In this document: in pieces, positions 1 through 64,000 of the stretch
Position numbering within the stretch: the stretch's first letter is position 1
Layout: the number at the start of each line of letters is the position of its first letter
Made by a program: the position numbers and the translations under genes
DNA from: an uncultured Pseudomonadota bacterium
GTDB taxonomy: Bacteria > Babelota > Babeliae > Babelales > RVW-14
Assembly: GCA_964527595.1 (NCBI GenBank)
Contig: CAZGPI010000002.1
Coordinates: forward strand, 27,225 to 91,224
Direction of reading: 5' to 3'
Length of the DNA stretch: 64,000 bases
Notes under the pieces: generated by a model
What the model saw: the letters and a program-made list of their open reading frames with translations, nothing else
Told to the model about the DNA's origin: nothing
The model's database searches: none

Positions 1-659
1 CCATTAACTAGATCATCAACATAACAAAATGATCGAGTCTGGGTGCCATCGCCATACATGGTAAGTGGTTGATTCTTAAGTGCCTGCATAATAAAATTGC
101 TGACCACTCGACCATCTTCTGGATCCATATTTGGTCCATAAGTATTAAAAATACGAATCACTTTTATATCAGTATTATACATTCTGCGGTGGTCAAAAAA
201 GATAGATTCTGCGCAACGCTTACCTTCATCATAACAAGACCGTATGCCTATTGGATTAACGCATCCACGATAGGATTCAACTTGAGGGTGAACATCAGGG
301 TCGCCATAGACTTCACTTGTTGACGCTTGCAGGATGCGGGCATTGTTTTTGCGTGCGAGCTCAAGCATGTTGAGTGTGCCAAGTACACTTGTTTTTGTTG
401 TGTATAAGGGATCTTTTTGGTAGTGAGGTGGAGATGCAGGGCAGGCGAAATTTAAGATCCAGTTAATTTCTAAATCTATGGGCTGAGTAACGTCGTGTTG
501 TATAAAGGTAAAATTATGATTACTCAATAAGTTTTTTATGTTTTCTTTTGATCCTGTATAAAGATTATCGAGTGCAATTACTTGGTGCCCTTGTTCGAGA
601 TAGTGTTTACATAGGTGAGAACCAAGAAAACCAGCGCCACCTGTTATAAGAATTTTCAT
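1..659 (-). CDS. UDP-glucuronate decarboxylase / UDP-xylose synthase-type SDR (3-prime end lies outside window)
   Basis: Absent from the ORF track because it runs off the left edge. My minus-strand translation from ATG 659-657 reads [41 protein letters not shown]...[11 protein letters not shown]...[10 protein letters not shown]...RIFNTYGP. This shows a GxxGxxG Rossmann start and a YxxxK catalytic region typical of UXS/ArnA-decarboxylase-like enzymes. Confidence 0.85.
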
Positions 660-771
660 TCATATTCCTTTCCTTACTTTTTATACAAATAAACTAGCAT
701 TAATCAAAAAAATGGGCAAAATAATAAAAAGAGATTTTTTTAATAGCAAGACGATAAGGCGGAGAAAGAGT

Positions 772-1716
772 ATGGAGAGTAGGCTATTATCGGTAGTTAT
801 TCCGCTCTTTAATGAGGAAGAAAACATTGTCCCTCTTTGTGAGGAACTGATTCCGATTCTAAAAAAACTAAAAAATTTTACATCATATGAATTGGTAATG
901 GTCAATGACGGAAGTACCGACACTTCACTTAACCTTCTTAAGTCGCTTGCCGAAAAAGATAAGAATGTTAAGGTAATTTCATTCACCCGTAATTTTGGGC
1001 ATGAGTCTGCTACCTATGCTGGAATTATCAATGCTAAGGGTGATGCTGTTGTGCTTATGGATGCTGATCGCCAAGATCCACCTGAACTTATATTTGAATT
1101 CGAAAAAGAATTTTTGCAAGGATACGATATTGTTTTTGGTCAACGAACAAAGCGCTTGCGTGAAAGTTGGCTAAAAAAAGTGACATCAAAACTTTTTTAT
1201 CCACTATTTAAATTTCTTACCAAGGTTGATATGCCTCGCAATGTCGGGGATTTTTGTTTATTGAGCCGCCGCGCCGTTAATATGATTAAGCAACTTCCCG
1301 AACGTGCCATTTTCGTGCGCGGACTTATTTATTGGTTGGGTTTGCCTAAAAAAGCGGTACCATTTATTCGGCGTGAGCGTGGTGCCGGGACAACAAAATA
1401 CAATTATTTCAAGCTAACCGTTTTTGCGTTGGAAAATATTATCTCATTTTCAACGACTCCTATTTATTGGCTCATATTTTTTTCACTGGTGGTTATTGGG
1501 CTTTGTTTAGTTGGAATGACGATGGCTCTTTTGATGCATATTTTCGGATTAGTGGTTATGACAGGATGGACGTCATTGATTATCTGCATGTTGTTTTTAT
1601 TTGCGACAACATTGTTTTTCGTTGGCTTAATTGGTTTGTATGTTGGAAAAATTTTTCAAGAAGTAAAGCAGCGCCCTATCTTTTTGGTGGGTGAAAAAAT
1701 TAACATTGATATTTAG
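772..1716 (+). CDS. GT2 polyprenyl-phosphate glycosyltransferase (ArnC/GtrB/Dpm1-like) with C-terminal TM helices
   Basis: LSVVIPLFNEEENI, VNDGSTD and MDADRQDP (DxD-type) motifs, plus two hydrophobic C-terminal helices. Start moved to ATG 772, which has GGAG 9 nt upstream; the ORF-track start is 712. The stop codon TAG 1714-1716 is part of a repeat copy. Confidence 0.8.
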   Translation: MESRLLSVVIPLFNEEENIVPLCEELIPILKKLKNFTSYELVMVNDGSTDTSLNLLKSLAEKDKNVKVISFTRNFGHESATYAGIINAKGDAVVLMDADRQDPPELIFEFEKEFLQGYDIVFGQRTKRLRESWLKKVTSKLFYPLFKFLTKVDMPRNVGDFCLLSRRAVNMIKQLPERAIFVRGLIYWLGLPKKAVPFIRRERGAGTTKYNYFKLTVFALENIISFSTTPIYWLIFFSLVVIGLCLVGMTMALLMHIFGLVVMTGWTSLIICMLFLFATTLFFVGLIGLYVGKIFQEVKQRPIFLVGEKINIDI

Positions 1717-1741
1717 GGAGGGGTGGGAGGGAACGGCCCAC
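1714..1741 (+). repeat. GC-rich stem-loop repeat, short form, copy 1
   Basis: TAGGGAGG-G-GTGGG-AGGGAACGG-CCCAC. Its TAG is the stop codon of the GT2 gene. The next ATG (1752) is 10 nt after the stem. Confidence 0.9.
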
Positions 1742-1751
1742 TTAAATAATT

Positions 1752-3524
1752 ATGCCGCTGAAATCTATGAATTACTTACAAAAGCTTTGGTTGATTCTTA
1801 CCAAAAGAGATAAAAGAAACCTAACACTTCTTTTATTGTCGTCAATTATTGTTTCGGTTGTCGAAACAGTTGCACTTAGTGCGGTTATGGTCTTCGTCTC
1901 GATGGCGACCAATTTTGAAGCTATACATAAAAGTAAGGTTGGCAGCTATCTCTACAAGATGAGTGGATGCGCCACGTCGCTTAATTTTATTATGATCTTG
2001 GGTTTTGGGCTTGCCGGTTTTTATCTGGTTCGCGGTATTATCAGTGTTGGTCATGCTTATCTTATGATTAAATTTGCCCAGGGGCGCTATCAAGAATGGT
2101 CACAAAAAATTTTCAAAGATTTTTTATTATTTCCATATCAGCAATTTGCGGTCAAGACATCATCAAAGATTCATCAAATTTTGTTTATAGCGACAGGGCA
2201 ATCATGTCAGGTAATTAATGGGCTTCTTGCCATTTCGTCCGAAGCTTTTACTATTAGTTGCATATATATGATGCTTTTGGTGGTTAATTGGAAAATGACA
2301 TGCGTATTGACTTTATTGTTGGCAACCAAGAGCTTTTTGCTTATCAAGCTGTTTTCGCAAAAATTAGCTCACGCTGGTGTTTTGAGTCGAAAATATTCAA
2401 CTGAGGCATCAAAAACATTTAGTGATGCTTATGGTAATTACAAGCTGCTTAAATTACTTCCGACTAATAGCCCAATGGTTAACCGCTTTATGCATGCGTC
2501 AAAAGGTGTTGCTCAGGCTAATATTTTGAATGTAACATTGCAAAATGCACCGCGATTTATTCTTGAAACAATTGGTTTTTTTATACTAATAGGTGTAATT
2601 CTTTATGTGCTTTTTATGTACCATAGTGCAACGGCTGTTCTTCCCATCGTTTCATTATATGCTTTGGCATTTTACCGGCTTTTGCCGTCGTTAAACAAAA
2701 TTTTGGCGGGATATAATCAGATAACATTTTCTAAATATGCAGTTCATGATGTCTATGATTTTCTTCTTTTACAGCGTGAATCGTTAGGTACTGAGCTTCT
2801 TTGCTTTGACAAAACAATAACGCTTGAACATGTTAAATTTGGTTATTTTGATGATAAGCCGGTTGTTCAAGATGTGAATATTGTTATTCGTAAGGGCGAG
2901 CGCATCGCCTTCGTTGGTGAAAGTGGGGCAGGTAAAAGTACGATAGCCGATATTCTTATGGGGCTTTATGTTCCGCAACAAGGTCGTATGCTTATTGATG
3001 GGGTTACGTTAACCAGTGCTAATCTTAAGGCTTGGCGCAATAAAATTGGCTATGTTCCGCAGAACATTTATTTATTTGATGGGACGGTTGCTGAAAATGT
3101 TGTATTTGGTCGAGCATATGATGAAGTAAAGCTTATAAGTGCTTTGAGGCGCGCGCGTATTTATGATGATTTGTTAGCCAAGGATGGGCTTGAAACACGT
3201 GTTGGCGATATGGCTGTTATGATAAGCGGTGGGCAAAAGCAGCGAATCGCATTGGCACGAGCTCTTTATGATGACCCGGAAGTTTTGGTTTTTGATGAGG
3301 CGACATCAGCGCTTGATAATGCAACCGAATCTAAAATAATGGATGAAATTTATAGTGTTGATAAAAACAAAACGTTAATTATTGTGGCACATCGCTTAAC
3401 TACCGTTGAGCGTTGTGATACTATTTATAAAATAGAAAAAGGACGTGTTACATTAGCTGATGATATTCATAATATTGTTCCTGCGAACTCTCCTGGAGAG
3501 GTGCAGCAAGAAGCAGTCTGCTAA
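1752..3524 (+). CDS. Fused TMD-NBD ABC exporter (MsbA/PglK-like lipid or lipid-linked glycan flippase candidate)
   Basis: N-terminal half has about 6 hydrophobic segments. C-terminal half has Walker A GESGAGKST, signature ISGGQKQRIALARAL and Walker B VLVFDEATSALD. Confidence 0.85.
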   Translation: MPLKSMNYLQKLWLILTKRDKRNLTLLLLSSIIVSVVETVALSAVMVFVSMATNFEAIHKSKVGSYLYKMSGCATSLNFIMILGFGLAGFYLVRGIISVGHAYLMIKFAQGRYQEWSQKIFKDFLLFPYQQFAVKTSSKIHQILFIATGQSCQVINGLLAISSEAFTISCIYMMLLVVNWKMTCVLTLLLATKSFLLIKLFSQKLAHAGVLSRKYSTEASKTFSDAYGNYKLLKLLPTNSPMVNRFMHASKGVAQANILNVTLQNAPRFILETIGFFILIGVILYVLFMYHSATAVLPIVSLYALAFYRLLPSLNKILAGYNQITFSKYAVHDVYDFLLLQRESLGTELLCFDKTITLEHVKFGYFDDKPVVQDVNIVIRKGERIAFVGESGAGKSTIADILMGLYVPQQGRMLIDGVTLTSANLKAWRNKIGYVPQNIYLFDGTVAENVVFGRAYDEVKLISALRRARIYDDLLAKDGLETRVGDMAVMISGGQKQRIALARALYDDPEVLVFDEATSALDNATESKIMDEIYSVDKNKTLIIVAHRLTTVERCDTIYKIEKGRVTLADDIHNIVPANSPGEVQQEAVC

Positions 3525-3541
3525 AGGATTAAGGAAGAGTA

Positions 3542-4726
3542 ATGAAAAAAGCTTTAATTACAGGAATCACCGGACAAGATGGTTCGTACCTTACCGAATT
3601 TCTTCTTTCAAAAGGGTATGAAGTTCACGGAATTATTCGTCGAGCTTCTTCTTTTAATACTCAGCGGATTGACCATATGTATGTTGATCAACATGAGCAA
3701 GAAGCTCGATTCTTTTTGCATTATGGTGATTTATCTGATGCCGGATGTCTTCAAGACATTGTGAGTGCGGTAATGCCTGACGAGGTTTATCACTTGGGTG
3801 CGCAATCACATGTTAAAGTCTCCTTTCAGATGCCCGAATTTACGGCGAATGTGACGGGACTTGGAACCTTGCGTTTATTAGAGACACTTCGTCGATGTGC
3901 TCCTAATGCAAATTTTTATCAGGCATCGTCATCAGAAATGTTTGGTGCTGCGGGTGCGCCCCAAAATGAAAAGACGCCTTTTTATCCACGTAGTCCATAT
4001 GCCGTTGCGAAAGTCTATGCTTATTGGATTGCAGTGAACTATCGAGAAGCTTACGGCTTATTTGCGTGTAATGGCATCTTGTTTAATCACGAGAGCCCTC
4101 GCCGCGGCGAAACATTTGTAACAAGAAAAATAACTCGAGCATTGGTCAATATCATTGCTGGCAAGCAAAGCGTTCTTTATTTAGGTAATCTTAATGCCAA
4201 GCGTGATTGGGGTTTTGCTCCTGAATATGTTGAAATGATGTGGTTGATGCTGCAGCAAAATACACCAAATGATTATGTGGTTGGCACAGGGCAGAGCCAT
4301 ACGATTAAGGAATTTGTTGAAGCTGCATTTGCTTACGCTGGCATTGAGCTTGCATGGGAAGGTGATGGCGTTGACGAACGAGGTATTGTAAGTGCAATAA
4401 ATTCTCCGGGGAGGGGCGGGAGGGAACGGCCCGCATCAATTAATAATATAAAAGTCGGCGACGCGTTAATAAAAATCGACCCCCGCTATTTCAGACCAAC
4501 AGAAGTTGATCACTTACAGGCCGACATCTCTAAAGCAAAAGAACTTCTATGCTGGCAACCACGCGTAACCTTTCATGAGCTGGTTAAAATAATGGTTGAC
4601 TACGACCTCAAATTTGCTGGTCTTGAGCCGGTTGGTGATGGTATTGCAATAGGCGAAAAGAAGGATTTTACCTATACATCACATTCGGTAACATGGACTT
4701 ATCATGAACATGAAAATTGTGTATAG
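3542..4726 (+). CDS. gmd: GDP-mannose 4,6-dehydratase
   Basis: [41 protein letters not shown] and [17 protein letters not shown] are all classic Gmd motifs. The gene carries an in-frame repeat-derived insertion ([12 protein letters not shown]) in a variable loop. Confidence 0.95.
4408..4435 (+). repeat. GC-rich stem-loop repeat, short form, copy 2 (in-frame inside gmd)
   Basis: GGGGAGG-G-GCGGG-AGGGAACGG-CCCGC-A, translated as GRGGRERPA. Confidence 0.9.
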
Positions 4727-4745
4727 AAAGGGATAATGCGCACAT

Positions 4746-4798
4746 TAGGGAGATGCAGGAGGTTGAGCCTGCCCCGGACTTTGATCCGGGGGCCTGCA
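4746..4798 (+). repeat. GC-rich stem-loop repeat, long variant, copy 3 (gmd-fcl spacer)
   Basis: TAGGGAGA-TGCAGG-AGG...inner hairpin CCCCGGA-CTTTGA-TCCGGGG...G-CCTGCA. The fcl ATG is 13 nt after the outer stem. Confidence 0.8.
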
Positions 4799-4811
4799 TA
4801 TATAAAGAATA

Positions 4812-5891
4812 ATGAATAAAGATGCAAAAATATATATAGCAGGTCATCAAGGTCTTGTTGGCTCCGCACTTATGCGAGCCTTACACATTCAAGGGTACCA
4901 TAACGTTGTAACGCGCTCGTTTGCCGATCTTGACCTACGCAACCAATTAGCCGTTGATGAATTTTTCAAGCTTGAGCGGCCTGAATATGTTTTTTTAGCG
5001 GCGGCAAAAGTTGGTGGTATTTTAGCTAATAATACCTATAAGGCCGAGTTTATTTACGATAATCTTATGATTGCTGCAAATGTTATTCATGCTTCGTACA
5101 AACATGGCGTCAAAAAATTACTCAACCTTGGGTCATCATGTATTTATCCAAAAAATGCACCACAACCACTCAAAGAAGAATATCTTTTAACCGGACCTCT
5201 CGAGCCAACAAATGAAGCTTATGCAATCGCAAAGATCGCAGCAATAAAATTGTGCCATTATTACAATGAGCAGTATGGAACTAATTTTATATCGGTTATG
5301 CCGACAAATCTTTATGGTCCAAATGACAATTTTAATTTAGAAACGGCGCATGTTTTGCCAGCGCTTATGCGGAAATTTCATCTAGCTAAAATGCTTCGCG
5401 ATGAAAATTGGGAAGCGATAAAACAAGATCTTAAATCTTACAAACTTGGGCACGGTCTAGATGAAGGCATAAAATTTGAGGATAAAAGATCGGTGATTGA
5501 TGTTTTGGCGAAAATTGGAATTACCAAGGCGAGTGTTACGTTATGGGGTTCGGGTAAGCCATATCGTGAGTTTTTGTATGTGGATGATTTGGCTGATGCA
5601 GTTCTTTTTTTGATGGAAAATAGTGATACCAATGTTGTTGGTGAGATTATAAACGTTGGTGTTGGTACTGATATTAGCATTAATACCTTAGCTCATCTCA
5701 TTAAGGAGGTTATTCATTTTGCTGGCGAAATTATATACAACAGTCAAAAACCAGATGGAACTATGCGCAAGCTTCTTGATGTAACCAAGATGGAAATACT
5801 TGGGTGGAGGGCGAAAATATCCTTAGAGCAAGGAATAAGAGACGTTTATGCTAGGTATTCAATAAAATCATCCTCAACTAGAAAAAAATAA
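4812..5891 (+). CDS. fcl: GDP-L-fucose synthase (GDP-4-keto-6-deoxymannose 3,5-epimerase/4-reductase)
   Basis: [39 protein letters not shown] and [11 protein letters not shown] motifs. Sits directly after gmd. It is the long form, with an extra segment of about 38 aa before VTLWGSG. Confidence 0.9.
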
Positions 5892-5898
5892 GGTTGTG

Positions 5899-7668
5899 AT
5901 GAGCAGGCCAAGAAAAATAGCAATCATAATTAATCGATATTCCTTTTGGGTTTGCCTTGGAATTGTTTTTTTTAGTGCGATGTCTTTGTTTTTGTTACAT
6001 GAGGATGTTTATATAAAGGTCTTCGATGAATTAAATCCGGATTTAGTTTATAGGCGCATTTTAAGCGTAGATCACAATTATCTAAAGGGGCCGCTTGAGA
6101 TAATTCAGTCCTTTATGGGAGGAATTCCTCGGCATTGTTTTCCAAGCTCTCTAAATTTTTTGGTTTTGTTTTTTATTTTATTTACCCCTATTTACGCATT
6201 TTTAATAAATGTTTTAGTTGTACGTTTATTTGCATATGTTGGGATGTTTCTTTTGCTTAAAAATCATCTTTTCGAGCGAGAAAAAGCGTTAATAAATCCT
6301 TTTCTGATAGCTATGGTTTCTCTTTGTTTTGCGCTTTTGCCATTCCATTTTTGCTTTGGATTAAGTATTGCGGGCCAGCCGCTTTTACTCTATGCCTTTT
6401 TGAATATTTTAAAATATAAGGCATCTATTAAAGATTATCTTATAATCGTACTTTTCCCTTTTTATTCATCTTTTGTATTAGCGGGTATTTTTATATCGAT
6501 TGCGTTAGGGTTTGTTTTTTTATGGAATTGGGTCGAGGAAAAAAAGGCGAATATCAATTTCATGTTAATGCTTATTGCTTTTGGCATGATTTACCTTGGC
6601 GTAGAATATCAGTTAATTTATGCGCATTTTGTAGATAAAACATACATATCGCATCGGGTTGAGTGGAATATTCCTTTGTTTTGGGGAATTGATTTGCATG
6701 GATTTATCGACCGCCTTAAAACCTTTCTTGTCGATGGAGTTCCTTTTTCCCACCATGCTGTTACGCTTCATGCTAAAATTAGTGATTTCATTTTACCCAT
6801 AGCTCTTGTCGTTGGAATCAAGGAGCGTAATTATTTAAAAAGACTTTGTCTTTTTTTAGCGATTATTTTTTTAATAACGCTGTGGCTTTGTTTTTATCAC
6901 TGGTACCCCGTAACCATGATAAGGCAGAAATACTTTTTTTTGCGGGCGTTTCAGTGGGATCGATTTTATTTTTTATTGCCAACCCTATGGTACATTGTCT
7001 TCGCTTTGTCGCTTTGTATGATTTCAAAAATTAAGGACATTGGAAATAACCTTGTTGTTTTATTTCTTTTAATGCAGTTGTTTTATGTTGTAACAAGTAA
7101 CCCTGAACTAAAGCGCAATGTGCGATTTTTGGCAGCAAAATATTTGGGTACTTCTTGTAATGTTAAATACCTATCATTTAAGCAATATTTTTCAGAAAAT
7201 TTGTTTTCGCAGATTGCACTATATATAGATAAACCAAAAAGTTCCTTTAGAGTTATTGCTATAGGTCTTAATCCAAGCATTGCTCAATACAATGGATTTT
7301 ATACTTTGGATGGCTTTATGCCCGATTATCCACTTGCCTATAAGCATGAATTTAAAAAAATAATTGAACGTGAGTTGGACAAAAACGCTGGCAATCGTAA
7401 ATGCTTTGATAATTGGGGTTCGGCATGTAATATTTATGTTGCTGAGGCGGTGATTATCGATGAAAAAAATGAAGTAAAAAAAAATATAATTAAGCAACTT
7501 GATTTAAATATGAATCAATTACGTAAGATGGGTTGCGAGTATATTTTTTCTGAATATGAGATTGAAAATCCCCAGAAAGACTCTTTAAGTTTGCTTAAGG
7601 TATTCAAAAATGAAAATTCCCCTTGGGAGATTTTTTTATATCAGATTAAAAAAAAAGAAAAAGTGTAA
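5899..7668 (+). CDS. Polytopic membrane protein of unknown function inside the glycan operon (possibly DUF6044-like)
   Basis: At least 10 hydrophobic segments followed by a soluble C-terminal domain, with no catalytic motif I can name. ATG at 5899; the ORF track begins at GTG 5896. Confidence 0.5.
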   Translation: MSRPRKIAIIINRYSFWVCLGIVFFSAMSLFLLHEDVYIKVFDELNPDLVYRRILSVDHNYLKGPLEIIQSFMGGIPRHCFPSSLNFLVLFFILFTPIYAFLINVLVVRLFAYVGMFLLLKNHLFEREKALINPFLIAMVSLCFALLPFHFCFGLSIAGQPLLLYAFLNILKYKASIKDYLIIVLFPFYSSFVLAGIFISIALGFVFLWNWVEEKKANINFMLMLIAFGMIYLGVEYQLIYAHFVDKTYISHRVEWNIPLFWGIDLHGFIDRLKTFLVDGVPFSHHAVTLHAKISDFILPIALVVGIKERNYLKRLCLFLAIIFLITLWLCFYHWYPVTMIRQKYFFLRAFQWDRFYFLLPTLWYIVFALSLCMISKIKDIGNNLVVLFLLMQLFYVVTSNPELKRNVRFLAAKYLGTSCNVKYLSFKQYFSENLFSQIALYIDKPKSSFRVIAIGLNPSIAQYNGFYTLDGFMPDYPLAYKHEFKKIIERELDKNAGNRKCFDNWGSACNIYVAEAVIIDEKNEVKKNIIKQLDLNMNQLRKMGCEYIFSEYEIENPQKDSLSLLKVFKNENSPWEIFLYQIKKKEKV

Positions 7669-7689
7669 AGGATTAGCGTGGATAATCGG

Positions 7690-8823
7690 ATGATTCCCGT
7701 TTACCAGCCATGGTTGTGTGGTAATGAAAAAAAATATGTTATGGCTTGCTTGGATTCAAATTGGATTTCATCAAGGGGGTTTTTTGTTGAAGAATTTGAA
7801 AAGCAATTTGCTGCTTATACTGGTGTGAAGCACGCTTCGGCCGTTGCTAATGGTACAGTTGCATTGCATTTAGCGATGTTAGCCCTAGGAATTAAAGATG
7901 GTGATGAGGTTATTGTTCCAACCTTGACCTATATTGCCTCGGTTAATGCTATTGCTTATGCGAGAGCAACGCCAGTCTTTGTTGATTCACTTAAAGAGAC
8001 ATGGCAAATGGATCCAGCTGATATTGAAAAAAAAATTACCGCCAAAACTAAGGCTATAATGGTGGTTCATTTATATGGACATCCTTGTGATATGGATGCG
8101 ATTATGGCAATTGCAAAAAAGCATAACCTTTATGTTATCGAGGATTGTGCCGAGGCGACCGGAAGTTATTATAATGGAAAACATGTTGGGACGTTTGGTG
8201 ACATAGCAACATTTAGTTTTTACGGGAACAAAACGATTACTACCGGGGAGGGTGGGATGGTTGTTACCAATGATGAAAAAATACATAATCATGTTCTTCA
8301 TTACAAAGGTCAGGGATTAGCGAAGGGGCGAGAATATTGGCATGATGTTGTTGGATACAATTACAGAATGACTAATATTTGTGCAGCAATTGGACTTGCT
8401 CAACTGGAGCAAATTGAGTTTTTTTTATCCAAAAAAAAAGAGCTTGCCAAGAAATATAAAGAAAAATTAGATCATTTGCCATTGGCATTTCATGATCCGG
8501 TTGGCCCAATTGAGCATTCTTATTGGATGATATCAATTCTTACCGAGCGAGCTGATGATTGTGAGCCATTAAGAGAGTTTTTAAAAAAACGCGGCATAGA
8601 GTCGCGGCCATTTTTTAGACCAGCACATAAAATGCCTATGTATGAAGAATGTGGTGGCAATTTCCCTGTCGCGGAGAGGTTAAGTTCTTGCGGCATAAAT
8701 TTGCCAAGTTGGCCGGGATTGACCGTTACTGATCTGGATGTTATTTGTGCTGATATTCTGCAGTTTTATAGTAGATGTAATACAGTGGCCCAAAGGGGTT
8801 GTTGCACTGATGTAAAAACATGA
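7690..8823 (+). CDS. per: DegT/DnrJ/EryC1-family PLP sugar aminotransferase, GDP-perosamine synthase-like
   Basis: MIPVYQPWLCGNEKKYV...DSNWISS..., ANGTVALHLA, VIVPTLTYIASVNAI, FSFYGNKTITTGEGGMV (PLP lysine region) and YNYRMTNICAAIGLAQLEQ closely track the Per/RfbE proteins I recall. The gmd context agrees. Confidence 0.8.
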   Translation: MIPVYQPWLCGNEKKYVMACLDSNWISSRGFFVEEFEKQFAAYTGVKHASAVANGTVALHLAMLALGIKDGDEVIVPTLTYIASVNAIAYARATPVFVDSLKETWQMDPADIEKKITAKTKAIMVVHLYGHPCDMDAIMAIAKKHNLYVIEDCAEATGSYYNGKHVGTFGDIATFSFYGNKTITTGEGGMVVTNDEKIHNHVLHYKGQGLAKGREYWHDVVGYNYRMTNICAAIGLAQLEQIEFFLSKKKELAKKYKEKLDHLPLAFHDPVGPIEHSYWMISILTERADDCEPLREFLKKRGIESRPFFRPAHKMPMYEECGGNFPVAERLSSCGINLPSWPGLTVTDLDVICADILQFYSRCNTVAQRGCCTDVKT

Positions 8824-9473
8824 AAAAAATTCTGGTTATTGGGGCCGGTGGGCATGCACGAGTTATTATTGATGCTATTGAAATGGAAGGCAACCATACG
8901 GTTATTGGTCTTATAGATAATAATTTAGAGCCAGGGACTTTTTTTGCCGGATACTCCATTATTGGCGGAGACTGCTCTTTGGATAAAGTAACTGATGTTG
9001 ATGGCGTTATTGTAGCAATTGGTGATAATTGGCGACGTCAGCAACTCGTCAATTATGTAAAAAGCAAATTACCTTTATTACCATTCATTTCGGTGATTCA
9101 TCCAAATGCATTGGTTGCTCGCGATGTGTTGGTTGGCGATGGAACTGTAATCTTAGCCGGTGTTGTAATTAATTCAGGAACTCGTATTGGGGAGCATTGC
9201 ATTATTAATACAAGGGCTTCTGTTGATCACGATAATCATTTTGAAGATTTTGTAAGTATTGCGCCGGGCGTTACTTTGGGTGGTCGCGTAGTTATCAAAA
9301 AGGGGGCTGCAATTTGTCTTGGAGCCAACGTAGTTCATAACATTAAAATTGGGGAAGATTCCGTGGTTGGCGCTGGGGCTCTTGTCCTTGATGATATAGA
9401 ACCACGTGTTGTTGTGGTTGGTTTACCCGCTCGTAAATTACGAAACAGATTGCCTAATGAACAGTATCTTTGA
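8820..9473 (+). CDS. Left-handed beta-helix sugar N-acetyltransferase (NeuD/PglD/PerB-like)
   Basis: N-terminal Rossmann-like KILVIGAGGHARVIIDAIE, then hexapeptide repeats (IGEHCIINTRASV, IAPGVTLGGRVVI, IGEDSVVGAGALV). ATGA overlap with the per stop codon. Confidence 0.8.
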   Translation: MKKILVIGAGGHARVIIDAIEMEGNHTVIGLIDNNLEPGTFFAGYSIIGGDCSLDKVTDVDGVIVAIGDNWRRQQLVNYVKSKLPLLPFISVIHPNALVARDVLVGDGTVILAGVVINSGTRIGEHCIINTRASVDHDNHFEDFVSIAPGVTLGGRVVIKKGAAICLGANVVHNIKIGEDSVVGAGALVLDDIEPRVVVVGLPARKLRNRLPNEQYL

Positions 9474-9495
9474 TTTTTACTGGGGTATCTAAATT

Positions 9496-10719
9496 ATGAT
9501 AACGACAAAAAAAAGAATTGCGATTAACGCTGCTGGATTTAGCGGGTGGGGCGGAGGTATTGATTTTGTAAGAATATTGCTTAATGCATTAGCCTCCATT
9601 CCTAGCGAAACTTTTGAATATTTTATTTTTATTCAGGTTGATTCTCCTGTTTCTACTCATTATTGTTGTAAGATAGGTAAAATAATAAAAACAATTCTAA
9701 ACGTTTTGCCAGCGAAAAAACAAGAAAATGTGAATCGTCACGTTGATTTATTTTTATCAGCTTTTGAAAATATAGATGGTAATTTTAATATTATTTTTTA
9801 TCACGAGCATGAGTTAGAATATTTTTTAAAAAAATTAAACATTGATCTCTATTTACCTATTCCTCCATCCAGAAATCGGTCTTTTTTGCCTATAAAGCAA
9901 ATAGGATATCTTTACGATTTTCAGCACGAATATTATCCACAGTTTTTTTCGGCAAACGAAGTTAAAAAGCGACGGGAATGTTTTGAATTTATACTAAAAA
10001 GCTTTGATGTTATCTTAGTTAACGCGCGCGCGGTTGCTGATGATATTAAGAAGTTTTATCCTTTATGTACAAAAACGATTGTTGTTTTGCCTTTTGCGGC
10101 CGCTCCTGTTGCGCTCTGGTTTGAATCATATGATGTTAGTGAATTAAGACAAAAATATAAGTTACCACAAACTTATTTTATGATATCAAATCAATTTTGG
10201 CAGCATAAGTCGCATATTACTGCTTTCCAGGCATTAAAAATGCTTGATCGAGATGATGTTCATATTGTTTGTACCGGAAATACCAGCGATTATAGGGCTC
10301 CCGATTATTTTGGTCAATTGTCTGATGAAATTAAGCGTCTAAACTTGGGAAAGAGAATTCATTTTTTAGGGCACATCTCTAAGATTGAGCAAATAAATAT
10401 CATGAAAAATGCATTGGCTGTTTTACAACCAACTCTTTTTGAGGGAGGGCCTGGCGGCGGTAGTGTTTATGATGCTGTTGCGCTTGGCGTTCCTTCAATC
10501 GTTTCAAATATTGCCGTTAATCGGGAAATAGATGATCATACCGTTATTTTTTTTAACGTGGGTGATGCCAGTGATATGGCGGTTAAGATGGATCAAATTT
10601 TGAATGGAAATTACTTAAGGATAGCCGGTCAAGAAGCCGCGGCTAATGGCTTACGCAGGACAAAAAGCCTAAATGATGTATTGGTTAATGCTATAAATAT
10701 GGCGTTACGAGAAAAGTGA
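9496..10719 (+). CDS. GT-B fold glycosyltransferase (GT4/GT1-like)
   Basis: C-terminal LQPTLFEGGPGGGSVYDAVALGVPSIVSN matches the E-x7-E region of GT4 enzymes. Located in the glycan operon. Confidence 0.7.
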   Translation: MITTKKRIAINAAGFSGWGGGIDFVRILLNALASIPSETFEYFIFIQVDSPVSTHYCCKIGKIIKTILNVLPAKKQENVNRHVDLFLSAFENIDGNFNIIFYHEHELEYFLKKLNIDLYLPIPPSRNRSFLPIKQIGYLYDFQHEYYPQFFSANEVKKRRECFEFILKSFDVILVNARAVADDIKKFYPLCTKTIVVLPFAAAPVALWFESYDVSELRQKYKLPQTYFMISNQFWQHKSHITAFQALKMLDRDDVHIVCTGNTSDYRAPDYFGQLSDEIKRLNLGKRIHFLGHISKIEQINIMKNALAVLQPTLFEGGPGGGSVYDAVALGVPSIVSNIAVNREIDDHTVIFFNVGDASDMAVKMDQILNGNYLRIAGQEAAANGLRRTKSLNDVLVNAINMALREK

Positions 10720-10733
10720 GAGGAAGCCTTTGT

Positions 10734-11666
10734 ATGCAAACGCTAGAATTGTCGGTTGTTTGCGGGTCGTATAATCGAAACAATTTTTTTAAATTGACCA
10801 TTGATAGTATACGTAATGAGCTGGGTGGTATTGCACATGAGATTATTGTGGTTGATGGGGGATCTGATGATGGAACCCTTGAGTGGCTTGTTCAACAAAA
10901 AGATATCATAACAATTGTTCAACATAATCGTGGCATATGGAATAATAAACCTATAGAGCGGCGTTCGTGGGGCTATTTCATGAATCTTGGGTTTAAAATA
11001 GCTCAAGGTAAGTATGTGTGCATGTTGAGTGATGATTGTTTGGTTATTCCTGGTGCTATAATTAACGGAATTAAACATTTTGAAGAATCGTTGGCGCAGG
11101 GGAAATGTGTTGGCGCCATGGCATTTTATTGGCGCGATTGGTCATCAGAAGATATAAAATATCATGTAGGTTGCACGTTGGGCAGCAAGATGTATGTGAA
11201 CCATGGCATATTTCTTAATGAAGCTTTAGGGGCCGTTGACTATTGTGATGAAGAGACTTTTTTCTTTTACAATGGCGACGGCGATCTTTGTCTTAAAATG
11301 TGGCAGGCCGGATATGAGTGTATTGATGCTCCTGATTCTTATATCGAACATTATCCTCATGCAAATTTGGATATTCGCAAAACAAATTATGTGCGCTTTA
11401 AACAAGATTTAAAGAACTATCTCAAAAAATGGGAGGGGATATTCTATGATTCGCGTGTTCATGATGTTGGAAAGACGATAGAAAAGACCTATGAAGATCC
11501 ATATAAAACTGGTGAGCAATTTAAGTTTTTACATGAAAAAATTGTTCAAGAAAATCCCAAAATCATAAAGCCGATTTCAGGTTTATCTAAACTTAAGCAG
11601 CAATTTCGTTGGAAATGGCAGGCTGGAGTTCGTAAAATTCGCGCTTATATTACTTCGAAACAATAA
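10734..11666 (+). CDS. GT2 family glycosyltransferase (soluble)
   Basis: LSVVCGSYNR, VVDGGSDDGT and MLSDDC (DxD-like) motifs. ATG 10734 has GAGAGGAAG upstream; the ORF-track start is GTG 10716. Confidence 0.7.
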   Translation: MQTLELSVVCGSYNRNNFFKLTIDSIRNELGGIAHEIIVVDGGSDDGTLEWLVQQKDIITIVQHNRGIWNNKPIERRSWGYFMNLGFKIAQGKYVCMLSDDCLVIPGAIINGIKHFEESLAQGKCVGAMAFYWRDWSSEDIKYHVGCTLGSKMYVNHGIFLNEALGAVDYCDEETFFFYNGDGDLCLKMWQAGYECIDAPDSYIEHYPHANLDIRKTNYVRFKQDLKNYLKKWEGIFYDSRVHDVGKTIEKTYEDPYKTGEQFKFLHEKIVQENPKIIKPISGLSKLKQQFRWKWQAGVRKIRAYITSKQ

Positions 11667-11697
11667 CCATTTTTTTACCCTCAAGCAAACGGTATTT

Positions 11698-13464
11698 TCA
11701 TTCGTGAGCAACAAACTGTTGCTTTTCATAATCCAAGGTAATTACTAAGGGTTTTTGTTTAAGATGTTTTTGATCAAAGGTAAGGGTTAGGTCGGTGACA
11801 ATACCTAAAACACTCTGATGAACAGTTTTCGCACCGAGAGATAGATAATTATCAGATAGCGAAAAGTTTATTTTTTGTGGATTAGTTGATGTTAAGCGAA
11901 CGCTTGTTGGTGTATTGGTTATAGTAAAGTAATTTTTTGTATAGTAGGGTGCGCAGCGCATATACCAGCCAGCATGTTCTAAGACATTTGAATTATTCTG
12001 GGTGAGCATAGTTGATGGATCATAATAAACAGGATTTGTTGGAGGAGTTAAAAATAACCAGGCAGCTTGTTCGATTCCGGTACCAAATCCGTCGAGTGGA
12101 AACGCAAGAAAACATAAAGGGCGTGTACCTGAGGTGATTCGCTGGTCATTGGCGAGAGCCAAAAAGGCCTTCTTCATCGTAAAAAGTTTTGTTTCGCGGG
12201 TGCGTAAGTTTGTGTAGGTAAAGAAGGCGCATAGGCCAATAAGGGCAGTACATACAATAGTAATTATTACGTTTATGTATTTGCGGATAGGGATAGGGCG
12301 TTTCCCCCTGAAAAATGAATATATGCTTGTACTTAAAACTGCGAACAAGACAAAAAGAAATGGAGAGGCTTCGTGAAAATACCGTGGGCTATAGGCGCCA
12401 AAAAGTGATGGCCAGAGCATGAGTAGATAGCTAGCGCCGAGGAATAAAAGTAGGAATTTATGTTTATTGCGCCAAAAAAGTATTGCAATAACGAGTGTGG
12501 CAATAAGTAATAAGCTAAGGCGCAGACATTTATGTCCATAAGGGAGCCATGAGAGTGAGAGTGAATCGTAGATACAAACAAGGACTTCGTTAAAACGTGA
12601 AGTTATTTTTGAAAAAATAGTGAAGGCTGAGGATATAGTAAAATTATAGAGCAGGCCGCTCCAGCCGTCGCCCAGGTGGCTATTGCCGGCAGGCCCTCCT
12701 GCACCTCCCTGGAAAAGTTTATGAAACGGATAAAGCCATATGCGAATTGCAAGATATCCGAGTGCTGCTAAACCGTGGGCAACTGGTGCCCATGATATTT
12801 TTTTCTGATACAACCAGCAGCCGCCAAAAAGTATTGCAGGAAATACTATTGCTGTTTCACGGGTAAATAGAGCAATCGTGAAAAACAGTGTCGAAAAAAG
12901 TAAGTAAATGTATTGGCGTCGATCTAGAAAATAGTTGAGCATGATTATGGTAAGCATAAGCAACAAGACATTCAGATAATATTGAAAATTTGCTGGTGCA
13001 CCAAAGCGAAAACCAATTTGTGGGTGCAGGGCAAAAAGAAGCGCAAAAAAAAGTGCAGACGGCCAACCAGAAAACCATGTAAGGATATTGAAAAGAATGG
13101 TTGTATTGAGTGCGTGCAAAAAAACGCTTACCAAATAATAAGCGTAAGCATTAAGGCCGAAAAGCCAATAAGCACAAGCAAAATAAGCGCAATGAATTGG
13201 GCGAAAATAAACACTTAAGAAGTTTAACTTATGAATAGTTGCTGCGCCATACGGTGTATAAAATTGGTGGTGCGATGGGTAAAAGTATTTGTTAACGTTG
13301 CCTTCGATAAAATGGCTCCAAAGCGTTTGCCAGGATTGCATTGTTTTGCCCAGAGCAATGCATGAAAAATCATCACCGTTAAACCACCAGCTTGAGAAAG
13401 GGAGGCCTAAAAAGCAAAAAACAAAGAAAAAAAGCGCAAACGAAATGATAACTTTTTTATTCAT
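11698..13464 (-). CDS. GT-C-like polytopic membrane glycosyltransferase, family A paralog 1 (PMT/TMTC-like F-x-x-DD-[FW]-x-x-I loop motif)
   Basis: At least 10 TM segments. The first loop has WWFNGDDFSCIAL. Paralogous to 13467..14933 and 36169..37824, sharing the LGLPF..W.F..DD start and the SPRY/SSRY region. Contains an in-frame long-form repeat (QGGAGGPAGNSHLGDGWSGL). Confidence 0.6.
   Translation of the reverse strand: MNKKVIISFALFFFVFCFLGLPFSSWWFNGDDFSCIALGKTMQSWQTLWSHFIEGNVNKYFYPSHHQFYTPYGAATIHKLNFLSVYFRPIHCAYFACAYWLFGLNAYAYYLVSVFLHALNTTILFNILTWFSGWPSALFFALLFALHPQIGFRFGAPANFQYYLNVLLLMLTIIMLNYFLDRRQYIYLLFSTLFFTIALFTRETAIVFPAILFGGCWLYQKKISWAPVAHGLAALGYLAIRIWLYPFHKLFQGGAGGPAGNSHLGDGWSGLLYNFTISSAFTIFSKITSRFNEVLVCIYDSLSLSWLPYGHKCLRLSLLLIATLVIAILFWRNKHKFLLLFLGASYLLMLWPSLFGAYSPRYFHEASPFLFVLFAVLSTSIYSFFRGKRPIPIRKYINVIITIVCTALIGLCAFFTYTNLRTRETKLFTMKKAFLALANDQRITSGTRPLCFLAFPLDGFGTGIEQAAWLFLTPPTNPVYYDPSTMLTQNNSNVLEHAGWYMRCAPYYTKNYFTITNTPTSVRLTSTNPQKINFSLSDNYLSLGAKTVHQSVLGIVTDLTLTFDQKHLKQKPLVITLDYEKQQFVAHE
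12651..12712 (-). repeat. GC-rich stem-loop repeat, long form, copy 4 (in-frame inside GT-C-like gene)
   Basis: The reverse complement reads CCAGGGAGGTGCAGGAGGGCCTGCCGGCAATAGCCACCTGGGCGACGGCTGGAGCGGCCTGC. It has 3 differences from copy 6 over about 58 nt. Confidence 0.9.
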
Positions 13465-13466
13465 GG

Positions 13467-14933
13467 TTATTTGGTGTTACTTAAAATATGAAACTGTTGT
13501 TTTTTATTGTCCCAGGCAATGAATAATGGATTGAATTTTTGATACTTTGCTTCAAGAGGTTCTTGGGCGATATTAAAAACAGGATGACTGCTATCTCCTC
13601 GCAATAGCCAAATTGCTTGTGCGCAGGCACCAAAAAGATGCGGTTCTTGAGGAAGATTAATAAAACAAATAGCACGATTTGTGGTGCGGCTATCTTTGGC
13701 GAGTGAGGTGAATGCTTGGGTGACGGGGTGATATAATTGTTCACGCCTTTTTAGGTCATGAAATAAAAATATACCATTTACTATTGTAGCGGTAATGATA
13801 GCGACAAGCAGGAGTTTCTTGGTAATGGTTTTGAGCTTTTGGATTGGCAAAAGAACGATTACAAGCATTATGAAAAGGGGAATCGCTATGTAATAATAGC
13901 GGGGTTGGTTATGCATTAGCAATGCCGGCCAGCCAAAGAGTGGAATGCTGAATGCTAAAAACAGAGCAACCATTTTTTTATTTGTTTTAGTAAAAAACCA
14001 TAGCAGCAGAAGACAAATGCTAAAAATTAAAAATCCTTTGAACCAAGGGGTATTTTTTGGCAAAGCGGTTAACCCAAAAACATCAGAGATGAAGGTTATG
14101 AAATCAAAAGCGCGGCTTAACATGCGCGTTTTGAAAGATAGCCATGTTGGTTCAAAGGTGAGGGTTGCGGTATTTGAGGTTAAAGGGAAAAAGTGTAGCC
14201 GAGCAATGAAATAAAAAAAGGTAATCGCAAAAAATGGAAGTGATACGAGTATCGCTCGTTGTAGGCAATTCAGCAAAGAGAGTGAACTTTTGAGGATTTC
14301 TTTTTCATAAAGTGGTATGGCAAAAAGAAGCCACAGAGGTAAAAAGAAGGTTTGCTCATGCAAAAAAATGTTTGTACAAAAAAGGGCGCAGGCAAAAAGA
14401 TAAGCCCATTTTTTTTTGTGATCTAGATATGATTTAAGTAAAAGAATAATGCAAAGTAATATGAAAAGCTCGATTTGATATGTTTGGGCACTTATCCACC
14501 CAAGCCAGGTCCATAAACTTGGATGAAATCCAAAAAAAAGTGCTGCAAAAAAGGCAATTGGTATGCTGGTAAATAGCGAATATAGATTAAAAATAAGGAT
14601 TGCAGAGAGCGCATGAATAGCTATTGTTATCAAAAAATAGCCATAAGGATGTGCGGCGAAGAATATATATTGAGGGATGAGATAAACTAATGACATTGGG
14701 CGATAGAGGCCACAAAAAAAAGCTGTTTTTGTGGCCTCTGCGTTAGATGGCCAATAAAAAGCATCAAGGCTTTGTCCATCGGTGAAAAAAGTAATAACAT
14801 CTTGCCATGTTGTTATGACACTATGAAAAATATTTCCCCAATCATCAGATCTGAATCCCCATTTTGTGAATGGAATACCGAGTATGCAGAAAATAAGAAG
14901 AAAAAGGATGATTGATAGATACCGTTTTTTCAT
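13467..14933 (-). CDS. GT-C-like polytopic membrane glycosyltransferase, family A paralog 2
   Basis: LGIPFTKWGFRSDDWGNIF first-loop motif and many TM segments. Tandem with paralog 1. Confidence 0.6.
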   Translation of the reverse strand: MKKRYLSIILFLLIFCILGIPFTKWGFRSDDWGNIFHSVITTWQDVITFFTDGQSLDAFYWPSNAEATKTAFFCGLYRPMSLVYLIPQYIFFAAHPYGYFLITIAIHALSAILIFNLYSLFTSIPIAFFAALFFGFHPSLWTWLGWISAQTYQIELFILLCIILLLKSYLDHKKKWAYLFACALFCTNIFLHEQTFFLPLWLLFAIPLYEKEILKSSLSLLNCLQRAILVSLPFFAITFFYFIARLHFFPLTSNTATLTFEPTWLSFKTRMLSRAFDFITFISDVFGLTALPKNTPWFKGFLIFSICLLLLWFFTKTNKKMVALFLAFSIPLFGWPALLMHNQPRYYYIAIPLFIMLVIVLLPIQKLKTITKKLLLVAIITATIVNGIFLFHDLKRREQLYHPVTQAFTSLAKDSRTTNRAICFINLPQEPHLFGACAQAIWLLRGDSSHPVFNIAQEPLEAKYQKFNPLFIAWDNKKQQFHILSNTK

Positions 14934-15922
14934 AGACAGGCCGTTTCCAGCCTGCGCCCTATCGTGGCTACGGCGGACAAGCCCTTCTGTGCAGGCTGTC
15001 CATTAAAACTAAGTTCCATGATCGTTTGTGATATTTGTTCAACAGTTAATCCAGCCATTGAGAGAAGGTCTTTACGTGTTCCCGTTGTGTGGAAGTAAAA
15101 ATCATTTATGCCAAACATTTTAAAAATAATATGATGATCGATTTGTTGACTTATGATTGATGCCACCGCCTCGCCAAGCCCGCCAATAACACTATGTTCT
15201 TCGATGGTAAATAGTGCTTTTAGTGTGCCACTTTTATTAATGAAATAATTGGCATCAAGTGGTTTAATAGTATGAACGCTTGCAAGGCCGATAGAAATTC
15301 CTTGTTGATTTAAATAGCTACAAACTAAGAATGCAAGGTCGAGCGCATTACTTGAGGCAAGAATGAGCTGATTTTCATTTGGTATTATGTCTAAAATTTT
15401 ACCCAGTGTTACGGGTTCTTTTTCGTTATATTGGACGAGTTCTTCATTATTTGAAAGACGCAGATATGCCGGGCCTTGATGATTTACAAATTGGGGCATA
15501 AGCTGTGCCGCTTCATATTTGCTTCCTGGTGCAATAACGGTCATTTCTGGCAAGGCGCGCATAATAGCTACATCTTCAACTGCGTGGTGAGATAATCCAT
15601 ATTGGGCATAACTGAATCCGCCGCCAACGCCAACTAATTTAATGGGTAGGTTTTGATAGCAAATATCAATTCGAATTTGTTCAAAGCAGCGCATGGTGAT
15701 AAAAGGGATGGTTGAATAAGCAAACACTTTCTTACCCGTTATAGCGAGGCCTGCGGCGAGGCCAATCATGTTTTGTTCAGCAATGCCGGCATTGATAAAT
15801 CGTGTTGGAAATTTTTCTTTAAATTCTTCGACGACAGAGAATCCGACATCACCAACAACTAAATAAATAGTTTCGTCTTGTTCGGCCGCTTGTGTGAGAT
15901 ATTTAATAAACGTAGTACGCAT
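14930..15922 (-). CDS. Transketolase-family TPP enzyme, C-terminal (pyrimidine-binding) subunit
   Basis: FINAGIAEQNMIGLAAGLA and SHHAVEDVAIMRALP are typical of the split transketolase / DXS-like C-terminal half. The last ~25 aa (NGQPAQKGLSAVATIGRRLETACL) are encoded by a repeat copy. Confidence 0.85.
   Translation of the reverse strand: MRTTFIKYLTQAAEQDETIYLVVGDVGFSVVEEFKEKFPTRFINAGIAEQNMIGLAAGLAITGKKVFAYSTIPFITMRCFEQIRIDICYQNLPIKLVGVGGGFSYAQYGLSHHAVEDVAIMRALPEMTVIAPGSKYEAAQLMPQFVNHQGPAYLRLSNNEELVQYNEKEPVTLGKILDIIPNENQLILASSNALDLAFLVCSYLNQQGISIGLASVHTIKPLDANYFINKSGTLKALFTIEEHSVIGGLGEAVASIISQQIDHHIIFKMFGINDFYFHTTGTRKDLLSMAGLTVEQISQTIMELSFNGQPAQKGLSAVATIGRRLETACL
14935..15000 (-). repeat. GC-rich stem-loop repeat, diverged long form, copy 5 (3-prime tail of the transketolase C-subunit gene)
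   Basis: The reverse complement reads GACAGCCTGCACAGAAGGGCTTGTCCGCCGTAGCCACGATAGGGCGCAGGCTGGAAACGGCCTGTC. It aligns with the long-form core (AGGGCTTG.CCG.C.TAGCCAC...GGGCG.A.GGCTGGAAACGGCCTG). Confidence 0.7.
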
Positions 15923-16794
15923 TATTGCTCCAATTCTTTTTTGGCTTGAACGTACAATTCAGGATTTAATGAACGATAATGCCATTCGACTTTATTTTCG
16001 GTAAAAGAAAGCCCTTTTCCCTTTATGGTATGGGCGAGAATGACTAATGGCTTTTGACTTTTTTCACGCTGATTAACAGCATCTATAATTTGGCAATAAT
16101 CATGTCCATCGATTTCAATTGTTGAGCAACCAAAGGCGTTAAACATCGTTGAAAGGTTTCCTGTCATTATGTCATCGGTCTTATCGATTGCTTGTAACTT
16201 ATTATAATCAACAATAATAGTAAGATTATTAAGATGATAGCGGCTTGCAACCATAAGAGCTTCCCATATGGCGCCTTCCTGACATTCACCGTCGCCAACA
16301 ATGACATAAACATGATTAGATTTATGGTCGTTTTTTAGCGCAAGTGCGCAGCCAACACCCATCGACAATCCGTGCCCAAGAGAGCCAGTACTTGCCTCAA
16401 TGCCTGGAAATGATCCCTTGGTTGGTTGTCCGCCCAATTTGCTGCCTTTTTTGTTATACGATAAGGCCAACTCTTTTGACATGCAACCAGCGGTCATGAG
16501 TGTAGCGTAAAGGGCTGAAACTGCATGCCCTTTGCTGAGGATAACGTAATCACGATCGACATTCTGGCTTTTTATATGTTTGACATTAATTATTTGATGG
16601 TATAAAACGGTTAAAATTTCGACGATCGAAAATGCCGATGCCAAATGCGAACATTGCGCCGATGTGAGCATCTCAATGATTAAAAGCCTGGTTTCTTTAG
16701 CATATTGAGAGAGATGATTAAGGCATTGCGGATTGATTTTGTTGGGCGTTAATGATTGAATCATTAATGATTTCTCCTTTATGATAAAATTCAA
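15922..16794 (-). CDS. Transketolase-family TPP enzyme, N-terminal (TPP-binding) subunit
   Basis: SKGHAVSALYA, GSLGHGLSMGVG and GDGECQEGAIWEA...NNLTIIVDYN (the GDG-x(25-30)-N TPP motif). The start overlaps the upstream SDR gene. Confidence 0.85.
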   Translation of the reverse strand: MNFIIKEKSLMIQSLTPNKINPQCLNHLSQYAKETRLLIIEMLTSAQCSHLASAFSIVEILTVLYHQIINVKHIKSQNVDRDYVILSKGHAVSALYATLMTAGCMSKELALSYNKKGSKLGGQPTKGSFPGIEASTGSLGHGLSMGVGCALALKNDHKSNHVYVIVGDGECQEGAIWEALMVASRYHLNNLTIIVDYNKLQAIDKTDDIMTGNLSTMFNAFGCSTIEIDGHDYCQIIDAVNQREKSQKPLVILAHTIKGKGLSFTENKVEWHYRSLNPELYVQAKKELEQ

Positions 16795-17713
16795 GATGAT
16801 TTTTAAACCAGGTCAGAGATTTTTTAAGCCCCTTGGCTAGATTATAATGAGGGTGCCAATTAAGAACTTGTTGAGCAAGTGCATTGTCCGCTTTCCATTG
16901 CTTTGGTTCCCATGGGCGTGTTTCTGATGCGTTCCATTGAACAATGATTTTTTTGTCGCTCATCGATTGGGCGGTATTGATGACATCTTGGATAGATGAC
17001 TGAATTCCTGTCCCTGCGTTAAATACAAAATGGGTTCGTGGAAGTTGCTTGGTTATTGCAATATACATATCAACCATATCTTCTATATAGATAAAGTCTC
17101 TGACATAAGAAGGTGAAGAAAGTTGGATTGGTTTTTCTGCAATTGCATTAACAAGAACCGTTGGAATAAGTCGTGTTGGTGCTTCATAATCGCCATAAAC
17201 CGAAAATGGGCGTACGGTATAGATTGGTAATTTATTAGATACTGCCTCTTTAAGGCAGAATTGTGTTGCGGCCGCTTTGGCAACACCATAGTCACTTACC
17301 GGTTCCAAGATGAGGTCTTCTTTCATAGGGCAACTTTTCATGCCATATTCTGATGAGCTTCCGGTATTGATGAAACATTCAAAGCCAACTTCTTTGCAGA
17401 CATTTACGAGGTTTTTTGTACTGTCAAAATTAACGTAATAAATTGAATCTTGGTCATCTTGTTGAGGCATGCCGCCATAAGATGCGAGGTGGAAAATCAA
17501 TTCAGGCTTGATTGTTTTGACAAGTGTATTAATTTTTTCAAAATTGCTGATGTCTATTTCATGTATGGTTATTTGGCTAAGGATGTTGGTTAATCGCCAG
17601 AGCGGAGAATTTTTTTCAATTACGACATGAATATGATATCCGGATGTAAGTAATTTTCTGATCAAGTTGGCGCCAATAAAGCCGGCGCCGCCGGTAACAA
17701 GACATATTTTCAT
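16718..17713 (-). CDS. NAD-dependent sugar epimerase/reductase (extended SDR)
   Basis: MKICLVTGGAGFIGANL Rossmann start and YGVAKAA (YxxxK). Sits between the CDP-hexose genes and the split transketolase. Confidence 0.8.
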   Translation of the reverse strand: MKICLVTGGAGFIGANLIRKLLTSGYHIHVVIEKNSPLWRLTNILSQITIHEIDISNFEKINTLVKTIKPELIFHLASYGGMPQQDDQDSIYYVNFDSTKNLVNVCKEVGFECFINTGSSSEYGMKSCPMKEDLILEPVSDYGVAKAAATQFCLKEAVSNKLPIYTVRPFSVYGDYEAPTRLIPTVLVNAIAEKPIQLSSPSYVRDFIYIEDMVDMYIAITKQLPRTHFVFNAGTGIQSSIQDVINTAQSMSDKKIIVQWNASETRPWEPKQWKADNALAQQVLNWHPHYNLAKGLKKSLTWFKNHLEFYHKGEIINDSIINAQQNQSAMP

Positions 17714-18741
17714 AGAGATCCTTCGTTATGGAAAATTGTCGATGCTGGTAAAATTGTGGTTATGGTGGCAGCTTCATAAAAAGATGATTGAGGGATAGCT
17801 TTTTGAGCGCTGCTTTGTTGCATGATTTCACGAATTACGTAAGGTGGTCTGCCTTTTACTTCTTCAAAAATTTTGATGAGGTATTCGCCAAGTGTTGCAA
17901 GTGCTAGCAGTTGAATGGTACCGAAAATAAACATGGTCATGAGTAAGGTCGAAAATCCTTTAGGGGCGCCATATTTAAAGTGCCAATAGAGAAATGTTCC
18001 TGCTGCACCGACGGTAACAAATACGGCGGCCATAGCCAGCCGAGATATATACACAAGGGGCTTATAGGAGAAATTTACGATGGCTTTTTTTGCCCACATA
18101 AAGTTTGCCATGAAACTATTGCTCGATTTTCCGGCCGCGCGTTCTTCTCTTGTGTATTCAATTCCCGTCTGTTTAAATCCTGCCCAGGTGCGTAGACCAC
18201 GAATATAAAGATCTTTTTCTGGTAAATGTTTGAGCACATTAACTACCTTTTTATCAAGCAAGCTAAAGTCACCAGAATCAAGTGGAATGTCGAGATAAGA
18301 AAGTTGTTTGAAAACGCGGTAGAAGCACTTATAGCCTATTCTTCGCAAAAAACCATTATCTTTACGCTTTTTTGCAATTCCATAAAGAACGTCAAAGCCA
18401 GCTTCCCATTGAGCGATAAATTGTGGAATTATTTCTGGTGGGTCTTGAAGCGCACCCGACATAATCAGAACTCCGTCACTTTGCGCAAATCGAAATCCTG
18501 CAAGAATGCTTGGTTGATTGGAGCCAAAATTGCGTGACATGAAAATGGCTTTAACGTGAGCATCGCTGGCGATTGTTTCTTGGAGTATGTTATATGAATC
18601 ATCGGTGCTCGCGTTATCGATAAAGACGAGTTCGTAGTCATAAGCAGGAAGTGTGTGCATGACTAATGTAACGCGGTGATGAAGATTTTTTATGTTCTTT
18701 TCTTGATTATAACAAGTTGCAATAATTGATATTTTTTTCAC
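17710..18741 (-). CDS. GT2 polyprenyl-phosphate glycosyltransferase (Dpm1/GtrB/ArnC-like), second copy
   Basis: ISIIATCYNQEKNI, IDNASTDDS and the SGALQDP region, plus C-terminal TM helices. I prefer GTG 18741 as the start. The ORF-track start at 18846 reads through a repeat and overlaps rfbG by about 95 nt. Confidence 0.75.
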   Translation of the reverse strand: MKKISIIATCYNQEKNIKNLHHRVTLVMHTLPAYDYELVFIDNASTDDSYNILQETIASDAHVKAIFMSRNFGSNQPSILAGFRFAQSDGVLIMSGALQDPPEIIPQFIAQWEAGFDVLYGIAKKRKDNGFLRRIGYKCFYRVFKQLSYLDIPLDSGDFSLLDKKVVNVLKHLPEKDLYIRGLRTWAGFKQTGIEYTREERAAGKSSNSFMANFMWAKKAIVNFSYKPLVYISRLAMAAVFVTVGAAGTFLYWHFKYGAPKGFSTLLMTMFIFGTIQLLALATLGEYLIKIFEEVKGRPPYVIREIMQQSSAQKAIPQSSFYEAATITTILPASTIFHNEGSL

Positions 18742-18751
18742 AAAGCGGTCC

Positions 18752-19834
18752 TTATAGGGAGGTGCAGGAGGGCTTGCCGGCCATAGCCACCTGGGCGACG
18801 GCTGGAACGGCCTGCGGTAGATTATTGATTTTATTTTCTTGAGCAAAATAGTTTTTATACCAAGCTACTGTTTCTTCAAGCCCTTTGCGAACGCCGTATT
18901 TTGCATGCCATCCAAGAACGGTATGTGCTTTTTTTGAGCAAAGATGTTGGGCTGGAATTTCATTGCAGGCCATGTTTTTGATTATTGGGGTAAGGTGGTT
19001 AGCGTTCATGAGATCCAAAATTTCATGCACCATTTCAACAACGGTGAATGGGTGGTCGGTACTGAAGTTGAAACATTGGCCGACTATTAACGGATTTTCC
19101 ATTGCTTGGGCAAGGGTAAGGTAAGCGTCAACCACGTCTTTTACATAAATGTAATCGCGAACAAATTGGCCATTTGATCTAATTACAGGGGCTTGGTTAT
19201 TAAGAATAGCTTTGATGGTTCCAGGTATTATGCGATTAAGGTGAAAATCACCGCCACCAAAAAAATTTCCACATCGTGTTACGCAAACCGGAAGTTTAAA
19301 CGTATGGAAATACGATTGAGCTATCAGGTCGGTGCAGCTTTTTGAAACATCATAAGGGTGTTGGCCTTGCAGCGGAGCATCTTCGGTATAGGGTAATTTT
19401 TCTTGTGCTCCATAGGCTTTATCGCTTGAAGCAACAACGATGCGTTTGACCCATGGGCTTAAGCGGCAAGCTTCCAAAAGGTTCCATGTTCCTTCGATAT
19501 TTGACCTGAATGTTGAGATCGGTGAGCGATTTGCATAACCGACAATTGCCTGGGCGCCTAAGTGGAAAACTGTTTCAATATCACTTTCATTCAGAACGCG
19601 AGTGAGTAGGTTTTGATCAAGAAGGTCGCCGATAATGACGGATGTTTTTTTATCCAACTGTTGCTGAAAAAATACTGAATGTGAAATGAGATCACGTATT
19701 AAAACAAAAACGTTGGCTTCTTGCTCAATAAGCTCTTGAACAAGCCAGGGGCCTAGTAATCCAGTTGCTCCGGTTACTAAAACATTTCTGTTTTTCCAGT
19801 ATTTTTTTTCATTTGTATAATTTTCCACGAGCAA
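18752..19834 (-). CDS. rfbG: CDP-glucose 4,6-dehydratase
   Basis: WKNRNVLVTGATGLLGPWL, ASSDKAYG and HPYDVSKSCTDL (YxxxK). Sits directly downstream of the cytidylyltransferase. The C-terminal tail is encoded by a long-form repeat. Confidence 0.85.
   Translation of the reverse strand: MLVENYTNEKKYWKNRNVLVTGATGLLGPWLVQELIEQEANVFVLIRDLISHSVFFQQQLDKKTSVIIGDLLDQNLLTRVLNESDIETVFHLGAQAIVGYANRSPISTFRSNIEGTWNLLEACRLSPWVKRIVVASSDKAYGAQEKLPYTEDAPLQGQHPYDVSKSCTDLIAQSYFHTFKLPVCVTRCGNFFGGGDFHLNRIIPGTIKAILNNQAPVIRSNGQFVRDYIYVKDVVDAYLTLAQAMENPLIVGQCFNFSTDHPFTVVEMVHEILDLMNANHLTPIIKNMACNEIPAQHLCSKKAHTVLGWHAKYGVRKGLEETVAWYKNYFAQENKINNLPQAVPAVAQVAMAGKPSCTSL
18755..18817 (+). repeat. GC-rich stem-loop repeat, long form, copy 6 (rfbG / GT2 junction)
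   Basis: TAGGGAGGTGCAGGAGGGCTTGCCGGCCATAGCCACCTGGGCGACGGCTGGAACGGCCTGCGG. This equals the short form with about 33 nt inserted between AGGG and AACGG. Confidence 0.9.
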
Positions 19835-19839
19835 GTTCC

Positions 19840-20745
19840 TTAGATAATGCTTGAAGTTGTTTTTTCAGCTGGCATTGAGATACACGATGTGTCAATGGTT
19901 GCGGGTGTAAATACATCTTTTTCATCGCCCCATACTTTCCAAGGAGCACCCGTCTTCCAGAGTTCTTCGAGCTTTTGGTGTTCGCGGATAGTGTCCATGC
20001 ATTGCCAAAATCCATAATGTTTGTACATCATGAGTTGACTATCTAAGGCAGCTTGTTTAAGCGGTGTTTGCTCAAGAATGCAGTCTGAACCAACAGAAAG
20101 ATATTTGAGAAAATCTTTTTGTATAACCATGTAGCCACCATTAATCCATTCATCTTCGATTTTCTTTTTTTCTGAAAAAGAGACGATGGTATTTCCTGAG
20201 ACTTCGAGATTTCCAAAGCGTGATTGGAGATTGACGCCGGTAAGTGTTATATGTTTTCCGTGTGATTCATGGAAGTGAACAAGATCCTTAATGTTGACGT
20301 CGGCAACGCCGTCGCCGTAGGTAAGCAAAAAGGTGTTAGTATCAACGTATTTTGCCGCACGTGCAACGCGTCCACCGGTTAAGCAATCTTGTCCCGTGTC
20401 TACTAACGTTATTTCCCATTCTTCATTATTTGCTTGGTGCTCAGAAACAACTCCGGTCTTGGTATTGACGGTAAAATTTATATCTTCCATGCGGTAATTA
20501 AGAAAATAATTTTTAATTACTTCGCCTTTGTAGCCAAGGCATATGATGAATCGATAAAAGCCATAGGTTGAATAAGTTTTCATGATGTGCCAGAGAATTG
20601 GCTTGCCGCCGATTGGAACCATTGGTTTTGGGCGAAATTCTGTTTCTTCTCGTAGGCGCGTTCCTAGTCCGCCAGCAAGAATCATTACCGGAATATTACT
20701 CTTCTTCACTACGTATCTCCTTTTGATTTTGAATGAATAATTCAC
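19840..20745 (-). CDS. rfbF: Glucose-1-phosphate cytidylyltransferase
   Basis: VMILAGGLGTRLREETEFRPKPMVPIGGKPILWHIMK and YGDGVADVNI match RfbF/DdhA. The exact start is uncertain. Confidence 0.9.
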   Translation of the reverse strand: MNYSFKIKRRYVVKKSNIPVMILAGGLGTRLREETEFRPKPMVPIGGKPILWHIMKTYSTYGFYRFIICLGYKGEVIKNYFLNYRMEDINFTVNTKTGVVSEHQANNEEWEITLVDTGQDCLTGGRVARAAKYVDTNTFLLTYGDGVADVNIKDLVHFHESHGKHITLTGVNLQSRFGNLEVSGNTIVSFSEKKKIEDEWINGGYMVIQKDFLKYLSVGSDCILEQTPLKQAALDSQLMMYKHYGFWQCMDTIREHQKLEELWKTGAPWKVWGDEKDVFTPATIDTSCISMPAEKTTSSII

Positions 20746-20838
20746 TCAACAGATAAGTTCTCTTATGTTATGTTTCATGATGTTACATGTCAAGACTCAA
20801 TGTCAAAATATTAAGGCTGAGAGAGCATAGGATGAAGT

Positions 20839-21534
20839 ATGGCAGCACCAATAAAAATGCAGGCAACCGTTGCTGAAATTATTCAGTATTCAGGTGATAT
20901 ATACCAGGTAGTTTTTACACCTGAAAAAAAAATACCAAAATTTAAATCGGGTCAGTTTTTACATTTGGCTCTAGATGAATATGACTCATATACTGGTTTG
21001 TGGCCAGAGTCGCGGGCATTCTCAATAGCATCATCAAATAAAAGCTCTCAAATAACGATTGTGTACAGTGTTAAGGGAAGTTTTACCGGACGTATGAAAA
21101 ATGAGCTCTGTGTTGGGAAGACCGTTTGGTTAAAATTTCCTTATGGTTCATTTGTGATTAATGCATACGACCATACTCAAGATGTTGTGTTAGTAGCTGG
21201 CGGAACAGGAATTGCTCCATATATTCCATATCTGGAAGAGGAACTTGTGCAGCCAACAGGAAGGCGAATAGTTCTTGTTTATGGTATTCGTGGTGATCAC
21301 TGTTTCTTGTTTGAAGAGTTAGTGAAAACACGTTGCCAATGGTTGCCTAAATTTGAGCTTGTGTTGTTTAATGCGCAAGCGATTGATTTTTCTGTGGTTA
21401 TTAATAAGGCAGAGGCGTTACATGATCCACATTATTTCATATCAGGTCCGCAAGGCATGATAACGTCGTTGCGTAGCTTTTTGGCGTCTGAGTGTGTAAG
21501 TCAAGATAGGGTTCATGTTGACGATTGGGATTAG
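20839..21534 (+). CDS. FNR-type FAD/NAD(P)H oxidoreductase, candidate E3-like reductase partner of RfbH (no ferredoxin domain)
   Basis: RAFSIAS (R-x-[YF]-S FAD motif) and LVAGGTGIAP (NAD(P)-binding). Only 231 aa, with no Cys-cluster motif. Immediately upstream of rfbH. Confidence 0.65.
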   Translation: MAAPIKMQATVAEIIQYSGDIYQVVFTPEKKIPKFKSGQFLHLALDEYDSYTGLWPESRAFSIASSNKSSQITIVYSVKGSFTGRMKNELCVGKTVWLKFPYGSFVINAYDHTQDVVLVAGGTGIAPYIPYLEEELVQPTGRRIVLVYGIRGDHCFLFEELVKTRCQWLPKFELVLFNAQAIDFSVVINKAEALHDPHYFISGPQGMITSLRSFLASECVSQDRVHVDDWD

Positions 21535-21565
21535 TTTTTTTAGGTAAGTATTGAGGAGTAATGAA

Positions 21566-22924
21566 ATGATTAATGAAGAAAAAGAATTAAGAAAACAAAT
21601 TAAAGATTTAGTTAAGCAATATCATCAGTGTCGGTTTGGCTCTGGCGAAGGTGCCGTAACCTCGGTTCGTTACGCGGGAAGAGTTTTTGATGACGCTGAA
21701 ATGGTTTCGCTTGTTGATGCATCGCTTGATTTTTGGCTAACAGCTGGAAGATTTACCGAAGAATTTGAATCGAGTCTGGCTGCTTTTTTGGATGTTGAAT
21801 CGGCCTTATTAGTTAATTCTGGATCGTCGGCAAATCTACTTGCCATGAGTGCATTAACCTCGCCTTTGCTTGGGAGCAGAAAGTTGAATCCTGGCGACGA
21901 GGTTATAACCGTGGCGGCTGGTTTTCCAACAACCGTCAATCCAATAATTCAAAACAATCTTATTCCTGTTTTTGTCGATGTTGACCTTGGGACTTATAAC
22001 ACGACGTTGGAACGTATACAAAAAGCGCTTTCACCAAAAACTAAAGCAATTTTCTTAGCCCATACCCTGGGTAATCCATATGACCTTGAAGGTATAATAA
22101 AAATTGCTCAGGAAAATAATCTTTTTTTCATAGAAGATTGTTGTGATGCTCTTGGTTCAACGTTTAATGGAAAAATGCTTGGATCATTTGGCCATATTGC
22201 AACCTTTTCCTTTTATCCAGCACATCATATTACGATGGGCGAGGGTGGCGCTGTAGCGACGAGTGATGATGTGCTTGCTCGAGCATTAATGTCGTTACGA
22301 GATTGGGGGCGCGATTGCTATTGTAATGGTGGTGAGAATGATACCTGCGGCCGGCGCTTTACCGGACAATATGGAACATTACCGTTAGGGTACGATCACA
22401 AATACGTTTATTCGCATATTGGGTACAATTTAAAAGCAACCGACATGCAAGCGGCTATTGGTGTTGAGCAACTGAAAAAATTACCAAAATTTTGCCAACG
22501 ACGAAAAGAAAATTTTAAACTTTGGTCAAAAGGCTTTGAAAAATTTTCTGAATACTTTATTCTGCCTTGGGCAATCGCTGGTTCAGATCCTGCTTGGTTT
22601 GCTTTTCCGCTTTCGATTAAAGATGATGCTGGTTTTACGCGTACCGATTTGACAAGGTATTTAGCGAGTAAGAAAATAGAAACACGAAATCTTTTTGCTG
22701 GTAATATTGTTCGCCAACCGGCTTATGCAGACGTTGATTATCGTATCGCTGAACCATTAGTTAATACAGATTTTATCATGAATAATACTTTTTTCTTGGG
22801 AACATATCCCGGGCTTTCTGAGCCGCAAATAAACTATGTTTTAAGCCAGATTCAGGAATTTATTGAGCAACGAAGTGTTCAAACAAAGGAGCATTCGACA
22901 TTGTGTGGCCGCTGCACATTATAG
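21566..22924 (+). CDS. rfbH: CDP-6-deoxy-L-threo-D-glycero-4-hexulose 3-dehydrase (E1, RfbH/DdhC/AscC-like, PMP and Fe-S dependent)
   Basis: DegT-family fold (NSGSSANLLA, FSFYPAHHITMGEGGA with His replacing the PLP Lys, as in E1). Also has the Cys cluster DCYCNGGENDTCGRRF (C-x-C-x7-C). ATG 21566 has GAGGAG 6 nt upstream. Confidence 0.85.
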   Translation: MINEEKELRKQIKDLVKQYHQCRFGSGEGAVTSVRYAGRVFDDAEMVSLVDASLDFWLTAGRFTEEFESSLAAFLDVESALLVNSGSSANLLAMSALTSPLLGSRKLNPGDEVITVAAGFPTTVNPIIQNNLIPVFVDVDLGTYNTTLERIQKALSPKTKAIFLAHTLGNPYDLEGIIKIAQENNLFFIEDCCDALGSTFNGKMLGSFGHIATFSFYPAHHITMGEGGAVATSDDVLARALMSLRDWGRDCYCNGGENDTCGRRFTGQYGTLPLGYDHKYVYSHIGYNLKATDMQAAIGVEQLKKLPKFCQRRKENFKLWSKGFEKFSEYFILPWAIAGSDPAWFAFPLSIKDDAGFTRTDLTRYLASKKIETRNLFAGNIVRQPAYADVDYRIAEPLVNTDFIMNNTFFLGTYPGLSEPQINYVLSQIQEFIEQRSVQTKEHSTLCGRCTL

Positions 22925-22927
22925 GTG

Positions 22928-24340
22928 CTAAAAGCGCTTAACTTCCTCAAGGTCATCAAAGTGGTGTTTTTCACCTTTGATAAGATAATAGTTTTCGTGA
23001 CCCTTGCCCAAAAGCGCAATAATCGAATGCGGTTGAGCATTTTGTGTCGCAAGGGTTATCGCTTTTTTGCGGTCAAGTTCAACAATAACAGAAGTCATTT
23101 TTTCTTTTGGAATGCCGGCAACAATTTCATTGGCAATTGCTTGACGATCTTCGTCGCGCGGATTGTCGTCGGTAACAATAATAAGATCAGCATAGTCTGC
23201 CGCAAGTTTGCCCATTACCGGGCGCTTGGTGGTGTCTCTATTACCGCCGCAACCAAAAATCACAATAAGATGCGATGTTAAAGGGCGTAATGTTTTGAGC
23301 ACTTCGTCAAATGCTCCTGGCTTATGAGCAAAATCGACAAATGCCTTGGCGCCATTTTTAAGGGTGTGCATTTGTAGGCGTCCTGGAACTCCAGCAAATG
23401 TTGCAAGTGCTTGAGTAATTATATTTGAAGTTACGCCGAGCTCTGAACAAATCAATTTGGCCATACAAACATTGTAATTATTGTATGCTCCAACGAGCGC
23501 CGGGCATAAGGGAGGTGCAGGAGGGAACGGCCTGCAAGCTTCTTCTAAATAAAAGATATGATGCTGTGTTTGCGATTCGCTTGTTTCTTGTTGCTCAAAG
23601 CCGAACGCAATAACTTTTTGCTTTAATCCATTTTCATCAAAATACTCAACCGCTTTTTTGCCCCATGGATTATCAATGTTTATAACGGCAATGCCATTTT
23701 GTTTTAATTGCTTGAATAGCGCAGCTTTGGTTTGAAAATAGTGCTCCATGCTTGGATGAAAATCCATATGTTCTGGGCTAAGATTGGTGAATCCAACAGC
23801 ATCAAATTCAATGCCGTGGATCCGTGAAAGTGCGATAGAATGTGAGGATATTTCCATGATAACGTAATCGATTTTCTCTTTTACGCACTCGGCTAAAAAC
23901 ATTTGAATATAGTCGGCCGCGGGGGATGTTAAGGTGCTTTCTTCTTCTTTGTCGCCAATTTTGTTTTTAATAGAACCAATGAGCGCTGTTTTATACCCGG
24001 CCTGGTTTAGCAGATGGTCAACAAGATAGGTTGTTGTGGTTTTGCCAGCGGTGCCGGTAATTCCAATAAATTTGAGTTTTTGTGCGGGATTATTTAAAGC
24101 TTGAGCCGCATAAGCGGCAAGTGCTTTGCGTGTATCATCGACAAAAATGATTTGAATGTGTGCAGGGATGTCTTTAGGGATGTATGATTTGTCTACAATA
24201 ATCGTTGTCGCACCGCGGTTAATGGCTTTTGGGATGTAAGTAGCTCCATCTTCTTTATGGCCTTTTATTGCAACGAACGTTGACCCCGGTCCGACGTGGT
24301 TGGTGTTACAAGTTACAGGATAAATAACAGGAATAAACAT
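22928..24340 (-). CDS. murE: UDP-N-acetylmuramoyl-L-alanyl-D-glutamate--2,6-diaminopimelate ligase
   Basis: GITGTAGKTTT P-loop, EISSHS, the TNLSPEHMDFH region and the DDNPR motif (VTDDNPRDED), which is typical of the DAP-adding MurE. Carries an in-frame repeat-derived insert (ACRPFPPAPPLCP). Confidence 0.9.
   Translation of the reverse strand: MFIPVIYPVTCNTNHVGPGSTFVAIKGHKEDGATYIPKAINRGATTIIVDKSYIPKDIPAHIQIIFVDDTRKALAAYAAQALNNPAQKLKFIGITGTAGKTTTTYLVDHLLNQAGYKTALIGSIKNKIGDKEEESTLTSPAADYIQMFLAECVKEKIDYVIMEISSHSIALSRIHGIEFDAVGFTNLSPEHMDFHPSMEHYFQTKAALFKQLKQNGIAVINIDNPWGKKAVEYFDENGLKQKVIAFGFEQQETSESQTQHHIFYLEEACRPFPPAPPLCPALVGAYNNYNVCMAKLICSELGVTSNIITQALATFAGVPGRLQMHTLKNGAKAFVDFAHKPGAFDEVLKTLRPLTSHLIVIFGCGGNRDTTKRPVMGKLAADYADLIIVTDDNPRDEDRQAIANEIVAGIPKEKMTSVIVELDRKKAITLATQNAQPHSIIALLGKGHENYYLIKGEKHHFDDLEEVKRF
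23507..23536 (+). repeat. GC-rich stem-loop repeat, short form, copy 7 (antisense, in-frame inside murE)
   Basis: TAAGGGAGG-TGCAGG-AGGGAACGG-CCTGCA, read on the opposite strand as CRPFPPAPPL. Confidence 0.9.
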
Positions 24341-24558
24341 TGGTTCTCCACAATAAAAATCTCCCTATGAGCATGACGATGAGACTATTGTAGCACAAAA
24401 CCAACTTGATTTGAGGTTTATTGTGATTCGGGGTGTGGTGTCGTTTCACCGAATGTTATGTTAATGAGGGAAAAAGGAAGTCTAAGAGCCTCTCTTTTTT
24501 TATGTATCATAATGATGCAGTTTGCTGTTAGGAGCTTTATCGCGTTGTTTTTTTGTGA

Positions 24559-24602
24559 TTGAAAATTAGTTACGAACAATTTTGTTCGTAACTAATTTTC
24601 AA
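24559..24602. promoter_or_regulatory. 44-bp inverted repeat (21-bp perfect arms, 2-nt centre) in the murE-divergent intergenic region; candidate operator or structured element
   Basis: TTGAAAATTAGTTACGAACAA-TT-TTGTTCGTAACTAATTTTCAA, read directly. There is no flanking U-run on either strand, so it is not a typical intrinsic terminator. Confidence 0.5.
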
Positions 24603-24876
24603 AAGAGATAAAAGTGGTATTTAAAGGCTTAATTTGATTTTTTGCATGAGAAAACGAGTCTTGAGTTTTGGTGAAAATTATATGAAGGGGTACCCCTAAG
24701 AGCCACCTACATATTTTTGATAAAATCATTAAATGTAGTCTTCGCTGCTCTGGTGAGTTGTTTTTGAATGAATTTTATGATTTAAATAGTATCTAAGGCT
24801 CTTGCGCGGTTGTTATTATGTTGTGTAACGTTGAGACAATTGATGCTGTTGTAAATGAAATAAATTGATTAAAATA

Positions 24877-25587
24877 ATGAGAATCTTGCATAATGCAAAT
24901 CTGATTGAAATACTTAAGCTTTTTAAAGCGATAGGACTTTTTATGTATAACCAAAACAACAATCCAGAGAGCGATTTTACAAAAACATTGTCACGCGATC
25001 GTGATATTATAGAAGTTAATGAAAAAATTGATGAATTAATTAAAGATGAAAAATTCCTTATACAGTTAGCTCAATCAGGCAAGAAGGTTATAAGCGTTGG
25101 GGTATTGCCTGAATCATTAAAGATTAATTTTGCACAATTGATTGAAAAAATAAGCAGTTTGCGTGATGAGATTTTGCAAAAAAAAGAAGACGTTCTTACT
25201 AAAAATTCATTAATCAAACAACGGGTAGCCGTTTTGCTTGGGTCTGAAGAGGTTGATGTTGACCAAACAGAATATGAAAAATCTGAAATTAGCGTTCTAG
25301 AATACTCGGGCTTGCTGGATAATATTTGTGCTGAGTTAAATAGTGAGCATATATCGTTAACATTGTTTTTAAGCGATAAGTGTCCAAAACACGTTATTGT
25401 TGGCGCCCATGCGGCAGAATCTTTTAGCGTAGTAGCACAAGAACAAATTAATGCTATTAAGCGCCATGTTAAAGCAATTCAACGTGATTTAGATGTAAGT
25501 TATTCGCGCTATAGCTATGGTTTTGACGCACAGCTTAAGCGAATAGACTATGTTGAGTCTTTGGTTAAAAAAGAAGAGATTCAATAA
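24877..25587 (+). CDS. Hypothetical protein (predicted helical/coiled-coil, no recognisable domain)
   Basis: Open frame only; Lys/Glu-rich heptad-like stretches. The start is ambiguous (TTG 24865, ATG 24877, ATG 24943). The 3-prime end overlaps the convergent gene by 23 nt. Confidence 0.4.
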   Translation: MRILHNANLIEILKLFKAIGLFMYNQNNNPESDFTKTLSRDRDIIEVNEKIDELIKDEKFLIQLAQSGKKVISVGVLPESLKINFAQLIEKISSLRDEILQKKEDVLTKNSLIKQRVAVLLGSEEVDVDQTEYEKSEISVLEYSGLLDNICAELNSEHISLTLFLSDKCPKHVIVGAHAAESFSVVAQEQINAIKRHVKAIQRDLDVSYSRYSYGFDAQLKRIDYVESLVKKEEIQ

Positions 25588-26434
25588 TCTTTGTTTGCTT
25601 TACCACTTCTTGTGTGCCTCTGATAAGATTTTTTATTGTAACTGTTCCAGCTGCTTGTTCATCATCACCCAATAACAAAAGATATTGAGCATTCATTTTA
25701 TGGGCATATTCCAAGCGTTCTTGAGCCGTTGTAAAATTGAGCACGACGTCAACGCATTTACCGTGATGGTGAAGCGTTGATGCAACGAGTAATGCTAGAT
25801 TGTTCTGGGATTGACTTAGTGGGACAATAACGTGAATCGCGGGGGCTGGTGGCAGCGTTAGTTTTTGATCAAGACTCAATATGGTATCGACGTTAATTTG
25901 TGCTTGCGAGATAGTTTCGTTATTTGGTGAAGGAGTAATCTGGCTACCGTGAGCAAGCGCATTGGTTTTGTTGGTCGAGCGTACCGAGAATTCAAATTGT
26001 GTTTTGCTGGTGTTTTCTCCTGGTATATGGAGTGACGGGTCAACAATAAAACTTATCGAGAGAATTTGTAGCGTATTGGTTAATGCGTTCCATTCTTTTT
26101 GGCATGATGAACATAATTTTTTTGAAGCCTGATCTTTAAGGCAGCCTAGAAAATTTATTTTTAACGTGTACATATCAAGCAACAGCGTTTCACTAAAAAA
26201 GGTATCAAGTATTTTGATGAGCCAAGCATCATCAAAAATGTTTTTTGGTTGTCGAATTGCTACATTTAAATCAATAGATTTATCGGTGATGATGGGGTTT
26301 ATCGCAAATACCTTTTGGCTTTTTTGCGTGTATGTAATTGGTGCTATTTGTTCAAAAAAATTATACAAAGCGAAGTGTTTTCTTAATTTTTCTATAACCA
26401 GGTTAATGTTAAGAATTGATTGTTGTTCTTTCAT
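25565..26434 (-). CDS. Degenerate class-II aaRS (HisRS)-like protein retaining an anticodon-binding-type C-terminal domain
   Basis: The C-terminal region HVIVPLSQSQNNLALLVASTLHHHGKCVDVVL...AHKMNAQYLLLLGDDEQAAGTVTIKNL looks like an HGTP anticodon-binding fold. The N-terminal and middle parts align loosely with the HisRS motif-1 and insertion regions (C..C...W...L..LSISF.VDP). I could not find the RGLDYY or GGRYD catalytic motifs. Confidence 0.5.
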   Translation of the reverse strand: MKEQQSILNINLVIEKLRKHFALYNFFEQIAPITYTQKSQKVFAINPIITDKSIDLNVAIRQPKNIFDDAWLIKILDTFFSETLLLDMYTLKINFLGCLKDQASKKLCSSCQKEWNALTNTLQILSISFIVDPSLHIPGENTSKTQFEFSVRSTNKTNALAHGSQITPSPNNETISQAQINVDTILSLDQKLTLPPAPAIHVIVPLSQSQNNLALLVASTLHHHGKCVDVVLNFTTAQERLEYAHKMNAQYLLLLGDDEQAAGTVTIKNLIRGTQEVVKQTKIIESLLF

Positions 26435-26546
26435 ATAACATCCTTACAAAAAAAGAGTGGTAAGCGTTTACATTTGGTGTAATTTAGTTTTTACTGTAAA
26501 TCAGAGTAAAAGGAGATTCTGCAGGCTTGATAGTTGTTGGAGAGTA

Positions 26547-27533
26547 ATGAGCAAGACGGTATTAGTTACTGGTGGGGCTGGCTATATAGGATCGCATACC
26601 GCTTATCTTCTTCATAATTGTGGCTATCAAGTTATTATCCTAGATAATCTATTATACAATCAACCATTTGCCTGTCCATGGGCAACCTTAATTAAGGGAG
26701 ATTTTGCAGATTATGGCATATTGGATGCTCTATTTGCGAAATATCCTATAGACGTTGTTATGCATTTTGCTGCATTTATCGAGGTTGGACAATCGGTTAT
26801 TCAACCTCAGCGTTTTTATGAAAACAATGTTATAAAAACCATTCACTTACTGAATAAAATGCTTGAACATGGGGTGAGTAAAATTGTGTTTTCATCAAGC
26901 TGTGCGGTATATGGACCGCCTCATTATGTCCCGATAGATGAAAATCATCCTTTTGCTCCAATGAGTCCATATGGAAAAAATAAATTAATTATCGAATATG
27001 TATTACAAGATTATGCACAGGCATATGGGTTGCAATATGTTTCATTGCGCTATTTTAATGCTGCCGGTGCATTAATTGATAAGAATCTTGGGGAGTGGCA
27101 TAACCCAGAAAGCCATGTAATCCCCAATGTTATGCGGGCACTTTTACTTGATAAAGAATTTTACATATTTGGTAACGATTATGAAACGGTTGATGGTTCA
27201 TGTGTTCGTGATTATGTACATGTGCTTGATATTGCCCAAGCTCATGTACTTGGGGCTGAATATTTTCATGCGCATTCAGATTCTCAAATTTTCAATTTGG
27301 GGTCTGGTGTCGGTTATACCGTAAAGCAACTTATCAAGGCCGCTGAAAAAATTGGTGGCAAAAAAATCAAGATTACTATAGCCGATAGACGTCCGGGTGA
27401 TGCCAAAATACTTGTGGCAGACAATGCAAAAATAAAAAAAACACTTGGATGGCAGGATAAGTATTCAGATTTGAATACGATAATGCAGTCGGCTTATGAG
27501 TGGGAAAAAAGGAGATTAAGCGATGGAGCATGA
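26547..27533 (+). CDS. galE: UDP-glucose 4-epimerase
   Basis: MSKTVLVTGGAGYIGSH, SSSCAVYG, SPYGKNKLIIE (YxxxK) and LRYFNAAGA. ATG 26547 has GGAGAG upstream; the ORF-track N-terminal extension from 26457 is unlikely. Confidence 0.9.
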   Translation: MSKTVLVTGGAGYIGSHTAYLLHNCGYQVIILDNLLYNQPFACPWATLIKGDFADYGILDALFAKYPIDVVMHFAAFIEVGQSVIQPQRFYENNVIKTIHLLNKMLEHGVSKIVFSSSCAVYGPPHYVPIDENHPFAPMSPYGKNKLIIEYVLQDYAQAYGLQYVSLRYFNAAGALIDKNLGEWHNPESHVIPNVMRALLLDKEFYIFGNDYETVDGSCVRDYVHVLDIAQAHVLGAEYFHAHSDSQIFNLGSGVGYTVKQLIKAAEKIGGKKIKITIADRRPGDAKILVADNAKIKKTLGWQDKYSDLNTIMQSAYEWEKRRLSDGA

Positions 27534-28923
27534 AGTAAAAATTGGTGAGATTATAGCATCGAATAAAAAATTCTTGTTTATGCTTTTCATTTTAGCCTTT
27601 GTTATTCGAGCAGCTGTTTTTATAGGGTATTTAGGCAAAAATGAAAACTATTGGCAGGTTGATTCTCAGACGTATCATCTTGTTGCTCAGCAAGTTGCGC
27701 AAGGAAATGGACTTGTATCGGCCGACGGAAGCCCGCATTTTTATAGGCTTCCTGGGTATCCTGTTTTTCTAGGTTTTTTTTATTACTTGTTTGGCGTTGA
27801 TACGAAAAAGGTTTTATGGCCGCAAATTGTTGTTGCTTCGGCAATTCCTATTTTGGTTTTTTTGCTATCAATGATTTTATTCCCCGGGGCGCTTATTATT
27901 GCTAAATGTGCTTCTTTGTGGACCGTTTTTCACCTAGGGTTTATCTTATTCGCCGGTTTTTTTATGACTGAATCGCTCTTTATTTTTTTATTTTTACTGT
28001 TTTTGATTTTTTTCTTTTCTGGTAGGTATCTTTTTTGGGCTGGAACCTTTTTGGGGTTAGCCTCGCTCTTTCGGCCCGTTGGGCATTATCTCTTGGTTCT
28101 TGCTGGTATTATGCTCATTTTTTCACATGATTGGCTAAGGCATAAAATTATCAAATTTGCAACGTTGGCAGGAGCCTGGCTTATACCCGTTTCTTTTTGG
28201 TTGATAAGAAATTTTGTGTTAACGGGGTACCTTTTTTTTCATACCTTGCCAGGCGGCCATTTTTTGTATCTATCGGCGGCTCGTGTTGCGATGCATACTC
28301 AAAATTGCTCTTATCAAGAAGCTCGGCAGCATTTGCATGATGAAGTGCATCAGAATTTGGCAAAAAAAGAAGCTGAGCTTGGGCGACCCTTGTTTGAGAT
28401 TGAAAGCTGTAACGTGCATGAACAGTTGGCAATTAAGTACTTTAAGCAGAGCCCTTTAATCGCCCTGAAAAATTGGTGTACTGATATGTTTCGGACGATG
28501 TTTTCGCTGCATTCGGCTGAGCTTTTATATTTAGACGCAGGGCATAAAACGATCGATTATTTTAAAAAAGAACGTTCAGGCTGGAATATGTTTGAGCGTT
28601 ATTTGTTTCCACAAACCGAGTCTTCGCTGTTAAGGGTTATTGTTTGGAGTGAAATATTTCTTTTTATTTTGATGTTAATCGGGTTCCTAGGATATATGAT
28701 TAGAGCTCTCTTATGTGCTTTGCGAGGAAAGCGAGAGTCTTTAGTCAATTTGGGTAAATGCCTACCATTCATAGCGCTTTTTATTGTCATAGCCCTTTCT
28801 GGTGGTTACGCGCGTATGAGGTTGCCCATTGAACCGTTGGCGATTATTTTATCCATGGCTGGATGGTTTGGTCTAAAAAAAAGCAGGAGGAGGTTAGTTG
28901 AACCAAAATCGTGCATGGACTAA
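27523..28923 (+). CDS. GT-C membrane glycosyltransferase, family B paralog 1 (ArnT/PMT_2, GT39/GT83-like)
   Basis: VDSQTYHLVAQQVAQGNGL...FYRLPGYPVFLGFF first-loop signature, at least 10 TM segments, and a conserved C-terminal GGYARMRLPIEP. Confidence 0.7.
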   Translation: MEHEVKIGEIIASNKKFLFMLFILAFVIRAAVFIGYLGKNENYWQVDSQTYHLVAQQVAQGNGLVSADGSPHFYRLPGYPVFLGFFYYLFGVDTKKVLWPQIVVASAIPILVFLLSMILFPGALIIAKCASLWTVFHLGFILFAGFFMTESLFIFLFLLFLIFFFSGRYLFWAGTFLGLASLFRPVGHYLLVLAGIMLIFSHDWLRHKIIKFATLAGAWLIPVSFWLIRNFVLTGYLFFHTLPGGHFLYLSAARVAMHTQNCSYQEARQHLHDEVHQNLAKKEAELGRPLFEIESCNVHEQLAIKYFKQSPLIALKNWCTDMFRTMFSLHSAELLYLDAGHKTIDYFKKERSGWNMFERYLFPQTESSLLRVIVWSEIFLFILMLIGFLGYMIRALLCALRGKRESLVNLGKCLPFIALFIVIALSGGYARMRLPIEPLAIILSMAGWFGLKKSRRRLVEPKSCMD

Positions 28924-30265
28924 ATATCTAAGTATTATTCCCTTATTACTCGTTATTTTTAGTTGCGCTTTTTTAATAAGGTTTATTTTTTTTATAATAT
29001 TTCTTATTAAAAACCCTTGCATGCTTGCTTTTGATTCAAAGCATTATCACGATATGGCCGTTCAATTGGTACATGGGTATGGTTTTATGTCGGTTAATGG
29101 GGTGCCTTTTTTTTATAGATTGCCCGGATATCCGCTTTTTTTGGCCGCTTGTTATAAGTTGTGTCACCTAAATGTTATAGCTACTTTAATGGTACAACTT
29201 TTTTTCGGGTCTTTGATTCCTGTTTTAATGTATGTTTTTTCTTTAATTATATTGCCAACCCGGCGACTGGTTGCTTTTGGTGCGGCTTTTTTTGCTTGTT
29301 TGCACGTTGGATTTATTGTCTATTCTGGCCTTATATTATCAGATATGATGTTTTTGCTTCTTTGGATGTTTTTTTTAATATGTTTTTTTTATGCGTTAAA
29401 AAGCAAAAGGATTTTGATCTTTCTGTTTGCCGGGGTAGCTCTTGGTATCGCGTCATTAATAAGGCCAATGGGTTTACCACTTTTTTTGGTGGTATTGCTT
29501 ATTATTTTTCTTTCTAGGCGAGCCTTTTTGGTTAATCTTAAGAGTGGTCTTTTTTTATTCTGTGGATGGATAAGTATTGTTGGGTGGTGGATTGTAAGAA
29601 ATTTCTTGCTCACTGGATATTTATTTTTCCATACACTTTCAGGGCCTCATTTTTTAAACCATTCTGCGGCCCGTATAATTATGATGAAAAATAATGTTTC
29701 TTATGAGCAAGCAAAGGGTACTGCATACCAACGATTTGATGAATTGATTGCAGAAAAAGAGTTGATTGAGAATCGTCAGCTTCTTGAAATTGAAAGGGTT
29801 ATTGTCGCCGAGAAACTTACACTGAGTGTTATGCTTTCAAATCCAATGCTTGCGATAAAACATGCCATGGGAAATGTTTTTAAAACATGCTTTTCCTTAT
29901 ATTCTTCAGAGCTTTTATTTATCGATTCTGGTGGCCAGCTGCCTCCATATAGTTGCAATAGAACGCTCAAGGATATGATAATGCGATTTTTAATGCCAAA
30001 TATTAATGCTGGTTATCTGCGATATATTATTTGGGGAGAGATTGCGTTGTATTTGCTAACGTTAATTGGTTTTTTTTGTTTTGTTATAAACTCATTTTGG
30101 TTTCGCCGTAAGTTATTTTTGGTATTAAGCAGTTTGTTGGTAATGATCTTTTTTGTGGGCATAACGTTTGCCTGTGGTTATGCCCGATTTCGCTTACCCA
30201 TTGAGCCATTTTTGATCGTTTATGCATGTGCGTTTTTGGTTGATTTTTTTAAAATTAAGGTTTAG
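28898..30265 (+). CDS. GT-C membrane glycosyltransferase, family B paralog 2
   Basis: FDSKHYHDMAVQLVHGYGF...FFYRLPGYPLFLAACY and a C-terminal CGYARFRLPIEP. TTG start with AGGAGGAGG upstream. Overlaps the previous gene by 26 nt. Confidence 0.7.
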   Translation: MNQNRAWTKYLSIIPLLLVIFSCAFLIRFIFFIIFLIKNPCMLAFDSKHYHDMAVQLVHGYGFMSVNGVPFFYRLPGYPLFLAACYKLCHLNVIATLMVQLFFGSLIPVLMYVFSLIILPTRRLVAFGAAFFACLHVGFIVYSGLILSDMMFLLLWMFFLICFFYALKSKRILIFLFAGVALGIASLIRPMGLPLFLVVLLIIFLSRRAFLVNLKSGLFLFCGWISIVGWWIVRNFLLTGYLFFHTLSGPHFLNHSAARIIMMKNNVSYEQAKGTAYQRFDELIAEKELIENRQLLEIERVIVAEKLTLSVMLSNPMLAIKHAMGNVFKTCFSLYSSELLFIDSGGQLPPYSCNRTLKDMIMRFLMPNINAGYLRYIIWGEIALYLLTLIGFFCFVINSFWFRRKLFLVLSSLLVMIFFVGITFACGYARFRLPIEPFLIVYACAFLVDFFKIKV

Positions 30266-30279
30266 TCGTAGGCGTTTTG

Positions 30280-31665
30280 ATGTTGTTAAGGATTGCTAGT
30301 CAAAATAAATTATTTTTAAGTCTTTTATTTCTTTTTTCTTTTTCGCTAAATTTGGCGTATCTATTTTTTTTCACAACCAAAACGTCGCATTTTGTTTGTC
30401 AAGATTCAAGCCAGTATGATAGCCTTGCCAAACAGATTTACGATAACAATGGAATTGTTGATGCTAATGGTCAGCCAGCGATTTCCCGGGTTCCCGGGTA
30501 CTCTTTTTTTCTCGCGGGCTGCTATAAGATTTTTGGATATAATCATGAACGTGCGATGATACTACAAAGTTTTTTGGCTTCTATGATTCCAGTTTTAACC
30601 TTTTTGTTGAGCTTGATCTTATTTCCTAACGTATTGTTATTGGCAAAAATTAGTGCTTATTTTATGGCAATGAGTAATGGCTTAATGCTTTATGCATCAA
30701 TGGTTATGTCAGAAGTTGTCTTTACTGTTTTTTTTCTATTATTTTTATTGTTTTTTATTTTAAGATTGCGCTTATTTTGTTCCGGTGGATTTAAGGAGAA
30801 TGCATCAGGAAAAATCTTTTTCCTTGCTGGGTTGTTTTTAGGAATTGCGTCATTAATTCGGCCGGTTGGACATTTTTTGATTATAGCCGCGTTGTTTTTG
30901 CTTCTTCTTTCATCTTTTGATTTAGCAAAAAAACTGAAGTATATGGTTTTATTGCTGGTTGCCTGGGGCTTATTTGTTTTACCGTGGCTTCTAAGGAGTT
31001 ATTTGCTGACTGGGTCGATTCTTTTCCATACAATGCCCGGCAATCATTTTTTAGATTTTCTTGCGCTTGAATCAATAAGCTATGCGCGCCAATGGACGTT
31101 TGGGGAAACAAAAGTTTTTTTAGAAAAAGAGGTTGCCAAAGAATATGCCGTGACTAAGATTCCAATTAATGAAAAAAACTCCGCAGCACGCGATATGTAT
31201 ATTAAGTTAGCTGTAGCTAAGAAATATATTTTGATGTACCCAATGCAAACGATAGAGCGATGTTTTGCTAATATCTTAAAAACAATTTTTGGTTTAAATG
31301 TTAGTTTCGTTTTACATAAGCTTGTAAAATTTCCTAGCTATGGTGGGAAAACCAGCTTTATCGAAAAAATAGTTTTTTTCCTTTTTCCTTGCACGAATGA
31401 TAAGTTTATTTGGTGCATTGTTTACTTTGAATTGCTTTGGTTGATAGTTCTGTTGTTGGGCTTCGGTGGTTTTTTGGTACAAAGTTTTTTCAATACAATC
31501 TATTTATGTAATTGTTTGAAGATTTTGCCGTTTATCGCTGTTATGTTGTTTTTATCGTTAGGCTCTGGGTTTGCTCGCCTAAGGGTGCCGATTGAGCCGC
31601 TTATGATTATTTTTTCAATGCATTTTTGGCTTAATTTTTTGAGTGCTGGTAGATTAAAACATTAA
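30280..31665 (+). CDS. GT-C membrane glycosyltransferase, family B paralog 3
   Basis: QDSSQYDSLAKQIYDNNGI...ISRVPGYSFFLAGCY and a C-terminal SGFARLRVPIEP. Third tandem copy. Confidence 0.7.
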   Translation: MLLRIASQNKLFLSLLFLFSFSLNLAYLFFFTTKTSHFVCQDSSQYDSLAKQIYDNNGIVDANGQPAISRVPGYSFFLAGCYKIFGYNHERAMILQSFLASMIPVLTFLLSLILFPNVLLLAKISAYFMAMSNGLMLYASMVMSEVVFTVFFLLFLLFFILRLRLFCSGGFKENASGKIFFLAGLFLGIASLIRPVGHFLIIAALFLLLLSSFDLAKKLKYMVLLLVAWGLFVLPWLLRSYLLTGSILFHTMPGNHFLDFLALESISYARQWTFGETKVFLEKEVAKEYAVTKIPINEKNSAARDMYIKLAVAKKYILMYPMQTIERCFANILKTIFGLNVSFVLHKLVKFPSYGGKTSFIEKIVFFLFPCTNDKFIWCIVYFELLWLIVLLLGFGGFLVQSFFNTIYLCNCLKILPFIAVMLFLSLGSGFARLRVPIEPLMIIFSMHFWLNFLSAGRLKH

Positions 31666-31683
31666 ACTAGTTTTGAGGTTGAG

Positions 31684-33126
31684 ATGACTATGAAAAGTAG
31701 AAAACAAGCGTTTATAATTGGTGCTGGCCCAGCGGGTCTTACAGCAGGTTATGAGCTTGCCAAGAATTTTGGCTGGGGTGTGGCTGTTATCGATAAGGAT
31801 TCGATGGTTGGCGGTCTTTCAAAATCAACCGAATATAAAGGTTGTCGTTTTGACATTGGGCCACATCATTTTATTACCGAGCACAAGCACATTGAGCTAT
31901 GGTGGAAATCAATTATGGGCGAAGATTTTATACCCCTAAAGCGCTTTACGCGCATCTATTATAAAAAAAGATTTTTTCATTATCCGCTTCAACCACTTAA
32001 TGCCGTTACAAATTTAACATTATTAGAATGTATTCAATGCGTTGGTAGTTACGTTAAAGCTTGTTTGTTTCCCAAGCGTAAGGTTGTATCAATTCAAGAC
32101 TTTTTTGTTAATCGGTTTGGTTATCGGCTCTTCTCAATGTTTTTCAAAAATTATACCGAAAAGCTATGGGGAATCCCATGCGATAAAATTTCTGCCGATT
32201 GGGCGGCGCAACGCATAAGAAACTTTTCCTTATTTAAGGCGATATTTTTTGCATTTTTTGGTCGATGGTTCAAAAAGCATGCTCCGCGTACTATTCAAGA
32301 TAAATTTTATTATCCTTTATATGGGGCCGGGACTTTATGGGAAAGAGTTGGTTTCCACATAAAATCTTGTGATAACTGTTCTATCGAGTTATCTGAGAAG
32401 GTTGTTAGTCTTGAACACGATAGCAAAAAAATTAGTGCTGTATTAACTCAGCAGGTTTGTGATGGAGAGGCCGTTGGCGGTTCTCAAAAACTGAATCGTT
32501 ATGAAGCTGATTATTTTTTCTCAACCATGACCCTTTGCCAATTGGTTCATGCTCTTGACCCATTACCACCAACCATAGTGTTAAGTGCTGCAAAGACGTT
32601 AAGATGCCGCGGTCTTATTGTTATAAATTTAATAGTGAAAAAAAATAATATTTGTCCTGACCATTGGTTATATATTCACGAGCAAAAAGTGCAACATATT
32701 CGGATGGGCAATATGAATAACTTCTCGCTTAAGATGGTTGATAATCCCGAGCATTCGGCGCTGAGTTTTGAATATTTTATGTTTACGAGCGATCCATTGT
32801 GGAAAATGACTGACCTCGAATTAGTTGCTTTATGTAAGCGTGAATTAGGGATACTTGGATTAGCTCGAGAAGAGGACGTTCTTGACGGCATGGTTATGAG
32901 AACCGATGATGCGTACCCAATTTATGAAGAGAATTATAAAGAGCAATTACATATTGTTCGTTCGTACCTTGATCGATTTGAAAATTTAGAGTTGATTGGA
33001 CGTAATGGGACGCATAGTTACAATAACATGGATGCTGCAATGTTATCGGCGATGAATGCCGTTGCGAGGGTTATCAATAAAGAAGCTTTGAATAATAACC
33101 AAAAAACTCAGACCTTGGCTCTTTGA
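31684..33126 (+). CDS. FAD/NAD(P)-dependent oxidoreductase (amine-oxidase / UDP-galactopyranose-mutase-like fold)
   Basis: N-terminal dinucleotide-binding motif AFIIGAGPAGLTAGYEL...VIDKDSMVGG, and C-terminal LIGRNGTHSYNNMD. Confidence 0.65.
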   Translation: MTMKSRKQAFIIGAGPAGLTAGYELAKNFGWGVAVIDKDSMVGGLSKSTEYKGCRFDIGPHHFITEHKHIELWWKSIMGEDFIPLKRFTRIYYKKRFFHYPLQPLNAVTNLTLLECIQCVGSYVKACLFPKRKVVSIQDFFVNRFGYRLFSMFFKNYTEKLWGIPCDKISADWAAQRIRNFSLFKAIFFAFFGRWFKKHAPRTIQDKFYYPLYGAGTLWERVGFHIKSCDNCSIELSEKVVSLEHDSKKISAVLTQQVCDGEAVGGSQKLNRYEADYFFSTMTLCQLVHALDPLPPTIVLSAAKTLRCRGLIVINLIVKKNNICPDHWLYIHEQKVQHIRMGNMNNFSLKMVDNPEHSALSFEYFMFTSDPLWKMTDLELVALCKRELGILGLAREEDVLDGMVMRTDDAYPIYEENYKEQLHIVRSYLDRFENLELIGRNGTHSYNNMDAAMLSAMNAVARVINKEALNNNQKTQTLAL

Positions 33127-33145
33127 TGCACTGAAAGGTGATCAT

Positions 33146-35101
33146 ATGTGTGGAATTGCTGGTTTTATTAATATTACGCAACAGGGATTTATAGCTGACG
33201 AATCTTTGCTGAATAGAATGCAAGAAACAATTGCTCATCGAGGCCCAGATGCCTCTCGAGTATGGAAATCGGATGAACATCAACTTGGGCTTGCGTTTAG
33301 GCGGTTAAGTATTATTGATCTTTCTGATGCTGGCATGCAGCCAATGTTTGATAGTGAGCGTTCGGTTGTGGTGTGTTTTAATGGTGAAATTTATAATCAT
33401 GCCGATGTTCGCCGGGAATTAGAGGCTTTAGGACACCAATATCATTCAACGTGTGATACCGAAACGATTATTTATGCCTATAAACAATGGGGAATCGCAG
33501 GGATCGAAAAACTTGAGGGGATGTTTGCAATTGCGCTCTATGATTTTAATAAGCGTCAACTTTATCTAATTCGTGATCGCATTGGGGTCAAGCCTTTATA
33601 TTTTTCAATTCAGGGTGGAGTTCTCGCTTTTGCGTCAGAAATTAAGGCGTTGTGGGAATTGCCATGGATGAAAAAAGAGTATTCAACGCAGGCAATGTAT
33701 CATTATTTAACGTTTATGGTTACCCCTGCCCCATTTACTATCTATCAAGGTGTTTATAAATTGCCGGCCGGTTTTTATGCAATGCTTGATGAGCATAAAC
33801 AACTGATATTTAAGGAATGGTATACATCGATAAAAACTATTACCGATGTCCAAAAAAAAGAATTTGCGCGAGAAGATTTTTGTATAGAAAATATTCGTAG
33901 CATGCTGATAGCATCAACAAAAAAACGGATGGTTGCAGATGTCCCGGTTGGTGCATTTTTATCCGGTGGTGTTGACTCAAGCCTCAATGTTGCATTAATG
34001 GCCGCTTGTGTGGGTAAAGTAAAAACTTTTAATGTTTCATTTATAGATGGGCCAGAAAACAATGAATCTGCTTGGGCTCGGCTCATTGCGAAAAAGTTTG
34101 ATACCGATCATCATGAAATTTCAATTTCTGAAAAAGAGGCTTTTTTATTCTACGAGCAGATGGTACATCATTTGGATGAACCGTTGGCCGATTGTGTCTG
34201 TATTCCATTTTATTTTGTTTCAAAGCTTGCGCGTGATTTGGGCATCAAAGTGGTACAGGTTGGCGAAGGTGCGGATGAACTGTTTTTTGGCTATCCAATG
34301 TATGCGCAATATAAGCGTGTACATGACGCTGGGTATGCTAAATCACAAAAAATTTTGCCGGCGTTTGTTAAAAAGGCAATGTACGCAGCATCAACGCCAT
34401 TTTTGAAAAATCACAGCGAAAAGCTCAATGTTTTTGATAATTGGGCTCATGATAAACATCTATTTTGGGGTGGGGCACTTGCCTTTAATGAACGGCAAAA
34501 ACACCATTTATTTACCGATGTTTTTCACCAGGCTTCGCCTGAACGTGATCCTATTGTTGATCAAATTATGGGTGGGTTGCGTCACGATTATGATACAAAT
34601 GTTTTTGTTGATTATCATTTAGCAAAGCTTAAAGAGCAAGATCCGCAGGCTGATTTTTGCAAGCAGATGTTATATTTAGAACTAAGGCAACGGCTACCTG
34701 AGTTGTTATTGATGCGTGCAGACAAAATGTCCATGGCGGCAAGTGTTGAGGCTCGTGAGCCATTTCTTGACCATCATTTAGTTGAATTTATGATGCATGT
34801 GCCAGCGGAACTTCGCGTTAAAAATGGGACAACTAAATATCTATTAAAAAAGGTTTGTGAAGGTATTTTACCCGATTCGGTTATTTATCGCAAAAAGGTT
34901 GGCTTTGCTGCCCCGACGGTTAGATGGTTTAAGGAAGGGCAGTATTTTCCTGCTTATTTTAAAAAAATGTATACGCAGGCTCAGAAGCGCATTGATATTC
35001 CTATTATTTCAGCGGCGTTGGTCAAAAAAAATATGCATTCCAATCAATCAGGGCTTGCAGTACAAAAGTGGGTGTTGCAAAATATATGGGCACTTAAGTA
35101 A
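33146..35101 (+). CDS. asnB: Asparagine synthase (glutamine-hydrolysing) family amidotransferase, probably glycan-modifying
   Basis: MCGIAGF Ntn-Cys start, RGPD, the PP-loop FLSGGVDSS and a 651 aa length. Embedded in the glycan locus. Confidence 0.85.
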   Translation: MCGIAGFINITQQGFIADESLLNRMQETIAHRGPDASRVWKSDEHQLGLAFRRLSIIDLSDAGMQPMFDSERSVVVCFNGEIYNHADVRRELEALGHQYHSTCDTETIIYAYKQWGIAGIEKLEGMFAIALYDFNKRQLYLIRDRIGVKPLYFSIQGGVLAFASEIKALWELPWMKKEYSTQAMYHYLTFMVTPAPFTIYQGVYKLPAGFYAMLDEHKQLIFKEWYTSIKTITDVQKKEFAREDFCIENIRSMLIASTKKRMVADVPVGAFLSGGVDSSLNVALMAACVGKVKTFNVSFIDGPENNESAWARLIAKKFDTDHHEISISEKEAFLFYEQMVHHLDEPLADCVCIPFYFVSKLARDLGIKVVQVGEGADELFFGYPMYAQYKRVHDAGYAKSQKILPAFVKKAMYAASTPFLKNHSEKLNVFDNWAHDKHLFWGGALAFNERQKHHLFTDVFHQASPERDPIVDQIMGGLRHDYDTNVFVDYHLAKLKEQDPQADFCKQMLYLELRQRLPELLLMRADKMSMAASVEAREPFLDHHLVEFMMHVPAELRVKNGTTKYLLKKVCEGILPDSVIYRKKVGFAAPTVRWFKEGQYFPAYFKKMYTQAQKRIDIPIISAALVKKNMHSNQSGLAVQKWVLQNIWALK

Positions 35102-35122
35102 TTGTAAAAAAGGTTGTGAGTA

Positions 35123-36157
35123 ATGAAGAACATCTATTTTGTTGTTTTGGCTGGTGGGAGCGGGGAACGGTTGTGGCCGTTAAGTCGGCATCGTCAGCCA
35201 AAGCAGTTAATTCCTTTTCTTAACAATAAGTCATTATTGGAGCAGGCGATTGAGCGTATTTTGCCGCTTACTCCAGATAAAGAGCGTATTGTTGTGGTGA
35301 CCAATAAAGATCATTGCCAAGCGGTTGAGCAATTAGTTGGAACTCGCGTTGGGCATATTATAGCCGAGCAGGCTGGACGTAATACGGGTCCGGCGATTTT
35401 ACTTGCTTGTCACCATATTATGCAAAAAGATTCGCAGGCGATAATCGTAGTATTGCCTTCCGATGCTTATGTGCCAGACTGTGACGCTTTTTGTGCTACT
35501 ATTGCACGGGGTGTGGAATATCTGAAAATTGCTGAAGATGTAGTTATGTTTGGCCTTAAGCCAACCTATCCGGCAACAGGATATGGATACCTACAGGCCG
35601 ATCTTTTGCAGCCAATCTCAGATGGGAATGGTTATCGCATTGTTCAATTCCACGAAAAGCCAGATGTTGTCCATGCGCAAGAGTATGTTGAGCGTGGTGA
35701 TATGTTGTGGAATATTGGTATTTTTGCCGCGTCGGTGGCAACCTTTATACAGGAATTTACCGAGCACGCGCCAAATTTATCAGAAGATATTGCTCAGTAC
35801 TTGTCTGGTGAGCGTGCATATCAAGATGTTCAAAGCATTTCTATCGATTATGCGGTTATTGAAAAGTGCTCAAAGGTTGTTGTGTTTCCAGCATCATTCG
35901 AATGGTACGATGTGGGCAATTTGAACGTTTTTTTAACCCTCCAGGCAAAATATTCGCCCGATGCATTGCCCGTCATTAATTTTGATGGGACCGGCAATTT
36001 GGCCAGTACCAAACAGAAGCTCGTCGTCTGCGTTGGAGTAAGCGACTTGTGCATTGTTGAAACCGATGACGTTATTTTGGTTGCACAAAAACATACAGCT
36101 GAAAATGTTAAGAAAGTCTTGCCACAGGTTAGATCCGTTAACGAAGCTAGTTTATAA
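35123..36157 (+). CDS. manC: Mannose-1-phosphate guanylyltransferase (nucleotidyltransferase domain only)
   Basis: VVLAGGSGERLWPLSRHRQPKQL, PSDAYV and the GYGYL motif. At 344 aa, it has no C-terminal cupin/PMI domain. Confidence 0.85.
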   Translation: MKNIYFVVLAGGSGERLWPLSRHRQPKQLIPFLNNKSLLEQAIERILPLTPDKERIVVVTNKDHCQAVEQLVGTRVGHIIAEQAGRNTGPAILLACHHIMQKDSQAIIVVLPSDAYVPDCDAFCATIARGVEYLKIAEDVVMFGLKPTYPATGYGYLQADLLQPISDGNGYRIVQFHEKPDVVHAQEYVERGDMLWNIGIFAASVATFIQEFTEHAPNLSEDIAQYLSGERAYQDVQSISIDYAVIEKCSKVVVFPASFEWYDVGNLNVFLTLQAKYSPDALPVINFDGTGNLASTKQKLVVCVGVSDLCIVETDDVILVAQKHTAENVKKVLPQVRSVNEASL

Positions 36158-36168
36158 AGGGGTTTTAA

Positions 36169-37824
36169 ATGTTGTTTAGTTTCGATAGGAAAAAGAGTTT
36201 ATTTTGGGGTTCAATTTTTATTGGGGTTACTATTTTTTGTGTTTTAGGGCTTCCTTTTACGAAATGGGGTTTTCTTCACGATGACTTTGGCGTGATTTGG
36301 CATGTTCTTAATACTAAGTTGCATGGTGTTTGGAGTTTTTTTTCAGAAAAGGGTGCTACTTGTTTTTATCAACCATCAAATTTTACAGAATTTGAGCAAT
36401 CCTTTTTATCTGTTTTGTATCGTCCTTTATATAACGTTTTCTTCTTTGTTCAAAAACTTTTTTTTGCGACAGGCACGTATGGTTATTATTTGGTGATGAT
36501 TTTTTTTCATTCAATAAATGCCATGCTTTTGTTTCATGTATTTAATAAATTCTTTGAACTAAGATACGCTTTTTTTGGAGCTTTATATTTCGGCTTCCAT
36601 GTAAGTTTGTGTGATTGGATCGGGTGGATTGCCGCGCAACAGCAAGTGATAAATCTAACATTCATATTGCTTGTTGTTTTGTTTTTAATTCAATTTTTTG
36701 CGTCTAAAAAGATTACTCCGTTGTTATTTGCTTGTTTCTTTTACATAGCTTCTCTTTTTTTACGAGAGACTATAATCGTAATGCCGGTTTGGTTGCTTTT
36801 TGTTTCTTGGTTTTATTTTAAATTAAGAGCAGTTCCTGTATTGTGGGCGCGTTTATTTGCAGCAATTTCTGTTTTTTCTGCATTAAATATTTCGTACATT
36901 GTTTTGCGTTTATGGTTGTATCCATTAAAAGTAATGGGTGATGGTATAAAAATTCCTCTTAGCCCATTCGAATTTATTAAAAATTTACAAAATAGATTTT
37001 TTGATTTAGTGACCATGGTTGTCGATGTATTTAATTTATCATGGCTTTCCGGTGGGCATATGCTTTTAAAGGCTTTTTTGATTGTATTAATTGGAATAGT
37101 TTTGTGTTGGCTTTTTTATAAAAATTCTCAAAAAAAAATAATAATCGTTCTCTTCTTGGGTATGATTCCTTTTTTATGGCCCGCGATACTGCGTTATTAT
37201 TCTTCTCGATATCTTTATAAAGGGCTTCCATTCATTGTTGCCATTGTGATACTTTTAATAAAATTTTATAAAACGAGAAATATTCAGCTGTTTCAAAAAA
37301 TTAGTCTTGGAATATTATGGGGAATTTTATGTATAAATGGTGCGCTTCTATTTAATCACCTTAAGGCAAGAGAGGTTCGTTTAAATAGTATTAAGCAAGC
37401 GTTTATTGAGCTTGCTGCGAATCCGTTAAGCCAAAAAAGGCCACTGTGTTTTGTGGGATTACCCTATGAATATTTTCCGTCTGGTGTTGCTCAAGCGATG
37501 TGGGTCTATGGTTTTGATTCATCAACTCCTATTTATTATGATACATCTAGCTTTTTATGGTCAAAGAAAGAGCCGGTTAGTGATCCGCTCAAGATAATAG
37601 TTAAGGATAATATCATAACGCTTGATGTGGTTGGTGAAGAAAATAGCTGGTTTAATCCATTTAACCAATTTTGCCGCATGGGGAAGATTATTAATCGTAA
37701 TGTTGATCGAGTCTCGGGTTCGCCTAGATCGCTTACCTATATTTTGGATGAAAAATATGCTGCGCAAAAACTTTTATTTGTTACGTGGGACTACAAAAAT
37801 TGGCGATTTAAGATATTGAGTTAA
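36169..37824 (+). CDS. GT-C-like polytopic membrane glycosyltransferase, family A paralog 3
   Basis: LGLPFTKWGFLHDDFGVIW first-loop motif and many TM segments. Clear paralog of 11698..13464 and 13467..14933. Confidence 0.6.
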   Translation: MLFSFDRKKSLFWGSIFIGVTIFCVLGLPFTKWGFLHDDFGVIWHVLNTKLHGVWSFFSEKGATCFYQPSNFTEFEQSFLSVLYRPLYNVFFFVQKLFFATGTYGYYLVMIFFHSINAMLLFHVFNKFFELRYAFFGALYFGFHVSLCDWIGWIAAQQQVINLTFILLVVLFLIQFFASKKITPLLFACFFYIASLFLRETIIVMPVWLLFVSWFYFKLRAVPVLWARLFAAISVFSALNISYIVLRLWLYPLKVMGDGIKIPLSPFEFIKNLQNRFFDLVTMVVDVFNLSWLSGGHMLLKAFLIVLIGIVLCWLFYKNSQKKIIIVLFLGMIPFLWPAILRYYSSRYLYKGLPFIVAIVILLIKFYKTRNIQLFQKISLGILWGILCINGALLFNHLKAREVRLNSIKQAFIELAANPLSQKRPLCFVGLPYEYFPSGVAQAMWVYGFDSSTPIYYDTSSFLWSKKEPVSDPLKIIVKDNIITLDVVGEENSWFNPFNQFCRMGKIINRNVDRVSGSPRSLTYILDEKYAAQKLLFVTWDYKNWRFKILS

Positions 37825-37922
37825 AGTACAATATATTCAAAGATCTTTATTTTAGGGCCCTGTTTTTTGTATATTAACTACATAAAGGGTGGTATTTTAC
37901 AGTTTTAGTGGGAGGGGTTGAT

Positions 37923-38630
37923 GTGAAAAAGGTTGATGATTTTATAAAAAATGTTGATTACCAGGTTGAACATCATTTGCCGACATCGTTTTTTTCTTTT
38001 TTCAAAAAGTATTTTGTTTATTTTAGTTCGTTTTTGTTACTTGGAACATTAGGGTTGTTTGTGTACCAAGTTCTTAAAGAACGGCCACTATACCTAGCAA
38101 CCGTTATTAAGAGTGATCTTGAGCAAATTGAGAAAAATTTGGCCGCGATTGATAAAACATGCAACATTTTGAGTATAACGCCTGAGCGAGCATATATTGA
38201 TTTTCTGAATATAGAGAAATTTTCTGGATCAATGGTTGGCTGCCTGAACCTTGCATACCCAGCAAAATGGGCGGGGCCTTATATGCGCCGAAATCCAACA
38301 TTGCGCGGGATATTTTATGAAATAGTCAAAACACGGGATGGTGTTTATATTGTTCCTGGGCATGGGGTTAAGCTTCCAAATAATATGATTGTGGGAAAGC
38401 ATTTTGAGTTAACGTATGCGACGCCAATTGCCCAGATGTTGCAACCAGGCAAACAATTAAATTACAAGGGTGAGCCATTGGCACGAAAACTTAAATTTGC
38501 CATTGGCGACTGGGACACTCCAACTATGACAAATTCAACGATTGAGAGCATTCATAAGGTACTCAAAGAATTTAGTGATGCGTTACCATTTGCCCAAAAT
38601 AAGGCGCCAAAAAACACAAAAACCTGTTGA
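37923..38630 (+). CDS. Hypothetical membrane-anchored protein
   Basis: One N-terminal hydrophobic helix (YFVYFSSFLLLGTLGLFVY) and no domain I recognise. GTG 37923 has GGGAGGGG 5 nt upstream; the ORF track begins at GTG 37908. Confidence 0.45.
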   Translation: MKKVDDFIKNVDYQVEHHLPTSFFSFFKKYFVYFSSFLLLGTLGLFVYQVLKERPLYLATVIKSDLEQIEKNLAAIDKTCNILSITPERAYIDFLNIEKFSGSMVGCLNLAYPAKWAGPYMRRNPTLRGIFYEIVKTRDGVYIVPGHGVKLPNNMIVGKHFELTYATPIAQMLQPGKQLNYKGEPLARKLKFAIGDWDTPTMTNSTIESIHKVLKEFSDALPFAQNKAPKNTKTC

Positions 38631-38641
38631 CGGTAGCTTGT

Positions 38642-40957
38642 TTACGATTGTATTTTTTGAAGGTAACTTGAAAGTAATGTTTTGTGCCCGTTTTTAAATA
38701 TGGCGGTGATATAATAGTCATCGCCATCAGCTTTTTCAACTTTTGTAACAATGCCAACACCAAACTTTGTATGATGAACTTGTTGGTTTTTCTGCCAGCC
38801 AATTGATGGTGTTTTCACGCTTGGTTGGTGCGGTTTGGTCATTTGTGTTGAAGTTGGTATATAGGAGTGTGATGTTTGGCGGGTTGAGCCAAAGGTGACG
38901 ATGCTTGGTGCTGTTATTTTATTTCCTAACCATTGATCAAAAAATAATTTGATTTGGCTATTCTGCAGATCTTCAAAATCTTTGATATTAAGTAAATCTT
39001 TGGGTATTTCCGATACAAATCGTGATTGAATTTGATCGACGATTTGGCCAAAAGTATTGCGATAACTGGCGCTTAAAAAAAGCAGATAGTCTTTGGCGCG
39101 AGTGATACCGACATAAAAAAGGCGGCGCTCTTCTTCAAGTTCCTCGTTGCCCGCAAGGGATTTTGAACTTGGGAGTAGGTTTTCTTCAAGGCCGACAAGA
39201 ATGACGGCGTCAAATTCTAGGCCCTTAGCAGCATGGAATGTCATGAGAGGGATTTGGTCTTCGCCATCATTTTTTTCAAGTTTTTCCTGCATAAGAGCGA
39301 TATCAAATAAAAAGTTTTCGAGTGTTCCTGGTCGGCTGGTTGCATCTTGAGCTTGTTTGATAAATGCATCATGCTCAAAGAGTGTTGCCGATTCGCGCAG
39401 TTCACGGATATTTTCAATTTTTTCTTCGGCCTCTTTTGCTTCGTATTCGCCGCGCAAGTAGTTGAGGTACTCTGTGTTTTCAAGGACGGTGCCGATTGCT
39501 TCGAGTGGTTTGGTTGTAGCATCAATGCCATCAAAAATAGCTAAAAAATCGAGAACAGCTTTGTGTTTTGTCGCAGTTAATCCGCCATGCTGAGTATCGA
39601 TCATTGTTTGAAGGATTTGCTTAAAATCGGAGAATGGTTGATATGCCCAAAGGCTCATAAGATCGTCTTCAAATTTTTGTCCGAGTCCGCGAGTAGGACA
39701 GTTAATGACGCGCATAAGGCTTAGTTTGTCATAAGGATTAATGACTAAGCGGAGGTAGGCCAAGACGTCTTTTATTTCTTTGCGTTCATAAAAACGGATG
39801 CCGCCGACAATTTTATAGGGGATGCTATGGTAAATAAGAGCTTCTTCAATCACGCGTGATTGATAGTGTGTTCGGTACAGGATGGCGAGCGAAGGATTTG
39901 TTTTTTCAGCGCTAAAAGCTTTGATAAAGAGAGCGGCCGTTTCTGCTTCTTGTTCTCCAGAACGGCAAAGGCCATGAACAACACGATTGGTTGCTTGGCG
40001 TTCGGACCATAAGTTTTTGGGATTACGGAGCATATTGTTGACGATAACGCTGTTGGCGATTTCAAGAATTGGTTGCACCGAACGATAATTCTGCTCAATT
40101 TTGATGTGGGTTACTGGAGCAAAATCGCTTGAAAATTTGAGCATATTGGTGACCGTTGCGCCGCGCCATGAATAAATTGATTGGTCTTCGTCGCCAACGG
40201 CGCATAATGAATCGAGTACAAATTTTTCTTGGGTATCAAGAGCCATACATCGTAAGAGTAAGTGTTGCACATGGTTGGTGTCTTGATATTCATCGACCAA
40301 GACATGGCGGATATTTTGCTGAAAATTAGCCCTAAAAGTTTCATTGCTCTGAAATAGTTTAACCACGTTTATTATTAGATCGTCAAAATCTAGGCAGTGG
40401 GCGTTATTTTTTTCGTTTTCGTATTCAAAATAAATTTCGCGCAAATATGGATAGGTAAAAACGTCATCCTCGAGCGACAAAATCTTTTTGTTTTTGTGCT
40501 GCGAAAGCTGATAACCAACTTGCGAGGCGGAGACATGTTTATTGAGTGAATTTTTCTTAATGATCTTTTTTATGAGGTCTTGCTGATCATTCGAATCCAT
40601 AATCGAAAAATTGGCGAATGGAAGGAGGTGAGGATTGGCACGAAGTTGTAATAAACAATAGGCATGAAAGGTACCAATAAATGGTAGGCGATGACTAGCC
40701 CCAATGAAGCCAACAAGCCGCTCTTTCATTTCACCGGCCGCTTTGTTGGTGAAGGTCATGGCAACAATGGTTGAGGGCATAACATTTTCATTGATAATCA
40801 GGTTGGCGATGCGTGCCGTGATGACCCGTGTTTTACCAGACCCGGCACCTGCCGTAATAAGCAAAGCATCATTTTTTTGCAAAACGGCTTGGCGTTGTGG
40901 TCCATTGAGTGCGGATTGGAGAAAATGCTGAAAGATTGTTGCGTTGGTTTGGTTCAT
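38642..40957 (-). CDS. pcrA: ATP-dependent DNA helicase PcrA/UvrD (SF1)
   Basis: AGAGSGKTRVIT Walker A, TFTNKAAGEM, VDEYQDTN, the QNYRS motif and VGITRAK. The C-terminal small beta domain (FGVGIVTKVE) resembles the UvrD Tudor-like tail. Confidence 0.9.
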   Translation of the reverse strand: MNQTNATIFQHFLQSALNGPQRQAVLQKNDALLITAGAGSGKTRVITARIANLIINENVMPSTIVAMTFTNKAAGEMKERLVGFIGASHRLPFIGTFHAYCLLQLRANPHLLPFANFSIMDSNDQQDLIKKIIKKNSLNKHVSASQVGYQLSQHKNKKILSLEDDVFTYPYLREIYFEYENEKNNAHCLDFDDLIINVVKLFQSNETFRANFQQNIRHVLVDEYQDTNHVQHLLLRCMALDTQEKFVLDSLCAVGDEDQSIYSWRGATVTNMLKFSSDFAPVTHIKIEQNYRSVQPILEIANSVIVNNMLRNPKNLWSERQATNRVVHGLCRSGEQEAETAALFIKAFSAEKTNPSLAILYRTHYQSRVIEEALIYHSIPYKIVGGIRFYERKEIKDVLAYLRLVINPYDKLSLMRVINCPTRGLGQKFEDDLMSLWAYQPFSDFKQILQTMIDTQHGGLTATKHKAVLDFLAIFDGIDATTKPLEAIGTVLENTEYLNYLRGEYEAKEAEEKIENIRELRESATLFEHDAFIKQAQDATSRPGTLENFLFDIALMQEKLEKNDGEDQIPLMTFHAAKGLEFDAVILVGLEENLLPSSKSLAGNEELEEERRLFYVGITRAKDYLLFLSASYRNTFGQIVDQIQSRFVSEIPKDLLNIKDFEDLQNSQIKLFFDQWLGNKITAPSIVTFGSTRQTSHSYIPTSTQMTKPHQPSVKTPSIGWQKNQQVHHTKFGVGIVTKVEKADGDDYYITAIFKNGHKTLLSSYLQKIQS

Positions 40958-41194
40958 GTTTGATGCCCACAAATGATCGGAGACGGTTTAGATGCCTAAC
41001 TGAAACCATAATAGCAGATTTTTTCGGTAAAAATAAGCGAAACCCAATAAAGGCAATTCCTGAGTAATTAAATTTAACTAATATGAAATTTTGTTTATAA
41101 TTGTCGGTGATGCTCGTTGTTTGTCGATATGATGATTATCGGAGCAATGGAAAATGTTGGTTGTGCGGATTCGTAATTTTCAGGAATAAATTAT

Positions 41195-42022
41195 ATGAAT
41201 AAATTTTTCAAAAAGGTGCTTTTTTTGTATTTTCCGTTCTCAATGGCTTTGGGTGTTGGGGCGATGGCGATTAATCCAGCTTGGTATGAGGAGAGTTTAT
41301 GTTCGGCTTTTTCTCAAATATCCTTGCAAAATGAAGGAGCTTCAGATCAAGGTGAAGGACCTTCTGACGGGCCAGATTTAAGGACAAAAAAACTTGATCA
41401 AATAATGCATATGTGTTCGGCAGTTGATGGAGCCTTGGTTTCGGTGACCGATGGTGAGTTTTCAGCTAAAGTGGTTAATTTTTTGGCCGGCCTTATGGTT
41501 GAACCTCTTCAACATCAAGCGGTTGCGTTAGCAGACGATGAGTACGCTGATTTTTGCTGTGATGAGCGGAAAATTTCGCTGTCCGAACTTATCTGGCGCA
41601 TTGAAAAAATGACAGTATCAGGGGGGCGTAATGTTGTATTGGTTACACTTATGAATTTGGAAAAAATTTCAAAACAACATTTGAAAAAACATCAGGATGT
41701 ACGATTAACGACATGCAATATTAGAATGTTTTTTCTGATTTCTTACTGGCTTGCACATGGTACAATGGATGACGTTGGCTTTACACATAAAAATTGGATA
41801 AAGATTTTTAGTCGTAGTATTTTACCGAGAGAATTACATGGACGCGACTTTTTTGAATCAGAAAAAATACTTCGCATGCAAAGAAAGGTGCTTGAGCTTC
41901 ATGATTATCAACCACTTCCATTGCATTCCCACGAAGCGTTTGTTTCATTTATTATGAATTTTATGGAAACCATTCCTTCCAAGATAGACGAGCAGGCCCT
42001 TAAAGGTGTGGGTGAGCAATAA
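41195..42022 (+). CDS. Hypothetical secreted protein
   Basis: Signal-peptide-like start MNKFFKKVLFLYFPFSMALGVGAMA. No recognisable domain. Followed by a strong hairpin terminator. Confidence 0.5.
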   Translation: MNKFFKKVLFLYFPFSMALGVGAMAINPAWYEESLCSAFSQISLQNEGASDQGEGPSDGPDLRTKKLDQIMHMCSAVDGALVSVTDGEFSAKVVNFLAGLMVEPLQHQAVALADDEYADFCCDERKISLSELIWRIEKMTVSGGRNVVLVTLMNLEKISKQHLKKHQDVRLTTCNIRMFFLISYWLAHGTMDDVGFTHKNWIKIFSRSILPRELHGRDFFESEKILRMQRKVLELHDYQPLPLHSHEAFVSFIMNFMETIPSKIDEQALKGVGEQ

Positions 42023-42048
42023 TAGCGAATAATTAGTAAAAACAAAAA

Positions 42049-42085
42049 GCCCCTGCATTTAAATGCAGGGGCTTTTTGTTTTTTG
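42049..42085. terminator. Bidirectional rho-independent terminator between convergent genes
   Basis: GCCCCTGCAT-TTAA-ATGCAGGGGC, with an A-run upstream (AAAAACAAAAA) and a T-run downstream (TTTTTGTTTTTTG). Confidence 0.85.
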
Positions 42086-42086
42086 T

Positions 42087-42845
42087 TTACGATTTTTTGT
42101 TTTCAGGATTGGTCGTAAATATTATTTCTTTGACCATTTCTTTTTCTTCATCCGTCACAGGTTCTACTTGAGGTGCTTTAAGGGCTTGCGTTATAAGGCT
42201 ATTGACAAGCACTTTACGCGTCCAATGCCCGATGATATATTCTATGACCTGCGCCTTTTCTTCATTCAAAAATTGGCTTGCAATCCATTCAAGTTGGATG
42301 CGTGAGGTAAACTTTGATTTGTCAGGATTCATGAGAAGATAGGTTGCGGTAAAGAAAAGATCTTGTGCAAATTTATCTTGCGTGCTTTGCAGCAATTTTT
42401 TTAACTGTTCATTGTTTGATTCAAGCTCGAGTGTGTGCTCTAAGTAAAAAAGGACCTTCTTAAAGTTAAGGAGGCTGTCTTTTTCGATGTTAAATTCAAA
42501 TGATTGGAGCGATTCAAGGTGTTGAATGATTAAGTGCTCGAATGCTTCACGAAGTATTTTGTGATGTGTTGTGATGACCGATGGGATACCTGGGGAAAGA
42601 TCAAGTGCTTGGAGTGATGCCATATCGGTGTTTTTTGGCTTGAGTTCTTTTTCAACAAAGATCTTGAATAGCTCAACCAATTCAGGGTTGTGTGGTAGGT
42701 TTTTGACAACCCATTGACGATCGGTAGAGGCCTTCTTGAGAAGACTGAAAAGATTTACCGATACATTAAAGCGTTCGGTATCTGAAAGGTTATTGTTGTT
42801 GATCTCGTCGATTACTAAACGAAAAAAATTCGGCGTTGTTGTCAT
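42087..42845 (-). CDS. Hypothetical protein
   Basis: Open frame flanked by two hairpin terminators. ATG 42845 has AGAGGA upstream. The ORF-track start at 42947 abuts the neighbouring terminator and is unlikely. Confidence 0.45.
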   Translation of the reverse strand: MTTTPNFFRLVIDEINNNNLSDTERFNVSVNLFSLLKKASTDRQWVVKNLPHNPELVELFKIFVEKELKPKNTDMASLQALDLSPGIPSVITTHHKILREAFEHLIIQHLESLQSFEFNIEKDSLLNFKKVLFYLEHTLELESNNEQLKKLLQSTQDKFAQDLFFTATYLLMNPDKSKFTSRIQLEWIASQFLNEEKAQVIEYIIGHWTRKVLVNSLITQALKAPQVEPVTDEEKEMVKEIIFTTNPENKKS

Positions 42846-42939
42846 AAGACATCCTCTTCTTAAATAATAATATGCAGCATGGGGAAATTTTACATGAATT
42901 ATGCGCGTTCGGCTAGTTTTTGCTTTTGGTAAAAGGAAA

Positions 42940-42980
42940 AAACACAAAAAAGCCTACGCTATTAAACGTAGGCTTTTTTG
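42940..42980. terminator. Rho-independent terminator downstream of nucleotide transporter 1 (hairpin flanked by A-run and T-run)
   Basis: AAAAAACACAAAAAA-AGCCTACG-CTATTAAA-CGTAGGCT-TTTTT. Read on the minus strand, it follows the stop codon of 43008..44309. Confidence 0.8.
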
Positions 42981-43007
42981 TAAATCGAATGTAAATTTTC
43001 TAATTTT

Positions 43008-44309
43008 TTATTCGACTATTTGGCCAGTTTCAACCAATTGGCTGTTTTTAGTGGATACATACATAGCTACAAGTATCCAGACGCCGACAATACCAAGAGA
43101 GATTAATGATCCGTAGAACATTAGGCTCGCCATGTTGGTAAAGACTGCGTTTATACTAGAACCGGCAGCTTTTGAGGTGCGGCCACCAAATCCGTCAATC
43201 CAGCTTTTGGCTTTAAATTTAACGTCTTTGCTGGTTGGGATGTACATGATTTCTTTGCAAGGGTTATTTAATGCATAGCTTAAACCCTTAATGGCAACCA
43301 TTGCGCCAAAAAGAACCCAGAGGGTAGGATTAAACCATACATAACAAATAACGGCACCAACGGCTATTGGGAATGCAATTAAAGAAAAACGTAGGCCGAA
43401 GTTACGGATGATATAACTGGTTCCAACCAACGCGAAAACAAACGCAAGTAAGTTAGCGCACTGACCATACAAACCAAGAAATTCGGTAACTTTTTCGGTT
43501 GAATGATACACTTCGTCTGCAATGAACTTCATTTGGTAATCGATAATTGTTCCGATAACCTCGTAAAGTGTTGCGATACCAAGAATACCAAGAAGGTATG
43601 GTTGCGAAAAGAGCAAACGCAAACCTTCAGTGAAGCCGGTTGATTTCTTTTTCTCGGCGAGAGGTACGGCGGCGACTTGTGGTTGTGAGCGGATAAACCA
43701 GTACACCATCATAGGAACCATTGATACACCAATAGCAATAATAACCGAAAGCATAGGCATACCAATTGCGGTTGCATGTTTTGCAAATTCTGGGCCGGCA
43801 ATAGAACCGATTTGTGCTCCAGAAATAACCAATCCGTAACCTCTTTTTGCCGAAGCTGAATCGGTTGTGCTGTTCAAGAACGACCAGAAAAGTGCTGGTA
43901 ATAGGGAACCAAAACTTTCAATGGTCAAATAAATTACCCAACCAAAAATACGGTATTTGTTTGGTGTTGTGTTAGCAACGCCAATGGTAGGATGTGCTAA
44001 GAAATATGCTGCAACGGCAAAAAACACAACATAAAAAGCTGGCAAGATGTAAAGAAGCTTATGTTTTTCAACCATGTCGACGAGTTTTGAATAAAGCAAA
44101 ATGAGTGGAACTAAGAAAAGAACCGAAGCCATCTTGGCGTATGGAATATAAGTTTTGCCAACGATGTTCATAAAAAGTGCGTCTTTAAGTGGACGCATAA
44201 GCCAGTAAGTACCAATAAGAAATAAGAATGTTCCGGCTAATAGCCCAAATTTCTTATATTCTTCTGTTGATAAATCACCCCATAACCAACGGACAACCTT
44301 GCAGGCCAT
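43008..44309 (-). CDS. TLC/Npt-family nucleotide (ATP/ADP-type) transporter 1
   Basis: LMRPLKDALF, IESFGSLLPALFWSFLNS...SAKRGYGL and YALNNPCKEIMYIPTSKDVKFKAKSWIDGFGGRTSKAAG parallel the Rickettsia/Chlamydia Tlc motifs I recall ([48 protein letters not shown]...GGRLGKSGG). Confidence 0.85.
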   Translation of the reverse strand: MACKVVRWLWGDLSTEEYKKFGLLAGTFLFLIGTYWLMRPLKDALFMNIVGKTYIPYAKMASVLFLVPLILLYSKLVDMVEKHKLLYILPAFYVVFFAVAAYFLAHPTIGVANTTPNKYRIFGWVIYLTIESFGSLLPALFWSFLNSTTDSASAKRGYGLVISGAQIGSIAGPEFAKHATAIGMPMLSVIIAIGVSMVPMMVYWFIRSQPQVAAVPLAEKKKSTGFTEGLRLLFSQPYLLGILGIATLYEVIGTIIDYQMKFIADEVYHSTEKVTEFLGLYGQCANLLAFVFALVGTSYIIRNFGLRFSLIAFPIAVGAVICYVWFNPTLWVLFGAMVAIKGLSYALNNPCKEIMYIPTSKDVKFKAKSWIDGFGGRTSKAAGSSINAVFTNMASLMFYGSLISLGIVGVWILVAMYVSTKNSQLVETGQIVE

Positions 44310-44416
44310 AAAAAAACCCTTCTAAAAAAATATTAAAAAAGAAACTGTTCGCACACAACGAAAAATCTCCACAACTCCTTCAGTATAGCACAATCGGCTT
44401 ATACTCCCAATAAAAA

Positions 44417-45751
44417 TTAATCGATAAGCGTTTTGCTGGAGATAACTTTTTTATAGACGTTACCAATTAAGCTTGCCGAAAAGACCCAAACAGCGATTAT
44501 GCCTAGGCAGGTGGCGCCCACGAGACCGGTTGCTGGGCCAATAAAGCTGCTAATTCCTGAGCCGGTTGCCTTTGCAAAACGCATGCCAAACATGTCAATC
44601 CATGCTTTTGATTTATATTTTATATTTTTTGAGGTTGGAATATAGAGCACTTCTTTGGCTGGTTGGTAGAGTGCGTAATTGAGTGCCTTTGCAATGAGCA
44701 TGACATAGAAAATTGTCGATAGCGACGGATGAATGATGTATCCAATAAGTGATATGCCAATAACAAGAGGGAAGGCAATTAGGCAGAATTTGATTCCAAA
44801 CTTGCGTTGAAAATATGAAGTTCCGAGAAGTCCGAATAAACAGGCAATAACTTGGATTGCAAGTGCAAATTCAAACAAAAACTTATTGACCATTCCGGGG
44901 TCGGCATAAGTACTCTTAACCATGAGCGACATTTGAAATCCCATAAGTGTAGTAAGCAGTTCTTGAAAGAAAATAAGAACAAAGATTCCAGTAACATATG
45001 GTCGCGTTAATAATACTTTTAGGCCGTCGAGAAAACCAACTTTTGGAACATCGACCGTTTCGTCTATTGGTGCATGCGTTTGATAACCGCTGAGGTGTTC
45101 ATCACCAACAAAGTGCTGCAGAATGAATACAACGACGGCAACCATAAGAAACATTGAAATTGAAATAAGAGCGATAATGGGGACTCGTTGGGCATATTTT
45201 GTTGTATCGTACGATAGATAGCTGCCAAGCAAGGTGAATAAAACGCCGCCAAATTGTGTGCCAAATATAATGAGACCATAGCCTTTTTGCGCAGATTCTG
45301 GTGTTGTAACGTCATTAATAAAAGACCAGTAAAGCGAGACCATTAATGAAATATAGCTTTCAACAAACAAGTAAAACGCCCAACCAATATAGCGCTCTGG
45401 ACTTACGGTTGTGTTTTGTAGGCCGATGACGGGGTGATAAAGATAATAGACGAGGATGAGTCCTATAAAGCCATAGAAACCGATAAGGATATAGATCATT
45501 TTTTCTTTAGAAAAAATGTCGATAAGCTTTGAGTAGATTAAAACGAGAGGGAAAAATAAGCCAAGAGAAGCCAATTTTACTTGAGGCAAATATAAAGGGC
45601 CTACCATATTAATAAATATGCTGTCTTTTAAGGTTTTGAGAGGCCAATAAGAGCCAATAAGAAAAAAGAAGCCAATAGCAAGAAGGACAAATTTGATAAG
45701 CTCTTTGCCTTTTAGGTTGCCCCACAATGCTCGAATAATTCTATATCCCAT
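44417..45751 (-). CDS. TLC/Npt-family nucleotide transporter 2
   Basis: Paralog of 43008..44309, with WPLKTLKDSIF, VESYISLMVSLYWSFIND...SAQKGYGL and YALYQPAKEVLYIPTSKNIKYKSKAWIDMFGMRFAKATG. Confidence 0.85.
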   Translation of the reverse strand: MGYRIIRALWGNLKGKELIKFVLLAIGFFFLIGSYWPLKTLKDSIFINMVGPLYLPQVKLASLGLFFPLVLIYSKLIDIFSKEKMIYILIGFYGFIGLILVYYLYHPVIGLQNTTVSPERYIGWAFYLFVESYISLMVSLYWSFINDVTTPESAQKGYGLIIFGTQFGGVLFTLLGSYLSYDTTKYAQRVPIIALISISMFLMVAVVVFILQHFVGDEHLSGYQTHAPIDETVDVPKVGFLDGLKVLLTRPYVTGIFVLIFFQELLTTLMGFQMSLMVKSTYADPGMVNKFLFEFALAIQVIACLFGLLGTSYFQRKFGIKFCLIAFPLVIGISLIGYIIHPSLSTIFYVMLIAKALNYALYQPAKEVLYIPTSKNIKYKSKAWIDMFGMRFAKATGSGISSFIGPATGLVGATCLGIIAVWVFSASLIGNVYKKVISSKTLID

Positions 45752-45984
45752 AAAAAAAACACCTAAAAAGAAAAATAAAACATTTTTCGAGGAATCTAAT
45801 CCGATTTCTTGAGAAAATGCTTTGGTTTTTTAAAATATTACAATCTGTGAAAGTTTTTTTAGACATTTCTACATAACTAAGGAAGAACAAAGTCTAGCAG
45901 AAGCCGCTTGATAGTCAAATGATAAAACATTAAAAACGTTTTGAAATGCGAATGATCTCTGTTTTTTGTTAATTGTTAAGCGGG

Positions 45985-46244
45985 CTAAGAGGTCAAGATA
46001 AGCGCTGCGCTGCTATCTTGATTTATGCGAAAAAATCCATCATGGACAATGAGGCTTTGGAGCGTCTTTTCGCCAACTTGTTTGTAACAAAAAGGGCTTT
46101 TGTTTTTGATTAATGAAACAAGCGGTGTATGGTTCGGGCCAACAAAAAAGCTTCCTGTTGGGCTTTCAACTTCAACCCACTCAACGGCTATCCGACGATT
46201 ACTTGTTGGGCTGATTATTTCAAGAACAAAAGATTCGTTTTCCA

Positions 46245-46245
<1 letters not shown>
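45985..46245 (-). CDS. atpC: F-type ATP synthase epsilon subunit, N-terminal beta-sandwich domain only
   Basis: Position immediately after atpD (ATGA-type junction). FVLEIISP...VEVESPTGSFFVGPNHTPLVS resembles the epsilon N-terminal domain. Only 86 aa. Confidence 0.7.
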
Positions 46246-47774
<1,529 letters not shown>

Positions 47775-47979
47775 TTACTATGCATGATAGCACAAGGTGC
47801 TTGGTATGTTAATAGGATAAAACAAAAACTTTAAACACATTTCTTTCCATAGCTCAGACATTTGTGTTAAAATGACATAAATTTGAGATATTTGTTAAAA
47901 GGCTTTTTTAGCAAAAAAAGCTTGGCCGTGAATACATGGTCTGGGGGAGCTAAAAAAATTAAAATGGTTAGGATTGTCC

Positions 47980-50538
47980 ATGATTGCAAAAATTTTAGCA
48001 AAAGTATTTGGAACCAAGAATGAACGGGAATTAAAACGTCTTCAGCCAATGGTTGAAAGGATTAATTCGTTCGAGCCATTAATTCGTGAGTTATCAAATT
48101 TAGATTTGATTGCAAAAACAAATATATTTAGAGAGCGCATATCTCGTGGCGAATCGCTTGATAGCGTTCTATTTGAGGCTTTTGCCGTGGTGCGTGAAAC
48201 AAGTCATCGTTTTCGCAATGAGCGTCATTACGATGCACAATTGGTTGGCGGTATTGTGTTGCATGAAGGTAAAATTGCTGAAATGAAAACCGGTGAAGGT
48301 AAGACGCTGGTTGCAACGTTGCCGTTGTATTTGAATGCATTGTCCGGCAAGGGGACGCATCTTATTACGGTTAACGATTATTTGGCCCGCCGCGATGCTG
48401 AATGGATGAATCTCATTTACCAAAACCTTGGCCTTGAAGTTGGTGTGCTGCAAAACCAGATGGAGGATGCTGAGCGCAAAAAGGTTTATAACTCAGATAT
48501 CACCTACGGAACCAATAGTGAATTTGGTTTTGACTATCTGCGCGATAACATGAAATTTGATAAAAGTGACCTTGTTCAACGAGAACTTAACTTCTGTATT
48601 GTAGACGAAGTCGACTCAATTTTGGTTGATGAGGCGCGTACGCCACTCATCATTTCTGGTCCAAGTGAAAAAGGAAGTAACTTATACAAAGAGGCTGATC
48701 AAGCCGTATTAACTTTACGTAAAGAAGATTACGATATTGATGAAAAAGCTCGATCGGTACATTTGTCCGAATTGGGCACCGATAAGATTGAGCATTTTTT
48801 CAAATTAGACAATCTTTATGCGCCAGAAAATATCTTGGCTCTTCACCATGTTTCTCAGGCTTTGCGTGCTCATACGCTATTTAAAGTCGACGTTGATTAT
48901 GTGGTGCGTGAAGGCGAAGTGTTAATTGTTGACGAGTTTACTGGACGCATTTTGCCAGGTCGCCGCTATAGCGATGGATTGCACCAAGCTCTTGAATCAA
49001 AAGAAAAGGTTAAGGTTGAGCGCGAGAACCAGACCTTGGCTTCCATTACTTTGCAAAATTATTTTAGAATGTACAAAAAACTTGCCGGTATGACCGGTAC
49101 GGCAGAGACCGAAGCGGCCGAATTTTGGAAAATTTATAAACTTGCCGTTATCGTCATTCCAACCAATCGTCCAATGATTAGGCGCGATGAGGCCGATATC
49201 GTATTTTTGACGCGTGAGGACAAGTTTGGTGCAGTAGCTCAGGACATTAAAGAATGTAATAAAATTGGCCAGCCCGTACTTGTTGGTACCGTATCTATTG
49301 AAACATCAGAATACTTGAGTCATTTATTGGCCCAACAAGGCGTTGCTCATAATGTTTTGAACGCTAAGCAACATGAACGTGAAGCTGAAATTGTTAAAGA
49401 AGCTGGTGAGCGCGGCAAAGTGACGATTGCAACTAATATGGCCGGTCGTGGTACTGACATTAAGTTGGGTGAAGGGGTTCGTGATCTTGGCGGGTTACGT
49501 ATTATTGGTACCGAGCGGCACGAAAGCCGTCGTATTGATAATCAGTTGCGTGGGCGTTCTGGTCGTCAAGGGGATAAGGGTTCATCAAAATTTTATTTAT
49601 CGCTTGAAGATGACTTGATGCGTATTTTTGGTGGCGAACGGCTCAAGAAGACCATGGAACGTATTGGTATGAAGCCGGGCGAAAGCATTGAACACCGCAT
49701 GGTTTCGCGCAGTATTGAAAAAGCACAAGAGCGTGTCGAGAAGCATAACTTTGATATACGTAAACATTTGCTTGAATATGACGATGTATTAAACCAACAA
49801 CGCTCAATTATTTATCAATACCGCCGAGATGTTCTTGAGGGCGGAGAGCTTATCGTGGGTATTATCAAAGAAATGATAACCGATGTTGTGCATAGGTTAT
49901 TTGCTATTTATTGTCCGCAGGGCGGGGCTTCTGATGAGGAGCGCGCAGAGGTTATCCATGCTCTTGAAAAAGTGACCGGTATGCCCAAGCAAGTCTTTGA
50001 GCGTATTCAATTGCCAAAAAATCAAACAGGATTTGAGATAGTTGTGGCAGAGTTTCTTGTCTATCAATATGAACAAATTCGTGCGGCGATGGCGGCAAAG
50101 ATGCCAGAACAACCTGACTTTGTTGATCGAGCCGAAAAATGGGTTTTACTTGAGACTATTGATCATGCCTGGAGATTACATCTTTTGAGTATTGATCACC
50201 TTAAAGAAGGTATCGGTTGGCGCGGTTATGGATCAAAGAATCCTTTGATTGAATATAAGCGCGAGTCATTTTTTGAATTTGAACGCATGATGGAACAAAT
50301 TAAGTGGGATATTCTTCAACGTGTTTTCCATATGCGTCCAGAGGATTATTCAATTGATGCTATTGAAGAAATAGAAGAAGAAAAAGAACAAGAATTGGCG
50401 GCATTGCAACTCGGTGGAGATGGAACCGGTAAGGTTGATGTTCGAACCGTTAAGCGTGTGCAGCCAAAGGTTGGGCGCAATGAATTATGTCCTTGCGGTT
50501 CAGGGAAGAAATACAAGCATTGTTGTGGCAAGAATTAA
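47980..50538 (+). CDS. secA: Preprotein translocase ATPase SecA
   Basis: MIAKILAKVFGTKNEREL start, MKTGEGKTLVATLP, DEVDSILVDEARTPLIISG and TNMAGRGTDIKLG. C-terminal zinc motif CPCGSGKKYKHCCG. The stop codon TAA is part of a repeat copy. Confidence 0.97.
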   Translation: MIAKILAKVFGTKNERELKRLQPMVERINSFEPLIRELSNLDLIAKTNIFRERISRGESLDSVLFEAFAVVRETSHRFRNERHYDAQLVGGIVLHEGKIAEMKTGEGKTLVATLPLYLNALSGKGTHLITVNDYLARRDAEWMNLIYQNLGLEVGVLQNQMEDAERKKVYNSDITYGTNSEFGFDYLRDNMKFDKSDLVQRELNFCIVDEVDSILVDEARTPLIISGPSEKGSNLYKEADQAVLTLRKEDYDIDEKARSVHLSELGTDKIEHFFKLDNLYAPENILALHHVSQALRAHTLFKVDVDYVVREGEVLIVDEFTGRILPGRRYSDGLHQALESKEKVKVERENQTLASITLQNYFRMYKKLAGMTGTAETEAAEFWKIYKLAVIVIPTNRPMIRRDEADIVFLTREDKFGAVAQDIKECNKIGQPVLVGTVSIETSEYLSHLLAQQGVAHNVLNAKQHEREAEIVKEAGERGKVTIATNMAGRGTDIKLGEGVRDLGGLRIIGTERHESRRIDNQLRGRSGRQGDKGSSKFYLSLEDDLMRIFGGERLKKTMERIGMKPGESIEHRMVSRSIEKAQERVEKHNFDIRKHLLEYDDVLNQQRSIIYQYRRDVLEGGELIVGIIKEMITDVVHRLFAIYCPQGGASDEERAEVIHALEKVTGMPKQVFERIQLPKNQTGFEIVVAEFLVYQYEQIRAAMAAKMPEQPDFVDRAEKWVLLETIDHAWRLHLLSIDHLKEGIGWRGYGSKNPLIEYKRESFFEFERMMEQIKWDILQRVFHMRPEDYSIDAIEEIEEEKEQELAALQLGGDGTGKVDVRTVKRVQPKVGRNELCPCGSGKKYKHCCGKN

Positions 50539-50565
50539 GGGAGGTGCAGGAGGGAACGGCCTGCA
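50536..50565 (+). repeat. GC-rich stem-loop repeat, short form, copy 8 (secA-murI spacer)
   Basis: TAAGGGAGG-TGCAGG-AGGGAACGG-CCTGCA. Its TAA is the secA stop codon. The murI ATG is 12 nt after the stem. Confidence 0.9.
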
Positions 50566-50577
50566 ATACAATTAATC

Positions 50578-51384
50578 ATGTCTTTATTTGTTAAGCCAAT
50601 TGGTATGTTTGATTCAGGGGTAGGCGGCCTTGGAATTTTCCAGGCAGTCGCCCATTTATTGCCAAGCGAAGATATAGTCTATGTTGCTGGCAATAAATAC
50701 ATGCCTTTTGGCCAAAAAACTACTGAAGAAGTTCAGCAAATTTCTGAAAAAATTGTCCAATTTCTTATTGATAAACACCAGGTTAAGATGGTTGTTGTTG
50801 CGTGTAATACGGCAACCATTACAAGTATCGCTTATTTACGTTCGAAATTTACAATTCCTTTTGTTGGGGTGGTGCCTGTTGTTAAACCAGCATGTGAACA
50901 AACCAAAACGGGCTGCGTGGCAATTTTATCAACACCGCTAACCGCCGGTGGTGCGTATATTCATGAGCTTATTACTAAGTTTGGAGATGGCGTACGAGTC
51001 TTGAGTATCGGAAGTCCGGGGCTTGCTGAATTGGTTGATTCGGGGATGGTTAATACTCCAGAAATGGAATTATTATTGCGTAAGTTTATCGCTCCGGCAT
51101 TAGAAAATAATGCTGATATTATTGGCTTATGTTGCACTCATTATTCGTTTGTTCGCGAACAATTACAAAAAATTGTTGGCCCGTTGGTAACGATTGTTGA
51201 CTCAAACGATCCGGTTGCTCGTCAGGTTAAACGAGTTTTGGCGGCGATGCCCGATGGGCTAGTTCCAGAAGGTCGACAACCAAAATATCAATTCTATGCG
51301 ACAAAAGATGCAAAGAATTTTGAGATTGTTGCTCAACAGTTAATAGGAGATCTTGTTGCCGGAGTTATCGAAATTGATTTGTAA
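50578..51384 (+). CDS. murI: Glutamate racemase
   Basis: IGMFDSGVGGL, VVACNTAT and LCCTHYSF motifs. Confidence 0.9.
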   Translation: MSLFVKPIGMFDSGVGGLGIFQAVAHLLPSEDIVYVAGNKYMPFGQKTTEEVQQISEKIVQFLIDKHQVKMVVVACNTATITSIAYLRSKFTIPFVGVVPVVKPACEQTKTGCVAILSTPLTAGGAYIHELITKFGDGVRVLSIGSPGLAELVDSGMVNTPEMELLLRKFIAPALENNADIIGLCCTHYSFVREQLQKIVGPLVTIVDSNDPVARQVKRVLAAMPDGLVPEGRQPKYQFYATKDAKNFEIVAQQLIGDLVAGVIEIDL

Positions 51385-52731
51385 TTACTGACAGATTGAG
51401 TCTCTTAATCGTTCTAAGTTTTGATCATCTAAAACGTCAAAAATACCTAACCCCGTCGCATTAATGTTAAATAACGAGGCTTCAAAGTCAAGTCCAGTTT
51501 GGTCATCGGTAATCATATTGGTCCATTGATCAATGGACCTTTTATCGGCATCGATATTCGTATCGGTTACTATTTCGTATTCATCATTAAAAGATTTTCC
51601 ATTCATGCTTGTTAGTGATGATTCAAAGTAAAGGTCAAAGCCGACAAGGCGAAGAATAGCCTTTATTTTTTGGCAGTGCTTTCCGCCCGAAAAAAGAACA
51701 ATTTTTGGCTTAGACTCATTTTTGAAGATTTCAAATAGGGTTTGAATTTCAACGCTTGGATAGGCGGCATATGAGGTTGTTACAGAATTCAAAAAGAATA
51801 TGGTTTGTGAGGCTAAATTCGACTTGTTTATGTAAGGTTGGTCGAGCAAGGCTAAAAAATTGAACCCAAGGATTATTTGGGATAAGGGTGTTGCCCGAAA
51901 TTTATGCAATGTTTTTTTAGATGAATAAAGATCAAATAATGTGCGAGAAACTTCGTTAATGACGCTACGTTCCGGTCGTTCATAATAAGGCATTGAGGTA
52001 AAGATTTTTGTTGTTAAATCGCTTTCATTACGTACGCCAACGTTTTTGATTTGATGTGCAAAAATATTTTCTAGGTAATCATAGAGCTTTTTGGCGAGGT
52101 TGTTTGCGTCGGTGCAAAATGCGCCGCATGATGCGATTAATTCGTCGATTTCGTTGAGGTGGTGGTGATTGAAAAATTGCACAAATGGATAGGTGTTTTC
52201 TTTGCTTTGATTGATAATATCATCAATTGAAGTATTGAGCCTTGTTTCTGGTTGATATTGGTTAGCGAGGGTAGAAAAGCCGTAACTAGAATTTTGATCA
52301 TTAGCTATGCGATGGATCTCGTTAAGAGTTGTTAGAAGTCCGCCGTATAGCAAATGCCGATTGTCGCAGTAAATGCATTGATTTATGATTTGGGGTAATT
52401 TATATAAAAAAATATAATCGTAGTCAATATATGATATTGCCCTGGGGTTTATGGTTTTATTTGTTTCGATTAAAAAAGAGGTATCACGCATGGGGAGTTG
52501 ATCTGTTTTTTGTTTTAATTGGTCGATTTCCAGCTGTGTTGCTTGTTTGATTAGTTCTTGCTTGTGATGTGGAAGATTCTTATAGCAGAGCTCATAGTGA
52601 AAATCATGAAAGAGATAAACGGTTTGATTGCTCAATTGACTGCGAAGAACGGAGACTTTAATCGAAAGAGGGTGCAATTCAAGCGAAAAACATGAAATTA
52701 TGACGTAAAATAGGAGGAAGCGCTTATCCAT
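51385..52731 (-). CDS. Hypothetical secreted protein
   Basis: Hydrophobic N-terminus MDKRFLLFYVIISCFSLEL. 448 aa with no recognisable domain. Confidence 0.45.
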   Translation of the reverse strand: MDKRFLLFYVIISCFSLELHPLSIKVSVLRSQLSNQTVYLFHDFHYELCYKNLPHHKQELIKQATQLEIDQLKQKTDQLPMRDTSFLIETNKTINPRAISYIDYDYIFLYKLPQIINQCIYCDNRHLLYGGLLTTLNEIHRIANDQNSSYGFSTLANQYQPETRLNTSIDDIINQSKENTYPFVQFFNHHHLNEIDELIASCGAFCTDANNLAKKLYDYLENIFAHQIKNVGVRNESDLTTKIFTSMPYYERPERSVINEVSRTLFDLYSSKKTLHKFRATPLSQIILGFNFLALLDQPYINKSNLASQTIFFLNSVTTSYAAYPSVEIQTLFEIFKNESKPKIVLFSGGKHCQKIKAILRLVGFDLYFESSLTSMNGKSFNDEYEIVTDTNIDADKRSIDQWTNMITDDQTGLDFEASLFNINATGLGIFDVLDDQNLERLRDSICQ

Positions 52732-52999
52732 GGTAGTCTTTGGGTAATGTTTGCATGTTTATGTATTTCTTACGATAAGAAATACCAATGCAGATTAAAG
52801 TCTTTTTATGAAAATACAACAAGATTTATCTGTTTATTCAAAAAAAATTAATTCAAATTTTTGTTTATTAAAGATGTGATTGTTTTGTGTTTGGTGATTT
52901 ATTGCTAGGCCGTGTTGCTTAGTGATAGTATCAGAATAGAACTTTTGGGGTCGGGTTCGTTAAAAAATTAACGTTAGGTTTTAGGTTTGTGGGGTTATT

Positions 53000-53617
53000 A
53001 TGAATATTACTTTGGGCTTTATAAGCCTTATCGGCATGTGGGTTGCACAAATTTTTTATGTCCTTGTTTACATTCCGCAAATTATTACTAATTACAGGCA
53101 AAAGTCGGGAAAAGGGTTGAGTGAATTAATGCTTTTTGCTTACTTTAATACGATGGTTGCTGTTTTGTATTATGTATTTTCTTACAATTTACCACCGGCG
53201 TACAAGATTTGCTGTCCGTTGCAGATTGCAGCTTTGGTGATTTTGATTGGGCAACGTTTGTATTATGATGATATCAAGACCGCAAAGCCCTATTGGTTTT
53301 GGTACGGTGGAAATATGGTAGCATCAATGGCCTTCATTCCCTTAAGCGTTCAAAATCCTTCGGCTATTGGGTTGTTTGCGGGTTGGACAATGTTTGCATT
53401 GTCACTCATGAATCAATTACCTCAGGTTTTTAAGATTTTCAAAGAAAAAAGTGTTGCTGGTTTTAGTTTTTTCTTTATAGTATTTTCGTTTACCGCTGCG
53501 CTTGTTGAGTTTGTAACAGCTTTGATTGTTGGGTTACCCGTACAAACACTCTTGTGTGCGACTCGTGGTATCGTGATTGGCCTTGTTTGGTTTTGGCAAT
53601 TTAGGTTGTATCGCTGA
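53000..53617 (+). CDS. PQ-loop repeat (MtN3/cystinosin-like) 7-TM membrane protein
   Basis: Two PQ motifs in equivalent positions: YIPQIITNYRQKSGKGLS and NQLPQVFKIFKEKSVAGFS. About 7 hydrophobic helices. Confidence 0.7.
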   Translation: MNITLGFISLIGMWVAQIFYVLVYIPQIITNYRQKSGKGLSELMLFAYFNTMVAVLYYVFSYNLPPAYKICCPLQIAALVILIGQRLYYDDIKTAKPYWFWYGGNMVASMAFIPLSVQNPSAIGLFAGWTMFALSLMNQLPQVFKIFKEKSVAGFSFFFIVFSFTAALVEFVTALIVGLPVQTLLCATRGIVIGLVWFWQFRLYR

Positions 53618-53633
53618 GCGTACGATAGCTTTC

Positions 53634-53663
53634 TAGGGAGGGTATGGGAGGGAACGGCCCACA
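53634..53663 (+). repeat. GC-rich stem-loop repeat, short form, copy 9
   Basis: TAGGGAGG-GTA-TGGG-AGGGAACGG-CCCA-CA, between the PQ-loop gene and the NurA-like gene. Confidence 0.85.
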
Positions 53664-53709
53664 AGATAGTTTGCTAAAATTTTTTTAAAATAACTCGGAT
53701 ACAAAAGTC

Positions 53710-54891
53710 ATGCTTGACCGCAATAAGCTCGTTTATCTTTTAGATCAAATTTCATCACAACTTTTTTCAAATAAAGAAACAGATCAAAATGCTTTGGCGG
53801 GCGCAATCTGGCAATCAATTGCCAAAGACCCAGCCTTTGCCGATCGCGTAACCGATAGCGAAAGTTCCTTTTTGTTGCCGCGTTGGCAGGGCAACTTATC
53901 GGATGTATTTGAGGCACCTGTTCCTTTGGCTGAGTACACCGTTTTGGGTGTTGATGGGTCACAGGTTTATCCAGAGCGGCACCTCGCAGGCGTTGGCTGT
54001 TTTGTGGTTAATACAGGCGGTTGCTTGTTGCGTTATGGGGCAACGAGCTCGGTTGAATTTTTTTCAGCGCCACAAGTATTTACTCCAGAAAAGCTTACCG
54101 AAGATTTTGGCCATTTTTCGACCGATATGGTCGACTTAAAAAGAGAAGCGTGTGAATTTGAAACCGCATTTGATAAATCAATCCAGATTCTTAGTCAGTG
54201 GCCGACAATTGTTTCCGTTGGGCAACGACGCCCATTTGTTTTTTTGTTCGATGGTAGTTTGATTTTTTGGCATTTAGAGGGTAAACCGCAGGATGTGCGT
54301 GATGCCTTTTTGCGGGTTTATCTTGATTACTTACAGAAGTTTTACGATAAAGCTATTGTTATGGCTGGGTACATAAGTATGCCAAAAAGTAGGGAGCTGG
54401 TAAATTTGACGCGGATCGGGTTGTGTCGTTTTGATAAGGCAAATTGTATTCCGTGCCATAGTGCTTTTACCGATTTTCCGTGTAAGGCCGTTGACCAGGT
54501 CTTGGACACCCAGTTATGCAAAATGTTTTTACCCAAGTTTGGGCGGACGACCATTTTTTATAGTACGTCAAATATTGTTGAGCATTATCCTCAACATCTT
54601 AAACCGGCCTTTTTTTATCTTGATGTTGGCAGTGAAGTAGTGCGCATCGAAATTCCAGCATGGGTTGCTAATGATCCTTCGGCGATTGATTTGGTCTGCG
54701 CCGTTGCTCTTGATCAGGCCAATAAGGGGCGTGGATATCCGGTTGCCCTTGCCGAATCTCACGAGCAAGCTGTTATTCGTGGTGCCGATCGTGACTTTTT
54801 TTACCATGTTATGAGTAAACGCAGCCTTGAGCATCAGCGCCGCATTGTCATGTCGCCTAAAAGTATCAAGAAAAAAGGCATTGGAATTTGA
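53710..54891 (+). CDS. NurA-domain nuclease-like protein
   Basis: VLGVDGSQVYPE and FLFDGSLIFW (paired DGS motifs), YISMPKSRELV, RIEIPAWV and GRGYPVALAESHEQAVIRGADRDFF match my recollection of the NurA domain layout. No HerA-type ATPase is adjacent. Confidence 0.55.
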   Translation: MLDRNKLVYLLDQISSQLFSNKETDQNALAGAIWQSIAKDPAFADRVTDSESSFLLPRWQGNLSDVFEAPVPLAEYTVLGVDGSQVYPERHLAGVGCFVVNTGGCLLRYGATSSVEFFSAPQVFTPEKLTEDFGHFSTDMVDLKREACEFETAFDKSIQILSQWPTIVSVGQRRPFVFLFDGSLIFWHLEGKPQDVRDAFLRVYLDYLQKFYDKAIVMAGYISMPKSRELVNLTRIGLCRFDKANCIPCHSAFTDFPCKAVDQVLDTQLCKMFLPKFGRTTIFYSTSNIVEHYPQHLKPAFFYLDVGSEVVRIEIPAWVANDPSAIDLVCAVALDQANKGRGYPVALAESHEQAVIRGADRDFFYHVMSKRSLEHQRRIVMSPKSIKKKGIGI

Positions 54892-54993
54892 ATACATAAC
54901 GATTCTTTTGGGTAAATTTGCAAAATTTACAAATCATTTGATATCTTAAATTTGTCATTTTTACAATTTGGGCTATTAAGGAGTCGGGGTGTT

Positions 54994-57495
54994 ATGATGA
55001 AAAAAGTGCTAACGTTATTCTTTTTTGTTTTAAGCTTTTCTTTATTTGGCATGTACGGTGCTTACCAATTAAGTCCACCAGGATCTCCGCAAAGGGATGG
55101 TCATAGGGATCGTGGCACGAAGCGTGCTCTTTCTGGCAATGGAGCAGCTTTCGAAAATCTAAAGAGAGCAAGAACAGATGGGGAATCTTTTTCTCCAGGC
55201 CGTCCCCCTTTATTTCCAAGCGCTGCTGTGTTAGCTCCTTCGCAAGCGGTTATCGATGCACGTAAAAGTTTGGAGAAATTTCTTACTCTATTGGGGGCTA
55301 AGGATAAGTTTGCCGAAATTTCACCCCAAATAAAAGATATTGACGGAGCGATTCCACAAATTACAAATTTAGATGAAATATTCAAAAAACATATTCGGAA
55401 CGGATTTTTAAATGGTGATTTAAGTATACCTGTTACCGATAGGCTGCTTACCTTTAAGATTGCTGATTCAGATGGAACTGGTGCTGCCGCCGAACCTGTT
55501 GAAGCTAAGTCAGATATCGAGGTTTCTGGTGGTAGCCTTGGTGGTTCGCCGGCTCGCCCACCAAGGACAATTGTGCCGCAGACTACGCCGAGTACTCAGA
55601 GGATTGCTTTACTTGAACTTGGCCCATTATTGCATCGACTTATCGGTTCTATTTTACTTGCTCCTGTTGGAAGTATTGATGAAGAATTGAGACAATTTGT
55701 TGCCGCCAGTTTCTTAATAGATCCACGCACATTTAAAATTTCTACAAGGCCCCACTCACCTAGCTCTGATCCGGTTGTCACATATCCAATATTAACTAAT
55801 CTTATTACTGCGTATCATACGCATATGCAAGATGCGGTTAGTGGATTGTCTTCTTTTGTTACATCTATTGATAAGAACGCGTTTATTGAAGAAATAGATA
55901 AACACGATTTAGTAACTTGGCTTCATTTTGAGCCGGGAAACATTGAGCGTTTGGCCGCTCATATTCGCCATCTTATTTTTAATCTTCATTGTTACCGGTC
56001 GGCTTTGCCTGATCCTTATTTAGCTAATCAAACTGATATTTTTTATCGTGATGCTATTAGATTGTATAAAAACATTGAAGCTTATATTGAAACTGCATTA
56101 ACAGAACTTCGATCAGAGGGTTTGCTAGAAGCAAGAGGGACTTTGTTAAGAAATACATTAACAAGAGCATATGAACGCATCCTTGATTTTAAACATCTTA
56201 TGGTGATATCTGAAAAGGTAGAAGAACGAGCCGTTGCTGGTGCCGTTAGTGATGTTGAAGTTGTTTCGTTTGCATATAAAAAATTGTTGATTTTGGCTAA
56301 GGCTATTGAAATTAGCCTTGGGATTGTTGCTAAGGCGGATTATCCTAGTCTAAATTTTGATAACATGGTCTTTGTAAAAGATGCGCACGGTTATCAAGTA
56401 ACGATTGAAAAAGGATCGCAATCATCAGCGTCTGGTGGCCATTTTGGGTTACCTGGGTTGGATAAAACGTCTTTTCCTGTTTATAAGGCGCTAGATCTTT
56501 GTGAATTGCCAAGCGTGATGGCAACGTTGTCAGAAAAACATCTAACTGTTAAAGCGTTTAAAGAATTGTATAAACAAGAAAGCACCGGAATTATATTGGG
56601 TGATTGGATAATTCATGATAAAGAAAAAGGAGCGGATGAAGATCCAAAATCGTCGAATCTTTTTCCAGAGTGTTATAGAGAGAACTACCTAAATTATGTG
56701 GGAATCTTAAATCGGGCGATTAATGACTCTGGATTTGCTGCAAGTGAGAACATTATTGTTTATACAAAACAACAAAAGAGAAAGCTTGGTGATCCTGAGT
56801 ATGGTCTATTGATGACATGTACTCACAAAAAGAATGATGTTTTTTTGATTAAACATCGGCATAATTTATCGTGTAAAAGCGAATTGTCGCAAGCAGCTGA
56901 AAAGCCCTGTGCTTACCATGAGAGCTTTATGTATGTAACGGTTTTTCGCCATGTTGATGAATATACTATTAATCTTGGTGGGGCGGCGGCGCCATTTAGG
57001 GTTACGACAATACATTCGGTATTTCCTATGGTTATCTTTGAGAAGGATGAGGTTATGGCTGATCGATTTACCATCAATATGTTGGTGAATGCGAAAGAGG
57101 TTGCCATGAATGCTATTAATGCTGAAATAGAAAGAGTGGAAGCTCCGCTACCAGGAGAAAGCCCAAAAAAGCGTAATGCGGCAAAAGCACTTAGCCCTAC
57201 AAGGTTTACACGAGAAGAATGGGCGGCCAAGAGAAAGGAAGATATTCCATTAATTGAAGCCCAAAAAAAATACGAAGAGCTCGTTGCTAGACGAAAACAA
57301 GCCATTGAAAACGCAAAAGCGGAAAAGAAACGGATAGAGGATCTGCCATTTACATATGAACCACTGGAAATAATGGCGGCAGAAATCAGAGCAAAGCTTG
57401 CTAGTCCAAGAGGAGATTTTTATGATGGGCGTTCTGGCAATTGCCGGTTAATAGAAATAGCACCACATGTTTTTGTTAGGGTCTTATTGTTATAG
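54994..57495 (+). CDS. Large hypothetical secreted protein (candidate host-directed effector)
   Basis: Signal-like start MMKKVLTLFFFVLSFSLFGMYGA, then a Pro/Gly/Arg-rich low-complexity region containing LKRARTDGE. C-terminal Lys/Glu-rich helix (EAQKKYEELVARRKQAIENAKAEKKRIEDL). No catalytic motif recognised. Confidence 0.5.
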   Translation: MMKKVLTLFFFVLSFSLFGMYGAYQLSPPGSPQRDGHRDRGTKRALSGNGAAFENLKRARTDGESFSPGRPPLFPSAAVLAPSQAVIDARKSLEKFLTLLGAKDKFAEISPQIKDIDGAIPQITNLDEIFKKHIRNGFLNGDLSIPVTDRLLTFKIADSDGTGAAAEPVEAKSDIEVSGGSLGGSPARPPRTIVPQTTPSTQRIALLELGPLLHRLIGSILLAPVGSIDEELRQFVAASFLIDPRTFKISTRPHSPSSDPVVTYPILTNLITAYHTHMQDAVSGLSSFVTSIDKNAFIEEIDKHDLVTWLHFEPGNIERLAAHIRHLIFNLHCYRSALPDPYLANQTDIFYRDAIRLYKNIEAYIETALTELRSEGLLEARGTLLRNTLTRAYERILDFKHLMVISEKVEERAVAGAVSDVEVVSFAYKKLLILAKAIEISLGIVAKADYPSLNFDNMVFVKDAHGYQVTIEKGSQSSASGGHFGLPGLDKTSFPVYKALDLCELPSVMATLSEKHLTVKAFKELYKQESTGIILGDWIIHDKEKGADEDPKSSNLFPECYRENYLNYVGILNRAINDSGFAASENIIVYTKQQKRKLGDPEYGLLMTCTHKKNDVFLIKHRHNLSCKSELSQAAEKPCAYHESFMYVTVFRHVDEYTINLGGAAAPFRVTTIHSVFPMVIFEKDEVMADRFTINMLVNAKEVAMNAINAEIERVEAPLPGESPKKRNAAKALSPTRFTREEWAAKRKEDIPLIEAQKKYEELVARRKQAIENAKAEKKRIEDLPFTYEPLEIMAAEIRAKLASPRGDFYDGRSGNCRLIEIAPHVFVRVLLL

Positions 57496-57504
57496 TAAAA
57501 TTAA

Positions 57505-58815
57505 TTAGGCCGTGATGCTTTGTACCAAGGCGTTGCGGCCTACCGTTTTTTGCTCGCCGGTTTTCATATCCTTAACCGTATATTTGTCCGCTTTTATCTC
57601 ATCCTCACCAACCAAAATAACAAACCCGATTCCCAATTTATTGGCGTAATCGAGTTTTTTCTTCATTTTTCCGGTTTCCAAATAGACTTCCGTATTAATG
57701 CCAGCGGTGCGTAATTGGGTGGCAATTTCTAGTGGAATGGTTAGGTTTTCGACCAATGGAACAACCAATACTTTCGTTGTGGTGCCAATAGCTGAATTAA
57801 TAATGTTGTGTTCTTTAAGTTGTGAAAAGAGGCGGGTTAGGCCAATCGAAATGCCAACGCCGGGTAATTTTTTGTTACAAAATGATTCGGCTAAATTATC
57901 ATAACGGCCACCTGAGCAAACCGATCCAATTTGGGGGAGGGAATTTAACATTGTTTCATAAACGGTACCGGTATAGTAATCAAGGCCGCGAGCAATTGAA
58001 AGATCAAGCTCATAGTTTGTTGCCGGAATACCAAGTTCTTCAAGATGCTTGGTAACGGTTGTCAGTTCCTGTATTCCCAGAGCAAAAAGGTCATTGGTTA
58101 TATTGAGATTATTGAGTGCATTAAGGACAGCGGTTGATGAACCCCTAAGCGCGACCAATGTTAAAATTTGTTCAATAGTTTTGGCTGCGATGCCTATAAT
58201 TTCAAGTTCAGCGACTACTTTATCGCGACCAATTTTTTCAAGTTTATCAATAATGCGCAATATCGGGGTCATTTGATCACCAACGCCAAGGCCTGCAAAA
58301 AAGCCATTAAGGATCTTGCGGTTATTGATGCGAATGGTAAATTCGCCGACGTTTAGCGCCGTAAAGGTAGCGTTAATGACGCTCAAAATTTCAGCATCAT
58401 TGATCAAATTAAGTTGTTCATTGCCGATAATGTCGATATCGCATTGATAAAATTCACGGTAACGGCCCTTTTGTGCTCGTTCGCCACGATATACTTTGCC
58501 TATGTGGTAGCGGCGAAAAGGGAAGGCAAGTTCATTCATGTGTTCGCTGACGTAGCGCGCAAGAGGAACCGTTAAATCAAAACGGAGGGCTTGAGGGGTA
58601 TCGCCTTTATCGATGCGATAAATTTGTTTATCTGTTTCTTCGCCGGCATTGGCAAATAATACTTCAGCGCGCTCAATAACGGGCGTATCGAGTGGTATGA
58701 AGCCAAATCGTTCATAGGTTGTACGAATGGTATCGAGCATTTTGTTAAAAATAAGTTGATCTGCGGGGAGTAATTCCATGAAGCCGGACATAACCTGCGT
58801 ATTGATCTTAGTCAT
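57505..58815 (-). CDS. hisS: Histidine--tRNA ligase
   Basis: GFMELLP, FRRYHIGKVYRGERAQKGRYREFYQCD (motif 2), RGLDYYTGTVYE and GGRYDNL (motif 3), plus a C-terminal anticodon-binding domain. Confidence 0.95.
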   Translation of the reverse strand: MTKINTQVMSGFMELLPADQLIFNKMLDTIRTTYERFGFIPLDTPVIERAEVLFANAGEETDKQIYRIDKGDTPQALRFDLTVPLARYVSEHMNELAFPFRRYHIGKVYRGERAQKGRYREFYQCDIDIIGNEQLNLINDAEILSVINATFTALNVGEFTIRINNRKILNGFFAGLGVGDQMTPILRIIDKLEKIGRDKVVAELEIIGIAAKTIEQILTLVALRGSSTAVLNALNNLNITNDLFALGIQELTTVTKHLEELGIPATNYELDLSIARGLDYYTGTVYETMLNSLPQIGSVCSGGRYDNLAESFCNKKLPGVGISIGLTRLFSQLKEHNIINSAIGTTTKVLVVPLVENLTIPLEIATQLRTAGINTEVYLETGKMKKKLDYANKLGIGFVILVGEDEIKADKYTVKDMKTGEQKTVGRNALVQSITA

Positions 58816-58841
58816 GGTAGATCCTTAAGGCTTTTGTTAAT

Positions 58842-58870
58842 TAGGGAGGTGCGGGAGGGAACGGCCCGCA
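58842..58870 (+). repeat. GC-rich stem-loop repeat, short form, copy 10 (hisS-ychF spacer, antisense to transcription)
   Basis: TAGGGAGG-T-GCGGG-AGGGAACGG-CCCGC-A. Confidence 0.9.
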
Positions 58871-58883
58871 TACCAATTTTTAC

Positions 58884-60005
58884 TCATACATTAAAACGTA
58901 TATTCAAGAGATCGCCGTCTTGAACGATATATTCTTTGCCTTCAATGCGGAGCTTACCTTGGGCTTTGAGTTGTTGCTCGCTACCGGCTGCAAAAATATC
59001 TTCGCAGTTATAAACTTCGGCACAAATAAAACCACGTTCAAGATCTGAGTGAATTTCGCCAGCGGCTCGAGGGCACTTGGTGCCGGAATGAATACTCCAA
59101 GCATGAGCCTCTTTTGGCCCGCAAGTGAAGTAGGATATAAGTCCGAGATTTGTGTATGCTTTGGCGATAATATTGTCTAATCCCTTTTCGGTGATATCAA
59201 GCGATTCCATCATTTCGGCCGCATCGGTCTCGCTCATTTGAGCTAATTCGGATTCGATTTTGGCCGAAACCGGAATGACTTTATCTTTGCCAAAACGTTC
59301 GATGAGGCTTTGGTAATGTGGATTAGCTAGGTAATTGCTACCCGAATAATCGTCTTCTGATAAATTTGCGATGATAAGATAATTTTTTCCAGAAAGGAGA
59401 GGGATGATTTGGGTTCCGGCCGCCTTTGCTTGAGTAACAAGTGCTTGAACTTTAAGTATATCACCAGCATTTAAAGCTGCTTTAACGGCAACCAAAAAAG
59501 CTTTTTCCGCTTCTTGATCTTTAATTTGTTGTGCTGTGTTGCCATGCTTTTTCATAGTTGCGCCTAATCGTTCGTCACGTTTTATGACCGATTCAAGGTC
59601 TTTAAGCATAAGCTCGGCGCAGATGGTTTCAAAGTCATCGATAGGGTTAATTGAGTTATGAACGTGGGTGACGTTTGGGTCTTCGAAACAACGCAGGACG
59701 TTGAGTATAAGGTCAACTTCCATGATGTGTGATAGAAACTGATTTCCTAGACCCTCTCCCTCTGCTGCCCCCTTAACCAATCCGGCAATATCGACAAATT
59801 TGACGACGGTTGGAATTGTTTTTCCTGATTTAAAGATTTTGGCAAGGCGATCAAGGCGTTCATCAGGTACGTTGGTAATCGCAATGTTTGGATCGACCGT
59901 ACAGAAAGGATAATTTTCTGCTGGGATGCTTGAATTGGTAAGTGCATTAAAGAGTGTTGATTTTCCTACGTTTGGAAGTCCAACGAGTCCTGCTTGAATT
60001 GCCAT
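58884..60005 (-). CDS. ychF: Ribosome-binding ATPase YchF (Obg-family)
   Basis: GLVGLPNVGKSTLFNALT, FCTVDPN, DIAGLVKGA and a C-terminal TGS-like domain (RAAGEIHSDLERGFI). Confidence 0.93.
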   Translation of the reverse strand: MAIQAGLVGLPNVGKSTLFNALTNSSIPAENYPFCTVDPNIAITNVPDERLDRLAKIFKSGKTIPTVVKFVDIAGLVKGAAEGEGLGNQFLSHIMEVDLILNVLRCFEDPNVTHVHNSINPIDDFETICAELMLKDLESVIKRDERLGATMKKHGNTAQQIKDQEAEKAFLVAVKAALNAGDILKVQALVTQAKAAGTQIIPLLSGKNYLIIANLSEDDYSGSNYLANPHYQSLIERFGKDKVIPVSAKIESELAQMSETDAAEMMESLDITEKGLDNIIAKAYTNLGLISYFTCGPKEAHAWSIHSGTKCPRAAGEIHSDLERGFICAEVYNCEDIFAAGSEQQLKAQGKLRIEGKEYIVQDGDLLNIRFNV

Positions 60006-60033
60006 GTAAACCTTTCGATATTTCTCAGTTTCT

Positions 60034-60063
60034 TAGGGGGATGCCAAGGGGGAACTCCTTGGC
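60034..60063 (+). repeat. GC-rich stem-loop repeat, diverged member, copy 11
   Basis: TAGGGGGAT-GCCAAGG-GGGAACT-CCTTGGC. It keeps the TAGGG head and the GGGAAC loop core but has a completely different, still complementary stem. Confidence 0.6.
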
Positions 60064-60123
60064 GATAACAATTATGTTCCACGCCCTAATCCTAGCAGGT
60101 AACGCAAATTTTGTCACTTTTCG

Positions 60124-61374
60124 CTATTGGTAATTTTCTGGGTGCATCGCATGCAAGTCACGATCAATTTGGGGGTAATCGTGAAGTTGCTCAATGGAAC
60201 AAGCACGAAAGTGTTCAAGATCCCTTTGGTCGAGCAATGTTTCATACTCTTCATCGGCTGGCATTAAGCCTTTTTTAACCAAGGTTAAATAGGCAACGGC
60301 GTGGCATTGGCAGCTGATCGTATTGATACCGGCCTTTTCAGCGCCAATAAGATTTCTAGGGGAATCATCGATGAATGTGCATCGCGGGGCAAATGCTTTC
60401 AATCCTGGGCATGTTAATTCAATTGAGGAAATTAATTGAATTAATTGATTTCGGTGTCTTGTTATTTCGGCTACAAGTTCTTTTCCTCGCATCTTATTTA
60501 AAGCAATTTTTTCATGTAGTCGGCCGAGAACTATTCCGTACATAAAGTCATCAACGAGATCGGGTGTTTCGCGAAGACTTTTAAGGTGTTCTGTTGCATG
60601 AGCTAAATTGTCGTCGCACTCAAATTTTTCTTGGAGGCTTTTAAGGAGGTTGTTTTTTATTTGAATACACTGAGCTTTTGCTTCGAATGGGACGCTTGGG
60701 CAATTTAATGTTAAAAAATATTTGTAACACAAGACATCAGGTTTACCAAGACCAAGGCAGCAAGAATACCCCTCGCTCAGCACAAACCCGAGGGCTTTCA
60801 TTTTTCTAGCTTCTGCAAAAATATCAGGATATTGATAGCTACTGGTTTCATTCACGCGAGGGAAATATTCTGGGTTGTCTATACCTGCAATACAGTACGT
60901 TGAGATGTTTGAAAGCATGAGGAGTGCATATCCTAGGGACTTGAGTCTTGTGAAAATTTCCATACCGGCTCGTATTGGTTTGACCCAGTTGCCGATTTCG
61001 CCAATATAACTTACCACAGCATCATAATCCTGTCCCTTTTCTGCCGCTTCTTGGGCAACTTGTTCCTTGGTGGCTACTCCCAAGTCCATGTCATACCAGG
61101 TTCTAGCACACATCGTTGCTTCAGCTTTAAATCGAGGGCTGGCTGGTGTTGGTACCTCAAGGTCGGCTTTTGCCTTATCTACGCAAAATAAAACCCCAAA
61201 AAAATCAAATATGATTATGGGCGAATCGAGAGAGGCTTCTTTTTCTGGTCGTTCTAATAAATCAAAATCATTAGAAGAAAAAGAATTTTCCATCGCTGGG
61301 CAAGTTATAGGTGTTATAGTAAAAAGAAGAAAAAGTGAAAGTGTTGTGCCGAGAAAAAGCTTTTGAAACTTCAT
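60124..61374 (-). CDS. Secreted HAD-superfamily-like protein with degenerate motif I and a large insert
   Basis: Signal-like N-terminus. IIIFDFFGVLF has motif I with the nucleophile Asp but Phe in place of the second Asp. Also LMLSN (motif II), GKPD (motif III Lys) and TFIDDSPRN (motif IV). Confidence 0.45.
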   Translation of the reverse strand: MKFQKLFLGTTLSLFLLFTITPITCPAMENSFSSNDFDLLERPEKEASLDSPIIIFDFFGVLFCVDKAKADLEVPTPASPRFKAEATMCARTWYDMDLGVATKEQVAQEAAEKGQDYDAVVSYIGEIGNWVKPIRAGMEIFTRLKSLGYALLMLSNISTYCIAGIDNPEYFPRVNETSSYQYPDIFAEARKMKALGFVLSEGYSCCLGLGKPDVLCYKYFLTLNCPSVPFEAKAQCIQIKNNLLKSLQEKFECDDNLAHATEHLKSLRETPDLVDDFMYGIVLGRLHEKIALNKMRGKELVAEITRHRNQLIQLISSIELTCPGLKAFAPRCTFIDDSPRNLIGAEKAGINTISCQCHAVAYLTLVKKGLMPADEEYETLLDQRDLEHFRACSIEQLHDYPQIDRDLHAMHPENYQ

Positions 61375-61595
61375 ATAAATCCTTTAATTTATTTTTTAAT
61401 TATGTTCAAATTATGCTCAAGCTTATCATGAGGTGATGAATTATTTTCAACAAAAAGAGAAGTGGGTGCTTTTTGCCTTTAAAACCAGGCGTTTTTCAGG
61501 CTGTACTTGTGTCTTATTTATGGTTTTATTATACTAAAAAACAGTTGCACCTTGTGAATGTTACCCGCTTGTATAGCATTTTTTAGGAATTTATT

Positions 61596-63044
61596 GTGGT
61601 TTCATTTTTTATTAAGACATATGGATGTCAGGCAAATGTTGCCGATTCAGAGGGGCTTACCCGTTATTTACTTGATCTTGAATGTGAGCAAGTTGATAAG
61701 GCAAGTTCGGCCGATTTAATTCTTATAAATACGTGCGCAATTCGCGATAAAGCTGAGCAGAAGCTTTATTCATATATTGGTGAATTAGCTCCATTAAAGA
61801 AAATGAAGCCATATCTAAAGATTGGCATTATTGGTTGTGTTGCTAGTTATCGTAAGCTAGAAATTTATCAATCGTTTGACCATATCTCATTTGTTTATGG
61901 TGCGCGAGACGAAATGCAAACATTGCAGGTATACCTTGCCGATGCCATTGAAAAAATAAGTACGCTTAAACAGCTTCATGCAGAAGATCCTCAGGCGGAC
62001 ATTGGAAGTAAAAACAGGCAAGATCGAGATCTGAAAAAATTTGTTGAGTTCCGGCCATTGCTTAAGGCGTCAAAAATTACAAAGGCATTGTCGGTAAACA
62101 TCAGTGAATTTAATCTGAAAAAGCATGCAGCTGAAGGGGTTGCTCCTTCTGGCGTTGCGTGTGAGGTTAAGCGCTCATTTATCAATATTATGACCGGGTG
62201 CAATAAATATTGTTCGTATTGCATTGTGCCATTCACTCGTGGTTGTGAAGTCAGTTATGCTATGAGTGAGATTCTTGCTGCGGTTACCAGGGACGTGGCT
62301 ATGGGCTCACGTGAAGTGACGCTTATAGGCCAAAACGTTAATTCATATATAGATCCAGAAACGGGTGCACGGTTTCCTGAATTGCTTGAGCGTGTTGCCA
62401 AGATACCGGGTACGTTTTGGATTCGGTACATGAGTCCTCATCCACAAGATATGACTAAGGACCTTTTTGATGTGATGGCCGCTTATCGTCCAAAAATAAC
62501 CGCATTTCTTCATTTTCCAATGCAATCAGGGTGTGATAAAATTTTACAATCGATGAATCGCAATTATACGGTTCAAGAATATATAGAAAAAATTGGATGG
62601 ATCAGAGAAAAGTTACCCGGAGCAACAATTTCAACAGATATTATTGTTGGATTTCCTGGCGAGACAGAGCAAGACTTTTTGGAGACAATGCGGGTAATTG
62701 AGCTCGTAAGATTTGACTTGATCTATTCGTTTGTTTATTCGCCTCGCCGTTATACAAAGGCGATTTCGATGGAAGACAATTGCTCGTTAGCTGAGAAAAC
62801 GAAGCGACTTGAATTTTTGCAAAAACGGCAAATGGAGATCGCTGCAGAGGTAAATTCACTCAATATTGGAAACAACTTTAAAGTTCTTGTTGAAAAACGC
62901 CTCGCACGTGGTAAACTTTTGTCTAGAACAGAAGGAAACATCCGAGTTCTTCTCGATGGAAGTGACGATCTTATTGGTCAATATGTGACCGTGCGGATTG
63001 AACGTGTTGGCCCAGCCAATATGACTGCAGTTATTGTTCCTTGA
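61596..63044 (+). CDS. miaB: tRNA-i6A37 methylthiotransferase MiaB (radical SAM MTTase)
   Basis: FFIKTYGCQANVADSE...INTCAIR (N-terminal MTTase Cys triad), the radical-SAM cluster GCNKYCSYCIVP and a C-terminal TRAM-like domain. GTG start. Confidence 0.88.
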   Translation: MVSFFIKTYGCQANVADSEGLTRYLLDLECEQVDKASSADLILINTCAIRDKAEQKLYSYIGELAPLKKMKPYLKIGIIGCVASYRKLEIYQSFDHISFVYGARDEMQTLQVYLADAIEKISTLKQLHAEDPQADIGSKNRQDRDLKKFVEFRPLLKASKITKALSVNISEFNLKKHAAEGVAPSGVACEVKRSFINIMTGCNKYCSYCIVPFTRGCEVSYAMSEILAAVTRDVAMGSREVTLIGQNVNSYIDPETGARFPELLERVAKIPGTFWIRYMSPHPQDMTKDLFDVMAAYRPKITAFLHFPMQSGCDKILQSMNRNYTVQEYIEKIGWIREKLPGATISTDIIVGFPGETEQDFLETMRVIELVRFDLIYSFVYSPRRYTKAISMEDNCSLAEKTKRLEFLQKRQMEIAAEVNSLNIGNNFKVLVEKRLARGKLLSRTEGNIRVLLDGSDDLIGQYVTVRIERVGPANMTAVIVP

Positions 63045-63058
63045 AAAAAATCTGAGGT

Positions 63059-63132
63059 GGCGGCATAGCCAAGTGGTAAGGCAATGGACTGCAAATCCGT
63101 GATCCCCGGTTCAAATCCGGGTGCCGCCTCCA
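63059..63132 (+). tRNA. tRNA-Cys (anticodon GCA), CCA encoded
   Basis: Hand-folded cloverleaf. Acceptor GGCGGCA/TGCCGCC, anticodon stem ATGGA/TCCGT with loop CTGCAAA, T arm CCCGG-TTCAAAT-CCGGG, and a 3-prime TCCA. Confidence 0.9.
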
Positions 63133-63144
63133 CATAAAATGGTT

Positions 63145-63232
63145 GCCGGGGTGGCGGAATTGGTAGACGCAAGGGACTTAAAATCCCTCGGATGTATAAT
63201 CCGTGCCGGTTCGAGTCCGGCCCTCGGCACCA
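63145..63232 (+). tRNA. tRNA-Leu (anticodon UAA), class II long variable arm, CCA encoded
   Basis: Acceptor GCCGGGG/CCTCGGC (one G-U pair), anticodon stem AGGGA/TCCCT with loop CTTAAAA, a long variable arm, T arm GCCGG-TTCGAGT-CCGGC, and a 3-prime ACCA. Confidence 0.9.
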
Positions 63233-63512
63233 TATAATAAATTCTTTATGATCTCTATTTAATTCTTATCTAAACCCACAGTTTTTATTTTTAGTAAAAC
63301 TCTTGAAAAAGGGCTTCAATTTTTTTTAAATTAGTCGCTTGGTTTGAAAATGTTGCCTCGCTGTCTTGTGTTTCATGATTAATTTAATAAAGAATACTTG
63401 ACAAAAGTTATTTGATGAACGATCCTGTGATAAGTGATCACTGATTGATGTTGTAGGTGGTGTTGTTAAAAATGGTTATAGTCTAACCTGCTCTTTAAAA
63501 GAGGAGATTTCC

Positions 63513-63785
63513 ATGAATAAAGCTGCGTTGATTGAACACATGGCAAAAGAAACCAAGTTGCCTAAAACAACTTGCAAAAGTGCCTTAGAATCCTTTATCA
63601 AGGCCGTTGAAGGCACACTCAAGAAAGGCAAAACCGTTGTCTTAACAGGCTTCGGAACCTTCGCTGTTATGAAAAGAAAAGAACGTCTTGGTATCAATCC
63701 TGCAACTGGCCAAAAGATGAAGATCCCAAGCAAGAGAGTTCCAAAATTCAAGCCTGGCAAGAGATTGAAGGACATGGTCCTCTAG
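63513..63785 (+). CDS. hup: HU/IHF-family DNA-binding protein
   Basis: MNKAALIEHMAKETKLPKTTCKSALESFI...GFGTF...RKERLGINPATGQKMKIP...VPKFKPGKRLKD at 90 aa. AGAGGAG is the SD upstream. Confidence 0.93.
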   Translation: MNKAALIEHMAKETKLPKTTCKSALESFIKAVEGTLKKGKTVVLTGFGTFAVMKRKERLGINPATGQKMKIPSKRVPKFKPGKRLKDMVL

Positions 63786-63813
63786 ATTTCTGCAAAAAAT
63801 TAAATTTTTTAAA

Positions 63814-63846
63814 GGGTGGTAGCGCAAGCGCTAGCGCCCTTTTTTA
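63814..63846 (+). terminator. Probable rho-independent terminator after the HU gene
   Basis: Imperfect GC-rich hairpin GGGTGGTAGCGC-AA-GCGCTAGCGCCC, followed by TTTTTTATT. Confidence 0.65.
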
Positions 63847-64000
63847 TTGGGTATCGGCGAATATTTTGACGGTTTATCGTAATTGGATAGTGCTCTGTGT
63901 TAGCCTAATATTTGGTTAACATGCCATTGAGGTGTGTTGGAGGATCAGATAAAAGGAACGCGGAGGGGATATGTTATTCAGTACTACCGTCGGCACTACC

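Follow-up and report, generated by a model that had tools for sequence, protein, structure and literature searches.

Gene organization of the locus

The stretch of DNA analysed here (64 kb; referred to as the window) comes from a host that resembles an intracellular bacterium of the Dependentiae (TM6). It carries a series of minus-strand genes in the order rfbF, rfbG, a polyprenyl-phosphate-type GT2, an SDR, the two subunits of a split transketolase (TK-N and TK-C) and two GT-C paralogs. Divergent from this series is a gene pair for an FNR-like reductase and RfbH (E1). Profile searches and translations of the open reading frames recovered every gene named in the original prediction, at the following positions:

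21551–22924, plus strand: rfbH (E1), CDP-4-keto-6-deoxyglucose 3-dehydrase
20839–21534, plus strand: FNR-like FAD/NAD(P)H reductase, 231 aa
20746–20838: short intergenic region separating the divergent rfbF and reductase genes
19840–20745, minus strand: rfbF, glucose-1-phosphate cytidylyltransferase, operon gene 1
18752–19834, minus strand: rfbG-like CDP-glucose 4,6-dehydratase
17710–18846, minus strand: polyprenyl-phosphate-type GT2 (GtrB/ArnC/PgfS-like), with its real start codon likely downstream of 18846
16718–17713, minus strand: extended SDR
15922–16794, minus strand: TK-N, transketolase N-terminal (PP-domain) subunit
14930–15922, minus strand: TK-C, transketolase C-terminal (Pyr and C domain) subunit
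13467–14933, minus strand: GT-C fold membrane glycosyltransferase
11698–13464, minus strand: GT-C paralog

Neighbouring minus-strand genes overlap, or are separated, by 1 to 5 bases, consistent with a single operon, save at the GT2 and TK-N genes, whose start codons are uncertain; the database copy of TK-N starts at ~16764 and is 280 aa long. The intergenic region contains two minus-strand sites whose first hexamer is exactly TTGACA (20806–20777 and 20793–20765), and promoter-like sites are no more frequent there than in shuffled sequence.

CDP-sugar genes and the divergent reductase

RfbF scores 324 bits against TIGR02623 (cutoff 300). Among NCBIfam models RfbG scores highest against TIGR02622, its 216 bits falling short of the 278-bit cutoff; its best PDB matches are the CDP-glucose 4,6-dehydratases 1rkx and 1wvg, and the SDK and YxxxK motifs are seen in its translation. 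RfbH reaches 677 bits against NF011936 (cutoff 423) and carries both E1 signatures that had been predicted, the His-for-Lys replacement in YPAHHITMGEGG and the C-x-C-x7-C cluster, DCYCNGGENDTCG. Both features are kept in 13 RfbH orthologs beside transketolases, one of them with a longer spacer, while two loci from candidate-phyla-radiation bacteria have a His-for-Lys DegT protein without the cysteine cluster in place of RfbH.

The reductase contains the Pfam domains FAD_binding_8 and NAD_binding_1. It aligns with the reductase part of the BenC profile alone (profile positions 104–327), and its PDB matches are small FNR-like oxidoreductases. Pfam, NCBIfam and PDB comparisons found no 2Fe-2S ferredoxin domain, and no homologs of the protein were found among the 88 loci compared. 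The E3-like enzyme of the original prediction is thus present as an FAD/NAD module and lacks the ferredoxin domain, and possibly stands in for E3 in this form. A separate RfbS/RfbE-type 3,6-dideoxyhexose reductase or epimerase was not found in the window.

The split transketolase has a remodelled acceptor/phosphate site

The best solved relative of TK-N and TK-C is the split transketolase 6yak/6yaj. TK-N matches Pfam Transketolase_N (2.7e-36) and 6yak (2e-59), and TK-C matches Pfam Transket_pyr and Transketolase_C and 6yaj (1.5e-44), with DXS structures and models also among its matches. Among profiles, TK-N scores 265 bits against transketolase, compared with 61 for DXS and 43 for E1; in Pfam, Transketolase_N (126 bits) likewise far exceeds E1_dh (31 bits).

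Using the PDB comparisons of both subunits (6yak/6yaj) to map residue numbers, we found the ThDP, metal and catalytic residues retained; in TK-C, Arg358, Ser385, Glu411 and His473 are kept. By contrast, GSLGQG is replaced by GSLGHG in TK-N, and TK-C shows His461 to Gly, Glu468-Asp469 to Gln-Tyr and Arg520 to Asn. Asp469, His461 and Arg520 are the positions at which, in established engineering of Escherichia coli transketolase, mutation admits non-phosphorylated, non-hydroxylated carbonyl acceptors. This signature was scored across the 80 loci of the scan together with L089, a set to which L082–L088 do not belong. All CDP-linked transketolases with readable columns share GSLGHG, the His461-to-Gly change and small or hydrophobic residues at Glu468/Asp469, and all retain His26, His66, His261, Glu411, His473 and the metal-binding Asp-Asn pair. 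The TK-N of the window is alone in having Gln at His100, a change that could lower activity.

Grouping with housekeeping transketolases, part of what the original prediction had named as evidence against itself, was not observed. In the tree, 85 of 100 bootstraps recover the canonical split transketolases as a single clade; the window's enzyme lies outside it, with the CDP-linked set. An ordinary pentose-phosphate transketolase placed in a glycan locus, for example to feed nucleotide-sugar synthesis in a reduced genome, would fit the clear family membership, the complete cofactor site and the failure to find a second transketolase in the 64-kb window. The replaced His461, Glu468/Asp469 and Arg520 and the position in the tree argue against this, as does the occurrence of the same subfamily inside CDP-sugar operons of large free-living genomes (Paenibacillus, Bradyrhizobium, Clostridium), which presumably have a normal tkt, so that the operon enzyme would be an extra copy. 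We consider a housekeeping or supply role very improbable. These data much strengthen the assignment of the window's transketolase as a putative partner of a CDP-ketosugar pathway.

Conservation of the gene order across phyla

The original prediction depended on the gene order being shared with relatives, and the order rfbF-rfbG-(rfbH)-(SDR)-TKN-TKC is found again in over 20 loci spread across many phyla. Carriers include Paenibacillus, Geobacter, Wallbacteria, Omnitrophota, Bacteroidetes, Synergistota, Bradyrhizobium, candidate-phyla-radiation bacteria, an archaeon, Babeliales, a Legionella MAG and Clostridium sp. FP2. RfbF relatives (41–77% identity) adjoin a transketolase in more than 20 loci. 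In the 80 loci sampled, 22 of the 47 remodelled transketolases have CDP-pathway genes no further than 10 kb away, compared with none of the 31 canonical ones (p = 1.2e-6). Most related loci have the SDR gene directly upstream of TK-N, and a Paenibacillus cellulosilyticus plasmid encodes SDR and TK-N as a single fused protein. As read from these sequences, the conserved core is RfbF, RfbG, the SDR and the transketolase.

Of the related loci, only around half encode an E1. Gene order in L082, the closest syntenic relative, is MurLigase-rfbF-rfbG-GT2-SDR-TKN-TKC-GT-C; its Mur ligase gene and rfbF are adjacent with nothing between them, and the reductase–RfbH pair is missing. Owing to these two observations, the transketolase would be coupled to the 4-keto-6-deoxy stage, with 3-deoxygenation optional. 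The predicted link between a transketolase and a dideoxysugar pathway therefore holds in part: the remodelled site, the clade, the gene order and the SDR–TK-N fusion bear out a CDP-ketosugar partnership, whereas E1 and 3-deoxygenation fall outside the conserved core and the 'E3' is without an iron–sulfur domain.

This bears on a tenable, if doubtful, alternative in which the transketolase acts on the 6-deoxy (3-hydroxy) CDP intermediate, the product here being a branched 6-deoxyhexose rather than a dideoxyhexose. The reductase–RfbH pair would then be a separate, later-acquired branch, making an ordinary 3,6-dideoxyhexose or an alternative substrate. The fully syntenic L082 without the pair, the absence of E1 within reach in L086, L003, L035, L084, L088 and L089 as well, and the divergent orientation of the pair all favour it. 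However, in ~15 loci of other lineages an E1 or ColD-like 3-dehydratase adjoins the transketolase, often directly upstream, suggesting that the 3-deoxy ketosugar is a usual substrate, and the window lacks a separate RfbS/RfbE-type enzyme to complete an ordinary dideoxy sugar.

Glycosyltransferases and a proposed lipid-carrier route

The GT2 belongs to Pfam Glycos_transf_2 and matches the NCBIfam models PgfS (2e-63) and ArnC (3e-36), both below cutoff, with two hydrophobic helices at its C-terminal end. Relatives at 28–72% identity occur in L002, L003, L007, L012, L034, L035, L051, L077, L082, L084, L086 and L087. Polyprenyl-phosphate GT2 enzymes are known with UDP- or GDP-sugars and are not known to use CDP-sugars.

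Neither membrane protein (13467–14933 or 11698–13464) has a Pfam match. The AlphaFold model of the former (pLDDT 93) has a GT-C fold: a Foldseek search of the PDB gave nothing but GT-C enzymes among its best 20 matches, AglB, PglB, STT3 and ArnT for example, with probability 1.0. Asp30, in a DD motif of the first loop, is invariant in this family, whose named members among 54 proteins retrieved are all from Dependentiae or Babeliales. The second protein is 27% identical to the first (E = 4e-34) and syntenic in L082, so the two 'GT-C-like' genes of the original prediction are paralogs by sequence. A GtrA-like flippase was not found in the 64-kb window; GT2 and GtrA genes are neighbours in L084 and L089. 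Together, the GT2 profile matches, the GT-C fold and these neighbours support a lipid-carrier route.

Proposed pathway

On balance, we lean towards a pathway in which the operon produces a C-branched CDP-deoxyhexose, which a lipid carrier brings to the cell surface. RfbF would form CDP-glucose and RfbG CDP-4-keto-6-deoxyglucose, from which E1 (RfbH) with the adjacent FNR-like reductase would remove the 3-OH, giving CDP-4-keto-3,6-dideoxyglucose. The reductase excepted, these tested assignments rest on family membership, as that of the GT-C enzyme does on fold.

The TK-N/TK-C heteromer, with ThDP, would then attach a two-carbon unit at the C4 ketone and so turn it into a tertiary alcohol. We infer its substrate to be a CDP-4-keto-(3,)6-deoxyhexose, branched at C4. 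The enzyme appears to keep the transketolase donor half-site and to have lost the acceptor site for sugar phosphates and 2-hydroxy-aldehydes; the added unit would most likely be glycolaldehyde (hydroxyacetyl) from a ketol donor, a pyruvate-derived acetyl group being less likely. The altered pocket and the CDP-deoxysugar operon setting, here and in many unrelated microbes, suggest that an unusual carbon-branched surface sugar is probably built.

Other chemistry within a CDP-sugar pathway seems unlikely: DXS-like pyruvate decarboxylation, leading to a yersiniose-type acetyl or hydroxyethyl branch, extension of an oxidised C6 aldehyde, or C–C cleavage. TK-C does match DXS proteins, pyruvate is used by YerE and the PDH-E1-like branching enzymes, and loss of Asp469 removes 2-hydroxy-aldehyde recognition without defining a new acceptor. 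Against this, the clade retains all five of the histidines with which transketolase holds the dihydroxyethyl-ThDP intermediate, the TK-N profile scores favour transketolase over DXS and E1, and a C6 oxidase is not conserved in the module.

To complete the C4-branched sugar, we propose that the SDR (Pfam Epimerase/GDP_Man_Dehyd) reduces the side-chain carbonyl. It is a generic extended SDR, and the solved structures closest to it are of NDP-sugar epimerases and reductases acting at ring C4, so it may act on the ring instead. The GT2 would transfer the finished sugar to polyprenyl phosphate and, after flipping, the two GT-C paralogs would attach it to surface glycans or proteins.

Comparison with known systems

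In the accessible literature, such transketolases are only proposed, for Streptomyces nucleoside antibiotics. Split-gene transketolases have been proposed for hydroxyacetyl branching of keto sugars, and a ketone acceptor has never been demonstrated for a transketolase (PMC12247030). Those of miharamycin/amipurimycin type (13 sequences, in nucleoside-antibiotic clusters of Streptomycetes only) were never characterised, according to a 2025 review. They resemble the window's enzyme in being split and in a gene context that links them to keto-sugar formation; compared by that context, the present clade differs in that its sugar would be CDP-activated and bound for surface glycans, in many phyla.

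In yersiniose A biosynthesis, YerE of Yersinia pseudotuberculosis attaches a C2 branch at C4 of CDP-4-keto-3,6-dideoxyglucose, and the reductase YerF follows (PMC12247030, PMC9306805). YerE/YerF, ErwE and other YerE-like lyases share with the window a ThDP enzyme encoded with rfbF/rfbG/E1-type genes. However, YerE is a single chain of the decarboxylase (acetolactate-synthase-like) superfamily that uses 2-keto acids, whereas the window has a two-subunit transketolase with E1 optional. The PDH-E1-like alpha/beta enzymes of avilamycin, aldgamycin and kibdelomycin (KbDH) are likewise ThDP enzymes with two subunits and broadly the same fold, adding C2 branches to NDP-ketosugars, but they are E1_dh-type, use pyruvate and belong to actinomycete secondary metabolism; that of the window is Transketolase_N-type, in a cell-surface glycan locus.

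The canonical split transketolase of Carboxydothermus hydrogenoformans (6yak/6yaj) has the same subunit split, cofactor and catalytic residues, with GSLGQG, His461, Glu468-Asp469 and Arg520 where the window has GSLGHG, Gly, Gln-Tyr and Asn. Finally, the Gtr-type GtrA/GtrB/GtrC, ArnC/ArnT and PgfS systems also pair a polyprenyl-phosphate GT2 with GT-C transferases; they use UDP-sugars, whereas the window combines CDP-sugar genes, without a detected GtrA, with a GT-C family outside current Pfam models.

Organization of the operon

Every gene named in the original prediction was recovered at its place by an ORF map combined with family searches. The operon occupies 20745 to 11698 of the minus strand and comprises, in order:

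rfbF, minus strand: glucose-1-phosphate cytidylyltransferase (TIGR02623, 324 bits; cutoff 300)
rfbG-like gene, minus strand: putative CDP-glucose 4,6-dehydratase (best family TIGR02622, 216 bits, below the 278-bit cutoff)
GT2, minus strand: polyprenyl-phosphate-type glycosyltransferase, PgfS-/ArnC-like (family searches)
SDR, minus strand, between GT2 and TK-N: extended SDR (family searches)
15922-16794, minus strand: TK-N, first half of a split transketolase (family searches)
14930-15922, minus strand: TK-C, second half of the split transketolase (family searches)
Last two genes, minus strand: large membrane ORFs, no Pfam match even at E = 5

From one gene to the next the overlap or gap is 1 to 5 bases, save at GT2 and TK-N, whose starts are uncertain. 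The closest solved relatives of the rfbG-like product are 1rkx and 1wvg, and its SDK and YxxxK catalytic motifs are readable in the translation. On the plus strand, the gene of a 231-aa FNR-like reductase lies 94 bases from rfbF, and rfbH follows another 16 bases on. A promoter and terminator scan gave a result no better than shuffled sequence.

Active site and phylogeny of the split transketolase

E. coli TktA numbering was transferred to the window transketolase via HMMER alignments to a solved split transketolase (6yak/6yaj) and human transketolase, and the same columns were then read in 80 genome loci encoding split-transketolase homologs. The cofactor and metal motifs GDGECQEG, DYN and IAEQN are conserved, and the enzyme retains His26, His66, His261, Arg358, Ser385, His473, the metal ligands and the cofactor-activating Glu411. 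Canonical split transketolases carry GSLGQG, His461, Glu468-Asp469 and Arg520, where the window enzyme has GSLGHG, Gly461, Gln-Tyr (468-469) and Asn520. Arg358 is thus the only residue kept of the canonical phosphate/acceptor set (Arg358, His461, Arg520 and Asp469). Comparable changes at His461, Asp469 and Arg520 occur in every CDP-linked homolog with readable columns; a Gln in place of His100 was found in the window enzyme alone among the loci read.

The columns kept and lost therefore indicate a donor and cofactor half-site that is intact and an acceptor side from which the phosphate and 2-hydroxyl residues are gone. Mutating the lost positions (His461, Asp469 and Arg520) in engineered E. 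coli transketolase admits non-phosphorylated, non-hydroxylated carbonyl acceptors. We also considered a role in sugar-phosphate supply, for example of sedoheptulose-7-phosphate for heptoses; this was rejected, since the phosphate-binding residues are those lost.

In a neighbour-joining (distance-based) tree of concatenated TK-N and TK-C, the canonical clade was monophyletic in 85 of 100 bootstraps, with the window enzyme outside it. The two subunits thus do not place with housekeeping split transketolases. No second transketolase is encoded in the 64-kb window. As far as sequence can tell, the window transketolase is not a housekeeping enzyme.

Conservation of the gene module

By tblastn searches with the proteins of the window, we found that the operon is kept in relatives and that the module rfbF-rfbG-(rfbH)-(SDR)-TKN-TKC recurs far beyond the phylum. 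Its carriers are Geobacter sp. OR-1, four species of Paenibacillus, Bradyrhizobium diazoefficiens, a Wallbacteria bin, Omnitrophota, Bacteroidetes, Synergistota, Saccharibacteria, Ryanbacteria, Buchananbacteria, an Anstonellales archaeon and several Babeliales. Additional look-ups contributed Clostridium sp. FP2, a Legionella metagenome-assembled genome (MAG) and more Dependentiae. Within neighbourhoods of 10 kb, on contigs many of which are short, CDP-pathway genes accompany 22 of 47 remodelled transketolases and none of the 31 canonical enzymes (Fisher p = 1.2e-6). Locus L082, the nearest relative for which a long context is available, has a TK-N that is 61-63% identical and is syntenic with the window over about 20 kb, from a PMT_2-like gene and a Mur ligase gene through the operon and its GT-C genes to GT2 and GT1 genes beyond.

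In most loci an SDR gene lies directly upstream of TK-N, and in one plasmid the two are naturally fused:

L089 (Paenibacillus cellulosilyticus KACC 14175 plasmid NZ_CP054609.1, PGAP annotation), 7097-9004: SDR-TK-N fusion, 636 aa, annotated only as 'SDR family oxidoreductase'

There, rfbF, rfbG and a methyltransferase gene precede the SDR-TK-N fusion, and genes for TK-C, a TylF-like O-methyltransferase and a fused GT2/GtrA protein follow it. Fusions of the SDR-TK-N kind are classically taken as evidence that the two enzymes act in succession. Together, the neighbourhoods and the fusion tie the transketolase genomically to an NDP-hexose 4,6-dehydratase as well as a reductase.

In Clostridium sp. 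FP2 (L088, 1-20927), rfbF-rfbG-SDR-TKN-TKC is flanked by genes of two methyltransferases that carry PF08484, a C-methyltransferase domain. The surrounding flagellin glycosylation island also holds Maf/MptE-like, NeuB and FliB genes.

E1 and the E3-like reductase

RfbH bears the predicted signatures of E1, the 3-dehydrase: a His replaces the PLP lysine (YPAHHITMGEGG), a C-Y-C-x7-C motif is present, and the protein scores 677 bits against the RfbH equivalog NF011936. The predicted E3-like reductase was borne out in part. Its 231 residues align to positions 104-327 of the BenC profile and provide FAD and NAD domains, but the plant-type 2Fe-2S ferredoxin domain that E3 carries, with its cysteine motif, is missing. 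Because tblastn found no homologs of it in 88 loci, the assignment as E3 derives solely from adjacency.

The occurrence of E1 varies among loci. In L082 the Mur ligase gene and rfbF are direct neighbours; at that place the window carries the reductase gene and rfbH. Among other Dependentiae, E1 is absent in L086, L003 and L035 and stands at the operon head in L087. In other phyla, E1 with intact signatures adjoins the transketolase in 13 loci, and two candidate-phyla-radiation loci carry a DegT protein instead:

L007 (Saccharibacteria), 14009-15097: ColD-like DegT protein adjoining the transketolase; His replaces the PLP lysine, no iron-sulfur cysteine motif
L051 (Ryanbacteria), 11745-12926: ColD-like DegT protein adjoining the transketolase, with the same two features

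By these features, both proteins resemble ColD-type 3-dehydratases rather than E1. The missing or variable E1 leaves RfbF, RfbG, SDR and transketolase as the conserved core, to which 3-deoxygenation is, judging from gene content, a frequent but optional addition.

Lipid carrier and GT-C enzymes

The 'GT-C-like' label given to the two membrane ORFs at the end of the operon proved apt. They are paralogs of each other, and the AlphaFold model of one (pLDDT 93) has only GT-C proteins among its 20 best Foldseek PDB matches (probability 1.0, query-normalised TM-score 0.42-0.50). The first outer loop of the family holds an acidic motif in which Asp30 is invariant and Asp31 nearly so. Related polyprenyl-phosphate-type GT2 genes lie near the transketolase in the loci L002, L003, L007, L012, L034, L035, L051, L077, L082, L084, L086 and L087. 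GtrA adjoins the GT2 in the Legionella MAG (L084), and the two are fused in P. cellulosilyticus. With the L084 GtrA as tblastn query, no GtrA-family flippase was found in the window. Lipid-carrier delivery is thus supported by the GT2 genes near transketolases, the GtrA neighbour and fusion, and the GT-C fold.

The window is also rich in other genes of lipid-carrier-dependent glycosylation (36169-37824, 27523-31665, 5896-7668 and 712-1716, all on the plus strand). They include a third paralog of the GT-C family lacking Pfam matches (36% identical to the product of 13467-14933), a tandem run of three weak PMT_2-like ORFs, a membrane protein with DUF6044 and a further GT2 of the polyprenyl-phosphate type.

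Remodelled transketolases in other contexts

Split transketolases of a sister group, likewise remodelled (Gly461, Leu469), occur in other nucleotide-sugar contexts, among them a heptose-type locus:

L046 (Candidatus Magnetobacterium), 4282-16167: sister-group transketolase with an HldE-like kinase/nucleotidyltransferase and a GmhA-like SIS isomerase

This locus further encodes an SDR, a radical SAM enzyme, three methyltransferases and a carbamoyltransferase. Its setting suggests that remodelled split transketolases may be a general tool of sugar tailoring.

Another split transketolase pair was seen in a different context on Azospirillum argentinense Az39 plasmid p5 (L090, 2958-13065), beside B12-binding radical SAM and cobalamin-dependent proteins, a kinase, an oxidoreductase and a methyltransferase, with flanking IS elements.

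Host and further genes in the window

For TK-N, TK-C and the GT-C family, the top-ranking homologs belong to metagenome bins of Dependentiae, Babeliales or TM6. TLC ATP/ADP translocases are a hallmark of energy-parasitic intracellular bacteria, and the window encodes two. Together with the Mur ligase gene in the window, these features point to a Dependentiae-type host with an intracellular life. Further features of the window are:

3542-9473, plus strand: second nucleotide-sugar pathway (GDP-mannose 4,6-dehydratase, epimerase/reductase, DegT aminotransferase and PglD-like acetyltransferase), which suggests a GDP-linked acetamido-deoxyhexose
25565-26434, minus strand: ORF of 289 aa in which a C-terminal HGTP anticodon-binding domain is all that can be recognised; the catalytic core of an aminoacyl-tRNA synthetase is missing
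43008-44309 and 44417-45751, minus strand: the two tandem TLC-family ATP/ADP translocase genes
53000-53617, plus strand: 205-aa protein with two PQ-loop repeats, which looks like a full SWEET-/PQ-loop-type architecture, not a single-repeat bacterial SemiSWEET
53710-57495, plus strand: NurA-domain nuclease gene, then an 847-aa ORF without Pfam match, possibly a HerA-like partner

Proposed pathway

We propose that CDP-glucose would be converted to CDP-4-keto-6-deoxyglucose and, in the window organism, optionally on to the 3,6-dideoxy ketosugar. The transketolase would then place a two-carbon unit on the C4 ketone, and the SDR would reduce the new side-chain carbonyl, although it could act on the ring rather than the branch. 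GT2 would load the sugar on polyprenyl phosphate, from which the GT-C enzymes would use it outside the membrane. A ketol donor leaving a hydroxyacetyl branch is favoured over a pyruvate-derived acetyl group, because the clade keeps all histidines that hold dihydroxyethyl-ThDP. ThDP-dependent cleavage of the CDP-ketosugar, with this sugar as the donor, was rejected on chemical grounds, as the fragments would presumably stay linked via the ring oxygen.

The C-branching reading of the original prediction gains from a transketolase that by its sequence is not housekeeping and an operon that is conserved; it loses in that E1 is optional and the E3 candidate lacks an Fe-S domain. On balance, the sequence evidence leads us to lean modestly towards the window enzyme being a CDP-ketosugar branching transketolase.

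More tentatively, and at slightly under even likelihood, split transketolases remodelled at position 461 (His to Gly) and position 469 (Asp to a non-acidic residue) may be widespread, so far unrecognised natural NDP-ketosugar carboligases in bacteria and archaea, beyond the Streptomyces antibiotic clusters. Their products would be (3,)6-deoxyhexoses with a hydroxyacetyl or dihydroxyethyl branch, and modified heptoses in the sister group, for surface glycans, flagellin glycans and lipid-carrier GT-C glycosylation. If true, a transketolase would for the first time be seen to use a ketone acceptor in a physiological reaction. Branched octose-type sugars, hitherto unknown, would then be predicted in surface glycans of Paenibacillus, Clostridium, Bradyrhizobium, Legionella-like, candidate-phyla-radiation and Dependentiae organisms, and biocatalysts for adding hydroxyacetyl groups to ketones could take the remodelled enzymes as natural templates. 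The subfamily can be defined by sequence and occurs in CDP-deoxysugar operons across many phyla, so that many of its members could be expressed, several of them from culturable strains. Its definition also puts right a routine error of annotation: under their present names, 'transketolase' or 'DXS', such genes may enter metabolic reconstructions of reduced genomes as part of the pentose-phosphate or isoprenoid pathway.

Comparison with known systems

Two scaffolds are known by which ThDP enzymes form tertiary alcohols on sugars: YerE-like lyases, acting on CDP-4-keto-3,6-dideoxyglucose, and PDH-E1-like pairs in antibiotic sugar pathways, as covered in a 2025 review (PMC12247030). For split-gene transketolases the same review offers a proposal only, for miharamycin and amipurimycin; by its account, a 2024 mining study listed 13 such enzymes, all from Streptomycetes and none characterised, and carboligation onto a keto sugar has been shown for no transketolase (PMC12247030). 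In the open-access literature we found no paper linking a transketolase with CDP-sugar or polysaccharide loci, and the papers retrieved on split or transketolase-like enzymes concerned human TKTL1 only.

The window operon follows the same logic as YerE/YerF. As predicted, its TPP scaffold differs: Transketolase_N lies on one chain and Transket_pyr/Transketolase_C on the other, whereas YerE-like lyases are single-chain TPP_enzyme_N/M/C proteins. It departs from YerE/YerF also in a different and much wider distribution and in the proposed delivery by a lipid carrier.

Follow-up and report, generated by a model that had tools for sequence, protein, structure and literature searches.

A 27-nt GC-rich hairpin repeat read antisense and in frame within murE of a probable Dependentiae bacterium

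Rickettsia palindromic elements (RPEs), the described repeats that appear closest in behaviour to the one reported here, are palindromic sequences of an intracellular bacterium that occur in frame in unrelated housekeeping genes, at sites where the protein fold allows them, and also in intergenic DNA (PMC10969869). They measure ~100-150 bp, encode one family-specific peptide and belong to the Alphaproteobacteria. The closest parallel in form seems to lie with the REP sequences of the REP/REPIN-RAYT systems, which are dispersed GC-rich imperfect hairpins of 20-40 nt with a single-stranded 5' box (PMC3116915, PMC3184786). REP and REPIN sequences are extragenic, usually occur as inverted pairs (BIME/REPIN) and carry a GTAG box. 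REPs often lie directly after stop codons in operons, and their consensus is uniform within a genome. Mitochondrial GC clusters, for their part, occasionally sit inside coding genes such as var1. These clusters and the repetitive hairpin elements, from yeasts and sponges, are GC-rich hairpins that nest in an AT-rich genome, as outlined in two reports on eukaryotic organelles (PMC4464245, PMC2800124). Coxiella QMITE and bacterial MITEs are small non-autonomous repeats, QMITE again in an intracellular bacterium, where it lies in 3' UTRs, is sometimes fused in frame to ORFs and has REP-like truncated copies (PMC10969869). MITEs are 100-400 bp long and possess terminal inverted repeats and target-site duplications.

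The window analysed here, a stretch of 64,000 nt, has a G+C content of 39% and a GC skew of +0.14 that is uniform along its length, the + strand being the G-rich one. The named homologs of its MurE and epimerase are 'Candidatus Babeliales', 'Dependentiae' or 'candidate division TM6', and two of its genes encode TLC ATP/ADP translocases; together with the G+C content and skew, this fits an energy-parasitic Dependentiae bacterium as the source. The nearest MurE other than its own is only 71-73% identical. The initial annotation had reported a 30-mer, TAAGGGAGGTGCAGGAGGGAACGGCCTGCA, as identical in murE and in the secA-murI spacer. It indeed occurs exactly on the + strand at 23507-23536 and 50536-50565, and the identity between the two copies reaches 31 nt, TAAGGGAGGTGCAGGAGGGAACGGCCTGCA(A). 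The copy at 58841 is a third match to the 30-mer, with 3 mismatches, and 100 dinucleotide-preserving shuffles gave 0 matches (chance expectation ~0). These copies belong to a family with nine members in the window, eight on the + strand and one on the - strand (Table 1), at a density of ~1 per 7 kb.

Table 1. The murE gene and the nine copies of the repeat in the 64-kb window
Feature	Position	Strand	Description
Short-form copy	1713..1743	+	Stem GTGGG/CCCAC; TAG at the 5' edge is the stop of glycosyltransferase ORF 712..1716
Short-form copy in gmd	4406..4436	+	Stem GCGGG/CCCGC; sense, in frame
Long-B copy	4745..4800	+	Intergenic, immediately 3' of gmd
Long-A copy	12648..12712	-	Sense, in frame in membrane-protein ORF 11698..13464; sole - strand copy
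Long-A copy, epimerase/GT2 junction	18754..18818	+	Antisense; supplies the epimerase with its final 22 codons
murE (UDP-MurNAc-tripeptide synthetase)	22928..24340	-	Intact 470-aa ORF; copy at residues 268-280
Short-form copy in murE	23507..23537	+	Core 23510-23536 GGGAGG-TGCAGG-AGGGAACGG-CCTGCA; antisense, read (A)CRPFPPAPPL(CP)
Short-form copy, secA-murI spacer	50536..50566	+	secA stops at the leading TAA
Short-form copy	53634..53664	+	Imperfect stem; intergenic, PQ-loop / NurA genes
Short-form copy	58841..58871	+	Stem TGCGGG/CCCGCA; intergenic ychF/hisS (both -), so antisense to transcription

Six copies have a short form of 27 nt, in which GGGAGG is followed by a 5-6 bp stem, an AGGGAACGG loop and the return stem. 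In the long-A form (n=2), a self-folding segment of 33 nt is nested between the AGGG and the AACGG of the loop, and in the long-B form (n=1) an outer TGCAGG/CCTGCA stem encloses an inner hairpin, CCCCGGA...TCCGGGG. The structure of the hairpin is under selection. The two arms of the stem vary in step between copies (TGCAGG/CCTGCA, GCGGG/CCCGC and GTGGG/CCCAC). When 12 copies taken from several genomes are aligned, 95.8% of cells are paired and 4/6 pairs have compensatory changes, a covariation score reached by 0/500 shuffles. A search of Rfam 15 gave no match at any copy, even at E<=10, and recognized only two tRNAs in the window. Several resemblances were considered and rejected. Three copies (1713, 4406, 53634) fit the G-quadruplex pattern G3N1-3G3N1-3G3N1G3, but those in murE and the secA-murI spacer do not, and the stem covaries in all. 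The KOPS motif (GGGNAGGG) is found in copy 4406 only, and the T-arm-like appearance of the inner hairpin of the long-B form, accompanied by no tRNA or tmRNA call, was taken as a chance resemblance.

Measured against RPEs, the repeat is much shorter (27 nt, or ~50-60 nt when nested), is read in several frames and in both orientations, and occurs in Dependentiae. Unlike REPs and REPINs, its copies stand singly and mostly in one orientation, with no head-to-head (inverted) pairs in the window, and 4/9 of them are translated. The conserved 5' box is GGGAGG as against the GTAG of classical REPs, it offsets the stem, which is internal, and no RAYT (TnpA-REP) gene was seen in the window. In contrast to MITEs, the copies showed no terminal inverted repeats, and their flanks, which have A at position -1 in 14/17 copies and TA in 7/17, showed no consistent target-site duplication; the filled and empty sites compared are too diverged to define such a duplication. 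The mitochondrial elements, of unrelated sequence, resemble the repeat in behaviour only.

That the repeat is interspersed and translated both ways, as initially proposed, holds for the window: it is read sense in gmd and in ORF 11698..13464, and antisense in murE and at the C-terminus of the epimerase, with at least three reading frames in use across both orientations. The copy in gmd encodes 12 residues in a loop that is variable relative to E. coli Gmd and missing from plant Gmd. The copy in ORF 11698..13464 is translated as QGGAGGPAGNSHLGDGWSGLL, and the ortholog in a relative (L122) lacks it. At the epimerase/GT2 junction the copy supplies the C-terminus LPQAVPAVAQVAMAGKPSCTSL, the epimerase stop codon adjoining the 5' end of the element; in relatives, the epimerase gene overlaps the next gene instead. 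The 27-mer contains stop codons in none of its six frames. However, 41% of composition-matched shuffles are likewise stop-free, and the coding compatibility in both orientations that was initially noted is therefore mostly a by-product of GC-richness.

Within murE the copy is antisense and in frame, and the gene is intact, in agreement with the initial annotation. The ORF is uninterrupted, reading ...YLEEACRPFPPAPPLCPALVGAYNNYN... around the copy and ACRPFPPAPPLCP across it, and its product contains the three Mur ligase Pfam domains: Mur_ligase, Mur_ligase_M (envelope 94-294) and Mur_ligase_C (320-447). The protein is 100% identical to a 470-aa NCBI protein (P0001) and matches solved MurE structures with E = 4e-81. 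The element had been placed between the central and the C-terminal domain; by the Pfam boundaries, residues 268-280 fall within Mur_ligase_M, ~40 residues ahead of Mur_ligase_C. Nor is it an added insert. MurE of the window is not longer than that of its nearest relatives (470 aa vs 471-478 aa), and the element therefore replaces native sequence rather than producing a net insertion: where the relative P0002 reads ...HFELKQNNIHGIAIASEKFSDLTCPALFG, the window reads ...IFYLEEACRPFPPAPPLCPALVG, one beta-strand and a loop having been exchanged for element sequence.

The site that received the element is tolerant of variation. Aligned with other Dependentiae MurE proteins (28 sequences including the window's own, which also counts towards the invariant columns), residues 268-280 fall in a hypervariable stretch, and G284, N287 and N290, all invariant, follow just after it. 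The number of residues that relatives have here, unrelated to the element, ranges from 0 to 30, and four relatives are without the whole stretch. An alignment-based AlphaFold2 model (pLDDT 89, pTM 0.88) has residues 252-275 as its only low-confidence segment and superposes on solved MurE structures with TM-scores of 0.85-0.87. The enzyme is probably still active.

Homologous genes in related genomes include both filled and empty sites. The copy is far from universal among MurE proteins, being carried by 2/120 homologs (the window's MurE and P0004), and the murE site is empty at the DNA level in five relatives (L117, L119, L120, L121 and L122). Around murE of the P0002, P0003, P0006 and P0007 genomes, ~80 kb was free of copies. 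The site is also empty in the genome of P0005 (GCA_964495205.1), from which two contigs with the repeat (L047, L097) derive. Elsewhere in the window, a second relative (GCA_964561585.1; contigs L100 and L130, ~80% nucleotide identity, syntenic to window 49-58 kb) retains the secA-murI copy and is missing the 53634 copy at the syntenic position. The epimerase/GT2 junction holds a long-A copy in the window, a canonical short form in L047, a diverged short form in L130 (GGGGGG-TGCCGG-GGGGAACGA-CCGGTA, its stem kept through an A-T to C-G change) and nothing in L117 and L122. Insertion, over native sequence, is thus supported by the empty murE sites, the ORF of L122, the 53634 position in L100 and the junction in L117 and L122, and decay and turnover typical of a repeat by the imperfect stem at 53634, the partial copy in L097 and the diverged ortholog in L130. 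The family is lineage-restricted and gains and loses copies, some of which decay while others stay at the consensus.

This consensus is the murE 27-mer itself, which recurs unchanged in no fewer than three further sequences of metagenomic origin (L047, L100 and L116). The identity of the murE and secA-murI copies had been taken to suggest recent spread or gene conversion. The copies are identical, but since the same 27-mer is the family consensus in other genomes, their identity by itself dates nothing. Scanning virus sequences for the repeat gave no match, scanning metagenomes gave a single contig (L116), and our literature searches found no description of repeats like this in Dependentiae/TM6.

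A loose pattern, GGGAGGN{3,6}GGAGGGAACGG, was also matched against contigs; the matches listed are mostly chance occurrences in high-GC genomes, with the relatives L047, L097 and L100 among them. In 11/116 of the matches listed, the AGGGAACGG loop is closed by >=5 bp of stem, against 2.4 expected. One sequence matching at 26/27 positions (L063) flanks a Tex-like gene on its 3' side, where a contig from a 59% G+C Oscillospiraceae MAG ends, and another copy (L068) lies 3 nt past a stop codon in a Vampirovibrionales MAG. These two matches may reflect horizontal spread, bin contamination or convergence.

We read the murE sequence as a member of a REP- or RPE-like repeat family, made up of miniature, non-autonomous GC-rich hairpins in an AT-rich Dependentiae genome, and as a passenger that occupies a dispensable surface loop of the enzyme (probability roughly 0.6 for the two parts jointly). 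A different and rather unlikely reading is that the repeat is a host-functional, strand-polar DNA signal of the Chi, KOPS or DNA-uptake kind, a site for a chromosomal protein, maintained at some set density and orientation with respect to replication, which coding regions, that of murE among them, would have to accommodate. The G-rich strand of the repeat is the + strand in 8/9 copies, which is only marginally significant (two-sided binomial p ~0.04); this is the G-rich and presumably leading strand of the chromosome, whatever the direction of the local gene. With respect to transcription the copies point both ways (6 sense, 3 antisense), which favours a role at the DNA level over one at the RNA level. 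Several genomes have exactly this 27-mer, and in L100 the orthologous spacer between secA and murI preserves 28/28 positions, its coding flanks being ~85% identical. However, the density is low for such a signal, and the ~80-kb regions of related genomes contain no copies. DNA uptake sequences (DUS/USS) occur at ~1 per kb in about equal orientations, unlike a repeat found at ~1 per 7 kb and pointing one way in 8/9 cases, and known polar signals are 5-12 nt long and hairpin-free. The orthologous copy of L130 has decayed at about the rate of its flanks, the copy in L097 lies on the C-rich strand, and the nested long forms resemble the behaviour of mobile elements.

It is harder still to credit the repeat with a role in RNA, either in the protection or processing of mRNA, as a hairpin of the 3' UTR, or as a Shine-Dalgarno-like GGGAGG and hairpin that couple the translation of adjacent genes, the murE copy then being accidental. 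Such a role would suit the intergenic copies at 1713, 4745, 50536 and 53634, which are found 0-20 nt past stop codons within apparent operons, as are those in L100 and L068. GGGAGG does resemble a Shine-Dalgarno sequence, and once the hairpin is folded this box would stand 9-12 nt from the ATG that follows, at 1752 (where the gene after the 1713 copy starts) and at 50578; murI begins 12 nt past the hairpin of the secA-murI copy. Against this, 3/9 copies lie antisense to the genes around them and 4/9 fall within coding sequence. An intrinsic terminator consists of a hairpin and then a T-tract, whereas none of the copies has a T-tract 3' of it, and a terminator scan of 49-60 kb called none; the lack of any Rfam match points the same way. 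In addition, a generic protective hairpin would need neither a conserved loop nor a 5' box.

A single old insertion, shared with the lineage of P0004 and kept identical by gene conversion, is an equally doubtful account of the murE copy. The P0004 gene (L118; its protein is 71% identical) does contain a related element that is oriented alike and sits at nearly the identical position, and orthologous copies do persist in this clade. The element there, however, is a long-B copy with a different stem, displaced by 2 nt and read in another frame, its GGGAGG end lying 1 nt from the conserved Cys codon as compared with 3 nt in the window. The intervening lineages (P0002, P0003, P0005 and P0006) are empty, and P0001 and P0004 are not sisters in a neighbour-joining tree, which is itself poorly resolved. 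Two insertions near one spot seem more likely than one old insertion. A more distant MurE (P0027; L129) has an unrelated GC-rich hairpin of ~75 nt in the same region. With the P0004 copy, this makes the middle-domain loop of MurE a recurrent acceptor of GC-rich hairpins, in three separate lineages.

We regard as very improbable a mis-join at the repeated 31-mer, or a pseudogene, that would have put the repeat into murE. In its favour, the genome was assembled from a metagenome, breaks in independent Logan contigs fall close to copies (L127 and L128, among the 1.7-4.3 kb contigs L124-L128 that match two other proteins of the window, end at or beside them), and looking up the exact MurE protein in the contig index gave no hit. 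Against it, the sequence on either side of the copy is murE, stays in frame and aligns collinearly with homologs over the full length, the model folds as MurE, the P0004 lineage has the same kind of insertion, and the 1713 copy is reproduced in the independent assemblies L127 and L128.

If the repeat is, as we favour, a miniature non-autonomous element, copies would persist only where they do little harm: past stop codons, where two genes meet, and in frame within protein segments that are hypervariable and dispensable. The murE copy would have landed in, or been recombined into, the variable middle-domain stretch that precedes the invariant LxGxYNxYN helix, swapping one beta-strand and loop for a proline-rich coil and leaving the enzyme otherwise intact. 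An enzyme acting in trans would generate the copies and keep them uniform, possibly with the help of gene conversion; no transposase or HUH enzyme genes were found within the window. Because the loop and the 5' box are conserved while the stem covaries freely, we infer a protein that reads the hairpin and the 5' GGGAGG box on single-stranded DNA, as REP/RAYT or IS200/IS605 HUH transposases do. Such an enzyme would also account for the one-strand bias of the copies. REP/RAYT and IS200/IS605 systems reportedly insert with a replication-linked strand bias, and the position of 8/9 copies on the strand equal to the lagging-strand template would fit replication-linked insertion.

A counterpoint to the selfish repeat is the unusual uniformity of the 27-mer: genomes with MurE proteins ~30% apart share it, and a repeat that was purely selfish and decaying would not by itself lead one to expect this. 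It could be supposed, at low probability, that the 27-nt hairpin is no junk but the recognition site of a conserved protein that reads single-stranded DNA (a new REP/HUH-like partner or a replication-polar signal), kept across Dependentiae and reaching a few unrelated bacteria. If this were true, the pressure from such a system would be strong and would make essential enzymes such as MurE carry the hairpin or its relatives repeatedly in one loop.

To our knowledge, selfish or semi-domesticated hairpin repeats that survive in essential genes have been documented mainly in Rickettsia. The same behaviour is now seen in another, poorly studied phylum of intracellular parasites, the Dependentiae, with an element that differs in being five times smaller than the Rickettsia kind, translated either way and able to nest further hairpins in its loop. 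The variable middle-domain stretch of MurE is a natural marker of insertion tolerance and a handy locus at which to trace the activity of such elements, and the uniformity of the 27-mer across genomes, together with the one-strand bias of the copies, suggests a specific protein partner.

Hairpins of the form GGGAGG-stem-AGGGAACGG-stem also occurred outside the window: among the matches listed in a pattern scan of genome contigs, they were found in MAG contigs labelled as Oscillospiraceae, Vampirovibrionales and, in two cases, Clostridia (see table). A stem of at least 5 bp was present in 11 of the 116 pattern matches listed, as compared with 2.4 expected. The Oscillospiraceae-labelled hairpin sits at a contig end and follows a Tex-like gene, ~115 nt beyond that gene's 3' end.

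Location of hairpins, repeat copies and other features in the window and in contigs of other genomes (L-handles)
Feature	Position	Strand	Remark
Oscillospiraceae-labelled hairpin	L063:25-51	-	26/27 identity with window core
Vampirovibrionales-labelled hairpin	L068:4732-4760	+	stop codon 3 nt before
Clostridia-labelled hairpins (2)	L008:2105-2130; L074:6113-6138		
Copies fitting the G-quadruplex motif	1716-1731; 4408-4424; 53636-53652		
Ends of L127 and L128	~1685; ~4415		
62-aa ORF inside murE	23425-23613	+	
Tandem paralogous ORFs (3)	27523-31665		~460 aa each
Palindrome	42038-42083		23+23 nt
TLC translocase genes (2)	43008-45751	-	
NurA-domain gene and 847-aa ORF	53710-57495	+	
Partial and full copy in a relative	L097:2340-2422		
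P0027 murE hairpin	L129:8845-8935		~75 nt

The canonical G-quadruplex motif (G3-4 N1-3 G3-4 N1-3 G3 A G3) fits three of the window copies, and neither the murE nor the secA-murI copy matched it. The short ORF that reads through the murE copy in the sense direction (..GIREVQEGTACKLL..) is almost certainly spurious. The murE gene of a distant Dependentiae relative (protein P0027) carries a different GC-rich hairpin, GCGGCGC...GCGCCGC, translated as GQGAHEFPSGARGEEPEGRLEPCAAQ, in the variable region that also holds the window murE copy.

Between two convergent genes of the window lies a perfect palindrome (AAAAACAAAAAGCCCCTGCATTT / AAATGCAGGGGCTTTTTGTTTTT), which looks like a bidirectional intrinsic terminator; the genome thus does have ordinary terminators, unlike the repeat.

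Two independent Logan short-read contigs of the same organism (L127 and L128) start or terminate at, or next to, repeat copies, as expected if the 31-mer repeat breaks k-mer assemblies, and such breakage may be a reason for the MurE protein being off record. In one relative (L097), the divergent intergenic region adjoining an acetyl-CoA synthetase gene holds a full copy and, 20 nt upstream of it, a partial one without the GGGAGG box (GAGCGGGAGGGAACAGCCCACTC).

This relative's assembly, GCA_964495205.1 (L047, L097 and L120), and GCA_964561585.1 (L100 and L130) are both titled 'uncultured Pseudomonadota bacterium'. Both contain genes that are syntenic to those of the Dependentiae window and share 67-91% identity with them, so that the taxonomic label of both looks erroneous.

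Among other window genes, the three tandem paralogs contain direct-repeat families D2, D11 and D19, spaced ~1390 nt apart, and the syntenic genes of relatives gave PMT_2 glycosyltransferase matches. The 847-aa ORF downstream of the NurA-domain nuclease gene gave no Pfam match and is possibly a HerA-like partner. The two TLC ATP/ADP translocase genes, a hallmark of energy parasites, lie side by side.
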